Shown: positions 1-64,000 of the stretch, piece after piece | Layout: every line of letters starts with the position of its first letter | Position numbering within the stretch: the first letter of the stretch is position 1 | DNA from: Mytilus edulis | Lineage: Eukaryota | Direction of reading: 5' to 3' | Assembly: GCF_963676685.1 (NCBI RefSeq) | Contig: NC_092344.1 | Coordinates: 111,600,001-111,664,000, forward strand | DNA: 64,000 nucleotides | Notes under the pieces: model-generated | Seen by the model: the letters and a program-made list of their open reading frames with translations, nothing else | The model's database searches: none | What the model was told of the DNA's origin: nothing | Program-made: the position numbers and the translations under genes

Positions 1-1860
1 CCTTCCTTAGTTACAGCCACTTTGTCGTGTTCTATTTTATAGAGCATAGTTAGCCTAACGTCTTTTCGCCTTTTTTCCGGAGATGGCCATTCCAGGTGCT
101 CAATCATTTTGCTGACACTTGAGTGGTTATGGTGTTTGTTGGAAACGTATCTTGCTGCTCTTCTCTGGACCATTTCTAAACGATCTATTTCCGTTTTAAA
201 GTATGGGTCCCATACTGGACTTGCATACTCTATTATTGGTCTTGCGAGGCTTTTGTATGCATTTTCTTTTACTGAAGTTGCTCCTATGTTTAAATTTCTC
301 TTAAGGAAGCCTATTGTCCTATTGGCTTTGTTACATATATTATTGATATGATCATTCCACTTCAGTTCGGATGTGAAGGTGCAACCAAGGTATTTAGCAC
401 TTTTGACAGGTTCCAGTTTGTGGCCATGCAATGTGTAAGATTTTGGAATGGTGTTGTTTTTGCGGCTGATGGTGAGAACATTGCATTTGTCCGGATGGGA
501 GGACATTTTCCATTTGTCTTCCCATGTTCCCAGTTTGTCGAGGTCGCTTTGAAGGTCATTTGAATCTTTGTCAGATGAGATGGTAAGATATGCTATTGTA
601 TCATCAGCAAATAGGCGGACAGTGGATTTGATCCCATCTGGCATGTCGTTGATGTAGAACAGGAATAATGCAGGACCAAGGACAGAGCCTTGGGGAACTC
701 CAGATTCTACATCAATATGTGATGAGCACTCTCCATCCACTACCACTGCTTGCGTTCGATGGGATAGGAAGCTGGCTATCCATCTATTGGTTTTACCACT
801 GATGCCGTAATGTTCTAGTTTGTGTACTAGGAGACTGTGACCGACTTTGTCAAATGCCTTTAAGAAATCCATTATAAGAACATCTGTCTGTTTACCTGCA
901 CTCATATTTTTAGTGATGTCATCCACGATTTCGATTAGTTGGGTTTCACACGAGCGTTTAGTACGGAAACCATGTTGTAATGGATAGAGGATTTGATGTT
1001 GATCAGCATGTTTCATGATGTGGCTTGTAACTATATGCTCTATTAGTTTGCAGCAGATACAAGTTAGAGAAATTGGTCTATAGTTTTCTGCTTTATATCT
1101 TTCTCCTTTCTTGAATACTGGTGTTACGTTCGCATTTCTCCAATCATTTGGTACTTCCCCAGTTTCTATTGATGTTTTGAAAATGATTGTAAGGATTGGG
1201 GCTATTTCTGTGGCCAGTTCGTTGAGAAGTTGAGGTTTGATATTATCTGGTCCAGCTGCTTTATTTGGATTTATTTTTTGCAGGAGTTTGAGTATACCAT
1301 TTTCTGTGATGTTGAGTTCCTCTGCTTTGGGAAATTGACCTGGCATATTGCATCTGGATTTAAACTCGTGTTCATTATATGTGTCCTTGGTGGAAAAGGC
1401 AGATTGAAATTGCTTGTTTAGAATAGTAGCTTGGTCTATAGGGTGGGTATGTAGTATACCTTCACTGCGAAGTGGAGCAACTCCATTGCTTTCTGTTTTT
1501 TGATGTTTGATGTATGTCCAGAACCGTTTCATACTACTATATTGGTTGTTTTCCTCCTTAGGTGTTACGATGTTCTCAATGTAGTTCCAGTATGAACAAC
1601 GGAGCTCTCTTTGTACCATTCTCTTTGTTTCTTTAAGTTTGGATTTTATTGAAGGAACAGCTGACTTTTTATGTTTTTTGTACAATCTGTCACGGCGTTT
1701 TATTAGTTTGCGTACTGATGGTGTGAGCCAAGGCAAGCTGTCTTTCTGTTTTGCCATTTTGTGTGGGATGTGATTTGTCACACTCTGGTTTAAGTTGGTC
1801 TTAAAGATTAACCATAGTTCCTCAGTTGAACTGCCGTTTGCCGCTAGTTCCTTGATCTTT
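1..1860 (-). mobile_element. Non-LTR retrotransposon (CR1/L2 group) ORF2 reverse transcriptase region, 5'-truncated, running off the window start
   Basis: Minus-strand translation gives NKAAGPDNI, NYRPISLTCICCK, QHGFR, MDFLKAFDKV, GVPQGSVLGPALFLFYINDMP and RLFADDT. The frame appears open in the parts checked. It is probably missing from the ORF track because no stop falls inside the window. Confidence 0.9.
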
Positions 1861-3319
1861 AACCTTATTGATGAAAGTTTGATCCATTTACAATGTCGAA
1901 ACTTACCACATATAATTTTTAACTTAAGTTTAAGTTGTTTGTGAGTATCAATAAAACGTATAAATTAATCCGCACAATTGATCAAACTTTCATCAATAAG
2001 GTTAAAGGTCAATGTTCAAAAGTTTTAATCTTTAGAAACAAAACCGGACAAAACTGTACACTTTCCGTAATCATGAAACAATAGAGTTTGTAAAATGTTT
2101 GTAATAACCATGAACTGTAAAACTAACAAACTATCTATAAATATGAATTCACTGCATAAATTCCCTGGTTATCCAGTGACTAATTCACAGGGATACTCGG
2201 CCAACTGCTGTAGGTCGAGTTATTTGTCATAACAGCAAAGAAAAGTGCAATAAAGATATTATTTTATAAAAAAAAAAAAAAAAAAAAAAAAATTCTATCT
2301 GTTTCGGCTTGAGGGCAATCACGGAATAAAAAAAGAATCCGAAAAATCAGTTACATATAGATAAATCAAATCGTAGTTCAAAAAGTTTCTCTCTATATAT
2401 GTAGTTGAACAATACATGCACCGACAATCGACTAAGTTGTGCGCTTGTTCTGTAAGTTTTTATGGCACTGTTGTTTTGGCTATTAGAAACGACGTCAGGT
2501 TGCCGCCGTAAGAAATTTAATGCGTGCGACATCTTTTTCACCAATTTTCAAACATTTTTTTCTCGAAAAGTACGAATGCTATGGAGATCAATATAGATAT
2601 TTTGAAAAGACTAGAAAAATACTACAACTGTAAGCAACGTTTTTGCAAAAAATGAACGTGTGACATTTTATTCACCAAATTTAAAAATTTAGGATCTTTT
2701 TTGTTTTTGTGTTTGACCGATTTTGCGTTTGAAATTAATTAATTACAGAAAAACAACATTATACTAGCTATATCATTTTCTCACCTGATGTCATCATTTA
2801 TACGTATTTTTAACTGTTTTCGTTAAAGTAGCTTCGAAAATGAAGATGGGATACAATGAAACTTTGCAGATTTGGCTGGCGTAACAGAATAAGACGCCAT
2901 TAGCCTTCAAACAAACATATCATAATGTTCATGGCAATTCGCGGCAAAAAGGAAAAAATAATGAAAATCGGCAAAAAGAAAGTCGAAAAGAAGGCTTATC
3001 CTTCAGTTTTCGTCGTCAAATTTTACCCGAGACAGCCCATTATTTTTCAAAATCCATAATCAAATGCATAACAACTCGAACAAATGCGTTCTATTATGTT
3101 TTGATGTAGATAATTGAACAAGGATATTCATATCAAGCACAATGATATCTTTGTTTTTATTAAAAAAACGTTTTTTTTCTGCACCTGCAGCACAGTTTTA
3201 CCCATAAAACATACAAAAAACGTAAACGTACGAACATCGCACGTAACGTCATAGATATTGAAATGATTGCTTATTTATTTAATTATTTACAAGATTGATC
3301 GTTTATATAAATATATAGA

Positions 3320-3840
3320 GATTAATACATGGCCTTTTCCATATCAGCCTGGGTATCATCCCGAGACCCCCATATCAGCCCGAGACGGAGTCGAGGTGCT
3401 GATATGGGTCGAGGGATGATACCCAGGCTGATATGGAAAAGGCCATGTATTAATCGCTTTATTATATACTTAGTAGTAAATACAGATAAATTGTATGTGT
3501 AATACAATCATTGGCAAGCGTGCTGTATCAGCCACCCGTGATGATATCGATATCAGCACGGTTGCAAAAGCTTTATCACACCTTTAATCTGTATGACGTC
3601 ACGTCATCGATTGCAGTCACTGTTCAAAGGCTTTCAAATCCCTAATCTGTATGACGTCATGTTACATAAAAAAACATCTACATGAGGTATATGTATATAA
3701 TAAAGTGTATATGATATGGCTTTTTCAATATCACACACCATATCAACCCTCAACCAATATAATCCCTCGAGCAGAGCTCTTGGGATTATATTGGTGTCTC
3801 GGGTTGATACGGATGCGATATTGAAAAAGCCATATGATAT
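3320..3840. repeat. Element with two related long hairpins (3320-3455 and 3714-3835)
   Basis: GATTAATACATGGCCTTTTCCATATCAGCCTGGGTATCATCCC is inverted at about 3413-3455. The second hairpin is ATATGGCTTTTTCAATATC...GATATTGAAAAAGCCATAT. TAATCTGTATGACGTCA occurs twice in the spacer. Confidence 0.7.
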
Positions 3841-3988
3841 TCTCTATTTATCATATACTTCCGACAATAGTTTTATGTAAGGCAAATAAACAAATGCAAT
3901 AACTAAAACAGTCAAAAACTGTATAAAGAAGTTAAATTATGAATCAAATATACTATAATTGTCCAACAACAGCATCACTACCTCCATA

Positions 3989-4225
3989 GTGGGTCTCGTT
4001 GGGGTCTAAGCGTGACGCGGGATTGCCGATTGTTTATAAGCGTGAAACGTGAAAGTCGAATTATTGTGCCGTGAAAACGGGAACTGAAGTCTAGCGGGAC
4101 ACGGGAAATTACAAAAAAAAAAAAAAAAATGAAAATTGCTTACGTACATAGCGTAAGCGGGATACAGGAATCTGACAAAACAGTAAGCAGGACCCGGGAT
4201 CAAAACCCCCCAAAGAGATGCCCTC
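3989..4225. mobile_element. MITE-like non-autonomous element with imperfect TIRs
   Basis: GGGTCTCGTTGGGG at the left end and CCCCAAAGAGATGCCC at the right end, with internal GCGTGA/GCGGGA motifs. Confidence 0.5.
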
Positions 4226-5302
4226 AATATATATGTATGGTAACTTTTCCTATAGGGGCATTTTGAAACATTTAAAATTATTACTCCCTGTTTGTTGTAC
4301 TATAAAAAACTATCGATACCAGAAACACCGGAAGTAACTTGCACGAGAAGCACTGTTATGGGTTTTTGCACGAGACGCCCCTGATATGGGTTATCAGTCC
4401 GGGTGGGAAATTATGGCTTGTGTACTTCCGCTCATTACACATATGCAAAAGCTATCATATCAATGCTAAGTATATGATAAACAGTGTTAATTTCCATTGT
4501 TTAACGCGAGCGTACATTTTATAAATGATTTTAAAATTGAATGAAAACTATGGTTCCTTATTTGTGCATTGTGATTAAAAAATCGTTACAGTATGTATAA
4601 TTACTTTCATTTGTTTCCAACTCTGTCTTGTATTGTTCTGGTCGTACTATTATTCTATTTCATGACTGCATCATGTGTTTCTATCAGTTAACCATAGTGC
4701 TATCACATGGTATGGTTAGAAATTAATGGTAAACCCTAGTTTTTTAAGTGTTTTAAGGTCTTATCTTACCGTTTTAATTTATTGACATAACTGCACGACC
4801 CGATTTTCAATTAACAGAGGTAAGATAATCGTTGCAAAGAATCCTGCTCAAACTTTTGTGAAAGACGGTTTTTAACTTTGAAATGTTGCGAGAGTTTATG
4901 TTCTATGTTGAAGGCATGTTTAGTGACCTGCAATACAAGTACTGTTCCATTGAGCTTAGTTATATGTCTTCTGATGCTGTTCCTGACCCATGTTTTCTGT
5001 ATTTGGCATGTGTAGTGCATCTTGACATAAGACATTGTAAAAACTATGTTAATTGGACATGCTTTGATACTATATATGCCCTTGAATTTTTACTAGATAA
5101 CATTTTTGTTCGCTTTGGGGATTCCGTATATCGTCAGATTATCGGAATTCCAATGGGGACTAACTGTGCACCACTTATTGCGGACCTGTTTTTGTATTGT
5201 TATGAGTTACAATTTATGACAAAAATAAGCAAAGACCCATCGAAACAACATCTGATAAACAAATTTAATTTATTTCTAAAAAAACAGTTGTTGGCATGAC
5301 AC

Positions 5303-5397
5303 GGGTTATGTTCTTCTCATATATTTTATGATAGTATGATACTAAACCCCTAACGGGAGGGATTGTACCTGATATTCATATGATGAAGACATAATCT
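5303..5397 (+). promoter_or_regulatory. Type II SECIS element (copy 1)
   Basis: AUGA (5328-5331) / UGAU (5370-5373) core, about 11-bp helix II, apical AAA followed by the CCC-CUAAC-GGG mini-stem, and lower helix GGGUUAUGU..UCAUAU / AUAUGA..ACAUAAUCU. Confidence 0.75.
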
Positions 5398-5578
5398 TTC
5401 AATCAGTTTAATTGAGGTCTGGAGCTGGCATGTCAGTTAACTGCTAGTAGTCTGTTGTTATTTATGTATTATTGTCATTTTATTTATTTTCTTTTGTTAC
5501 ATCTTTTGACATCAGACTCGGACTTCTCTTGAACTGAATTTTAATGTGCGTATTGTTATTCTTTTACTTTTCTACATT

Positions 5579-5669
5579 GGCTAGAGGTATAGGGGGAGGG
5601 TTGAGATCTCATAAACATGTTTAACCCCGCCGCAATTTTGCGCCTGTCCCAAGTCAGGAGCCTCTGGCC
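5579..5669 (+). ncRNA. Circularly permuted (P5-type) twister ribozyme, copy 1; predicted cleavage U5622/A5623
   Basis: GGCUAGAGGU(P5) AUA GGGG(P2) GAGGG [P1 region] U^AA CCCC(P2) GCC GCA-AUUU-UGC(P3) G CCUG-UCCCAAGU-CAGG(P4/L4) A GCCUCUGGCC(P5). This matches the twister core element by element. Confidence 0.85.
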
Positions 5670-5770
5670 TTTGTTAGTCTTGTATGATTTTAATTTTTTG
5701 TTTCTTGTGTATAATTCGGAGTTTAGTATGACGTCCATTATCACTGTACTATTATGCATATTTTAGGGGC

Positions 5771-5838
5771 CAGCTGAAGGACACCTACGGGTGCGGGAAT
5801 TCTCGCTACATTGAAGACCCATTGGTTGCCTTCGGCTG
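5771..5838 (+). ncRNA. Conserved multi-branch RNA structure of unknown function in the PLE 3' tail
   Basis: Closing stem CAGCUGAAGG/CCUUCGGCUG, a CACC-UACG-GGUG hairpin, a CGGG-AAUU-CUCG hairpin, UUGAAG, and an ACC-CAUU-GGU hairpin. Confidence 0.55.
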
Positions 5839-6606
5839 TTGTTTGCTCTATGGTCGGGTGGTTGTCGCTTTGACATATTCACCATTTCCTTTCTCAATTT
5901 TATTAATAATACTTTTAGATATTTGGATGATATTTTGGCTCTCAATAATGACGACTTCAGTATGTATATTAATGAAATTTATCCTGTTGAACTTACTTTA
6001 AATAAAGCTAATACTAACAATGACCACTGCCCTTTTCTCGATCTTGATATATATATCACTAATGGAAAGCTGAATACTAAAATTTATGATAAAAGGGATG
6101 ATTTTTCATTTCCTATCGTTAATTATCCGTTTTTAGATGGTGACGTTCCCTTGTCACCATCTTACGGTGTTTATATATCTCAACTTGTACGATTCGCTCG
6201 TGTATGTAACAATGTTTTAGATTTTAACGAGAGAAATTTATGTATTACTGAAAAATTATTACACCAGGGTTTTCGATATCACAAACTAGTCAAAACATTT
6301 ACTAAATTTTATCATCGGTATAAAGACATCATTCGTAAATATAGCTCAACATGCAGACTTCTAATACGTTCAGGTATTTCACATCCAATTTTTTATGGAA
6401 ATATTCTTTATAAAGCACAAAGGTGTCAGTATTCACCTCAGAAACTTACAAAACCTTTGAATAGACTTATTAAGAAAGGATATAATTACGATACTGTTGT
6501 CAAGTCATTAAAGATTGCATATTTTGGCGTTAATATTGAGTCACTGATAAGGTCTTTGCATCGGAACTAAACACATTTATTCTAAAAACAGTTCTTGGCA
6601 TGACAC

Positions 6607-6701
6607 GGGTTATGTTCTTCTCATATATGTTATGATGGTATGATACTAAACCCCTAACGGGAAGGATTGTGCCTGATGTTCATATGATGAAATCATAATC
6701 T
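6607..6701 (+). promoter_or_regulatory. Type II SECIS element (copy 2), about 35 nt after the PLE stop codon
   Basis: AUGA at 6632-6635, helix II GGUAUGAUACU/AGGAUUGUGCC, apical AAA plus mini-stem, then UGAU. Differences from copy 1 mostly preserve pairing. Confidence 0.78.
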
Positions 6702-6881
6702 TTCAGTCAGTTTAATTGAAGTCTGGAGCTGCATGTCAGTTAACTGTTAGTAGTCTGTTGTTATTTATGTATTATTGTCATTTTGTTTATTTTCTTTGGT
6801 TACATCTTCTGACATCAGACTCGGACTTCTCTTGAACTGAATTTTAATGTGCGTATTGTTATGCGTTTACTTTCCTACATT

Positions 6882-6972
6882 GGTTAGAGGTATAAGGGGA
6901 GGGTTGAGATCTCACAAACATGTTTAACCCCGCCGCATTTTTGCGCCTGTCCCAAGTCAGGAGCCTCTGGCC
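6882..6972 (+). ncRNA. P5-type twister ribozyme, copy 2 (one P2 mismatch)
   Basis: GGUUAGAGGU AUA AGGG GAGGG UUGAGAUCUCACAAACAUGUU U^AA CCCC GCC GCAUUUUUGC G CCUG UCCCAAGU CAGG A GCCUCUGGCC. Confidence 0.8.
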
Positions 6973-8990
6973 TTTGTTAGTCTTGTATTATTTTAATTTT
7001 AGTTTCTTGTGTACAATTTGGAAATTAGTATGGCGTTCATTATCACTGGACTAGTATATATTTGTTTAGGGGCCAGCTGAGGGACGCCTCCGGGTGCGGT
7101 AATTTCTCGCTAAATTGAAGACCTGTTGGTGAACCTCTGCTGTTGTTTTTTATTTGGTCGGGTTGTTGTCTCTTTGACACATTCCCCATTTCCATTCTCA
7201 ATTTTACTGTGATGAACTTTCGTACAGGACTGCTTTGTGTATTTTTGACATGGAAGTCTTGACCAGACTATGACTTTTTGACTCTTGACCTATGTACTTT
7301 GGGTGTGTCATCATGATACAGTGTGTTCCTTGGTTTATTACCCTGACATAAAAGTATAATTCTAAATTGACCTTGCTTCTGAATTTTTAGCATGAAGATG
7401 TACTGTTATAAGATGGTGAGTCTTGTGGCACGAGAAACTTCATATGAGCTTTACCTTTGCCCTCATTGTACAACTTGTATATTTTGTTTGAATTATATGG
7501 AGAATTGTCTGATTGCACTCATACCACATATTCATCTATATTAGATATATAGATATATTTGTTAGTTTTGTGTACAACGATGACCCTTTCCTCAACATCC
7601 GCTTTGTGATTTTTTTAGTCATGGAACTCTTGACCAGTCTATGACTTTTTGACTCTTGACCTATGCATATTGGGTGTGCCTCTTGGTATGATTACCTTGA
7701 AAAAGTCAGGAGTCTCTGGTTTATGTTAGTCTTGTGTGTTTTTAATTGTAAGTTCGGTTTTATGTATTGGAGTTTGAACTAGTACACATTTTGTTTAGGG
7801 GCCTTTTGAAGTCCGCCGGCGGGCGAGGAATTTTCTCACTTTGTTAAAAAGCCATTGGTGGCCTTCGACTGCTTTTTGCTCTTTTGTCATGTTACTGTCT
7901 CTTTAACACATTCCACATTTCCATTCTCAATTTTTGAATTGAAGAATGTTTTGATCAAATAAAAACTAAATCTTTTAATTGCCGTGGAAAATTAGAGAGA
8001 ACATTTACTGCTTCAATAGCACCATGTGCTGCTAGTTGTGATAGATATTTTAAAATGTTTCAATCATTTACCTTGGATTTCATTTCATGGACATGCGGAT
8101 ATGGATAGTTTGTTTAAACATCTTAAAAAATCACACAGAAGGTATACGCATATCAATAAACTGAACTCAGTGCAAAGAACCTTTAACATAGAGCTCAATT
8201 TATTGAAACACTTCGTTATGCTGGTCACTGTCTGTTACCAAACTGAACCGCAATCCTAAAAAAAATATGCAAGTGAATTCTATTAGAAGTAGAATTCAAA
8301 GGAAGTAAATAAACTGTTTATACTGAAATAAATATACAATATGTCTATGAGCCACAGATGCCACCGCTTGTGAAAAAAACCCACAAGTAAACTTCCACAT
8401 ATAGATGCAGGATTCACGTAATTTTTACTGTTTTGTGACCATAAGCATTGTGTATAAGTTTCAAAACATTTGGTTGAGGCAAACTAAAAAAAAACCCTAC
8501 TAGTATACATATTTTTTAAGGGGCCAGCTGAAGGACGCCTACGGGTGCGGGAGTTTCTCGCTACATTGAAGACCCATTGGTGGCCTTCGGCTGTTGTCTG
8601 CTCTATGGTCGGGTTGTTGTCGCTTTGGCACATTCCCCATGTCCTTTCTCAATTTTAAAGTTAAAGAACAGAAACAACAGATTTAGCATTTTTCCTATCT
8701 TAAGGCTCCGTGTTGATGTTTGTATCATTAGTACTCGTACCAACTTCTTATATCTAATAACTCATGAACAGTAACACCACCCAATATCAAACTTGATAGA
8801 TCTGTGTTATGAGGTAATAAGCATTACATATAAGGTTTATAACATATTTGATTGAGTCAAACTTATTAAAAAGAACGAAAACGAAAAATTCAGCATTTTC
8901 TATGTTTTTAAAGGAACATGATAACTTAATATGAACGGTAAAAGTGACGCTACCAAATATCAATTTTATTTTTATGTGGAAATAAGCATT

Positions 8991-10182
8991 GTCCCAGGTT
9001 AGGGAGATGATGGAGACCCCGCTAACATGTTCAACCCCGCCTTATTCAGTATGCATGTGTCTGTCGCAAGTCAGGAGCCTATAAATATGTATTTCTTTTC
9101 TCGTTTGAATTTCGTTTTTTTCTATGTTTTGATGTTATAATATTGTTTCACAAAAAAGCGAGAACGTTTGGTACCATTAAAACGTGTAATCCCTCTGCAA
9201 ATGTTTGCACCTGTCCTAAGTCAGGAATCTGATGTACATTAGTTGTCGTTTGTTTATGTAATTTATACGTGTTTCTCGTTTCTCGTTTTTGTCGAGCCTG
9301 CAACTTTTGTTGCAGAAAGCTCGACATAGGGATAGTGATCCGGCGGCGGCGGCGGCGGCGGCGTTAGCTAATTTCTTTAAAGCTTTATATTTTAGAAGGT
9401 GGAAGACCTGGATGCTTCATACTTTGTATATAGATGCCTCATGTTACGAAGTTTCCGTCAGCAAAAGCTTTATACATAGGACTATCAACATAATATCAAT
9501 GATTAGTAAAGAAGGCGAGACATTTCAGCGTGTGCACTCTTGTTTTTATATAGATTAGACCGTTGGTTTTTCCCGTTTGAATAGTTTTACACCTCTAGTA
9601 ATTTTGGGGCCCTTTATAGTTTGTTGTTCGGTATACGCCAATGCTCCGTGTTGAACGCTGTACATTGACCTATAATGGTTTACTTTTATGAATTGTTATT
9701 TGGATGGAGAGTTGTCTCATTGGCACTCAAACCACATCTTCCTATATCTATTTGCTCATTATTGAAGGCCGTATGGTGACATATAGTTGTTAATTTCTGT
9801 GTCATCTGGTCTCTTGTGGAGAGTTCTCTTTGGCACCCATGCCACATTAGTTGGAGGGCGGAGATCCCGCTAGCATGTTTAACCCGCCTCATTCTGTTTG
9901 AATGTGCCTGTCCCAAGTCAGGAGACTGTAATTCATGAATTGTCGTTTGTTTATGTGTTACATATTTGTTTTTGATCATTTATTGTACATAAATTTGTCC
10001 GTTTCTTTTCTCGTTTGAATTGTTTTACATTATCATTTCGGTGCCTTTTATAGCTGACTATGCGGTATGGACTTTGCTCATTGTTGAAGGCCGTAAGTTG
10101 ACTTATAGCTGTTAATTTCTGTGTGATCTAGTCTTTTGTGAAGATTTCTTATTGGCTCTCATGTCACATCTTCTTTTTTATT
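8991..10182 (+). mobile_element. Stack of PLE 3' tails from different families with three decayed twister motifs (about 8995-9080, 9157-9232, 9853-9928)
   Basis: CTGTCGCAAGTCAGG, CCTGTCCTAAGTCAGG and CCTGTCCCAAGTCAGG (P4/L4), each preceded by a YAA-YCC-type segment. Tails end in GTTGTCTCATTGGCA...CCACATCTTC-like sequence. Confidence 0.75.
9286..9543 (+). mobile_element. Short HINE (Helentron-associated non-autonomous element) nested in a PLE tail
   Basis: 5' TTTTTGTCGAGC...GCTCGACA inverted repeat, (GGC)n microsatellite, 3' AGGCGAGACA sub-terminal repeat plus short hairpin, inserted in a T run. Confidence 0.65.
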
Positions 10183-10604
10183 TTGTGTATAAGTTATGTA
10201 GTATTTGGTTGAGGCAACTTAAGTTAAGAGAACGGAACCCTTTTTTTTTGCACGTTCGGGACGGACGGACTAGAGTAACTCTTTATGCCCCCGTTTACTA
10301 TGGCACCGACACAGAAGTTCTGACTATTGTGCTGGTGCTACTTATTCCACTAGCACTGTCATTAACACACACACAATTTTATTATACAAATATTTAATCT
10401 TAATTTTGATTTGATTATTTTGGGTCTAATGATTATATGCATGCCTTTCACAAGGAGTATCAAATTTGACAAATTTATTGTACATATACATTTTTGTAAT
10501 ATTTTATAACTTATTTTACAATTAAATAAAGCTAACAAACTTAAATTGATCATCACTTTCTTTTAATATGTCTTTTAACATTCCGTTTTGAACATAACGG
10601 TTTG

Positions 10605-12709
10605 TACGGAAGCGTATAAGGGACAAAGAAAAAATAAAATTGGCAGTGAACTTTTTTTTCAAAGTCGAAATTTTGACATTTCAAATCTTAAAATTTCGAC
10701 TTTAACTCGAAATTTTAACTTTTCTTATCTTGAAATTTTGACTTTCTAAAATCTTGAAATTTCGACTTTCTAAAAAGTCGAAATTTTGACTTTTTCAGAA
10801 TTCGAAATTTTGACTTTATAAAAAGTAGAAATTTCGACTTTAAATCAAAATTTTGACTCTTTTCAAACTCGAAATTTCGACTTTTTTTAAACTCAAATTG
10901 TCGAAATTTCCTCAGTATTTATATGTTTGTGATTATCACATTCACAGTCATGTATATCAGCAAGCGGAGAGCCATATACATCATAAACTTGATAAGCATA
11001 TTTAATAAACTAAACCATGATTTTTAAGAGATTATTTTAGATAGAAAATCTTGTTTTTTTTTGCCGAAGAATAAATAAAATATGTTTCACGTTTAAATAC
11101 ATATTTCAAGTCTGGACTTCAGATATGTGTATGAAGACAACCCCGTTATTCCGACACACCTATATTACGACATACTTTTATTCAACAGTCTAATATATAA
11201 AGACAAGTGTTAATAGTTTGTGTCATAAGAAAGCCAACTTGTAGAGAATGTTCCAGAAAAAAGAACCAACATTTCAAAATTCCAAAACTATAAAACTGAG
11301 CAGCTCATTGGTCGTCCTGAATATGCATGGCATTTTTGGCTACTTGATGTACCATTGTTTAAACAAGGCAAAATCAGTGACTTGCTATTGGGAAACCAAA
11401 CAGGCCTTTGAAACTATGATGCTAAATGTCCTCAGATCTGACGATCCTAATATGACAGTGTCGTGGAAACTAAAACATCGAATATAGGAAAACATTTTTT
11501 TTTCTGTCAACATGCATGTTCTTTCCGAATGAAACTCTCAATGTTAAATGCTTATCCATAACAAAACCAATTTCTGAATATAAATTGCCGAAATGTGTTG
11601 ATGACGCTTTAATAATTTGCGTACATGTCTACTCCTTCTAAAATTGTAATAACTGTGTTTGAATACTAACATCAAATTTTTAAAAGTACTTAGAAAAAGT
11701 CAAAATTTCGAGATTTCAAAAGTCAAAATTTTAACTTTAAAATAAAAATTTCGAGACTTTAAAAAGATGAAATTTTGAGTTCAAAGTCGAAATTTTGAGT
11801 TTAAAAAAAAGTAGAAATTTTGAGTTTAAAATAAGTCGAAAATTCGAGTTTTTAAAAAAGTCGAAATTTGGAGTTTTAGTGGAAATTTCGACTTTTTATA
11901 AAGTCAAAATTTCGAGTTTTAAAAAAGTCAAAAGGAGTAGGTCCGGTAAGGACTGATTTTGACCTCAAATTTCAGGTTCATCTGACGAAAGATTTTGACC
12001 TCTTTTTAAGCACTTAAGTGTTTATTTCATTTGAATCAATTAGTTTATGTGAAAGATTAAAACTAATTTAGTCATTAAAAACGATCCGATTCAAACTCAA
12101 ATATGAAAAATCGACCAAATATGCCAAAAATGTCAATTTTCAGATGGTTTTTGTCAAAAATGAAAGTGGCCGCATCCGTGTTCATCCTCAATCTTTATAT
12201 ATGTTATGTATTATCATAAAATACAATTTACATTTCAATATTAAGGATGAACACGAATGCGGCCACTTTCGTTTTACACGAAAACCGTCTAAAATTTAAC
12301 TAAAATGCTAGAATTGTGAAGATTTCAGTAGTTTAGCATGACTTAATGGTGCTAGTACCCGATATATGTGCATTGTAATGTCAAAAAACGGCCCATATTT
12401 ATATAGCACAAGCATTTTACTGTCCAATAAATAACTAAAAGTTTACATTTTAACAATTTTGTAAAACTGCTATATTTTGGGGCCAAAAAGGGGTCTTACT
12501 GGACCTACTCCTTTCAATTTTTCAAAAAGTCGAAATTTCAAGATTTTAGAAAGTCAAAATTTCATGTGTAAGTCAAAGTTTCGAGATTTGTAAAGTCAAA
12601 ATTTCAAGTTAAAGTCAAAATTTCGAGATTTGAAATGTCAAAATATCGTCTTTGAAAAAAAAGTTCACTGCAAATTTTATTTTTACTATGTCCCTAATAC
12701 GCTTCTGTA
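10605..12709. mobile_element. Non-autonomous foldback-type TIR transposon, IS3EU-like
   Basis: Termini TACGGAAGCGTA...TACGCTTCTGTA, long TIRs built from AAATTTCGAC-type repeats, and a 6-bp flanking duplication GGTTTG/GATTTG (one mismatch). Confidence 0.7.
11932..12513. mobile_element. Kolobok-like non-autonomous DNA transposon nested in the right arm of the IS3EU-like element
   Basis: TIR AAGGAGTAGGTCCGGTAAG / CTTACTGGACCTACTCCTT with a TCAA target duplication (a TTAA variant). Confidence 0.75.
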
Positions 12710-13225
12710 GATTTGTTACATATACTTTACACGTATTTCTATCAAATCTGACATTATTACAAAGCAGCTATTAAATAAAATTCATTCGAACTTTAAATGT
12801 GCAATCAAATATATATGCAAGTCGTCAACTGGTCAAGTGGCTAAATGCATATATCGTTGACCAAGCGAACGACAGTTCCTGATTTTGTTGTTTTAAAACT
12901 TCTAAAAATATTTACGGAAATAAGGAATGAGTAAAGGGAAATAAATTAAAACAGAACGACTAAATTAAATAAAAGGATGTTCGATATAATGTATATTTCG
13001 TTTTATTTTTAAAATATATACGATGCTTTATTCTTATCTAATTTCCTATTAAAAATTATTAGAATGAGAAAATAAATACCTTTATTACAGCTTCTTTTGC
13101 CGTCGATCCTAAAAGGTATAATGTTATAAAACAATTTTAGCGTCTTTGACCTACTTTATCTTTTTATTCGGATACTTGTGGTTATTTTCTCGAAGTTCAA
13201 CGGGAACATTAGAATAATCTAGAAT

Positions 13226-13390
13226 AGAACCCAGATGGAACCAAGAGGTCGGGTTGCTATAACCAAACAACCCGGATGTTGAACCAGTTACCATGGTTTC
13301 GAACCAAATAACCCGGATAGAACCAAGGTTCAGAACCAAACTACCCAGATGGAACCAAGGTTTAGAACCAGAGTGCCCGGATAGAACCTT
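13226..13390. repeat. Degenerate minisatellite of about 33-bp units
   Basis: Recurring ACCC(A/G)GAT(G/A)GAACCAAGGTT.AGAACCA. Confidence 0.6.
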
Positions 13391-13780
13391 ATTGCATTCG
13401 GAATTCTCATGACTTTTTATACCTTCAATGTATTTTCCAAAATCATTTATTTATTTAGTATATTTATATATAATTATATATAATTTCACTGAGGTGGTGC
13501 CCGACGAAATTAACTAGAATTAAAGGGGCAAACCACCTGTTTCTATTTTTTTCCCAAGTTTAGTCAAGTTATGAAGACATTTAACAAATTAATAAATGAA
13601 ACTTTTAGGACACTACCAAAGCATGCCCACTGAACAGTCATCAGATGTCAGACCAATCTTTGACTATAAATCCGAACAAATTAGTTGTCTGTATAGTTTG
13701 AAGTTATTTTATTTCAAAATGTTGTAATTATTTTAAATTGCTGTGAGTTACAATGACATATTGCACGATGATTGATACAT

Positions 13781-16700
13781 CTAACTATCCCAGTCGACAG
13801 ACTGCAGCAAAACATTTTGCGGATCGTATAACCTTCGTCTAAACTCGTTTTCCAGTTTTGGAAGAAATTCAAATTTGGTAGATGTCCTTGCCCCAGTGAT
13901 CTTATCAATATAAGTACCAATCATCTCAGTTCCTCCTCTCTCTAGTTCAACTCTACCATGAGAAATTGGTGGCCATAATCCACCAGGTGGCGGTACATGT
14001 ATAACTGCATGCAATGTTGTTCCTTGGTCTGTAACGTACATTGGATTTTGGTTTTCAGAAATGTATATTTCTACTTTGCCATCTTCTTTTCTTTTTACTT
14101 GTGTGGTTTCATCTTCATAATTATAGGTTAAAGATATACTTCGTCTCTCTCCCATATCAACTTGTTCGTCAATGGTGTAACACTTATGAAAAATATCGTC
14201 ACACATTTCTTCCTCATTGTCAATAAATAATTTAGTGGAGTCATGGACGTCGTGTTGAAACGGAGCTGTGACAGCCACCCCGTACGTATAATTACAAGTA
14301 CGCGATGAAACGATTCTTGGATTATGACCGTAAAGTACTGCCCCTTGAAGAACAGCCTGTCCTCCCTGTTGCGGAATAATTACTTCTTTGTCAGGGAATG
14401 CTTCTTTTATTCGAACACGTATTATTTCCGACTCAGAAAATCCCCCCCCACCATCATAATGGTTGACACTCCAGAACACTGTGGATCTTTTAAAATATTG
14501 GTTATTTCCTCAACTATGCATTTGATCGATTCAGCAAAGAAGCTAAGAAATATTTTTCTGTGATAATTAACTTGTCTCTTTTTATGCTCAAATTTTCTTT
14601 CATGCTACCGTCTTGTATTAAATCTGAAAAACTGCAGCCGGTTGTTTCGGAAAGAATATCACACAGTGTAACTGGTAATCTTACAACGACATTTTTACCT
14701 ACAAATGTTTTCTTTTTGGTTTCAAAGTTTTTCATCATATCTGTATAATCATAAATATGGTTTTCCTTAAATTCACGAAGGACTTCTCCACCGCATATAT
14801 TCGTGAGCAGTCGTCTGTATTCTTGGTTGATAAATTCCCCGCCATACGGTCCTCCACATGCCCTATGTATTATAGCAAGACCGCCATTTTCTGCCACTTT
14901 TTGTGCTGATATGTCAATTGTTGCACCTAAAAATTATATAAATTTTGATATAATTAAAATATGGCTTGCATTTACAGTATAAAGAAAAGGAGAAATAAAG
15001 AAGCCTAAGCAATCTAGCAAAAGGAAAATTTCGTTACTTTCACTTTTCTTGTGAACTTTTTAATTTAACCTAGCCAAAGTGAAAACACTAAGAGTCCTTT
15101 TAGTAAGTTTATAGTTGAGTTATATTCTCTGATGCATAATTGAAATTTAAAACTTTAAAAATATGGATCTGCGCGAAAATGACACATTGTTCGTATATAG
15201 AATTTTCAAAACGAGAGAGAGAATATTATGATATAGATACTATAATTTATACAGAAATTGCATTTAACAACCTGTAAAACATAGGCATGAAAGGAGATAT
15301 TTTCCTTTTGTCGACATCAATCATACGTTTGCTACCAATCGGAGGGGAAAACCCAATTAGTTGAAAAAATTGAGTTGTACATGTATATGGAAAATATCAA
15401 TTATTCAAAAATGTCAAATGAACATACATTCCTGTAGTAAGTATAATGACATTTCCCCGTCTAAACTTAATTTACATAAAGTTGATTACAAAAAGCACAA
15501 ACCTCCACCATCTACAACTATAAATTTTTTCCCAGGGTCAAAATTCTTCAATGAAATTGTGTTATTATCACCAGCTACTCATTCTAGAGGCAAACTTTTG
15601 GCATTAATAGAAGCAGCTTCTGGTTCATAAACCAATGAAAATTTCTCTAAATGAATACCGGCCTAGAATAGAAAACAAAAAGAACAAAAAGAATCTTTTA
15701 AAATATTTTTTTTTTTTTAAATCATAAAATATTCATAATTTTGATTTCAACTGATTTTTCTTGATAATCAAAATAAATATCGTTCGTCGTAATTTGAAAT
15801 TCTTGTCACCGTCGATATACAGTATAAAAGATGTAACACAAGTGGAGCAGGATTGACCACGTAGCCTTCTGAGCATTTCAGTTCATTCTAGATCTTTATG
15901 GAATTGCATTAATTTTATCTAGTATTAGTTTTCTGTACCATCTTCCGTGAATTTTTTTAGTTTTGTTATTTAAATAGTTTTACCATGTTCACACGATACG
16001 GACATAATTAACAGGAGTGTGCTTCTTACACAAAATAAGATCTATCCGAAAAGGGAGGAAGAAATCGAAACAACATATTCTTTTACATTCACCACAAAAT
16101 GTGTCAGTGGTTCATTTTTTTTTTGCGGTTTTAGATGTTTGGATACCAGTAAAGTCGTATGATCTGTCAGAGAAGCTTATACATCGTGTTCTTTCCCCCG
16201 ATTATGCCATTTTAATTGACTAAAAAATATTGATTTGAATGACAGATGATGAATAGATGGCGGAGGACGCCTTCACTGTTGTGTTCCTTTCCGAGGTCAT
16301 GCGATTCCTTCTGTTGTTTGTTTGGTACCTTGGTTTGTCTCTTCTTCATCGATTTACATGATTTGAAAATCGTCAGAATAAATGCAAAATGTATATATAT
16401 GTTACAGGCATTTTCTAAATTTAGGTATTTTGTAAAATGACTGAATATTCAGGCAATTTGTAAAATGCCTAACCTTGACAGGCATTATACAAAATGACTA
16501 AAAATACCTAGTCATTTTGTAAAATGACTGAAATTTTGAAGCAAAATTCTACAAATTGCCTGTTCAGTTTCAGGCTGAAAAAAGTTGACAAAATCACAAT
16601 ATATTGCAAAGAAAATAACTTATGGTTCATTAGAATTAATTTATTTTCCAAAAACCAGCTGGAAAGGGTGGTATATCAGATGATGTGTACTTTTTTGTGA

Positions 16701-19373
16701 AACTACATAAAGTACATACTCACTCTGTATTTCAGATACCAGTAGTATATTTGTAATTATTTTGTCAAAATGATAGAAGGACACATTGTTCTGTCAATAG
16801 AACAAAATTTACAATAGAAATTTTAGAAATTCTGGGTTAAAAAAAAGTAAATTAAAATAAAACATAGGAATATATCAGAGAAAAAAAAATATTTTTGATT
16901 GATTGTTTGTTGTTTGCTTTCAGTCGCAAATATGTCATAGATATAGGAAGATGTGGTGTGAGTGCCAATGAGACAACTCTCCATCCAAATAACAATTTAA
17001 AAAAAAGTAAACCATTATAGGTCAATGTACGGCCTTCAACACGGAGCCTTGGCTCACACCGAACAACAAGCTATAAAGGGCCCCAAAATTACTGGTGTAA
17101 AACCATTCAAACGGGAAAACCAGCGGTCTAATGCTTTTTTAGACAAGAACAAATTGGTTATAATTCATATCGGTTAGTTCTGTAGGAGATTGACCCGAAT
17201 AAAGGACAGACGCTTGCAATTGCAATGAAGGTATTTTGGATGTGGACAGAAAATTCCACCAGCAGAACAGCCATCAACAGGTGTCAATTAACAATTGCTT
17301 ATTGCGAATGTGTGATGATTCAAGTTTCTCCATATATGGTTGAAGTACTAAAACCAGATTTTACAGCAAACAATTATGTATTTACAAAAGTTCAGGACAA
17401 ATATTGTGTAACAGTTCTGTCGTCCAAACATTTTGAAAAATGATAAATAATTGTCGAGTTTTTTGGAATAATTCAGTAAAATTTGTTCTTGATTTTTTAA
17501 ACTCTTCTTTTTTCATTCAGTAATAATTATCATAAATAAAACCGTTCTGGTGTTCAAAGCTTTCATTTGTTTTTATTTTTGATATTTCTTTCTTTAAAAT
17601 AATTTCAGGCATTTTGTAAAATGCCTTGCTACTTTTCCAGGTATTTTGTAAAATGCCTAGAAAAAATAGTCATTATGTAAAATGACTGAATCTTGCAGGC
17701 ATTTTATAGATTGCCTAAAATTTTCAGGCATTTTACAAAATGCCTAAATTTAGAAAATGCCTGTAACATATATATACCTGCTTTCATCTTTTAAAAAGTT
17801 AAATATCAGGTTTTGGTTTAAAGTTGCGTGTTCTACATACCTTTTGGGCTGACTGTTTCATGAATTGTTTACATGCATCATCCCATATAGCTGGAACAGT
17901 GATTACCCAAGTAATGTATTCCTCTGGTACCCCAGTATTTCTGTGTTCAAGCTGGTCAATCACGTGCTTCCTCAAGTAACCAATGGCATAAGAAAAAACT
18001 AATTTGCCTGAAATCTTTTTCCCGGTAATGTCTTTCATAAGTATGTCCTGTCGCACATCCTGTGTAAGAAATATGTACGACGGACAATTAATAATGGTGC
18101 TACAGTTTTGTTTGCCACAGTTAGGTTATTAATTTTATGTGTGAAGAGATGACTATTCCAATAAAACACATCTACTTTTCAAGTTTTAAAAGTTTTCACT
18201 TGTTTGGTTTTCCAACAACTCTTGCAGACATATCGTAAAATAAAGGCTAAAAGGATAGGTTAGAAAGGAACCGTGATTAATGTCGGGTTATTTTTATAGC
18301 CGACTATACGGTAAGGGCTTTTCTCATTGCTAAGGGCTATACGGATACTTATAATTGCTTGCATCCACTTCATTGCAACTTTCGCGGATATTTGTCTCAT
18401 TGGCAATCTGCCCCAATATTTCCACATCTCCTTATTTTAATTAAACAGAGAGAAAAATATCAAAAGACTTTTGAAAACTAACACGGTCTTCAAAAATTAT
18501 ATGTGCCTATATTTTAAATTGTCAAGCTCTAACATGTCTAAAACATCCCATGATAAAATAAGTTGTGTATAAAAAAATTGACACATAAGGTCGAAAATAG
18601 GGGTACAGCAATTGTCTATCATTCGCATCATATGTTGAATAAAGCATTACAAACTGTGCAACAAATTATTGGCAACTTAGTTTTTGTTTTGTTTAAATGT
18701 CACTTGATCATCACAACTGCGAATTACCACAGTCTTTCATGAGTCAACATTTGATTGAGACAAGAAATGTGCATAAAACAGATATAAGAAGATGTGGTAT
18801 TGGTGCCACCTCTCCATCCAATAGTTATTTATAGCTTGCCATTCATTAGTTACATTAACAGTCGAATGCCAAGGTACTCTTTGTCCGCAAATTGATTTTT
18901 AGACCGGTGTTGCTCATTGTTCGAAAGCAACCCAGACAAAAGAGCTCATAGCACGATCAGAACGGCTCAATTACAAACGTAACAGTCGAATTACAAACGT
19001 AACAGTCGATTACAAAGACATTGTCATTGTTATAGTTGATTACTAATTCTTACTAATAAGTACAACCCACCTGACCTTTCTCTACAGCTTTATATAGCTG
19101 CATTTTGAATCCATGAAGAAAAAACCATTCTCTCTCCGATCCATTTTCGCACAAGTCTTTATACTTCTCTTCAGCCTCGTCTCCGAAGGAATCAAACGTT
19201 TGATCTGGTTTTATGAGGATACTTGACGGTGTTTTATAAGCAGAACCTGTCCAAGAATATGTAGAAATATTCAAAGGATCGTTCTTGTATTCGTGTCTGA
19301 ATGAAAATGCATATCCTGATCCAGAAGTCCCGAAGTCTATCCCAACCACTAATACTGTATTGTCGGATTCCAT
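13781..19373 (-). pseudogene. HSPA12: HSPA12-like gene A, apparently disrupted; exons 19373-19071, 18059-17841, 15662-15503, 14926-13781
   Basis: IDFGTSGSGYAFS, WVITVPAIW, YEPEAAS, VDGGGATID, GGFSES and LQGAVLYG, with GT-AG introns at the same positions and phases as the paralogs. Lesions: in-frame TGA at 15581-15579, a 1-nt loss near 14545, and two extra G in the run at 14442-14449. Confidence 0.85.
16400..17768. mobile_element. Ginger-like non-autonomous TIR element in intron 2 of gene A, with a nested PLE tail at about 16938-17131 (-)
   Basis: TIR TGTTACAGGCATTTTCTAAATTTAGG / CCTAAATTTAGAAAATGCCTGTAACA, TGT..ACA ends, TATA on both flanks, and sub-terminal CATTTTGTAAAATG repeats. Confidence 0.75.
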
Positions 19374-20789
19374 TTCTGTTTCTGAATGATTTAATAATTT
19401 ATTATCGATTTACATTAAAACATGTCATGTCGGTCGTATAATATTTAGGGGACTATTCAGTACATAATGAAAGCGTTTGTAGTTTAAATTTTTAATGAAA
19501 GTTGACAAGGAATAAGCCTATATCGATTCATTTTCTAAAAATGAATTTAAACATCTTCCTTTCTGCCGAGGCCTGTTTCGCTATGCACTGTTAACCTAAC
19601 ATAATATTCCATTTTTGTTGCATCGTGAGATTGGTTTTTTATTCAAACTATCGATTTAAATGTCTTCCGCATTAACACAACATGCATTTGAGTCCCTTTC
19701 ATGACAATCACAAAATAAGTTCGACATATTATATTAACTCTATACAAGGTCGAACTACTTTATTGTTGAGTAATATAAGTGCAATATTAATGAAAACAAA
19801 CCTTTCTAAAGAGAAAGGGCGATGATGTGAGATAATTACAATGCATCTGTTTTAAAAGATCTAGTGGTAACAATTTTTACTATTTTATTACAATTACCTC
19901 TATCATATTACAATTACAAACTTGCTATAAGCTGTAGTCTAAATAATTTGTTTTTCGTTTGTTATTTTTAGCATGAATTAGTCCACCGGTTTTGAATTTT
20001 TTTTCATATTTTCCTGCTGATTCTTTTTATGGCTTATTACTGTACGACATATGTGTTACTTATATTGTTGATGAAAGAATGGTGACCTAATATACTGTTG
20101 TTTACCATCTTGTCCTTTGGTCCCTGGTCTTTGACAATCCTATCGCATCTCTTTTTTTTTTGTAAATACATAAACTATATACCTTTGTACAAACTACTTA
20201 TTAACTTTAGAGCGTTTCTTTTTTACAATTGTCCATTTTTTTCTATTTTTTCCTGAATTAATGATTTAATGCTAATCAGTTTCATTACTTACTGCTTTTA
20301 TACTATTTTGATTTGGTAACTTGATGGATTTTAACATTTTGTTTTAAAAAACATCACATAAGGAAGTTAAATGCAAATTAAATATCAGAGTTATATTTCT
20401 TTATTCTGATTCTAATTTATTTGGTTATTTATAAACTACGAATGTCCAGAAAATTGAAATGAAAACGTACTGCCGCACGTACTAGTATTCGTATATCCTT
20501 TCATATCAATTTTTTGTTATCTTTATCAGAAAAATCTGTCTCAACCAAATGTTTAAATAGGGATTCTATCAATTATGTGCCATTTTCGTGTACACGGTTG
20601 CTCTCCTTCCGTTGAGAAATGTTTCTAATTAACAACAAAACATAGGTGGGTAAGAAAAGCAACAGGTTTAACCAATGTAATAGGGAAGAATCACAAGGTC
20701 TTTTGTTCATTTGACAAATAACATTGAGTCTATGAGAACATTTGTACCACTGTCTCATTTTTAGAAGGAAGAGTTAGTTTAAACATATT

Positions 20790-21114
20790 CATTTATAGTG
20801 GATTGGGAAACAAGTTATTGTAACGTATATCAATCCCTTTCCACTTTGCAGTGTTGCCTTGCATGCAGCGGCATTAGACTATTTTTCGAAATCTTCAAGG
20901 GTGTCTTTTACGTGCAAGAGATATGGCTCTCTCTTAACACGGGTCAGCCATTTATCGTCCCCTTCCGACGGACTATCATCGTTTTCTCAAGACCATACTC
21001 GCAAATGCTGTCAAGGGAGAGCCGAAAATACAATCCCTGAAATTTCTCCCCGGATTGGGGATCGAACCAGGAACCCTTGTGTTAGTAGTCCGATGCACTA
21101 CCACTACACCACGG
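20790..21114 (-). mobile_element. tRNA-derived SINE (central region resembles a Deu/Nin-type domain)
   Basis: Minus-strand head CCGTGGTGTAGTGG (A box) ... GGTTCGATCC (B box), then GTCGGAAGGGGACG...GCACGTAAAAGA and an AT-rich tail. Confidence 0.7.
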
Positions 21115-22264
21115 AGGGAGAGTTGATTTCGGACTAACATGTTTCACCCGGCTACTTTCAATCTGTGCCTGTCCCAAATCAGGAGCATATACTATATTGG
21201 TTTTCGTTGGTTAATGCCTGTCAAATTTGTTTTTTATATTTTTTTTGGTCGTAATTTTTTTTCTTCGTTAGAATGGTTTTAAATGTTGTTATTTCGTAGT
21301 CTTTTATAGCGGACAATAACATATTTGCTTATTATTCAAGGTAATACAGTGACCCATGCATATTTGTGTAAATCCGCTCCATTTGGACTCTGTATGATAG
21401 TTGTTACACTGACAGTCTTGCAATAACTCTTATCTTATAGAAGCTATACGTGTTGTTATTTAGTCAGTTTGCGCACAAAAACTAGCTTACTGAATATTTC
21501 TCGAAATTATTTTTAATACAGTTATTCATAACGATATAGGAAAACAGCTGTAATGAGCAGTTATTTTTTTAATGATCAGATAATAATATTTTGTCCATAT
21601 ACGAGTACCAAAGACGACAACTTGATGGCATGCTGAATGGCAGATTTATTGCAAAAAACAATACATAATGATAGCAAAAAAATTATATATATAATAATTC
21701 TTTAATGTCATACATGAAAAAAGTAAATTAACAAATATAACGAACTCCATGGAAAGATCTAAACGGAAATGATAAATTCAAAAGCTCAAACACTTCAAAC
21801 GAATGGACAACAGCTGTCATATTTTCAACTTTGTACAGGCATTTTCTTATGTAGAAAATGGTGGTTTTATAGCTATCTATGACAGTCGCATACAATTCCA
21901 TTATATTGACAACGATGTGTGAATAAAACAAAAAGACATAATAGGTAAAATTGTCAAAGTAGGGGTACAGCAGTCAACACTGTTTTGTATTCATAATCAC
22001 TATAAAAAAAGCAAACATACCGACAAAGATAAACAAAAAGGAATATCGACAAAGCACATTAGCAAAAACGAAAGACAAAAATAAAAAATTACCGTAGCAC
22101 AATAACACAACGACGCACCGAGCTACGTCAAATTAATATCACCAAAAATAGAATAAACAGTAAAAGTAATAACTTACAAACAAATAAAAGAATACTATAA
22201 TAAAGTTCACGTTATTAGGCAGATACATAACTCTATACTCCAAGACCATCTTGTGTTATTTATA

Positions 22265-24330
22265 TAAAAAAAAGAAGAAGTGGTATGATTATCAATGAGA
22301 CAACTCTCCACAAGAAACCAAAATTACACAGAAATTAACAACTATAGGTCACCGTACGACCATCAACAATGAGCTAAGCCCATACCGCATAGTCAGCTAT
22401 AAAAGACCCCGAAATGACAATTTGTAAAACAATTCAAACGAGAAAACTAACGGCCTTATTTATGTATACAAAAAATGAAAGAAAAACAAATATGTAACAC
22501 ATAAACAAACGACAACCACTAAATTACAGGCTCTTGACTTGGGACAGGCACATACATACATAACGGGGTTAAACATGTTAGCGGGATCCCAACCCTCCCC
22601 CTAACCTGGGCCAGTGGTATAACAGTATAACATAAGAACGAACATAAAAATCGGTTGAAAAAGGCTTAACTCATCAGATGGACAAAAATACAAGTGGACG
22701 TGGTCGGGTACTTGTACATCCATTTAGTTGATACTGAATATTCATCAACAAGGTTTTGGTATCTTCCGATGAACTTTTTTTTAGAAAAAGGACGAGACGT
22801 TCTTCGATCATCAACTTTCTGCTCAGACACTGGTGACGTTTTACAAAGTCTGAGTAGCAACTGCAAGCTCTTGTATATCGATTGAGTTGGGAAATGCATA
22901 TCCTACATGAATGTAGATGAAGTTGGTATACTAGTATTGCTACTAAGGTTTGGGGAGGGGAATTGATAATTTCAAAACTAAAATCGTTTCGTTTGTCATA
23001 GATTCTGGTACTGAGATGACCGCTTATGTCAAATTCGAGGTATAAGTCTAAAAATGAGGCAGAGGAAGTCGTGTCAACTGCTGGTTCCAAGTCCAAGTCC
23101 GAGTAGGGAAGTCATTTTTCATCTAATTGGCAAAATCGTATGTTTTATTTTTGGCGCAAATAATATCCATGTAATTTTGAAACATGTGGCGCAATCGTAG
23201 CTTTGGAGAAACAAGTTGTGGCGCAAAAGGACGCATTTTTGGCGCAAACGGATATCTCCCAAAAAGTCTGCCTCCAAATCAACAAATATGTTGTCAATAA
23301 GAAACTTAGCATACTGATAACTTGATTCTCTGTGTATCATGTTTTACTTTTTTGTTCACTACTAACAACATATGCCGTTTGGTACTCAAAGTAATAATCT
23401 TATAGCGTATTCTTCTAATTTTATGTTGAGAAGCATTGTGGGTTATTATTTTTTTTAGGTTTTTTTTCCAATTTCACATGTGATATGGTGGTATACAGGG
23501 TTGAAGAATCAAAGTTTTGACAGAACTAATTTCAGAGAAAGATCGAGATTTAAAATTTCCGAGAAGTTCTCCGGAGTTTTTATAGATACCACTACGCGAG
23601 TACACAGTTTCACAGTATTTCTGAATACCTTCTTTCACTGCGAACAGAATCTTTGTCAATCTAATGGACATTTTTTTAGTTTTTGTTGGTTGCACGCAAT
23701 TTTGTGAAGTTTACGTATCCAATACAGACAAGGTAAGTTCACCGATTTACTATTCAATATAATGTTCATTGGAGCCATGAAGGAATTATGATTCGCCAAA
23801 ATCTCATCCTTGTCAAATGATATGTTTTGAATGTGGATTTTAATTTTACCTGGGTGCTTATTTGTTCCTTATTCCTTTACAAGACACTCGTAGTAGTACA
23901 ATTTACACACAAAGACAATTTTATTTGAAGCTTTGTCCGCAGGAACTACAACATACTTATCATGAATACAGACTTCGGTCGATCATTCACACAGTTTTTC
24001 AACTTATGAATGCAACGTTTTATCAGATACATGGGTTCTTTGTTATACAACTTGACTAAGCACTCGGAGTACACAATTTGTGCTCGAAACACCAAATAAA
24101 TCCAGTATTATGATTGGTTGATTCCTGATTCTGAGTGCAAAAGTCATGCTCGAAATTTGTATTACCACAAGGCCTGATTGTTTTGACCCATTCTGTCAAA
24201 GTGTCAAGTTCAACTTAATCATCAATGGAATCCATTTTTATTTTGAAGTTAGTATTCCAATTGATTTTTTAGGGTTCTCTTAACTTAGGACCATGAGAAA
24301 TTACCTTTGCGAAATGTTCATGTTAAGGTA
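22265..24330 (-). mobile_element. Old degenerate PLE copy (RT remnants plus 3' tail)
   Basis: Remnants GPKLREP..INWN, VPADKASN, LYWIRKLHK, FLIDNIFV, ASFLDLYLE and TRIYDKRNDF with many frameshifts. The tail is at 22265-22700. Confidence 0.85.
22516..22617 (-). ncRNA. P5-type twister ribozyme, second family (partly decayed)
   Basis: Minus strand: CAGGU UA GGGG GAGGG UU GGGAUCCC GCU AACAUGUU U^AA CCCC GUU ... G CCUG UCCCAAGU CAAG A GCCUG. Confidence 0.72.
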
Positions 24331-26205
24331 ACAGGTACGTAAATGGCTTGTCCTGCGATTTTTAAAAGAAATTGTATGCACGTAGAACTTATTGAAAGAT
24401 AATGAAAAATCGAAAAATTTAAGTTGGTCACCGATCTAATTTCCGAGTTCCAGGCATTTGAAAATGGTAATGAAACAACATAAAGTACATAGACATAACG
24501 TCTTTAAACCAAAAATAAGAAATTCCAAGCTTTATTTATTCTGCAGTTTAAACCAATCCTACGATTTTTCTATAAAAATGAAATGTTTTTTGGGTATTAT
24601 TTTCCTTTCTTTTGATATATAATTTTCATGGGGTTACCGAACTCCTTTTTCATATATCAGCCGTTGAAAGAGTGTTGTTGACGGGAAAAGAGAGAAAAAT
24701 CATGACGTCGCCTAAAGGATTACGCAACGTCAAGGCTATTTCAGCAAAATTGTAAAGACAACTACTGTCTCATTTTAATTTGTTTGGCTATTCAATTGCG
24801 CTGTAGAGCATATTATCCTGGAAAAAGGATTGATTACCTATTATTTTTTTTTTCAGTGATTATACGAGGTCCTAAGTATTTATAACATATTTCTGGAAAG
24901 ATTAAAAACACAATGTTTAAGAACATATGTTTATAAACTTATTGAACAGAAACAATAAAATATCTTTCATTAAAATAGATTCTCCGAATGAAGAGATACA
25001 TCTAATGTTCACATATTCGACCACAATAATTGCTGCTTCACAATATTGGAGGCGAAATATACCGCGCAACGGGAAATTGAAACTTATAAGCCGAAAACAT
25101 AATGACAATGTCTTGTGAAAAAAACGAAAAACGTCCAAAGGACAAACAATGGTAAATATATGGGAATTGTAGGCAAAAGACCAACAAAAAGAATATTTCA
25201 AAGTTTGTTGCATATTATCCCTACTTTTTTCTCCATCGTTGGTTTTGTTCCGTTATTATAGTGCGGACAGTGCATAGATGTGAATATCTAAATACAAATG
25301 TATATAAATTTCAACTTATTTATCTTTTTGTTATTCGGCTTCACCGCGGTTGACAATGTTTTCTCGGGATACCAATCTGCTCTAAGTCTATCCCCCACTC
25401 AGCTATGTGTTGTTATAAATTGTTCAACATAGACTTTGAACACACTTTACATGACGTTCAGATAAATGTATCCAGTCTATATTTTGTGAGTTGTAGTGAT
25501 CAAGCTTACAATGTACTGAATAGAAAAGCTGCGTGTGATTTTGAAGAACCGTCTTCGAGGGATTTTAACGTACGTATTAGATGTTGCAGAGATTGGAAAT
25601 CGCCAACAGCTTTAGGACCTCGTAATTTATGCCAACAATATTCCTGTTAGTAGTTTTGCGAAAATTTGAGAAGAAATACGTAAAGCAAAAATAAAAACTC
25701 TAATTCTATTTTTATAGCAGCATTTGCACATGTATAAATATATAAACAGTATCAACTGAAATCGAAATAACTGTAATTCCGAAATTTTGCGCAATTTGAA
25801 ATGAATTGATTGATGCAGGCAGACATTTCTATATCTTCAGTATAATATATATATACTTTGCTAATTTTTTTATTTTTGAAGTGGCGGTAAAGCCGTAATT
25901 TTCAATCAGCGGATCTATATTTTTCCCTGCCGCTTTTTCATGCTGGGCCGAGCTTGTAATTCAAAATGTTCCATTCAATTCAAATTGACGGAAAAGCAAC
26001 GTGTATTCATTTCTTTTAAATTTTCGTTCATTTTGAAAGACAGTTTTACTTCGGAGTTCCCGTTTGTTCATGCGATAGAGAAAAAACAAATCCGGGTTAC
26101 AAACTAAAACTGAGGGAATCGCATCAAATATAAGAGGAGAACAACGACACAACAAAAACACAACATTAAAATGTAACACACGCAGAAACGAACTATAATA
26201 TAACA

Positions 26206-26300
26206 ATGGCAATTTTCCTGACATTACAGGACATTTTAAGAAAAAAATGGTGGGTTAAACCTGGTTTTGTGGCATACCAAACCTCCAGCTTTTATGGCAA
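26206..26300 (-). ncRNA. Decayed P5-type twister, third family (GAGGU/UACC type)
   Basis: Minus strand: GCUG GAGGU UUGGUAUGCCA CA AAACCAGGUU U^AA CCCACC AUUUU..AAAAU GU CCUG UAAUGU CAGG. Confidence 0.6.
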
Positions 26301-26423
26301 TGTTAAATATTACATTAAAATGAAAACATTACATGACAGGACTACAATACAAATAAATGGGAAAACATATAGGACAGAGAAACACGAATAATAGCTAACA
26401 AAAGGTACCAGGTTTAGAATTTG

Positions 26424-26472
26424 ATACGCCAGACGTGCGTTTCGTCCACACAAGACTAACGAGTGACGCCCA
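26424..26472 (-). ncRNA. Minimal type I hammerhead remnant with a mutated core
   Basis: Minus strand: GGCGUCA CUCGUUA GUCU UGUGU GGAC GAAA CGCAC GUC UGGCGU. Stems I and II pair, but CUGAUGA is altered. Confidence 0.65.
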
Positions 26473-28105
26473 GATGAAAAAAGTTCGAAACCCAAAACAA
26501 GTACAAAGTTGAAGAGCACTGAGGACCAAAAGTTCCAAAACGTTGTGCCCAATACCGATAGGGTTTTCTGCCTGGGATAAGAAAATCCTCATTACTTAGA
26601 ATAATTTATACTTTTGCAAACAGTAAATTTTATAAAATAACTATATAACAGATATACATGATAAAACCGAAGTGGTGACTAAATACAGAATAAAAACAGA
26701 TACAATACAGAAAAACAACCTAATCCAGCACATAAAAATACACAGCCGAGTTAGCTAAAGCCATCAACGCACAAAGTGACGTCACATTTGAAATTCTAAA
26801 AAAAACCCACACAAAGTGACGTCACATTTTAATTTCTAAAAATATTTCCCAAAAATAAGATAGAATTAGGATTGAATCAAGATTAATTTGTAATACTGGT
26901 ATTACATTTATTAATAAAAATGCAAATAACAATACTTATTAATATCAAACTGTGATAGTAATTAGATAATTAATTGTATTATCTAGCTATTTCAATGTTT
27001 CATCTGAATCAAACTGTAAACCAAATATATCGTATAAATTTCGTTGACGCAAACTAAAATATAAAAACAAAAATCTGGTAGGTGATTTCAGAGACGAACA
27101 AATCTAGATATAGGAATATGTGGTGTGAGAGGTCTTTTTAAAAAATGAGATAATTTCAGAGGCGCACAAACCCAGGTTTCCGAATTTTGAGAAGCTCTAC
27201 AATACGATTTTAGTTCTCTGCTATAAGAAGGCATGTAAGCGTCAAAGCTTACACTATTTATATAATACAATCGTTTGTCGGATTTTCTCTTTAATTAGGT
27301 AAACGCTGTTTATATAGAGAATCTATCGAGATAGACGCTCAAAATGTCTTAGATGCATGATCTTTTTTGTTAAGGGTTTTGAAGTACTCTCAGATATGTA
27401 TTTAATGTTTTTTTGTTGATTGGATGTAGATGTACTCTACCACGTCCAATCTGTGTTTTTGTTAGAAGCTTTTCTATTTGTATCCATCTGATAGTTAAGC
27501 CTTTTTAACTGTTTTTTTGTTGTTGTACTATTACAACGCTGTCTCAGGTTAGGGGGATGATTGGTGCCTTCAAACTTGTGTGGCTCCGCAACATTCTGTA
27601 TGTGTATGACCCAAGTCAGGAGCCTGTAATTCAGTGGTTGTCATTTGTTGTTGAGTATCATTTTTGTTTTTGTTCATTACTTTTTACATAAAGTATACCG
27701 TTAGTTTTCTTGATTGAATTGTTAAATGTTATTTAGGGGCCTGTTATAGCTGACTTTGTGGTAAAGGATTTGCTCATTGTTGAATGCCGTATGGTGACAT
27801 ATGGTTGTTATTTTCTATGTCATTTGGTTTCTTGTGGAAAATTGTCTCATTGGTTATTATACCGCATCTTATTTTTAGATTAAGTTCGTTCCTCCATTGG
27901 ATTCACAACTTTAATAATAAGTAGATGCCTACCTTAAAAGTCCTTTGAACTTCATTACCTGACAGACTTAATCAGGTAGCTTCCACTGTTCTACTATCAT
28001 TATTAGGATTAAAATTGGCAACGTGTTATCAAAACCAAATAGTTTTATTTTATTTAAACAGTTTATGATATGAAATTAAAATCTTATACATTAAAATGAA
28101 TCAGG

Positions 28106-31100
28106 TCATTCGGAAGCCGCCGGATCAAACAATCTTTTCTTTTCTCCTTTAGTGAATTTATAACCTGAAGGTAGAAATTCAAATTTAGTAGAAGTCCTTT
28201 CTTTTGTTGTAGCATTTACGTAGGTTCCAATCATTTCAGTTCCCGCCACTTTTAGTTCTACCCACCCAAATACCTGTTCAGGCCACTGTCCTCCAGATGG
28301 TTTCACGTGAATAACGGCGTGTTTTTGGCAGCCTTCATCTGTTACAAACTTTGGATCTGGCTTATCAGAAATGTATATTTCTGCCCTGAGCGGATGTGTT
28401 CGTCTACATTGGGAAGCAGAAGTGACAAAAGTGTCATTCAGTTCAATTTGTTCAATATCCCCGACCTTAACATCCTGATCTGCTTTAAAACAAACATGAA
28501 AAACATGGCGGCACCACTCTTCATTATCCCAAGTATATCGTTTGCTTTCAGGATGAGCCCCTGTTTTGAATGGAACACTTAAACTTACACCATATGTATA
28601 GTTACATACTCGTGAAGCAACAATGTTTGGATTATGTCCATAAATGACAGCACCTTTAAGAACTGATAAACCTCCATCTACCGGAACAAAAACATCTAAT
28701 TCTGGAAATGCTTTTTTAACAGCATCTTGTAAAACTTCAGACTCTGAGAACCCACCAACCATCATTATAGCTGAGACATCTTCACAACGTGGATGGTTGA
28801 GAACAGATTTGATTTCTTCGACTGTCAGATTACATGATTCATTGAAGAATGTTAGAAACAAATCGGGTTTTATAAACATTTTATCACGTTTTGTGCTTAT
28901 TTTATCTTTAAAAGTCGATTCGTTTATTATACTCTCAATCGAACTATCTTCAGAATCGGCTATAATATCTTTTAGTGAAACAGGAAATCTAGTATTAACA
29001 GTTTCTTTACTGTTTAATTTATATGTCTTCTTTTTACGCTCAAAATCTCTCATCATTTCATTATAATCTGCTCCTTGTTCCTTTTTAAATTGTTTTAAAA
29101 CAGGACCCCCAACCAGCTTTGTTAGAACGATTCTATATTTCTCATTTACCATTTCACCACCCCAAGAGCCTCCACATACTTTGTGAATGATTTTTAATTC
29201 TCCATTCGGTGCGACTTCTTGAGTAGAAATATCAACTGTACCGCCTACAATATATTAATTAAACTATTATACGGTTTGGTATTTTACAATATAGACTTCT
29301 ATGTTTAAAATTCTTGTTTGAATAGAACATTTAAAACACAAAAAATAGATTATCAAGATCTATGTTTTAACAATATTTGATATTTCAACTTGATAATTCA
29401 GTAGTTCATTGACGATACAAAACACAGGGAAATCTCTCTAACTTGTACCAGAATTATACTTTTCAATTGACAATCATCTTCAGAATAAAATGCCTGTACC
29501 AAATCAGGAATATGGCAGTTAAGGATTTTCCTTTTTTAAATTTCCTCGGAGTTCTGTGATTTTTCTTTTTTAATATTCTCGTCTCTGTAAAAAAGGTCTT
29601 ACCTCCAGCATCTACAACAATGAATTTGGTTCCTGGATCAAAAGTCTTCAGAATAGTTGACTTGTTTTCGCCTATGAATTTTTCAACTGGCAATAGCCTG
29701 GCATAAACAGATGCAGCTTCTGGTTCGAACACAATGGAAAACATATCACCATGTATACCTGCCTGAAGGATAATCAGTTTTATTGTTAGTATATTCAATA
29801 TGTAATCCTAGGTATACTTGATGTTTATTGTTTATAGTTAGCTTTTGTATATTAAAACATAGCAGTTATCAGAATTTTCAATAGTGATTAGTAAGATCTT
29901 CCATCCTAAACGTAAGTTTGCCAACATGTGATATTAAAGCTTTTGTTCTATCTTGTTCCTGGAAATTTTCAGTTACATAGGCGAGCATCAATCACTTAGA
30001 CATTAATATGCCAGAACTTTCATCAACAACTTAGTTGATGAGTACGACGAAAAACTATTTCAACAAATATTTGGTATTTCATTGGATACTTATTATATTG
30101 GTTTGTAGCAGAATTCAAAATAAATCTTCTCAAGAGATAAAATAGAAACCGTATTGCCAAGTTGTTTAATTTCTCGTTTTAAAGATATATTGAAAATGCC
30201 ATGTGCCTAAAAAAAACTACAGATCATTAAGTGCTTGTATCGCAGTTAAGGTGACATTGAGGACAGAACACACAAATAGAAGATAAGCTTCCTATCTTGT
30301 TTTCTATATAGATGAACGACTTCAAATTAGGATTGATAACAAATGTGTTAACTTTGCATGATTACCCTGTCAATTCACCTGGTCAAGTTCCATATCGAGT
30401 TCGTGTAATTTCCTCTTTTATTAATTCTGATTTATATATTCTTTATGCATTTAAACTATCATTTTCTCTTTTTTTTGAATCAATGGGAGCACTTCACAGT
30501 CATAATTTTATTTGTATCAGAAGCACCATTACATACCACATAGAAAGCAATTGCTCGCTTATTTGCCTTACATATTACGAGGACCATTTGCTTGCTATTT
30601 AGTTCTTATTAAGGGCAAACGATACAGTTACAGGGGAGGTAATGACGTTGCTAACGTAAAATGTTATTTTCGCGATGTCAAACTATGACATATCGGGAAA
30701 AGATGCATTTTTCGACTATTTTTTATCATTCAAACTGATTTAATTTGAAAACGAGTGCATGGACCCCTATTTTTAAAACGACATTTTGTTTCATTCTGAA
30801 GGGAGATTAATGTAGACCAAATTTTATAAAACTGTAAATAGAGGAATTTTTTTAATTTTGATAAATATACAGCAAAAATATACGACTTTTTCTTAATTCA
30901 TGACCATTTGATAAACATGAGTTATTTCTGAATAAAAAATGCATAATTTTTTAGGATACTTATAAAATACAAAAAATATAAATTATCTAACAAAAAACAA
31001 TTTGTGTTTATCTTTTAAAACAAAAAAGTTATGGCTTTCTTTCGAAAGAGAAAATACGGCCACAAATCCGAATTTTGAGCAAATATACAAAATTTCGACC

Positions 31101-33783
31101 TCATTTAACTCAAAAAGTAGCACATGAAGGTATATTCTTTATTACATATTTGATTTAAGCAGGCAAAAACTAGACTATATGGAAATTTTCATCAAACTGT
31201 AAATACAGGATCAAAACTGTATCGTATGCCTTAAACAGGACACATTTGGTACTCACTTCTTCTGCTGCATCTCTCATAAACTGTTTACATGCATCATTCC
31301 ATATAGCTGGGACGGTTATAACCCATTCTATATCATTTGCATCAACTCCAATATTTCTTTCTTCAAATTGGTCAAGTAAATGTTTTCGGAGGTACTGAAT
31401 GGCTAGTTTTATAACTAATTTGGCTGATATAGATTTACCATTGATGTCTTTCATTTCAAAATCTTTTCGTATATCCTGAAAAGCAATTTATAACATAACT
31501 TGTATATTTATTGTAATTAAGGAAAAACATATTTGAACATGAGAACAATTGAGGTATTTTTTGAAGCTTTGTGGTGATACAATTCTTATAATTACTACCA
31601 GAAGTTCGTGCTTATCATATATTTAAACGGTATTCAATCGTCACTGTATTAAATCGTTAAACGATAAATTTACCTATCAGGAACTCGAAAGATAGTCTTA
31701 AATTTGATTTAAGGAATTTAAATATCAGTGAAAATAGAATAAGTATTGATGCATACAGATTTCTGTATATACCATATGTATTAACATAGCTTTCATAATG
31801 TAATGTTGATATAAGAGTCTCCTTCAATCCTGCACAATACGTACTATTCAAAAGCATGTAATTCAAATTCTGACGGTTACGTAAGTAATGAAGAGAACAG
31901 AGTTCAATTCAGTTCAATTTCAAACATAATCACTAGATTCATAAAATGCACAAGATTGTATAATATATAAGCAAACGAGATCTTTACAATAATACAAGTG
32001 AGATCCACACGATTAAACAATTTATTGGTCTTTTAAGTAGAATAATTTCTTGTTGCTTAGTTCTTTAGTTTCTATGTTGTGTCTTGTGTACTATTATTTG
32101 TCTGTTTGTCTTTTTCATTTTTAGCGTTGTCAGTTTATTTCCGATCTATGTGCTTGACTGTCCCTCTGGTATCTTTCGCCCCTGTTTTAGAGTTATCTGA
32201 ATTCACTTTATTCGTTAAACTTGAACCATAGTGCAAGAAACGAAATTAAAAAAAGAATTCATATTTTTAAATGCAATGATTCTGTTGATTCTGCACTGTG
32301 TTCACCTTAGACTGAATCTTGATCAAATACAACAGATTTAGCAAACATATATGATTTCAATTTGGATGTAACATTTAATACTGACTGTGCTGGATAAAAT
32401 CAAGAAGACGGAACAGTATGTCAGTCATTAATTATTCTATTAATACAAATTTTAAAAAACATTTTCTACCGCAACAACTGCTACCACTACAACTACGAAG
32501 ATATAGAAGAAATGGTACCAGTTATACACTATATAGAATACCCGGTTCTATGATCAAAGCTCACAACATATTATTACAACTTCTTGTAACGTCAATGATT
32601 TACTAAGGGAAAACCCCTCAAAATAATCCGACCACAAATCAAATAACACTCTTTAACTTCGTACTTTATTTGAAAATAACACTTTTTTATTCTAACAGAA
32701 CTGCTGAGTCTTACGTAGACGAAACGCATCTGGCTTACACCTTTATAAATCTTGTATCTTTGCTTTGCTGAGCATTTTCAACAACTTGTACTGTGGATTC
32801 ATTTATCTTCGTGGGTACCAATTTTCGTGGATAAGGGAAAACTTGCATTTGACAAGACTATAGCAAATTTCTCATTCGTGGAACATTTAATTTTGTGGTT
32901 CACCTGTAACCACGAAATCCACGAAAATTGGTATCCAACGAAATTTAATGAATCCACAGTAATAAGGGATTAAGGAGGAGTTGTGAGGTGAGGGTGCAAC
33001 ATAGGTATTCCCAAATATTAAGCACTGGTAGTGTGTATACTGTGATAAGGAAAATCCTTAAAAATGTATTACCTAAAGCGGTTCAGCAGCGCTGCAGTAG
33101 GAGATACCAAAGTAAACAGTAAAACGAACGAAACATGCGACAAAAGAACAAGCGGACGTACGAAATCTTTTAGTACATAAACGGTACAAATTGTACTCAA
33201 ATAGATGCACGTTACGACAATAAATGTCTCTTCAAGGTGGTAATTTAATTAACTATATAACTCCAGCTTTTCAAAGCGAGGGTATGTACGATAACAAAAA
33301 AACTTATCATTCCATTCATGTATACATATATCAGAGCAACAGTAGATAAGTACTTATTGATTATTGATAGATAACATATATAACCAAATTGAATTCCGTC
33401 TAATATCAATCATTGGAGAACCTTTCCATAATATAAATAGGATTATAAAACAAACGGTTTACCTTTTCTTCCAACACTGCTCTATACAATTTCATTTTGA
33501 AACCCTTCAAATAGTACCATGCATTCTGTTCATTGTCTTCACAGATAACCGAGTAGCGGTCTTCTGCATCATGTCCGAAAGCCACCAAATTTTTATTGGA
33601 GTCAAGCAGCATGGCAGAAGGAGTCTTATAAAAACTATCGCCCCCGCTTTCTGGGGACCACATTGGTGACGATACATCAATTGGGTTAGCTTCAAATTGA
33701 TGTCGAAAAGAGAAAGCGTAACCAGATCCGTGGCTCCCAAAGTCTATTGCTGCAACAACCAATCTTGTTTTGACTTTCGACAT
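28106..33783 (-). CDS. HSPA12: HSPA12-like protein B (612 aa); exons 33783-33463, 31475-31257, 29762-29603, 29244-28106
   Basis: The spliced frame is open with GT-AG introns of phase 0, 0, 1. Motifs IDFGSHGSGYAFS, WVITVPAIW, FEPEAAS, VDAGGGTVD, MVGGFSES and VLKGAVIYG. Confidence 0.93.
30015..30400 (+). mobile_element. Highly degenerate PLE RT fragment in intron 2 of gene B
   Basis: FINNLV..KLFQQIFGIS, IAKLFNFSF and RYIE remnants. Confidence 0.6.
30613..31230. mobile_element. Kolobok-like non-autonomous DNA transposon in intron 2 of gene B
   Basis: TIR GGCAAACGATACAGTT / AACTGTATCGTATGCC with TTAA on both flanks. Confidence 0.75.
32701..32735 (+). ncRNA. Degenerate minimal hammerhead motif
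   Basis: CUGCUGA GUCU UACGU AGAC GAAA CGC AUC UGGC. Core A6 is changed to C and the 5' strand of stem I is lost. Confidence 0.55.
32791..32959. mobile_element. Tc1/mariner-type MITE
   Basis: TIR CTGTGGATTCATT / AATGAATCCACAG with TA on both sides. A related copy is at 40511-40719. Confidence 0.75.
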
Positions 33784-36269
33784 CCCGTTTTAAGTATAAG
33801 TTCCTTAAATTGTAATAGTGTATTTCAGTCTCAAGATATAATCTACATACAAGTTTGCTACTTGTCACCCATGAAGTTTAATTATTGAAATATACAGCAT
33901 TGAACTTAAATTTTATTGATTGACAGCCCCAGTAGATTTAAATTTGTCATATCTGATTATTTGATATACGTAATAAGAGGTTGTAAAAGGAAATATGCTA
34001 TCAATCGTGAAGAATTTCACAAAAATATTTCGTACTAAAATATATACCATAGGAAGTTAAAAAACAAGAGCCATTTAAAACCTTAATTACATTATGCTAC
34101 TGTACCTTGAGTTGTGAAGAGTTCTGTCGTGACGTCATATGACCATTAGAAGGACAAGGAAGTTGATAACATCCGTGACTGACGAGCTGGAACTTGCTTA
34201 CAGACTTTGGAACTGGATCATTCTCAGGTAATTAATGAATTGCAGTTACTTTCATTTTTACTTTATACTAATTAGTTTTCGAAATGTAGAAATGGTCAAA
34301 TTGTATAGATTATCTAAAATACGAAGTGGCATAAAATCACAGTTGAACGTTTATATTTATATATGATCCACTGGAGGGAATAAATTATTAGACTGATAAA
34401 CCTTTTAAATTCTTGTAACTTTATAGAAATGTGTAACGAATATTTATTATCAGATATGATATTTAAATTTAAATTATTTGAAATAGCACATATAATTAGG
34501 TATGTGTTCTAATTCATAAAATGAAAACATACTTTACACATAATTCTCTATGAACAAAAAAATTCGCTTGAGGGATAAAATATTCGGACTAACACACAAG
34601 GGAATCGCTACAATGCAAAGGTACATATGTTTTTATATTAAATAAGCTTTTTACATAACTTGCTACTAATTCTGAGACTAAACAGAAACTAACATTAGCG
34701 TGACATTGTGGACATCTGATCTTAAATAAAGGCATCAATAGTATAACGCTGTTAAATTGTCATAAATCAATTTAACTGAAACAAATTCGGCTCTCAAATC
34801 AAAACAGAGGGAAACGCACCAACTATAAGAGGAAAAACAACGGAACAACAGAACCACTAAACTGTTACAAAAACAACCCAAAACATAAACGGCAACATTA
34901 ATAAACACGTTCTATTTGATAACAACTGCCGTATCCTTGACTTGGTACACGACAAACGTCAACGTCTACATATCTAAAGAAGCATAAGGGGGGGCTATTA
35001 TCAAAATGTGTATTATCAAAAGTTGCTGAATTATCTAATGAACTGAAGTAAGTTACTTTACATAAATACATATTGTATTTAGTGTTTTGAACACTGATTT
35101 GAATATCGCATGTTATATTTTTCAAAAAACACTCAGGTCGAATGTGAAAAATGTCAAATGTTTGACTTATATAATTTAAAATAAAACCTCTCTAGTGATA
35201 AGATAACTGAACTAGTACTCACTCCGATGCTGACCATCAATTCACAACCATCACTTAATAAGATACCAGTAAATTCCCTTTTCCTCAAATGTGACTTACG
35301 GAATTAGACGTCTTACTGGGTTAGTATTAACATGAGTAACATGGGTGCCACATGTCGAGCAAGATCTGCTTATTCCCCTGAAGTACCTGATATCAACCCT
35401 CGTTTTCTATGTTATGTTTTTTGTACTTTTGTTTGTCGGTTGGATTTTTTTAGCCATGGTATTATCAGTTTATTTTATGAGTTTGAATGTCCCTTTTGTA
35501 TCTTTCGCGCCCCTTTTAGTAATAAGGAGTAAAATGCAATGCTAAATTATGTTAAATCCACACTGAACATATCATAGAATGGATTTCAATTAGAATGATA
35601 TCTCATTTGTACTTGCACTATATATCTATATTACTGAAGCGATAAGGTTTTGTTTTCCCTTCTTCTTTACCGTTTCTAATAGCTCATAAGAGAACTTGGC
35701 ACTCACACCACATCTTACTATATCTATTGCACGGGTCCCTTATTTTGATACAAGCACGGTCTCGTAAGAATGGCATGTTTAACCGTTATGAATTTAAACA
35801 ACAACAATCATGTCCTCTTCATCAATTCTTTATACACAAAATTTGCAATGTCAAAAATACAAATATCATATAAAGTATTCAGCCTAGTCACATGAGTATT
35901 GAAATATAAAACAGAAGAAATATTAATGCATACTCATACATTTCATTTATCACACGAGATCACACATCATTTAATGTAACTTTACAATTTTTTAGCAAAT
36001 GTTTTGAAGTTTTAACCTACTTTTATTGGTATGGTTTCAATATCTCCTAAATTTTACCATATCCATTTTATAAAGATTTTATTGTTTATCAGTAAATTTA
36101 ATAGTTTTATATGCAATTTTTCCAAAATCTGTTTGTTTTATGATTTTATAACATGGGCTTTCAGATTTTATTGTTAATACTTACATATGTTAATGTATAT
36201 ATGTTTTAAAGCGCTTAGGGTAATTTTAATATTATAAATAGTTATCAAAGGTACCAGGATATAATTTAG

Positions 36270-36316
36270 TATGCCAGACGCGCGTTTCGTCTACATAAGA
36301 CTCATCAGTGATGCTC
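36270..36316 (-). ncRNA. Minimal type I hammerhead ribozyme (PLE/retrozyme type) with intact core
   Basis: Minus strand: GCAUCA CUGAUGA GUCU-UAUGU-AGAC GAA ACGCGCGU C^UGGCAU. Stem III is a perfect 8-nt palindrome. Stem I is weakened by two CG-to-CA changes. Confidence 0.85.
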
Positions 36317-37486
36317 ATATCAAAATAGTTATAAAGCCAAACAAGTACAAAGTTGAAGAGCATTGAGGATCCAAAAGCTGTTATAAATACTGTATAATAA
36401 TGATAAATAATAATTCACATTGTGGCATATCATATCAAACTCTGGGGTACTCTTCATTATTCATTGAAAAAAGCAATTTGAATTACCAAACCAGAAAAAA
36501 AATCAACCTTTGGAACAAATGGAAAATTACGATCCTAATCAGGGGCCCTACTTTGTTATGTGTTCTACATTTGGAAGTCGGCTTTATTTTGAAGATATAA
36601 CATATTAAGCAAAATGTATACAATATCACGAATATAAATTTAATGTTAAAGCAACTTGATTAAAAGACTGGGGACTAACTGTGCACCACTTATTGCGGAC
36701 CTGTTTTTGTATTGTTATGAGTTACAATTTATGACTAAAATTAGCAAAGACCCATCAAAACAACATTTGATACAAAAATTTAACAATACTTTTAGATATT
36801 TGGATGATATATTGGCTCTAAATAATGACGACTTCAGTATGTATACTAAAGAAATTTATCCTGTAGAACTTACTTTAAATAAAGCTAATGATAACAATGA
36901 CCACTGCCCTTTCCTCGATCTTGATATCTATATCATAAACGAGAAGCTTAATACAAAAATTTATGATAAAAGAGATGATTTTTCATTTCCTATTGTTAAT
37001 TATCCATTTTTAGATGGTGACGTTCCCTTGTCACCATCTTATGGTGTTTATATATCTCAACTTGTACGATTCGCTCGTGTATGTAACAATGTATTAGATT
37101 TTAGCGAGAGAAATTTATGTATTACTGAAAAATTATTACACCAGGGTTTTCGATATCACAAACTGGTCAAAACATTTACTAAATTTTATCACCGGTATAA
37201 GGAAATAATTCGTAAATATAACTCAACATGCAGACATCTTATACGTTCAGGTATTTCACATCCAAAATTTTATGGAAATATTCTTTATAAAGCACAAAAA
37301 TGTCAGTATTCTCCTCAGAAACTAACAAAACCTTTAAATAGACTTATTAAAAGGGGATATAGTTACGATACTGTTGTCAGGTCATTAAAGATTGCATATT
37401 TTGGCTTTAACATTGATTCACTGATAGGGTCTTTGCATCGGAACTAAACACATTTATTTCTAAAAAAACAGTTGTTGGCATGACAC

Positions 37487-37581
37487 GGGTTATGTTCTTC
37501 TCATATATTTTATGATAGTATGATACTAAACCCCTAACGGGAGGGATTGTACCTGATATTCATATGATGAAGACATAATCT
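37487..37581 (+). promoter_or_regulatory. Type II SECIS element (copy 3)
   Basis: Same sequence as 5303-5397, with AUGA at 37512-37515. It starts about 40 nt after the ORF stop. Confidence 0.75.
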
Positions 37582-37762
37582 TTCAATCAGTTTAATTGAG
37601 GTCTGGAGCTGGCATGTCAGTTAACTGCTAGTAGTCTGTTGTTATTTATGTATTATTGTCATTTTATTTATTTTCTTTTGTTACATCTTTTGACATCAGA
37701 CTCGGACTTCTCTTGAACTGAATTTTAATGTGCGTATTGTTATTGTTTTACTTTTCTACATT

Positions 37763-37853
37763 GGCTAGAGGTATAGGGGGAGGGTTGAGATCTCATAAAC
37801 ATGTTTAACCCCGCCGCAATTTTGCGCCTGTCCCAAGTCAGGAGCCTCTGGCC
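37763..37853 (+). ncRNA. P5-type twister ribozyme, copy 3; predicted cleavage U37806/A37807
   Basis: Identical to 5579-5669. Confidence 0.85.
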
Positions 37854-38171
37854 TTTGTTAGTCTTGTATGATTTTAAATTTTAGTTTCTTGTGTATAATT
37901 CGGAGTTTAGTATGACGTCCATTATCACTGTACTATTATGCATATTTTAGGGGCCAGCTGAAGGACACCTACGGGTGCGGGAATTCTCGCTACATTGAAG
38001 ACCCATTGGTTGCCTTCGGCTGTTGTTTGCTCTATGGTCGGGTGGTTGTCGCTTTGACATATTCACCATTTCCTTTCTCAATTTTATTTCAATTTAAATC
38101 TAGTATTATGACTAGTATTCTTAGAAATATTAAAGTAGAATGAATAACATTAAAAGAAATTCTGACGTCTG

Positions 38172-41100
38172 TCAATCCATTTCACGCATTCTTTCACGTT
38201 CTCCTTTTAATGTTTTATAACCTGTTGGAAGGAATTCAAACCTCGTTGATATTCGGTCCTTTGTTTCTGCGTTCACGTAAGTGCCTATCATTTCGGTGCC
38301 AGCAATTTCAAGCTCTACCCATCCAAAGGCATACACAGGCCATATTCCATTAGGGGGGTCGATATGAATTTTTGCATGTAAGTTGCATCCTTCGTCTGTA
38401 ACATACATCGGCTTTTTGTCATCAGAAATATAAATTTCAACAGCAAAAGGTTCCGTTCTTTTAGTTTTGGAATCTTCACTTTCAAAAGTATTATTAATCT
38501 CAATCATACCTATATCCCCCACATGAACGTCTTGACCTTCAACAAAACAAACATGAAAAATGTGTTTACACCAGTCTTCATTATCCCATCTATAATATTT
38601 TCCCCTTCGGTGCTCTCCTTCCTTGAAAGGACGGCTTATGCTGACGCCATACGTATAATTACACACTCTAGATGTTACTATAGAAGAATCATGACCATAA
38701 ATTACAGCCCCCTTTAACACAGATAATCCACCTTCAACTGGAATGAAAACCTCTAATTCTAACGCGTCTTTAATAGCTTTCTGTAACATCGGACATTCTG
38801 AAAACCCCCCAACTAACATAACAGCTGATACGTCACGACATCTGTCATGCTTCAAAATATCTTTAATTTCTTTAATTGTCATTGAAATGGATTCACTGTA
38901 AAACGATTGAAATAGTTCTCGATCGATGAATAGTTTGTCTCTTTTCACCCTAAGTTTACCACTGAAGCGAGAATTTTCTATTATGTTTGAAATACTGCAA
39001 CCCGTCTTCGATTCTAAAAGCTCTGCTAAGTTTGCTGGAAATCTAGTTGATATATCAGAGTTTTCATTTCCTTTGAAGGATTTCTTTGCCGTTTCAAAGC
39101 ACCTCATCATTTCATTATAATCTAATCCCTGTGTTTGTTTAAATTCCATGAATACATCTCCTCCTAGCAGTTTCTTTAGTAATTTCCGATACTCTTGGTT
39201 GACCCATTCACCACCCCACGAACCTCCACATATTTTATGTATTATTTTCAAGTGACCATCAGGTAAAACTTCTTGGGCAGATATGTCAACAGTACCACCT
39301 ACAAAAAAGTTATATGGTTATTGTATCCCTTACAATTACTTTTGTAATTGATACGTCAAATGCACTAGGTATAAGTCAAAAATATGTTAACTATAGAACT
39401 ATTAAACCTACAAATAGGTGACATGTCAACTGTACTACCTACTCAAAAATGACATGTAAATAGAACAAACATCAATAGATTGATATGCTAAAAAAATCAT
39501 CTTAGGATTCACTTATTCTCAAAACGTTAATTGGATACGCTCGTTTGGTTATGTTGACAAAAACATAGATGTGGGTATCAGAAATGCTTGAACGATTTGC
39601 CGTCGGTAAATTTTCATATAAAGAAATAAGTATAATAATAACTGTATACTGCACTAGACGTAATATTCTGTGTACATATTTTCTAGCTTTACCGAGACCA
39701 TACCGGGAGGGTCATTTAGAAATCTAAGCTTATCGTAGAGATTTGTCCAAATGCGATCCAAAACAAATACGGTGCAATAAAACTTCATCTTTATTCCTTT
39801 ATATTTTGATTTTTTTTAGCATAACAGTGCAACAAAAAAACATTGAACAAATTAATAGGTTATTTTTGATTTTTAATGCTTGGTTTTGCTTTGTACTTTT
39901 CACGATATTTAGCTATTTTCATGATAGTTGTTGTTTGAAGAGCGCATATTAAATAATAATATTACCCCCAGCATCAACTACCATAACCTTTCTGCCAGGA
40001 TCAAACGATCTTAGTATAGTTGTTTGATTTTCTCCTACAAATTTTTCTACAGGTATGAGACGCATATATATTGATGCTGCCTCAGGCTCATACACAATGC
40101 AGAATTTATCACCTGTAATTCCTGCCTGAAAGAAAATGAACGTCGAGTGTGTTATTATTTGCAATACACAACTAAAATTACATATATTTTGTCAATGTTC
40201 AGATGACGTTCAACGTGCTATAGTCGCATAAAAAATGCAAACACTAGTAATCGCTCAAAAGAATACCACTTACTTCAGATGACTCTAGGGTTCGTCACAG
40301 AGGTTTTTTGATTAATGAACAATAACGTTTCACATATTTAGTTCTCTGGACAAAAGGCTGTTTTAAAAACTAAACTCATTGAAACCGTATTCATGTAAAC
40401 TCCAATTTAACCCCTTATCTAAAAATGGGCTACGAATGAATCGGGCGTGTAAATGGAAGAATGTCAACATTGAAAGCGAAACAAGGACCGATTCGATCAA
40501 CAAAAAACTGCTGTGGATTCATTATTATTCATTTGATATAAACTTTCTTGGATTTCGTGGTTACAGGTCAACCACGAGTTTAAATGTTCAACGAATTACA
40601 AATTTTCAATAAGGTTTTTATGCAGATTTGGGCAAATCCACAAAATTGAATGTTCATGAAAATACCACCTTTCATCAATCCACGAAAATTGGTACTTACG
40701 AAAATAAATAAATCCACAGTAATCCCGATGCAGGTAGAAACGAAAATTAATAAATATATTTTAACCTATTAATATGAAATCAAATAGACATAGAAAAATC
40801 AAATTGCACGAGTTCGCTATTTATTTATATGCATGTTTATGTTAATATCGGGTTATATAACCATCTGAAATTCTTCGGTGGTCACCATGATGGTTCTAGA
40901 ATAAAATACACACGAAATGTTAATACATATCATCGAGCATATGCACTGTAAATTATATATTTTAGACATTTTATGAATTGGATATACGTTTTAGTATGTT
41001 ATAAAAAAAACATAAGAATTTGAGTCAAATCAATGAACATGAATTTGACAGCTAGTGTCCCTTTAATACTGTTCCCCATGATTTTTTTATATATAAAAAA

Positions 41101-42183
41101 AAGGATGCATGGGTGTATCATGTCTGTACTTATTTCTGATATTCTGAAAACTTATATGCAATATAAGTCTATCTTTGTATAAATCTCATAAATCCATTAC
41201 GAATATTAGGAAGGTAAAATATAAAAACTGAAGGAATATAAAAGGAGCAAAACCAGAGATGTCGACTAGATACGCTACGAGGAATGGTATTTTATCTGCC
41301 AAATCATTTTTTTTTCTAAATAATGTTGTATGTTCTTGTACTTTTTTCATTGTTTTGTTTGTTCTTACCCCTTCAGCAGCTTCTCTCATGAATTGTTTAC
41401 ATGCATCATTCCAAATAGCTGGGACCGTAATTACCCATTTAATCAGATCATTATTAACACCAAGGTTCCTTTCCTTAAACTGGTCAAGCAGATGTTTTTT
41501 TAGGAATTTAATTGCTAATCTAAATACTCTTTTGGCTGAAACTTTTTTACCATTCATTTCCTCCATTTTAAAATCATCTCGAATATCCTGTAAAGAATAA
41601 AATAACAACTATCATAACACAAAAAGTTAACCTTTTTGAATGGTTTTGTTTTATCTATTCTTCTCTTTTGAATGGATTGATATACATTTTGTAATTTTAT
41701 ACGTATAGGGAATTTAAACCGTCTTATATCTACCGACTCGTTCTAGTGTTTATTGATAAGTCATTTGGAACTTGTGATTTGTTAGATATCAAACTTGTAA
41801 TGTAATAACAATATCTACTCATTTAACCTTAGTGTGCAATGTATAAGAAAAAGAAGTACCTGTCCTAAAACAACGGCTTCATACAGTTTCATTTTAAACT
41901 CTTTTAAGTAGTACCATGAATTCTGTTCATTCTTTTCACAAATAGTTGAGTACTGGTCTTCAGCATCGTGACCAAAGGCAACAAATTTCTTCTTTGAGTT
42001 TAGAAGAATAGAGGAAGGTGCTTTGTAGGTAGCATCTCCTCCACTCTCTGATGACCAGTAGGGGGTGCTAATGTTTATAGGGTTGGTTGCAAACTCATAG
42101 CGAAAAGAGAATGCATATCCCGAACCATGACTTCCAAAATCTATTGCTACTACTACAAATACGGGATCATTTACAGTCGCCAT
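38172..42183 (-). CDS. HSPA12: HSPA12-like protein C (609 aa); exons 42183-41860, 41587-41369, 40125-39966, 39298-38172; probable 5'UTR intron 42353-42189
   Basis: The spliced frame is open with GT-AG introns. Motifs IDFGSHGSGYAFS, WVITVPAIW, YEPEAAS, VDAGGGTVD and LVGGFSEC. Confidence 0.93.
40511..40719. mobile_element. Tc1/mariner-type MITE, followed by a partial Kolobok-like element ending at about 41062
   Basis: CTGTGGATTCATT...AATCCACAG-TA. The downstream element ends GCTAGTGTCCCT-TTAA. Confidence 0.65.
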
Positions 42184-45144
42184 ACTTTCTGAAAAGAAAT
42201 TAAATGTGGCAACGTTAATATGGAAAAAAAATTGTCTAAAAGCAAAATGTATATAAACAAAATGTGATTGAACATATAATTATTTGAGTATAAGTATTTT
42301 TAAATTGGTTTTTTAAAAATATAATTCAATAAATGTTTCATCAAAAGACTTACCTGGAAGAAATATTCAATCAATCGTTGGTCTGTAAAAACCAATGATT
42401 ATCGATCTGTTGACAAGGAAGAAGTATACAAACCAATTCTGCTACGGATCAGGTTCATGGTAGGCCTTATATTTAAATTCTTACTATTTGAAGTTTTATT
42501 TTCTTTCGGTTGACCCTTTTAATTGATTTTTAGATAATAATGTAGGTACTCGATTAGTAATCAAATAAAGAATTTTAGACTTCAGTGATACATTATCAAT
42601 CTATAATATTGTAGAGTAGACAAACATCCTAAATCGAAAATTAAATAAAAAACAGACGACAAGATATCGACAAGTTCATGGCAAAGTCCAGAAGACTAAT
42701 ATCAACAAAACCCTCCACGAAAAATTAAAGGTAGAGCAAAAAAACGAGGCAAATAAACCCTCATTTGACCTAAGGTGATCAGATTCTTCTTTGCTAGTAA
42801 TGCAATACTGTAAAAAGTAAAATCACAAAAATACTGAACTCCATGGAAAATTCAAAAAGGGAAGTCCCTATTCAAATGGCTCAAACATATTAAATGAATG
42901 GATAACACATATTCCTGACTTGGTAAAGGCCTTGACTGACTCATTACCGTTAAGATGGCATCATGCAGTATTAGTTCGACCAATGTCTTTTTTTTTTCTT
43001 ATTTTAAATCTGAAGACATTGGCAAAAATTATAAACCATTGGTACCTCTAAATTCTCTAATAACTAACCTGGTGTTAAGCAAAGTATGTACTGTATATCT
43101 ATAGCTATGATATAGGAAAGCTGAAAGTGTTACATATAAAAAAATACAGACATTTGAAAATAGAATATTACAAAAAAAAATACATAGACATAAAAACAAA
43201 AGCATCACAAACCTCTCAAGAAACTAGAACGCATGCGCTGCTCCACCAGTAGCACTATTTGTGTTGCTTAATTTATGTAAAACTCAGGTTAAATGATATC
43301 GCTGCAACTCAACTATCGATTATTTTGATTCCTTGTAAACAGAAATATTGTAACAAAGAAAATTGTAATGCACACGGCAAGTCTTGAAATCAACTTGGTT
43401 ATATAGTCTCATCCAAGTGATATCAAAAGGTTGCTTCGTAAAAATAGAAAGCTCACAGTTAGAAAGCTGGAATCATAACTTTGTAGTGAAACTTAAATGT
43501 AAAAAAAGTTTGAAATTATGTTAGATGTACGTTCAACTACAATGATTCTGTTGTTAGCATCTTTGTCATTTATTGTTGACATTCCCTTTTGTGAAAATAC
43601 TTTGGAATTCATTATTTTGCTAATTTCTTCTTGTATAAGATGTATCCTGTATTTGAAATTCAATGGAATAATGCAACAAGCCATAATTACCAAACTTGGA
43701 AACATTCAGTGATAGGAAATGGTCTTTTCAGGAGAATGTGGGATTACAGGATGATGTTATTTTCCCTTATATCAAGCTACGTTAGAACTGTCGTGCATTT
43801 AACTATAGCTGCTTCAACTTTCATTTTTCTTTCATTTTGAAAAAATACGGATCATGTACTCTAGAAAGCACATTAGAAAATACTATAATAAGTATGTAAT
43901 TCATAAAAGCAAATCTGACGAATCGAAATAAGTGCGTTTCTAATTGTTCAAAAATAACATGATCACATAAAGCTTAAATTGTAATACATAGTAATTGTTT
44001 TACTCTTATATTTCAGCACTTTATGTACATAAATTAGAAGCGATTTGGTCGTTCGCGGTAGGTCTTCTTATAAACACATGTAAGTATCTTCTAAGAATTA
44101 GACAAAGGTTTGGATCGCCCATTCTACCTGCATGCTCATGATTTATCTCAAAAGCACAAAATATTTGTACGTTTGTTTTATCACAAAACATGTTGTTAAC
44201 AAATATATTCATGATTTAGATCAACAACTACCACAATTTACGATAATTTCGATCTTCAGATCAATATGAAAAAAAAAAGAAAAAAAACCCCAATCCAAAT
44301 GAACTAAAAGAAACTTAAAAAAGAAAAAGAAAAAAAAAAAGAAATCGTATAATATCTAGTACACATGAAATTGAGAGAACATCGCGATAACATCTTTTCC
44401 CATTTGATTGGTTACTTGTTTAACGTCCAATGGCAGATAATCATGCATATTCATAATCAGAATTATACAATAGGTAGGGTTTTACAGGGTAGGTTGATCG
44501 AGATGAAAAGCGGGAAATTTGAACTGCCACTGAAAATGAGGGCATGTTGGAATCTTTGCCTTTCAATTACCTAACTACTAATTCATCATTTAGTTGATTG
44601 TATCTCGTGTAAAAAATGTTACACTCTTCCTACACATGCATTGGATTTAAAGTTCCTGTATATGAACCTGGCGTGGAACCAAACACATACAATCCTCAAA
44701 GCCAAATGGACGTCCCACTCATTATAGACTGGAGATGAATACTAAGATAAAGGACAACAAAGATATGCTCTTTAAATTCTGTTTTTTTTTAAATAAAATG
44801 TTGTTGAATTGATACAAATCCCATTGTTCAAATTAACCTCCGAATCTGGCAACATCTATAAAACGTTATAAGGACAAATTTCGGTTATTATGATCTAAGT
44901 GCGGGATACGTAGTAGTTATATATGTATAATAACCTTGTCTATCATATTTGTTTTACTTACAAACTTGGAATGTTAATATTCTTGAATGCACTATAAATT
45001 TTGAAATTCAATTCTCTATTATTTTGATGACACATAGAACTAACATTGAAAAGGTGATGTTAACGTCGATAATTAAACATCACTTCAACAAAGAACAAAC
45101 ATTAATAAAGTACTCTTAATGCCATTCTAAATCTGTTTCAGGTC

Positions 45145-48100
45145 ATGGCTGTCCCCCAAGATTCTACTTTGGTTGTTGCTATAGACATAGGAACAACCTA
45201 CAGTGGATACGCCTTTTCTTTTGGTCATCAATATAAATCCAAACCATTAAATATAACGTCCCATAGCTGGCCAGATGGACCGTCATACAAAACGCCCACG
45301 TGTGTTCTTCTAGACTCAGAGAAGACGTTCCATTCCTTTGGACGCGAAGCTGAAAACAAATATATTAGTCTTGCAGAAAATGAGGAACATGAGGATTGGT
45401 ATTTTGTTACAAGGTTCAAGATGTTATTGATGGAAAAAGAGGTAAATTGTTCTAAAAATAAAGTAACATTAAAATAGCAATTCCGCTAATATATGATTTC
45501 ATTTCATTGTTGATTTTGATTCGGTATCGTTAAAAAGCTACGTTGATATATGACGCACTTTATCTATATTTATGGAGTCGTATTTACAGAATATTGAGAC
45601 TATTTTTCTATCTTTACAACGGGAGGTTTTTGAAACCAAAATAGTTATAAATAGAAGATGTGGTATGATTGCCATTGAGACAACTCTCCACTAGAGACCA
45701 AAATGACACAGCAATTAGCAACTTTAGATCACCGTACGGGCTTCAACAATGAACAAAGCCCAAACCGCATAGTCAGCTATAAAAGGGCCCGAAATAACAA
45801 AATAGACAAAATAGCTAGTTTGTTTGTCAATTTCTTCATTCGTCAGTATACACTCGTTTTGTTATTTTTTTCCAATAAGTCAACTCATATTCATCATCTT
45901 AAATTTGGTTAAACAATTTTAACTTATGTTTCTTCCAGGATTGTAAAAATTCTGACTACATGTATATACTAAAAGAACAAATTTTTTTTTTCAGGAATTG
46001 GATGAAAATACTTTAGTTGAAGACATGGATAAGAAACCTATATCAGCTTTGCTTGTTTTCACCGAAGCTATCAAATACTTGAAGAACCATTTACTGAACG
46101 ACCTTAAAAAACGTAACTTAGACGTCCCCGATAACCAAATAAAATGGGTACTTACAGTTCCCGCTATCTGGTCAGATCCGGCAAAGCAATTTATGAGAAC
46201 AGCTGCTGAACGGGTAGGATTTTTTTCAAGAGAATACTTTGAACTGATTGTTAATGATATTTATTTTATCGAGTTTGCAATACTCCACTTTTAATTTTGA
46301 TATATCTGTTTGTTTTCATAGTGATAAAGATTATAACACAATGTTGATTGCTGTACTCCTATTTTTGACATTTTGACATTTTTTAAATGTCTGGTTTTTT
46401 TTGTTCACACATCGTGTCAATATAATGGAATTTGATGCAAATGTCATACAAGTGAAAAGTTGAGCTAGGTTTAAAACCAGCTTTCATTTTCTATATATGA
46501 ATATGCTTGTACCAAGTCAAGAATATGACAGTTGCTATCCATTCGTTTGATAGCTTTGAGCTTTTGGTTTTGTCATTTGATTAGGTACTTTAGTATGGAT
46601 TACACTTTTATTTTTACACTGTTCACTATGTTTTGTTGAGGTTTTATGATAATATAAACATATAGACTTTGATTTGTACATTTGAAACTAATATTTTCAA
46701 CAATTATAGCATTTCCATCTGTAATGTGCCTTGACAATTCTTCCAACATTTTTCGACATAACATTATGCCAGAAACACTTCTACTCAAATTGAGCATACA
46801 ATTGTAATCTTGATCTTTGTAGGCCAATATACCTCATTCATCGTTAACTCTCGCATATGAACCAGAAGCTGCAGCATTGTACTGTAGACTCTTGCCAATA
46901 GACACCATGAAAGTCGCAGGAGGGACTAACTACTTATCTTGCTTTGAACCTGGAAAAAAGATAATTATTGTTGACTTGGGAGGTAAAACATCTTTTTCTA
47001 TAAAATGTTTTAATTTTACAGTTGTTAAATTCTAAGGTTGTTGCTCTCTGATAGACAGTTTTCTCAATGGCAATCATACTACAGCTATTTATTTGTATTA
47101 GAAATATCATCCAAAATTTTGTCATTTTTTTCCCGTTTTATAATTCTAGTGGCATATGTCCTTATTCACTATACCAATTTGTAATCAGAAGACCACATTT
47201 TGTACTGTTTTAAATTTACAAGAAATCAGGTTGTTCAGGTATAATATATTAACATTTAAATCTAAGAATTAGTTTTGTACAATTATGTTCAATATAGAAA
47301 ATGAAATGGTATCTCGTTACAGGTGGAACCGCTGATATATCAATCAATGAAGTAACAAAAGAACACAACTTGAAAACTATTGACAGAGCCACCGGAGGAG
47401 ACTGGGGAGGAACTAATATAGATAAAAAATACTTGAAATTTTTAGAAGAGGTCCTTGGGAATAATATTATGGAGGAAATTAGGAGAGATTATAGAAGTGA
47501 TTTGTTAGAAATTCAACAGGATTTCGAAGAACAGAAACGTAAAGTAACGCCCGATCGCGATCATGATGTCGTTATCCGTATGCCTGGTGGGGTAATGGAA
47601 ATTATTCGGAACAAAAAGCAAAAGCTGGCCGATATTGTGGAGTCATCTGAACATTCCGGTACGGTGTCAGTGAAGGAAAATCAGAGAGACAGGCTACATA
47701 TTAAAGCTCGTATCTTTATTAGCTTCTTTAAGGAAACTACTCAGCACATTATATCTCATTTACAGCAGGTTCTAGACAGCAGACATTTAGGACATATACC
47801 ACCTGCTATGGTGATGGTTGGAGGATTTTCAGAATCAGTGATAGTCACAGATGCTATTCGAAACCACGAATCTTTTCAAAATATTAAGGTTATTATTCCT
47901 ACTGAGGCAAGACTTGCTGTACTGAAAGGAGCCGTTTTATTCGGACATAATCCAACTGTGGTGATATCAAGAATGGCGAAATATTCTTATGGCATTCGAT
48001 CATATAGAACTTTCAAAAAAGGCGACCCGGTTGAGAAGAGACTCAAAGAAGAGGGAAAAGAGTGGTGCAGAGATTATTTCAAAAAATTATTCACAATTAA

Positions 48101-48449
48101 TCAAGAAGTGACAGTTGGTGAAAGAAGTGCAGTCACAATCAAAGATTCATACAAAGATAAAAATAGACAGGCGAAACGAACAATGAAACATACACTCGAT
48201 CTGTACTTCACAACCGAGAAGGATCCCAATTTTATTGATGAAAAAGGCTGTATGAAATTAGGACAAGTTCAAATTCCACCACCAGATGGCAAAGAATGGC
48301 CAATGGAATGGACAGGTGATTTTGAACTCGAAATTGGTGGTACAGAAATTATTGGCCATTTTAAGGACAGAAATTCGGGGAAAACAGTCATAGCTTCATT
48401 TAATGCGTTCGGAGTACCATTCCATTACAATACACCAAAAGCTATGTGA
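45145..48449 (+). CDS. HSPA12: HSPA12-like protein D (600 aa); exons 45145-45441, 45995-46213, 46823-46982, 47323-48449
   Basis: The spliced frame is open with GT-AG introns. Motifs IDIGTTYSGYAFS, WVLTVPAIW, YEPEAAA, VDLGGGTAD, MVGGFSES and VLKGAVLFG. Confidence 0.94.
46300..46600 (+). mobile_element. Degenerate PLE tail with a decayed twister (46442-46530) in intron 2 of gene D
   Basis: P5 TGTCATA/TATGACA, P4/L4 CTTG-TACCAAGT-CAAG. The UAA/P2 segment is missing. Confidence 0.6.
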
Positions 48450-50802
48450 TGATTGCTATTGACACAAACCTTTTTTTGTGCTAGAATATTGATATTCAAT
48501 TTTGTTTTCTGTGAAATTGACATGCTATGCTGATAAAAATTTAGAAAGTTGAGATGTTTTATTGAATAAGGATATAAAAAGTAGGTTTATTCACAATTTA
48601 TGAGGGTCTGAATATTGTTTATTATAAAGAGACTGATGTACTAATACTACATAAAAAAGAGACCCAAAAAATAAAGAAGAAAAAATAGACAATGACTAGA
48701 GAATAATATGGGCGCTTAAATACAAACAACGGAAAATGATTGGCACAATTTATATAGAATCGAGATAAACAGCTTAAAAATTAATACAGCAAAGAGAATG
48801 GAAGGACCCCATCCATATTCTCTTTGATATATGCTTTGTGGTATGATTTTCGTGTATGAAATACAAATAAAAAAATCCTTTAGGTGGTCTTACAAACATT
48901 AGTCAAATTTTATAGTTTGTATATTTCTAATTGCGTTTTAGATAAAACACCCTAAACTAAATTTACATTGTGTAACGAATGCTGTTCAAATGTGTTTTTA
49001 TACATGTAAGCAAGTGAACAACCCTTTCTAAATTCTAAGTAGAAAGAACAAACTAATATTAAATTTTTAAATGAACATTCATTAAATGCTGATGCAATAT
49101 CAGTACGAGCTACCATATCACATATCTACATATACGGTTCTTAATATTTTTCTTCGACTTGTGATTTTTTAGTGTTCTTTTTTTGTCTTCTGTCCATTTT
49201 CTAGGCACAAACATAGGCAATCACGATCAATTGTAAAAACAAAGTATAAACACTTGTATTGGAGTTGCATGCTGTACAGGATTTAAATACAGTTAAAAAG
49301 CCTTTGGTATCACTTCAGTTTTGCGAAGCTCATATTCCTAAAAGTTGAATCATCAGTGATGTCTTCCAATTATACGTGTGCGCGCATTTTTATTAATTTT
49401 GGGTGAAGGTGGGAACAAGGATGAGGTTCATCATTTCTGAGATGTTGAATGCTGTAAATAACTCCAACAGTTTTTACATAAAATATGTAGATTGGAAAAG
49501 CTTGAATGTATTATCCGTATCCGCTTACCATGAAAAGAAGTATAACTCTATTGTAAACTAAATGACTAAAATTTCATACAAAGTTTTGTTTACAATGTTT
49601 GCAATAGTGTGTAAATATTTGTTTGAATGTATTAAGCTTTGAAGTATCTTTTAAATCGGAGTAAAAGCATTGTTCGATAAATGGAATATATTTTTTTTTC
49701 ATTGTCAACCACTTATAGCATCATGTAGCTTATCCACCCATTGCATTTAGATACTCCGAAAAGTTAAATTATCGATAATAATTTTTTTAAAAGTGCATTG
49801 ATACGCCAACTTTTCAATACTTAGAACATAAAAATGATGATGAGTTTAAATGTGTGTACCATAAAATGCGGTATTGTCAGCGTTGTTAGTAGAGTTATGT
49901 ATAACACTATCTTCGAATGGTTTTATTTCATGTCATTTTGGTTCAATTGTCTGATGATTTCCATACTTTGGTGTCAAGTCAAAAAATTAACCAAATATTT
50001 GCTTTAGAATAATTTTGGTTTGGAACTCGTCCATTGGAATACTGAAATTGTTTGAACGTATTCATTTATCACGCATTCTGGCCTTTTCGCATTTGAATTA
50101 CTCTTTCAATATTCGGGCGTAAATTCGTTCTACGATACATATATTATGCTTAGTGTTTGCTTACCAGAATTTATTTCCACAATAGCTTCAGTAGTTCTTT
50201 TTCTATTTTTTGTAGCTTTTGGAGGATACCAAGTGATCAAATATTTATACCAGTTTCTTTTTTTTTTAAAGTACCAAACCCATGAATTATGGGCTGTATA
50301 TGGGATATAAAAATACTCAACAACGTTAAAACCAAATCCTGGCGTAGGGAAATTGCCATTCATCGTGCTCTTTTATGAGCCCTTGCAAAAAGTACGAGTA
50401 CTTCGTCAGTGAGCTTTGATAATCAAAAGTTTGCCCCTATACAAAGAACCATAATTAATCATTCATCAAATAGGACCATTTTTACTGTCTTTGATATGTT
50501 AGGTCATACAAATCATTGACAAATACTCTATCATGTTAGTCGACTTGTTTCAATTTCTACAAGTCTTTTCATACATACAACGTTTTGATTAATTTCATCA
50601 GAAGTTATTTCATAACACCAGGAGATATGAGAAATACTAGTCACCAGCTCCATTTCCTCATTAATTCACCTTTCACATTTATATATCGATATAAGTAAAT
50701 ATAAATATATTTTTTTGATATATCAGTTTTGTAACAACACCGTCATTACAAAGTCGTCATAAATAGTATGAGAATAGCAAAAATGTTAGTATCCACAGGC
50801 TG

Positions 50803-51611
50803 TACAATGGAGATGACTCTCTCTCATCAAATTTGTCAGAATCTGTCAGGAGAACTGTTTTAGAATACTAGTAGTATGTATAACTGTCATCCTGACACCT
50901 TTTAGACCTTTTAACCTAGAACTGATTTGGTCAGTTTTACCTATAACTGATCCTGACAGGTCTACCTAGAACTCATCCTGACAGTTCTACCCTAGAACAG
51001 TTTTAGACAGTTCTACATAGAACTGATCTTCACAGTTCTACCCTAGAACAATTTTTGACAGTTCTACCTAGAACTGACCAAATCTTTGGTAAGTTCTACG
51101 ATTATAACTGATTTGGTCAGTTCTACGACTTGAATTGATTTAGTCACTTCTATCCATAGAACAGTTTTAAGAACTCTTTGTCTTAAATATAAATAAGTCA
51201 AAAGAATATATATAATATATATAAAAAATGAATGGTAACTAGTGATTTGCCCTAACTGCAGTAACGTCATTTAGAACTGTTCTACAATATTGACAGGTTT
51301 GGTCAGTTCTACGGCTAGAACAGTTTTTGGCAGTTCTGCTGACTTTTCCACGGTTAGAGCTGATTTAATCAATTATGCTGACAGTTTTACCTTGAACTGA
51401 TTTGGTCAGTTCTACCTAGAACTGATTTGTTCAGTTCGACCTAGAACTGATTTTGATAGTTCTACCTAGAACTGATTTTTTCAGTTCTACCAAGAACTGA
51501 TTTTGACAGTTCTACCTTTCTTGGTAGAACTGGTCTAGGACAGTTTAAAATAGTTCTATGACAGATTATTCTAACAGTTATAATGAGAGGTTATAAGTGA
51601 TCTCCTCTATA
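50803..51611. repeat. Foldback-like element with an internal array of about 25-bp self-complementary units
   Basis: Units CTAGAACTGATTTTGACAGTTCTAC. Imperfect TIRs GGAGATGACT..CTCTCAT / ATGAGAG..AGTGATCTCC. Confidence 0.65.
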
Positions 51612-54600
51612 GGACCATAAGTGTAAATAATTTTATAGCTATAAAAAGAAAGAGATGTTGTATGATTGTCAATGAGACTTAGTACTATCCACCAGAGTCC
51701 AAATGACGTAGGTCTTCATCGATGAGAAAAGTCAACACCGTATAGTCAGCCATAAGCCAGAAAAATAGATTACATTCAAGAAAAGGACAAATAAAGCTGT
51801 TCAAATTACCAAATCTATTAAGCCAATCCACTTTTGGGAAATTCTGCAATATAGCTAGAGAATTATTGGTTATTCAAGCAAAAATATCATCAATGTTTAT
51901 CAAATGGAGTCAAGACGGATCTTTATGGAATTTTGTCAAAGTCATGATTCAATTAAACATATGAAAGTCAAGAGGTACAATTTGTTGCTCATATGAATAA
52001 TACATATGTACCTACAACCTGTTGATTAATTTTCATATTGCCGAAATGTACAGAGATCAAGAATATAATTCCTAACTTGTGTTAGTTCATCACAGTTCCT
52101 TTAAACATATTTCACTGATTCCACAGTTTTAGTTAGTATATCATGAACAAGCATCTTTAACAGAAGACAGATTTATATGAGTTGCAGCTTTAATATTTGA
52201 AATAACATGTTTCGATGGACCATATCATTTAGTTAAGACACTATATTTTGTAATATTTTGATGAAGTGTACTGTAGAGATCCGAAAAGTCAAGTGAAATC
52301 AAAAACAAGTTATTAATCTAAAGCATTCAAAGAGTTGTCCCCTCTTCAAAGATATTAATTCCATTATTTTCATATTGCATAATGTTTAAGAAACTTATCT
52401 AAAATGCGTTGTTGATTTGTTCTCGTTGATGTATATTACATATCTCCTTTTATTCAAATGCAAAGTCTCAAATATGCACATTTCGATAACTTTAATTGTC
52501 CCAGATGGGGACACTCTGCTCGACATTTTTAGTCCCCATGAATTATTTCTATTCTAATTGGACAAATATAGCATTTCTTTTTGTATCCAAGCGCTCTAGG
52601 TAAAGGCGAGTATTTGCCGTTTCCGTAAATAAACGCACGTTCAAAAGAAAAGTATATATGTAGCTCTCAAATCTAGGGTGGGGTCAAAATCTATGGCAAA
52701 TGTGACGTCTTGCCATAGCAAATCTATGGCAGATTTTTTACAATCCTAATCTATGGCCAGTTTTGTGATTTTGTAACCGATCGCGATTTTTTTTTGTTTC
52801 CAAAACTATGGTGGTTTTTTTTTTGCAAATGGAAAATAATGCAGGACATATACGACCAATGGCTTGTCTTAAACAAGTGGAAATGTAGGGGATAAGATTC
52901 GAATAAAAAGTCAACGGACGGACGACGAATTTACAAAGTTCCAAAGTTTGATTTTTAACCTATTTAAATTACCATTCCGTAATTTTCTTGTTTGCAATAT
53001 TTTCAGAAATACCGAGACGCTACTTTTCGTATAATTTGAAGGTTACACGAAGCATATCTACAAATTCTGTTTGTTATTAGTTCTATTGGAGACAAGTCAC
53101 GTATCAGACCGTCCTTATGTAACTTATAGATGTTTACTCGTTAAGCATAATAAAGTTTATAATTGATGTAATTGTTGTACAATTATCATGCCCGTATGAT
53201 GAGCCAGTGGTATGAGATACGGAAAATCAATGACATTTGACATTCGTCGTAAACCTTCTGGTATACATTACTAAATTAACAACATATATCTGTAAACCAC
53301 ATACCAAAAGTGCTTTGTAGAAATCCCAGGAAACTTATAAATCATATTGCAAAAAAGACTAATTTCATGTTTTCATATTTTGCTTCCAGTTCTGTGATTT
53401 TAATAACAATTTGGCATATATCTTCGTCAATAATTAATGCCAAAGATTCGGAATGATGGATAGTTGCAGAGTTGTGATTTGTCAATACTACAATACCATA
53501 GACGGAATTTTAAAGAAATGTAATAGAATCAATAGACACATCTGGATACACAAAATCAACTAATTATGGCAGAAGGTAGGTGTATTTTTTATATATCAGT
53601 TGTATTATATAATATTGAGTAATTTTTTATCCTTAGATAAATTCCATTCACTTATTTGGAAAGAAATACCTTTACCTTATGAAACGTTGGAATTAATCTG
53701 ATAACACAATTAAGAAATTCATTATTCATTTATTATTGTTGTTTAATTGTCATGATGGTTATTACATATACATATACCTATGCACAAAATAGATGAACAG
53801 AAATGTGTGAGCAAAATAGTAAAATTTGAATTTCCAGTCGTTTAAAGTGTTAAAATATGTAATATTAAGTACCATTGATATAAGGTTGTCAATATATATT
53901 TATTCAATGAATATTTCATTAGAAGAAAGGTTTAGCCTTATATGAAACTGATTCCGTATGCACATCCACCAAAATTCCATCTTTTCAATTTGTTTAGCAT
54001 TGTTTGGATTTGAATATAAATTTTTTCTCAGATGTTTCCGCAACATAAATAATTCAATAGTTTTTTATGCATATTTTGTATAAGACAATTTGAAGATCAA
54101 TAATAAACTTAATTATTTATCGCAACAAAATTGATTCATTTGTCTTAATGTGTTTGCATGCAAAGTTGTATTTTCCTTCACTTGAAACAGTGCTTTATTT
54201 AAGAAAAGGCTCTAGTAGATTCCAAATTGTTTTTTTTTTTTTTTTACCAATAATGAATTTAATAGTACTCAGTTATTCATGGTGAACTGTAAATTTTGAT
54301 TTTTGTATTAAATCTTCCTTAAAGTCTTCAAACAACTTCTTGATTTTTGATGTTGAAAACATGTTAAAATTTATTCCCGTTAAATGAAAAATATGTACTC
54401 ATTACAGTTATACTAAATAACCGTTTTTAAAAAAAGACTTCTTTATCAATATGTTCCTTTAACAGATTAATTCCATTCTATGAAGCACCATAAGCAACCC
54501 TTATTTCATTTCATTATTTCAGGAGCATCGGGTTGGTCTTAATACTTGAGTTTGTGTGAGCCCCTTTTTCATTTCACTTCAAACTTTGTCCACCATAAAT

Positions 54601-57600
54601 ATCATTCGGTTTAAACTGAAAGCCGTAGAAAAGAATATCATTCATTTTGTCAGACAGTCCATTTGGAAATATGAGCTCCTTTGTCTATGAGTAAAATGAA
54701 ATGCATTTTCTCCATTTATTTGACATGAAATTTGTACCCTATTGAATCTCCTCACAGCGTCAGGGTAGAAGTTATATATGAACCTTACCTTCATAAACAT
54801 AAGATAAAGACGAACACAAAAAGATTACCAAAGTGAATATTCATCACCCTCTTGAAAAGCGAAAACAAAAACACATTCGTGCAACAAATAAGGAAGACGC
54901 TAATATGATAATATTTAACAAGGAAGGAAAAATAATTTACAATATACCTATTAGCATGTTAGGGATAGGGGAAATACAAATATCATTTGCCGATGACATA
55001 TTTGTGTTGTGCCTTTGAGTGCCAATTAATAAATGCCATCTTTTATTTCTTTTTGCTTTGTATACAAAACATCTGTCCCATGGTTGTTCTGAGCTGTCCA
55101 ATTTAGTGCCAGCACAGTTTCAAACTGTTTTCCTCAATCATTGATTAACTTAGAAAGGAACATGTTGATCGTAAAAATCATTAGACAATTTACATTATCT
55201 GTCAGAGTTGTCAGTATAAACACCATTCACTGTATTCTGACGGAGCGACTCTCAGACGGTTATCAACGTTACAGAACACATCATTGCCTTTACCATCCTA
55301 GTCATTAAAATGGAATCAAAGCTTTACTGATAAGCTTTCAACCAGTTACATAATCACAGTTATACGTAAATACATAAACTATTCTTGGTTGGGAAAGATA
55401 GGAAAAAGGAAAATCACAAAAATACTGAACTCTAAGAAAAATTTAAAAATGAAAGTCCCTAATCAAATGGCAAAATCAAAAGCTGTAACACATCAGACGG
55501 ATGTATAACAAATGTCATATTCCTGACTTGGTACATGAACCGAAGTTATATCTGTAGTTTATCGGCCTAGTTTCATATCGTAGAAATGTTTTTTTTTCTC
55601 GTATGGTCCTTATTTTGTCTTGAGGTTTTATACATATAGACAATTTATGGTACACCCAGTTCGCTCTGGTTTTTATTAATTTTACATAATAGTACTTGCA
55701 AATCAATATAAACAAAAAATGTTTTGGTTGAAAACATATGCTTCGAATTAGAATACTGCCAAAATAACTTTCTCTTTGCTGGATTTTATCCCTAAAATTA
55801 ATTTGTTGTACCTTTTCAAAATTCAACACAACCGACAACCAGAAACGTTGTTTATCCAAGTTAAACCCTCAGGATAGTAAACATCTTTTAAATATCTTGA
55901 ATAATTTGGAAAAAAGTAATATCACAAAAATACGGATCTCCGAGGAAAATTCAAAATGGAAAGTCCCTAATCGAATGGCTAAAAAAAAACCCACATCAAA
56001 CAAATGGATAACAAATGCCATATTCCTGACTTGGTACAGGCATTTTGAATTGTTCCTATTGGTTCTAAAATTTTGGTTGTCGATTTTTAGTTTGTATTAT
56101 TGAACTGTACTAAACCTAAGGATGTAGCTTCATCAGGTGTTTATCTTTTGTAATTTCGAACTTTCTGTGTATGCCTTTTTCCGTTTTGTTGCTCTGAAAT
56201 GTTGCTTTTGATCTGTAATGATTCACATCATTAAACACAACTGAAATATTACGTTCATTTTTTTCATTTGATGCAAAAATCACATTGGGTAATGCTCTTT
56301 CGTGTTTGATTAACTTAAAGGAATCTTTTTTGAAGAAAAGTAATTTACCAAGATTGATATATTTATAATTTACGAAAGTAAGCAATGGCGTATTTTCTTT
56401 GTTGTAGCTGTGTTTTTCGTCATAAATATGAACAGTTATAATTGAATTGCATTTTCGGTATTGACATTTGTTTAGTGTTGTGTACCTATTGATATACTAC
56501 TAATTGATGCAAAAATACTGAACTCCAAGATTAATTCAAAATTTGGAATTTTATAAAAACCAACAAACTTATTTTATCAACCAACGGAACATTGAAAAAC
56601 CACGGTCACATTCTTGAATTGAAACAGGCATTTTGTGAATTAAATATTGGGTCAAACTTCGTTTTATAGCTAACTCAAGCTGCCACTTGTATGACAGTTG
56701 TTTATAATTTCGTTGTATTGCCAAAACGGGTAAAGAAACAAACAGACGTAATATAGGTTAATGTGACATAAATTGGGATCCAGCAGCCAAAACTGTGTTA
56801 ACATACATCAAAGACATAATTATACATCTGACTAAAAATTCAAACAAACATACAAATATATCTAACAAAGACGCCAACAAAATTTAAGGTGTTGAAGTTG
56901 ATAATATTTCACAAAGTCTACAAAAAAATGTGTTTGTCGTTGATATTAAATTGGCAAAGACGCCAATAAAAAAAATTTGAGGTTGATAGTGCATTTGAAT
57001 AATGGTTGTTTCGTGAGTATTAAGTATTTGTATCAGATTATTGGTGGAATCGTGTGAAATTATTTTAAAATTGATTTGTGTTGTTGGACTGTAGTTTACT
57101 ACCAACTGTTCTGTCTTTATTTTTCACAATATCAGAATTTCATATGGAGATTTTATAATTGATTGCAATATATACTTCAAAGTATGTTTAAGTTTTCTCG
57201 TAGTTGGACGTAAATGTTAACAACTTATATTGATGTGACTGCATAGACTGTAAAGTAATTATCATCTTTTAATGAACAAAATTACAACTGGTCTGCAAGG
57301 TATAAAACTGTACTTGCCAAAATATACTGTGTCAAAACCCTAGGTGAAGCACGAAAACTCGACGAGACTAACTGAAGCTATTCTTTATATAGTCTAGTTG
57401 GTCGAGTAGTCTATGGCGCTGGGCAAATTGCAGGAAGTATAGTCATATGTCCCAAAAGCAGGGGTTCGAAGTTCATTGAGGGAAAAACGTATCTTAATGA
57501 TTTTGCAGATCTAACCTTTGTCGGCCTAAATTCATGACGAAGTATAATACACAAAACACTATCAAAGATTTTTGAAACGATGGCGTCGGATTGCACAACA

Positions 57601-57899
57601 AATTAATTAAATGGAAAAAATAAAAATATGAATAAGTATTTCTGAAAGCAGATATCTTTCATCAGTATGATGCAAAATGAATTTTATCCATCAATGTTGA
57701 TTTTTTTTCTCAAAAATTCTCGATCACAACGCTGTGAAATCCTAAATTTGCGTAAATTCACGTAAATTAAGCATTCACAATGGGAAAGTAAAATTACAAT
57801 AAAACCGAACTACGAGGGAAATTCAAAATGGAAAGTTTCATGGCAAAATCTAAAGCATCAAACGAATGTATACTGCGCTTTTGAGAATGCATCCAAATT

Positions 57900-58170
57900 T
57901 AAATTAGCTATTCAGTTGCTGTAATAAGCATTGCGTGAAATGAACAACTGTTCAATAATCTGAAGTGGGACCCTTTTTTATTTTCGTATCTCAAATCTTT
58001 CCAGAGTGATTCTATTTCCTCTGAGAGGAAAGTCTGGCTTATCATTCATGGTAATTCGACGGCTGTTTCTACGTTTGTGAAATGACTGTTCTGACTCACC
58101 AATATACTGTTTAACCTATTCATAATGTTGTAGTCTTGCAAGTAATATTACAAAATATGATGTATTTTGT
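57900..58170 (-). mobile_element. Degenerate GIY-YIG endonuclease remnant (PLE-like)
   Basis: Minus-strand NITCKT...KQYIGESEQSFHKR and downstream LQIIEQ. Confidence 0.55.
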
Positions 58171-58984
58171 ACCATTGGAGGAACCATACAAATTTTAGGA
58201 AGATATTTAAAACCAGAATTCTGCACTAATAAGATGCCTTTTTATCTTTTCAAGTATTTATTTTTTAAACAAAGTATCTAAACATGTTTTGGTCTAGGTA
58301 TACATTTAAAATCAGTCCTCCTGGCATTAAACATGTTAAATATAATTCCATCCACCCGTCCTTTTATTCAGATCAACCTCTGACGTCAATCTCAAATGGC
58401 ATATTCGACCCCCATCTACCCCTGTGTCTGATTAGATACGACTATTATGCAAATAGAACAACAAAATAACTGGCTATTTTAGATAAACTATCCTTGAGGG
58501 TGTAACAAATTACTAAAGGCACGTAGACTGTTATTATTACTTCCAATAAGCAAATCACACTTCTATTGTATTTTTGTCCAAAGTCTAATGACCGTTTTAC
58601 AATAATGCCTTTACCAATTATAGAAGCGTGGCTGGCTTTAGAAGACAAAAGTAATATCATTTCAGGTGTCAGGTTTTGTCCGTGTAATTTTATGATAAAA
58701 GAAGGAAAACTGCTAAACTAATAAATTGATACAAGAAATTTTTGTTATGGAACAGCTCATGTCTTAAAATGATCAAATTAATCCAGGTACTGTTGGACTA
58801 TTATGTCTAAAATAATTTTTTTTATAAAATTCCTAAAAATTGCATACCATGAATACTTTTAGACTTGAATGTTTAGAACAAATTGTATTTTTATATTATA
58901 ATATAACGTCTTTGGATAGTTATGACAAAGATAAACAGATACCACTGCGTTTTGAACACATGTCTATATTTATGACTCCTTTAC

Positions 58985-59106
58985 AGAAACCCTTATTTAT
59001 TTTTGTTCTTTCCTCAACGGGATTCGAACCCATCCGTGTTACTGTGACATCATGGCAACACAGCATGCACCGTATCCGGCGCCCTAGACCACTTGACCAC
59101 CTGGGC
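58985..59106 (-). mobile_element. tRNA-derived SINE head remnant
   Basis: Minus-strand GGTGGTCAAGTGG (A box) and GGGTTCGAATCCC (B box). No proper cloverleaf forms. Confidence 0.6.
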
Positions 59107-61672
59107 TACACAATAAATGTAACTTTTGGTGGTCAATGTTATGGCTTTATCTGAGGTTGTAACTCATTACATGATGTATAATGGCAAGTAGGTGATGTAC
59201 CTTTCATGCCAGCTATTTTGTTAGTTACTATGCCGCCCCATCAAATTTGATGTGTGTTGGTCTTAATCAAAACCGATTAAGCACTGATGATACACAATAC
59301 AGTTATTGCAGCTAATATGGTGAACTAAATCGCCTAGAATTCCCACAAACGCACCAATAATCACAAAAATTGTTAATACGACATACAGGGATGTATGAAG
59401 AAATAGACCAGAACCTTCAAATCTACAGGAAGTCAACGTTAAATTAAAATAATTGCTCATCTGTCAGCCATTTTGTTGAAATAATAAATAAGCAGGAACG
59501 CCTGAATAGGCACATTACATCTGATGTTTCTTATAGGCATAAAGTACCGGTTTCACCATCTCTGCATGTTGAACAGCCCTTGCAACAAGAGTTTGTTGGA
59601 TCAGATGCTGAACGACAAAGAGTATGCCCCTATCCAATATACTTTCATTTCTCATTTGCTGTTCAAATTTGTACGCCTTGTTCTTTTACGGGACTAAACG
59701 CACGTGTTTATTGTGGATGTGTATGAATAATTTGCCACTGGACTTCAAGCTAACAACAATCTATTTATCAAGCACTCTATACATTTCATTTTAAATCATT
59801 TAAGAAGTTTTAAAAAAAAAGAAAAAGAAAAAAATCTCATTTCATGTTACGAATTATTGGAAATATTTGTGTGGAGTAGCAATTTGTGTTTATTTTAATC
59901 AATATATTTTTCATTTCAACCATGAAAATAAACTACTATCCGAAAACTTGTAATTTTCGTTCGAGTAAGTTTGATATCATTTATTACAGTTGTTTTCTAC
60001 AAATACGAATTTATTTCCTAGGAACGTCATTAGCAACATGAACATTTCCATAATTTCAATATAAACAGTTGCTATGCAGTAAAACTAAAAGACAATGCAA
60101 TAAGCGACCGCAGTTAAAATATTTTAATTATGGTATACAAGCTTTTGTTGAGCACGAATCGATCTGCAACCCTTTCACTGTTTGATCTCATGTATTGCTA
60201 ATCGTAGAATTTATATAGTACTTGTCGCTGATTTAATTTAATCGTAGAATTTATTATATAGAATTATTAAGTACTTGTCTCTCATATATTGTAATTTCTT
60301 ATTTTAGCATAATATTTACATGCTGATTTATCTGTCATAAGTTTGCTTGTTTAAGAGATGGAATAATGACTGAGTCTTATACTCGCTTATACAATCATTT
60401 TTATTTCCGATAATATGTTATTGTTTGGCTTTAATTGTCATATATACAGTCATAGTTTTTGCTAATGACAATGCTTTGTCGTGATCTTTTGTCATCGATT
60501 TAGACAACTAAAATGGCGTCATTTTGTCTGCAATGAAGTTTTTCCTGAATAATAATGAAGCAGTGAAAGAAAGTCAAAGTCTCACAAAATACCATGGCTG
60601 TCATAGTAGCATAAATTGATAAAAAATTGCATTCTCGAGTACAATGCAATAATCTTACGACTAAGATTGATGATAAGTTAAATAAAATGTTCATGATTCC
60701 CACGTTATTTTTTTCTGTGTGTAAAAAGTGTCCCTTCCTAATCCCCTTGTTTCATTTTTTTACTTCAGTGCAAATCATAATACCCTTGATATCAAGGTAT
60801 ATACCTCGAAATCAAAGTAAAGAGGTTTTAAATAAAAACTTTTCATAGAAAGATGTCATATGTACTTTTGAATACAATGATGAACCGGAAAGCTCTAAGT
60901 TAATAAAGATTTGAACTGATTATAAATTATGAAAGGAATGGGTATTCCGTAGAAAATTTTGTGGGCAAAAATATTTTTGTTTTCGTCAATGTAATTACAA
61001 TGTCTAAAATCTTTGAGAGCGAGAGAGAATCGGTTTATTGCTAGAAAGCGATACGTCTTGCATAATTTACATTCTCAATAGGTATAAATCAAACTCATAA
61101 AGTTATTATTCAAAGAGATACTGAATACGTGTGCATTTTTGTCGTTGTAATTTCGAGGGACTGCTAAATGAAATCTGTAAAGAAGTAGTGTTAATGCTAT
61201 TCACTTTGTTATGCATCTTTTAATGTCCACTTTAATAACAAGTTTATTTCTATTTTCTTATAACTTTAATTCATTTTTACAAGAGTTTTAAAAAACCCTC
61301 AATCTTAATGCAACCAGTTACGTTGGTACCTTCCAGTCTAATTGAAGTTTTGCGTATCAACGTTTGTGGTAACTATGAAATGTAAAAACCGAAGTAATAC
61401 TCATCGCTAGGGAAATCTGAGATCATTTTAATTTCTCGCAAGAGATCAATAGGATAAAATGATGAAGAAAATAATAAAGGAAACCTTTAAGAAAACTAAT
61501 GTGGATTCCTATGAAGATTAATATAAATATGTTTCGAGTCAGACGATTTAAGTAATGAAATACAAACATGGAATCAGTAATAATATATCAAAAGAGACGA
61601 CGCTTTTGTTCAATAATATTGCTATATACTGATGTTGTCTCTAAGTACAATTATCGACAGGTGCGTGTTCTT

Positions 61673-61924
61673 TAAAATTGAGAAAAGAAATGGGGAATGT
61701 GTCAAAGCGACAACAACCCGACCATAGAGCAGACAACAGCCAAAGGCCACCAATGGGTCTTCAATGTAGGGAGAAACTCCCGCACCCGGAGGTGGTCTTC
61801 CCCTGGCCCCTAAAAAGATATGTATACTAGTACAGTGATAATGGACGTCATACTAAACTTCGAATTATACACAAGAAACAAAAATTAAAAATCATACAAG
61901 ACTAACAAAGGCCAGAGGCTCCTG
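61673..61924 (-). mobile_element. Short 5'-truncated Naiad 3' tail
   Basis: Reverse complement of about 5655-5902. It begins inside the twister at CAGGAGCCTCTGGCC. Confidence 0.85.
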
Positions 61925-62336
61925 TATATGTCTGTTTCAGATAGTCTCAATCAGTTTTGTTTTCAGCAGCGTTTTTTATGCCCTACTTTTGTCACTTATG
62001 ATAATCTGTTATGTAGAGTACATTGTTAACGGTTCAAAACTTTATGGGCTCAACACCGATCTAGAAATACGTCAATATAATGATAAGATTTTGCATGATT
62101 GCCATTGAGACAATTAACTACAAGAGACGCAAGTCATTGTAATTTCGGTAATGTAAATTTGTAGTGTCCTCAGACTCGTAAAGAAATTCTTATGATTGAA
62201 TTATTGTTGCAAACGTCCCTTAGCAAATTTGAAGGAGTCATTACAGCAAAGTAAAAGAAGGGAAAATAAACCTAAAAATTAATGTCTACTATTACTTACT
62301 TTTGATTAAAGCAACTTTGACTAGTATTATATAAAT

Positions 62337-64000
62337 CATCAGTAAGTAGGAGAATCTGGACGATATTTATCTAAACGCACTCAAGAACATCTGTATCGTT
62401 TTGAAAGACCCAATAAATTCAAAAATATCATTTACCAACACCTTAAGAAGCACAACCATCCTTTTAAATATTTAGCAGTTCAACCTATAGAAGTAGTAAA
62501 TAAGCAGCCTGGTGAATCGCATTCAAAGTTTGTACGATCACGGAAAATAATTGAATTAAATTGGATTAAAAAATTACAGACAGTTTACCCTCTCGGTCTA
62601 AATGATAATATCATGGGAATTGGTAATATATCTAGAACCAATTCCGTTAACATTTTGGATATAGTTTCTAAAACTTTTCGTAAAAAACGTTCTCACGGTC
62701 GTAGAACAAATCGCAATCTAAGAAAATTTCGGGCCAATCATACCAATATTTCGGACCTAATTTTTATTTCAAAAAACAACGGCAGTCATTATCTGTTAAC
62801 AAAACTCTGTTCGTTACCGGTTAATAAGTTAAATAAAATTTTGGAGGATTGCAACACAATTTCATATAGCAGTCCTAAGTATGAAATTGTTCAAATTATT
62901 ATGGCATATTGTTATTCTAAATTATTTCCCAAAATTGATCGCCCTGAAGATCATAAAAAACATTTTATTAAAATTAAGTATGTCAATAAAGGCTTTGATT
63001 TTGTAAATATTGCCGGTATATTTAACGACCATTCTGTTAAAGAACAAATTCCTGGATATTTTGACAATACTGAGCTACCTCTTATTTGTTATAAGCAGAG
63101 CCAAATACAATGAAAGTCCCAACTATGTATTGGCTTCCGAAGCTACACAAAACCCCTTACAAAATAGATTTATTTCGTCTTCAAGCCATTGTTCAACTAC
63201 TAAATTGTCTATTCTTCTTACCAGCACACTTGGTACAATTAAAAACCTGATAATAAATTGTTCAAATAAGGCCTTCGAAAATAGAGAAATAAATTACTTT
63301 TGGAGTGTCAAGAACTCGTTGGAAGTACTTGATAAATTGCATACTTATATTGGTGATTTTGAATCTGTTCAAAGTTTTGATTTTTCTACCCTGTATACCA
63401 CATTGCCTCACATTTTCATTAAGAAAAAATTCACACACCTAATTAAATGGGCATTCAAAAAATCTGAATGTGAATATATATGTTCAAACTCTTTTAGGTC
63501 ATTTTTTAGTAGCAATAAACAAAAAAACTATGTTAATTGGACATGCTTTGATACTATATATGCCCTTGAATTTTTACTAGATAACATTTTTGTTCGCTTT
63601 GGGGATTCCGTATATCGTCAGATTATCGGAATTCCAATGGGGACTTACTGTGCACCACTTATTGCGGACCTGTTTTTGTATTGTTATGAGTTACAATTTA
63701 TGACAAAAATAAGCAAAGACCCATCGAAACAACATCTGATAAACAAATTTAATAATACTTTTAGATATTTGGATGATATTTTGGCTCTCAATAATTACGA
63801 CTTCAGTATGTATATTAATGAAATTTATCCTGTTGAACTTACTTTAAATAAAGCTAATACTAACAATGACCACTGCCCTTTTCTCGATCTTGATATCTAA
63901 ATCACTAATGGAAAGCTGAATACTAAAATTTATGATAAAAGGGATGATTTTTCATTTCCTATCGTTAATTATCCGTTTTTAGATGGTGACGTTCCCTTGT
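62337..64000 (+). mobile_element. Naiad/Chlamys-type Penelope-like element with an N-terminal GIY-YIG followed by RT; defective, running off the window end
   Basis: HQ*VGESGRYLSKRTQEH...ELNWIKKLQTVYPLGLND is in frame with and upstream of ORF 62613. There is an internal deletion after TELPLICY (about 63093), then PTMYWLPKLHKTPYK with a frameshift near 63163, SFDFSTLYT, GIPMGT and RYLDD, and a premature TAA at 63898-63900. Confidence 0.92.

Follow-up and report, generated by a model that had tools for sequence, protein, structure and literature searches.

A probable type-P5 twister-class ribozyme fold without P1, putatively self-cleaving, in the 3′ tails of Naiad Penelope-like elements of Mytilus edulis

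In Mytilus edulis, Naiad-type Penelope-like elements carry in their 3′ untranslated region (UTR) and pseudo-LTR a conserved 91-nt segment that is probably a type-P5 twister-class ribozyme fold with a P3 hairpin, putatively self-cleaving. Judged from sequence comparison, the motif is a twister variant that lacks the P1 helix and is carried in the Naiad tail, with a catalytic activity that we infer. The window, by which we mean the whole stretch of DNA analysed, covers 64,000 nt of assembly GCF_963676685.1 (NC_092344.1, positions 111,600,001-111,664,000 of the forward strand). Three near-intact copies, 98% alike, were read on its plus strand at 5579-5669, 6882-6972 and 37763-37853, each displaying every core element of twister and closed by a 10-bp P5. 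The covariance model R2, built on unrelated contigs, finds all three at E values of about 1e-18 (81.8 bits and E 1.3e-18 for the first, 77.8 and 81.8 bits for the second and third), in agreement with the sequence-only reading that had claimed three such copies with a full core and a 10-bp P5. The first copy lies within a 5′-truncated Naiad tail that is itself inserted into another Naiad copy, and the second and third lie in tails that follow reverse transcriptase (RT) open reading frames (ORFs) at 5839-6570 and 36656-37447, respectively.

The anatomy of the motif is best followed in the first copy, all on the plus strand. It opens with the 10-nt 5′ strand of P5 (5579-5588, GGCUAGAGGU), followed by AUA (5589-5591), the 3′ strand of P2 (GGGG, 5592-5595), the GA dinucleotide that precedes T1 (G5596 and A5597) and the GGG of T1 (5598-5600). 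A 21-nt linker (5601-5621) then leads from T1 to the scissile U5622 and to A5623 and A5624 (5622-5624), the predicted cleavage site being located between U5622 and A5623. Downstream are the 5′ strand of P2 (CCCC, 5625-5628), G5629 and C5630 of T2 with C5631 after them (5629-5631), and the P3 hairpin (5632-5641) with its closing pair C5631-G5642. P4 is formed by CCUG (5643-5646) and CAGG (5655-5658) around the loop UCCCAAGU (5647-5654), and after A5659 the 3′ strand of P5 (GCCUCUGGCC, 5660-5669) makes 10 bp with GGCUAGAGGU. This is the order expected of a twister with its ends in P5. The element order also puts the predicted cleavage at the position given in the sequence-only reading, U5622/A5623. 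The minimum free energy fold of the motif yields P5, P3 and P4 (z = -2.8).

The sequence around the motif belongs to a retroelement. Self-comparison of the window revealed a 634-bp block repeated on the plus strand at 5269-5902, 6575-7206 and 37452-38088, the last of which begins 4 nt past the stop codon of an ORF (36656-37447, +) that is the C-terminal part of a Naiad RT and bears Penelope-type motifs (GTNCAPL, FRYLDDIL, CPFLDLDI). The insertion at 5269-5902, with a possible target-site duplication TTAAT, sits in a further copy of the Naiad ORF; its empty site is 63523-64000, within another ORF copy (62613-64000, +; KR-rich block and RT) that runs past the window end and served as the empty-site reference. 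Across the 1.37 Gb genome, the best 40 matches show about 100% identity to the block along its whole length. The end of the RT ORF lies directly upstream in 27 of 29 genomic copies, the other two being cut a few bases further upstream, and the 3′ flanks differ in all 29 copies compared. Near-identical blocks with the ORF end upstream and differing 3′ flanks identify the block as the 3′ UTR and 3′ terminus of a retroelement that is very young and truncates at its 5′ end on insertion.

Naiad features are present in this host. In L031 a partial head-to-tail copy of 875 bp precedes a full unit of 4031 bp, as in the pseudo-LTRs of Penelope-like elements, and a longer tandem is found in L033; partial tandems, 5′ truncation with variable 5′ ends and a shared 3′ end, and a unit length within 3.4-4.4 kb are thus all seen. 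The Naiad diagnostics lie in one reading frame, comprising the KR-rich block, SCNCS (CxC), GPKY, ADKA (DKA, not DKG), LPKLHK and the RT core; the stretches read in the host ORF are ADKAANN, SCNCS, GPKY and RKNRSHGRRKNRNQRK. The same frame also contains, before the KR block and interrupted by TGA codons, GIY...YVGETGR...EH, a putative endonuclease that is read at motif level only. A Pfam search of the ORF pieces returned no significant RT or GIY-YIG match (best RVT_1, E 0.17), and the classification is based on the motifs named by Craig et al. 2021 (PMC8557442) and on 4538 homologues. On these sequence grounds the host is a Naiad-type Penelope-like element, and the location of the motif in Penelope-like element tails, which the sequence-only reading had claimed, is upheld by the RT ORF context and can be specified as the 3′ UTR and pseudo-LTR of Naiads.

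The element has a further peculiarity in its coding sequence. Beyond nt 2897 of L031, every in-frame stop ahead of the terminal TAA at 6023 is a TGA codon (3179, 3272, 3305 and 4580); two of these occupy cysteine-like positions around the GIY-YIG motif, and another comes straight after ADKAANNIIIV. A SECIS-like element is located between the stop codon position and the twister (5318-5382, +; RF00031, 30.9 bits for a gathering score of 35) and occurs at the same place in 8 metagenome loci. With four in-frame TGA codons and this element, the host looks like a candidate selenoprotein-encoding Naiad, a kind described in clams and spiders (Craig et al. 2021, PMC8557442). Separately, the final ~160 bp of the Naiad tail are found again by themselves, without the twister, at identities of 75-92% (5747-5902, 7047-7206, 7775-7934, 8498-8657 and, on the minus strand, 61673-61924); these are either short 5′-truncated tails or a 3′ module shared with other elements. 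Just downstream of the third tail, a 359-aa ORF on the minus strand (38172-39251) has weak, sub-threshold Pfam matches to HSP70 and FGGY_C, of the actin-like ATPase fold.

The association with Naiad RTs was examined in 80 metagenome contigs with RT relatives (37-99% identity), oriented on the RT strand. A first covariance model, R1, was made from seven sequences and described P2, P3 and P4 only; R2 was rebuilt from its metagenome matches, and the models span only the ribozyme core of 71-81 nt. R1 gave 32 matches at E <= 1, all but one on the RT strand and nearly all downstream of the RT match, most of the motifs starting ~300-330 nt past the estimated ORF end. R2 placed 33 of 35 matches on the RT strand, and those already found by R1 now scored 44-83 bits. 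Where 500 nt or more were available downstream, the motif was present in 9/9 loci at RT identities of 60% or more, in 15/17 at 50-60% and in 3/14 below 50%. At amino-acid identities of at least 50%, 24 of 26 related RTs are therefore followed by the motif, and its place, mostly ~300-330 nt after the stop, is kept in RT lineages down to ~43% identity.

Conservation of the fold was assessed by covariation in A7, the R2 alignment of the metagenome matches, which comprises 29 distinct rows and none from this genome. In this alignment 92% of cells were paired, against 72.8% in shuffles (none of 500 reached 92%); both sides change in 18 of the 25 pairs, and the covariation score was 0.449, whereas shuffles gave 0.149 and slid controls no more than 0.068. 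Since the search model itself fitted P2, P3 and P4, these helices are biased towards it: P2 was 95% paired with all four pairs changed on both sides, and P4 97% paired with two pairs changed on both sides (C-G/A-U/G-C and C-G/U-A). T1, T2 and both of the palindromes described below lie outside the search model. T1, which joins the CCC of loop L4 with the GGG after GA, was 94% paired, with the variants GGG/CCC, GGU/ACC, AGG/CCU and AGA/UCU recognised by eye. T2 joins the G-Y of L4 with the G/A/C-C junction that follows P2; one of its pairs occurs as C-G (12), A-U (8) and G-U (5), and the other is an invariant C-G.

P5 was tested with the 22-nt flanks of each match at 38 loci, and flanks paired across loci served as the control. 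The flanks form helices of 10-20 bp whose sequences are unrelated between lineages, with a mean energy of -15.9 kcal/mol versus -6.3 kcal/mol for cross-locus pairs, and 68% of the loci's own pairs lay beyond the 5th percentile of that control. The permutation of type P5, in which the motif ends within P5, is thus present both as the 10-bp P5 of the window copy and as lineage-specific complementary flanks. Altogether P2, P3, P4, P5, T1 and T2 all covary in 25-29 distinct sequences from unrelated metagenome contigs. The sequence-only reading had held that P5 differs between families and still pairs, and that the pseudoknot partners change together: the flanks at the 38 loci bear out the former, and for the latter the GGG/CCC and GGU/ACC partners recur and are joined by AGG/CCU and AGA/UCU. 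The covariation it had named as decisive for P2, P4, P5 and the pseudoknot is found in the metagenome alignment against shuffled, slid and cross-locus controls.

In 25/25 distinct sequences the GA dinucleotide, A+1, A+2, the C of T2 and, within the loop, the third C and the G are invariant, and N-1 is U in 21/25. The nucleotides that define the twister class (A+1, A+2, GA and the CC-AAG of L4) are present in 25/25 or 23-24/25 distinct sequences; the choice of these positions reportedly goes back to the work of Roth in 2014 and to crystal structures. At the level of comparative sequence analysis, a twister-class fold opened at P5 is established.

One twister feature is missing. No P1 helix adjoins the cleavage site: the linker from T1 to the scissile U is without cis pairing (minimum free energy 0 kcal/mol) and in every lineage holds two self-complementary stretches, X and Y, in place of P1 (5602-5611 and 5612-5623 of the first copy, +, with Y spanning the scissile bond). 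X takes forms such as GAGAUCUC, GGGAUCCC, GGGCGCCC, GCAGCUGC and GGCAUGCC; Y appears as AACAUGUU, AACUAGUU, AACCGGUU and AAACGUUU, often across the scissile U-A, and its pairing would engage the scissile dinucleotide. The palindromy of both is maintained via compensatory changes, as two helices in A7, and the homodimers predicted for 27 distinct sequences have energies of -13 to -23 kcal/mol. From these modelled energies, X and Y may be a dimerisation device. P1 has been reported as dispensable for twister catalysis, and we know of no twister with two palindromes in its place.

The motif also escapes the available Rfam models. At the gathering threshold the whole window gives no match at all, which means no hammerhead in the window either. 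In a permissive search twister-P1 aligns with P3, P4 and the loop only, at 12.9 bits in the first family and 16.5 bits in the family b copy introduced below, for a gathering score of 67.2. The permissive twister models had no match in 19 metagenome loci, and RF02684 applied to the whole genome had none among the 79 scored of ~31,000 rough candidates. The comparison with Rfam proposed in the sequence-only reading thus turned out negative at the gathering score, leaving the partial twister-P1 alignment.

R2 found 14 sites in the window, and these reveal further families of the motif. Of the decayed or partial relatives listed in the sequence-only reading, nine are confirmed by R2 (E 2e-12 to 1e-3), two, at 29418 and 55521, are marginal, and those at 21815, 34930, 42910 and 56610, fragments with the 3′ part of P4/P5 only, have no R2 match. 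The strongest of the nine is the twister of family b in the tail of a second Naiad family (22532-22604, -; E 2.2e-12), with a P5 of CAGGU/GCCUG and an outer 7-bp helix. Family b also includes a copy that is 5′-truncated near GAGGG (9847-9923, +; E 4.6e-11) and a decayed one (8999-9076, +; E 2.4e-9), both family b-like, and a decayed copy at 27549-27621 (+; E 5.3e-5). Two more decayed sites are a copy with nearest relatives of the L068/L069 type (9155-9226, +; E 4.5e-9) and a 5′-truncated one (21111-21184, +; E 7.5e-7). Family b has at least 3353 genomic candidates, with variable 5′ ends and a 3′ end common to the copies. The RT upstream shares 65-68% identity with its counterpart in the first family, and the motif is kept; in the window self-comparison the tails of the two families can be aligned in the twister region only.

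Family c, in which GGU pairs with UACC, is represented by decayed copies at 46455-46522 (+; P5 UGUCAUA/UAUGACA; E 1e-3) and 26216-26292 (-; E 3.1e-6), a 5′-truncated one at 56024-56125 (-; E 7e-4) and fragments, and has at least 5499 genomic candidates. This family is older. It is known from the decayed window copies and from L018, L060 and L110, and its P2 register is tentative; in L110, a Naiad RT of 43% identity is followed by a sequence of family c type.

Every one of the 150 genome candidates scored with R2 matches at E <= 3e-10. Outside the window, at G000:C4:69224304-69226399, three strong R2 matches on one strand follow each other at an exact spacing of 1009 bp, a tandem array with one twister per unit that recalls retrozyme-like non-autonomous elements. 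Within the window, the region ~21040-21110, which abuts the truncated twister at 21111, resembles the reverse complement of a tRNA 3′ half and has a T-arm-like GGTTCGATCCC on the minus strand; ARAGORN detected no tRNA adjoining that copy.

The type-P5 twister ribozyme was reportedly presented by Roth and colleagues in 2014 (Rfam RF02684), and the Naiad motif shares with it N^AA, P2, the GC(C) junction, P4 with the loop YCCAAGY, GA with GGG, T1 and T2, as well as the same circular permutation with ends in P5. It differs in having no P1 hairpin, the 19-24 nt from T1 to the site holding two palindromes instead; in possessing both P3 and a long P5 of 10-20 bp; in one subfamily with a 2-bp T1 and a bulged P2; and in escaping the Rfam models. 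Twisters of types P1, P3 and P5 are known (PMC10085705). In retrotransposons, twister variants have been described at the 5′ end of Perere-3/RTE LINEs (PMC8501958; PMC7761336), where, as we propose here, a twister-class ribozyme would process the RNA of its element. Those variants are P1-like in type, lie at the LINE 5′ end and have a P1 derived in part from the target-site duplication, whereas the Naiad motif, of type P5, belongs to a Penelope-like element and is located in its 3′ UTR, ~280 nt before the 3′ terminus.

Penelope-like elements are known for minimal hammerhead ribozymes (Cervera and de la Pena 2014; Lunse et al. 2017; review PMC6765202), in which the stem next to the cleavage site has a palindromic loop and for which dimer cleavage, and slow cleavage, have been reported (PMC6765202). 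The parallels with the Naiad twister, whose self-cleavage is predicted, are a motif of a self-cleaving class in the pseudo-LTR or 3′ part, partial tandem copies, and the replacement of the scissile-side helix by a palindrome, so that two copies would have to pair. The ribozyme class is another one, with an unrelated fold, and two palindromes are found in place of one palindromic loop. Naiads themselves were described as being without canonical hammerheads, with no other ribozyme named and the word twister absent (Craig et al. 2021, PMC8557442). The present host has the features of that clade, namely a putative N-terminal GIY-YIG, the KR-rich block, CxC, GxKY and DKA, pseudo-LTR tandems, a unit of ~4 kb, in-frame UGA codons with a SECIS-like element and a high copy number, and differs in the twister of its tail. 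Twister goes unmentioned in a 2026 preprint that treats animal retrozymes as Penelope derivatives, and a paper of November 2026 cites the Perere-3 work alone for twister in retrotransposons. In keeping with the sequence-only reading, which knew of no description of twister paired with Penelope-like elements, our literature search on twister with Naiad, Penelope-like elements, Mytilus and bivalves, to which subscription journals were mostly external, found no such association.

To look for traces of cleavage, we aligned ~6% of one raw-read RNA-seq run (X24) to 37000-38150, around the third copy, where 37805/37806 corresponds to 5622/5623 of the first. The summed depth over the predicted site was ~430 with reads in both orientations, and depth was highest over the twister. 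At a threshold of a fifth of the depth, no pile-up of read starts or ends was seen at 37805/37806, nor was there a circular junction or any other joint at that site, so the accumulation of read ends anticipated in the sequence-only reading did not appear in this run. As the reads stem from thousands of copies, on both strands and many of them probably inside other transcripts, this gives no support for efficient cleavage in vivo and is not evidence against the fold. Common variants within the motif were C37765U, which turns a P5 G-C pair into G-U, U37796C in the linker and A37819U in the P3 loop. Eight reads with five start places contain a joint that leads back 34 nt, from 37833 to 37800, within the twister and off the cleavage site; a copy variant carrying a short duplication could explain it, as could a reverse-transcription artefact on structured RNA. 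In genomic copies, 5′-truncated insertions retain the sequence downstream of the predicted site, so the RNA that was reverse-transcribed had not been cut at its 3′ twister, and in the few cases seen no 5′ end of a truncated copy or pseudo-LTR falls at the cleavage site.

These last observations are the strength of the main alternative, that the motif is a twister-derived structured RNA with a non-catalytic job in the tail and that cleavage is negligible in vivo. Candidates for such a job are an RT recognition or priming structure, an RNA dimerisation module, a structure that stabilises the 3′ end in the absence of polyadenylation, or an aid to SECIS-dependent decoding. Consistent with it, the RNA-seq lacks a read-end signal at the site, insertion templates clearly kept the sequence beyond it, a SECIS-like element lies 200 nt upstream, and P1 is missing while the palindromes could serve dimerisation alone. 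Yet nucleotides that matter for catalysis only (A+1 and the G of GA) are invariant across lineages in which all helices have changed, and a structural role would not require the whole twister active-site architecture with both pseudoknots. We consider this alternative unlikely.

Another possibility is that the ribozyme is active and a selfish passenger, parasitising the tails of Penelope-like elements with no benefit to them. Such an idea has a precedent in Craig et al. 2021, who note that Naiads thrive without hammerheads and see hammerheads as possible parasites of these elements; the 1009-bp array, each unit of which has one twister, hints at retrozyme-like non-autonomous carriers. The fixed place after the stop down to ~43% RT identity and the presence in 24/26 loci at 50% or more fit vertical co-inheritance better than repeated capture, and make a mere passenger quite improbable. 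A resemblance that arose by chance in a repeat family, with no conserved structure, is scarcely credible: the lack of a significant Rfam match would agree with it, and covariation in seven helices together with the strand- and position-specific link to Naiad RTs in independent contigs contradicts it.

With a self-cleaving twister-class fold as the preferred reading, the RNA would cut itself between U5622 and A5623, leaving a 2′,3′-cyclic phosphate and a 5′-OH. Since Naiads form partial head-to-tail tandems, cuts in two successive tails would release a unit-length RNA; the substrate would be tandem or read-through transcripts, in the same role as that proposed for the hammerheads of other Penelope-like elements. 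Because P1 is replaced by palindromes without cis pairing, efficient cleavage probably needs a dimer of two copies, by analogy with the Penelope hammerheads.

A wider and more tentative reading, which we regard as possible rather than probable, is that Penelope-like element tails need a self-cleaving ribozyme of any class and that Naiads use a palindrome-gated dimeric twister, not a hammerhead. Naiads would then have replaced the hammerhead or never had one. In both classes the scissile-side helix would have become palindromes, so that a single copy is off and paired copies are on, the pairing copies being tandem units of one transcript or two separate RNAs. X and Y, similar in length, would give two side-by-side intermolecular helices, and each cleavage site would lie at the border where one helix stops and the other starts. 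To our knowledge, such a dimeric architecture is undescribed for the twister class.

In bivalves and many other invertebrates, no Penelope-like elements are more abundant than Naiads. They had been described as the exception without a hammerhead, and the ribozyme was consequently suggested to be dispensable or a parasite (Craig et al. 2021, PMC8557442). If the Naiad twister self-cleaves, self-cleaving RNA would be a general requirement of this class of retroelement, met by two unrelated folds. Our reading, if true, would also reveal a very large unannotated population of twisters missed by Rfam models, of which this genome alone could hold, judging from the density in the window, tens to hundreds of thousands, and a retroelement twister located in the 3′ UTR, not at the 5′ end. 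A natural twister without P1 and with paired palindromes would furthermore be a test case of dimer-gated ribozyme activity.

What the first reader, a model, noticed from the sequence alone, without database searches (positions are those of the whole stretch)
5765..5838. Unnamed multi-branch RNA conserved across divergent PLE tail families
Seen: family 1 (5771, 7075, 8526, 37955, 61737 minus) has a closing stem CAGCUGAAGG/CCUUCGGCUG, a C(UACG)G or C(UCCG)G tetraloop hairpin, a second hairpin, UUGAAG, a third small hairpin and a UGRC-like linker. Family 2 (10039, 22341 minus, 27736, 45720 minus) has UAUAG/CUAUA, CUG-ACUAUG-CGG, AUGGGC-UUU-GCUCAU, GUUGAAG, GCC-GUAC-GGU and GAC. Family 3 (9606, 17016 minus) has the same layout with GAGCC-AA-GGCUC. 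The stems differ in sequence, while the topology, an upstream GGGGCC and the unpaired UUGAAG are retained. It does not fit the hammerhead, HDV, pistol or tRNA consensus by eye. Candidate roles are RT recognition, IRES, nuclease block or a new ribozyme.
Basis: partly seen in the sequence, partly recalled or inferred. Interest (0 to 1): 0.7.

Follow-up and report, generated by a model that had tools for sequence, protein, structure and literature searches.

The report
Bulged RNA rod in Naiad tails
Several distantly related families of Naiad jumping genes keep, near the end of each copy, a predicted two-turn RNA stem with a conserved six-letter bulge (not the four-way junction first proposed), which likely serves as a handle by which the element's own copying enzyme picks out its RNA, a role that is untested.

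Summary
It lies in the pseudo-LTR of selenoprotein-coding Naiad Penelope-like retroelements. Across 10 family representatives, 168 of 210 positions pair in one ungapped register, against 71-100 when slid. This gives a 21-22-bp irregular rod with a 3'-side bulge ending in UURAAG, an apical 4-6-bp hairpin and a G-run at the base. The proposed third hairpin pairs fully in only 4 of 10 families. The four-way fold is 4-25 kcal/mol worse in all 10, although its first hairpin can form in most. No Rfam family matches, and the ribozyme cores tested are absent. Insertions end 92-105 nt after the bulge, so the rod sits where stringent LINEs keep their protein-binding stem-loops; I rate that role at 0.45. 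Against it: 18 of the 21 more distant Naiad loci searched gave no comparable hit, and a separate terminal hairpin tracks the insertion end more closely. About 150 nt upstream lies a type-P5 twister-like fold with two palindromes in place of P1.

The parts
5766..5771 (+). G-run (GGGGCC) at the base of the rod; no cognate pairing partner found
   Evidence: G in 8-10 of 10 families at each of four columns; cognate duplexes no better than non-cognate, p=0.93 downstream and 0.50 upstream
5771..5792 (+). 5' arm of the 21-22-bp irregular rod
   Evidence: ungapped register, 168 of 210 cells paired in 10 families; 15 of 22 pairs with changes on both sides in 8 families
5793..5806 (+). apical hairpin (3-6 bp, variable loop) stacked on the rod
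   Evidence: MFE folds and descriptor hits
5807..5816 (+). 3'-side bulge of 8-12 nt ending in conserved UURAAG (5811-5816)
   Evidence: U,U,A,A,G in 10 of 10 and G in 9 of 10 at the third place; UUGAAG was the anchor used to collect copies, so its invariance is partly by construction
5817..5838 (+). 3' arm of the rod, with a mismatch at pair 13 (C-C in 4 families) followed by conserved G-C and A-U pairs
5856..5883 (+). terminal hairpin (core 5863-5875), 38-42 nt from its core start to the insertion end in three families
   Evidence: pattern found in 7 of 10 families; ends
5901..5903 (+). 3' boundary of the insertion = inferred reverse-transcription start
   Evidence: 12 of 13 family-1a and 14 of 19 family-1b copies end at +92 to +95 from the bulge; read ends pile up at the same place
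5580..5668 (+). type-P5 twister-like fold; predicted cut between 5622 and 5623; palindromes at 5602-5611 and 5613-5622 replace P1
   Evidence: Rfam Twister-P5 23.4 bits, E=0.0029, below the gathering score of 37.6; pseudoknot covariation and palindromes across families
5318..5382 (+). SECIS-like element after the ORF stop
   Evidence: Rfam SECIS_1 30.9 bits, below the gathering score of 35; four in-frame UGA in the full ORF
5903..6570 (+). 3' part of the Naiad RT ORF of the next, 5'-truncated tandem copy
7067..7146 (+). further copy of the rod (family 1b); others at 7796-7875+, 8518-8597+, 9604-9682+, 10038-10115+, 17008-17086-, 22335-22412-, 27734-27811+, 37948-38026+, 45715-45792-, 61733-61812-
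62346..63900 (+). broken Naiad copy: N-terminal GIY-YIG part followed by RT part
   Evidence: matches the full unit read

Best explanation
This is a conserved RNA element in the pseudo-LTR of one group of Naiad retroelements, predicted to fold as a 21-22-bp irregular rod with a UURAAG bulge, and it likely acts as a binding site for the element's own endonuclease/reverse-transcriptase protein so that its RNA is chosen as template. Shown: the host element is a selenoprotein Naiad; the rod register covaries across families; the helix length is nearly fixed; insertions end about 65-75 nt downstream of the rod. Inferred: the RNA folds this way in cells. Sequence-conserved spots (G-run, the mismatch with its G-C/A-U pairs, the bulge junction) lie about one helical turn apart and so would face one side for a protein. 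The exact start of copying would be set by the separate terminal hairpin, with the rod supplying affinity or family specificity.
For: Fold: 168 of 210 cells pair against 71-100 in eight slid registers; arms of the same family pair better than arms of different families (16.8 against 12.6 of 21; 0 of 20,000 permutations). In the 8-family alignment, 15 of 22 pairs change on both sides against 8.3 in shuffles, 0 of 500. Strand: 28 G-U against 4 A-C oppositions. Independent recovery: model R1, built without L167 and L205, finds them at the expected coordinates as ranks 1 and 3 of 17 hits in 70 kb (E 0.005 and 0.1). Position: 3' ends of 73 randomly sampled copies cluster at +92 to +105 from the bulge. 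Families 1, 2 and 3 all have RT upstream in long copies. Precedent: stringent LINE proteins bind a cognate 3' stem-loop, and a bulge and mismatch in that stem are needed (PMC4176376 and PMC1636434, abstracts). A Poseidon PLE starts reverse transcription internally and its minimal template reaches about 90 nt upstream of the start (PMC11167929, parts 1-2 of 4).
Against: No binding data exist. The rod is patchy: of 21 distant loci searched without filters only L167 and L205 gave a full match, and a third hit (L190) lacks the bulge. I saw no such rod by eye in the 11 published bivalve Naiad tails read (PMC8557442 supplement parts 20-23), so Naiads move well without it. The distance to the insertion end varies more from the bulge (93-103 nt) than from the terminal hairpin (38-42 nt) in three families. 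A hairpin 3' of the insertion end is shared with families that lack the rod (L121, L145, L158, L163, L175) and is a rival RT-binding site; the Poseidon protein needed about 55 nt 3' of its start site. The rod is not the MFE fold in 3 of 10 families (L144, L154, L156). Most representatives came from a descriptor that required pairing in this register, and the permutation controls ignore relatedness.
Confidence: 0.45

Rival explanations
1. The rod binds a host factor and serves the RNA's fate rather than its copying: it would support cap-independent translation, stability, export or intron retention of the uncapped RNA left by the upstream twister-like fold.
For: In tandem units the rod lies about 145 nt after the predicted cut and about 430-520 nt before the start codon. 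Families lacking it have UG-rich tracts in the same place. The pyrimidine-rich tail ends in a 3'-splice-site-like CAG/UAG in five families, and PLE 5'-UTR introns are described (PMC8557442 passages).
Against: No pile-up of RNA starts at the predicted cut and no splice joint at that CAG among the joints and loose ends shown (depth there was about 10 and 146 loose ends were not shown). Only 2 of 73 genomic 5' truncations fall within 10 nt of the cut, while 23 run past it.
Confidence: 0.25
2. The element is a two-state switch between the rod and the first reader's four-way (cruciform) form, because each arm is a near-palindrome.
For: Hairpin 1 pairs in 24 of 24 cells with one two-sided change; RNAalifold chose it on alignment A3; family 1a has a UNCG-type loop there.
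Against: Hairpin 3 has no two-sided change and is complete in only 4 of 10 families. The four positions that would be loops pair across arms in 21 of 32 cells with 8 two-sided changes. The four-way form costs 4-25 kcal/mol more.
Confidence: 0.1
3. The conserved words (GGGGCC, TTGAAG) act at DNA level as internal-promoter or endonuclease-recognition motifs, and the stem is secondary.
For: PLE promoters lie in the pLTR, and the Penelope endonuclease needed the tail sequence (passages of PMC6765202 and PMC11167929). The G-run has no RNA partner.
Against: It does not explain 21-22 covarying pairs or the plus-strand G-U excess, although the plus strand is U/G-rich anyway.
Confidence: 0.08
4. The rod is a new self-cleaving ribozyme.
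For: Retroelement ends often hold ribozymes; the bulge is conserved in sequence.
Against: Only about 6 unpaired bases plus a G-run are conserved, and no pseudoknot partner was found. No known core is present. A twister-like fold already occupies the pLTR. A cut here would leave under 100 nt of template.
Confidence: 0.06

Closest known systems
3'-tail stem-loops of stringent LINEs (UnaL2, ZfL2; PMC1636434 and PMC4176376, abstracts read)
   Same: Irregular stem with bulge and mismatch close to where reverse transcription starts; sequence differs between families while shape is kept.
   Different: Here the host is a Penelope-like element with an internal start; the stem is longer (21-22 bp), the conserved sequence is in an 8-12-nt side bulge rather than the apical loop, and protein binding is untested.
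R2 3'-UTR recognition structure (PMC11194090, abstract read)
   Same: Structured RNA upstream of the template start; binding determinants and start-positioning determinants partly separate, as inferred here for rod and terminal hairpin.
   Different: No sequence or fold similarity tested or seen; R2 starts at the RNA 3' end.
Poseidon PAc internal initiation region (PMC11167929, parts 1-2 of 4 read)
   Same: PLE with sharp internal start sites in a stem-loop, matching genomic insertion ends.
   Different: PAc's region is inside the ORF and carries a hammerhead; the parts read describe no upstream rod.
Hepatitis B virus epsilon signal (recalled, not read; no Rfam match)
   Same: Stem, side bulge, upper stem and loop, bound by a reverse transcriptase.
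   Different: Epsilon's bulge is on the 5' strand and is itself the priming template; here the bulge is on the 3' strand and about 90 nt from the start.
Naiad clade of PLEs, selenoprotein type of Naiad_Scon and Naiad_Mmer (PMC8557442)
   Same: N-terminal GIY-YIG, CxC, DKA, RT, in-frame UGA codons, SECIS, tandem pLTRs.
   Different: The parts of the paper read describe no RNA structure at this position and report no canonical hammerhead; the Scon and Mmer tails show the twister-like fold but, by eye, not the rod.

Membership tests
Naiad PLE (host element) | GIY-YIG endonuclease N-terminal to RT in one ORF | tested here: met
   1048-residue frame in a 4031-bp tandem unit (L121) with QYVGETG before the RT motifs; Pfam itself gave no significant hit on the window fragments
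Naiad PLE (host element) | CxC motif and DKA in place of DKG | tested here: met
   CNC and PADKAAN in the same frame; criteria from PMC8557442 section 6
Selenoprotein Naiads | in-frame UGA at cysteine positions plus SECIS after the stop | tested here: met
   4 UGA after the likely start Met; SECIS_1 30.9-32.3 bits here, below gathering 35, 37.5 and 39.3 bits in two relatives
Stringent-LINE-type template stem-loop | conserved stem-loop near the reverse-transcription start | tested here: met
Stringent-LINE-type template stem-loop | specific binding by the element's protein, needed for mobility | not testable with these tools
   needs binding and TPRT assays
   complete in 4 of 10 families, ensemble probability <=0.001; no two-sided change
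Hammerhead ribozyme | CUGANGA and GAAA core | tested here: not met
   0 of 10 families on either strand; no Rfam hit at E<=10
HDV-like ribozyme | nested double pseudoknot P1-P2-P3 with catalytic C in J4/2 | tested here: not met
   my loose descriptor (from recall, no positive control run) fitted the plus strand in 2 of 10 families and the minus strand in 2 others, with no shared register; no Rfam hit
Pistol, hatchet, twister-sister, hairpin ribozymes, tRNA | match to the family covariance model | tested here: not met
   0 matches at E<=10 for 5740-5910 against 4227 families; pistol pattern 0 of 10
Type-P5 twister (upstream fold, 5592-5658) | core GARRR, UAA, P2, P4 with loop NYCYAAGN, two pseudoknots | tested here: met
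   all core letters aligned to Twister-P5, E=0.0029 but 23.4 bits against gathering 37.6; T1 and T2 changes on both sides in L146, L163, L223, L157
Type-P5 twister (upstream fold, 5592-5658) | intramolecular P1 helix | tested here: not met
   0-2 of the first 4 pairs in 15 of 17 rows; two palindromes instead in 14 of 17 rows against at most 6 in 2000 shuffles
Type-P5 twister (upstream fold, 5592-5658) | self-cleavage at U/A | tested here: inconclusive
   no read-start pile-up and no excess of 5' truncations at the site, 2 of 73; neither test is sensitive

The most novel reading that the evidence does not exclude
The Naiad pseudo-LTR is an ordered RNA machine (SECIS, dimer-forming twister, bulged rod, terminal hairpin, start site, downstream hairpin), and the rod is the enzyme-binding domain: the first defined RNA ligand of a telomerase-sister reverse transcriptase, with three contact points one helical turn apart acting as a ruler. 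It would be a counterpart of the protein-binding domains of telomerase RNA.
Probability: 0.15. Interest if true: 0.75.

Novelty: new variant of a known kind. Interest (0 to 1): 0.45.

Why it matters
How Penelope-like reverse transcriptases, the sister group of telomerase, recognise their RNA is largely unknown; one element has been reconstituted. This motif gives a compact, covariation-backed target in a very young, abundant family (over 140 near-identical RT matches scored; roughly one motif copy per 13 kb), with natural variants from 10 families for swap experiments. It also corrects the fold that such experiments should test.

Tried and rejected
Rfam: whole window, 8 weak hits, none on the motif; the motif alone, none at E<=10. 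RNAalifold on MAFFT alignment A3 returned only hairpin 1 at -0.82 kcal/mol; A3 had L205 and L167 out of register, so pair counts were made on the 8-row A4 and on an anchor-based register for all 10. Family 4 (old copies like 18285) and a two-copy variant were left out of the 10 representatives because only decayed copies were found. Pseudoknot partners for the G-run and the bulge: none better than non-cognate controls, p 0.10-0.93. My kink-turn pattern matched every sequence on both strands and so says nothing. A T-loop reading of UURAA (consensus recalled) fits the letters but lacks a consistent closing pair. RNA reads: both strands covered and 45% of laid reads run on into unrelated flanks, so most come from read-through copies; no evidence on cleavage, circles or splicing. 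Viral contigs held no relatives. A DNA search of the own genome with the family-3 tail returned nothing although copies exist. The RNA model could not be run on the whole genome, so copy density comes from 98 fetched stretches. The original twister paper was not available. Literature searches that found no description of this motif; subscription papers and bioRxiv supplements were not covered. Scan notes: four word searches and one sequence search aimed at or covering the rod showed no note on it.

Full report
Host element. The finding lies in a repeat tail followed at once by an RT fragment. A complete 4031-bp tandem unit of the same family (L121) reads, with TGA taken as selenocysteine, as one frame with a GIY-YIG domain before the RT, a CxC motif, DKA, and four UGA codons after the likely start. 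These are the diagnostics of Naiad PLEs in Craig et al. 2021 (PMC8557442; I read passages, section 6 and supplement parts 1 and 20-23). The family is young: the 144 scored RT matches were nearly all 99% identical. The genome has 1.37 Gb and at least 14 large contigs; that it is a mussel is my inference, shared by earlier scan notes. Families 2 and 3 are also tails of RT-coding Naiads.

Layout of the pLTR in window coordinates: SECIS-like 5318-5382; twister-like 5580-5668; G-run 5766; rod 5771-5838; terminal hairpin 5856-5883; insertion end 5901-5903. In tandem units the 5' UTR then runs about 385 nt to the start codon.

Observation. Model R1 found 78 matches at E<=0.05 in 98 own-genome stretches of 10 kb. 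That is about one per 13 kb, or roughly 100,000 in the genome by extrapolation; 20 of the stretches flank the window.

Fold. I took one natural copy per family: three from this genome (1a, 2, 3) and seven from the 91 related loci fetched with an RT alignment (L152 for family 1b, L144, L154, L156, L177, L205, L167). Anchoring on the bulge and on the base before the apical hairpin gives an ungapped register in which 168 of 210 cells pair, against 71-100 in eight slid registers; cognate arms beat permuted arms in 20,000 of 20,000 trials. On the 8-row alignment, 15 of 22 pairs show changes on both sides (shuffle mean 8.3; 0 of 500), and slid versions fall to 33-48% paired. The four-way form is 4.4-25.1 kcal/mol worse in all 10.

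Results against the rod. It is not the MFE structure in L144, L154 and L156. Hairpin 1 can form in all 8 aligned families and was RNAalifold's only helix on A3. Most representatives passed a descriptor that asked for this pairing, and the controls ignore relatedness. The cleanest independent support is that R1, built without them, returns L167 and L205 at the exact coordinates as ranks 1 and 3 of 17 hits in 21 distant loci; rank 2 (L190) has the G-run and a stem but no bulge, and is unexplained.

Conserved letters. They concentrate at the G-run, at pairs 13-15 (often a C-C mismatch, then G-C and A-U), at the junction pairs, and in UURAAG. These spots lie about 9-12 bp apart, so they would face one side of the helix (inference). 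G-U oppositions outnumber A-C 28 to 4, pointing to the plus-strand RNA.

Distribution. In RT trees the rod occurs in the branch holding the mussel-type families and, through L167 and L205, in the sister branch where most members lack it; at least two changes are forced by well-supported branches (six rows left out of the first tree for short matches, one of the second). Families without it have UG-rich tracts there. I did not see it in the 11 published bivalve tails read by eye. An old origin with several losses, or tail swapping, both fit.

Position. In 1.04 Mb of DNA not selected for the motif, 73 copies had 3' ends clustered at +92 to +95 (family 1), +99 to +102 (family 2) and +99 to +105 (family 3) from the bulge. 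RNA reads show the same sharp edge. By analogy with the Poseidon element, whose insertion ends match its internal start sites (PMC11167929, parts 1-2 of 4), this edge is the start of reverse transcription. The terminal hairpin keeps a tighter distance to it (38-42 nt) and so is the better candidate for the start ruler. A further hairpin 3' of the edge is shared with rod-less families.

Mechanism. The best-supported role is a protein-binding element for template choice, like the 3' stem-loops of stringent LINEs (abstracts of PMC1636434 and PMC4176376) and the R2 3' UTR (abstract of PMC11194090). The fold and position are supported here; binding is inferred (0.45). Patchy distribution argues that it adds specificity or affinity rather than being essential to all Naiads. 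A host-factor role in translation, stability or intron retention comes second (0.25). A switch (0.10), DNA motifs (0.08) and catalysis (0.06) are less likely.

Known families. No Rfam model matches the motif at E<=10; hammerhead and pistol cores are absent in 10 of 10, and HDV-like folds are sporadic. Eight literature searches found no description. I also saw passages and the abstract of PMC10085705, passages of PMC6765202 and part 1 of 5 of bioRxiv 10.64898/2026.07.22.740005; none mentions it in what I read. Subscription papers and preprint supplements were not searched.

Neighbouring twister-like fold. It matches Rfam Twister-P5 below threshold. Of 56 related 3' UTRs, 40 gave a parse, collapsing to 17 rows (one, L218, is probably false and L144 was misregistered); 14 of 17 have two palindromes in place of P1, against at most 6 in 2000 shuffles. 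I reached this before looking at scan notes; 28 earlier findings already describe it, so it does not raise this score. Cleavage was not visible in reads or in 5' truncations.

Verdict. A real, apparently undescribed structured RNA of a Naiad subgroup, with a simpler fold than proposed and an untested but plausible role. New variant of a known kind; interest 0.45.

Noticed in passing
window 5580-5668 (also near 6890-6970, 9160-9230, 9850-9925): Type-P5 twister-like fold with two palindromes replacing P1, present in most related Naiad tails; already noted by this scan.
   Followed up: yes
L121 (minus strand, just 3' of the tail), L141:3444, L145:1538, L158:2681, L163:3167, L175:2706: A hairpin about 25-60 nt 3' of the insertion end, shared between rod-bearing and rod-less families and visible at the 5' end of the published Naiad_Scon consensus; a strong candidate RT-binding element.
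   Followed up: partly
L141 about 3420-3430; L145, L158, L163, L175 at the same place: The pyrimidine-rich tail ends in a 3'-splice-site-like CAG/UAG just past the insertion end, which would put the rod inside a 5'-UTR intron; no splice joint seen at low depth.
   Followed up: partly
L212 and L218 3' UTRs; published Naiad_Sglo, Olur, Tgra, Pmar tails: Another Naiad group has a different conserved, possibly pseudoknotted motif at the 3' end instead of the twister-like fold (seen by eye only).
   Followed up: no
L163 about 2495-2545 of its 3' UTR region (locus about 3040-3090): A possible degenerate rod with CUGAAG, seen by eye; model R1 did not report it.
   Followed up: partly
L190:2747-2809: G-run followed by a stem without the bulge, scoring E=0.0075 with R1, about 95 nt after the stop in a very divergent element.
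   Followed up: no
window 36271-36312, minus strand: Type I hammerhead-like match (31.7 bits, gathering 34).
   Followed up: no
window 13781-14509, 28106-29254, 38172-39317, 47298-48449: Four long ORFs similar to one another that look like exons of an HSP70-12-like gene cluster (name recalled; Pfam gave only a weak ATPase hit for one).
   Followed up: no
window 10605-12709: Large inverted arms built from 24-bp tandem units around a near-perfect hairpin at 12132-12300; foldback/MITE-like.
   Followed up: no
L221-L231: Naiad RT copies, some in tandem arrays, inside assemblies labelled as bacteria; most likely animal contamination.
   Followed up: no
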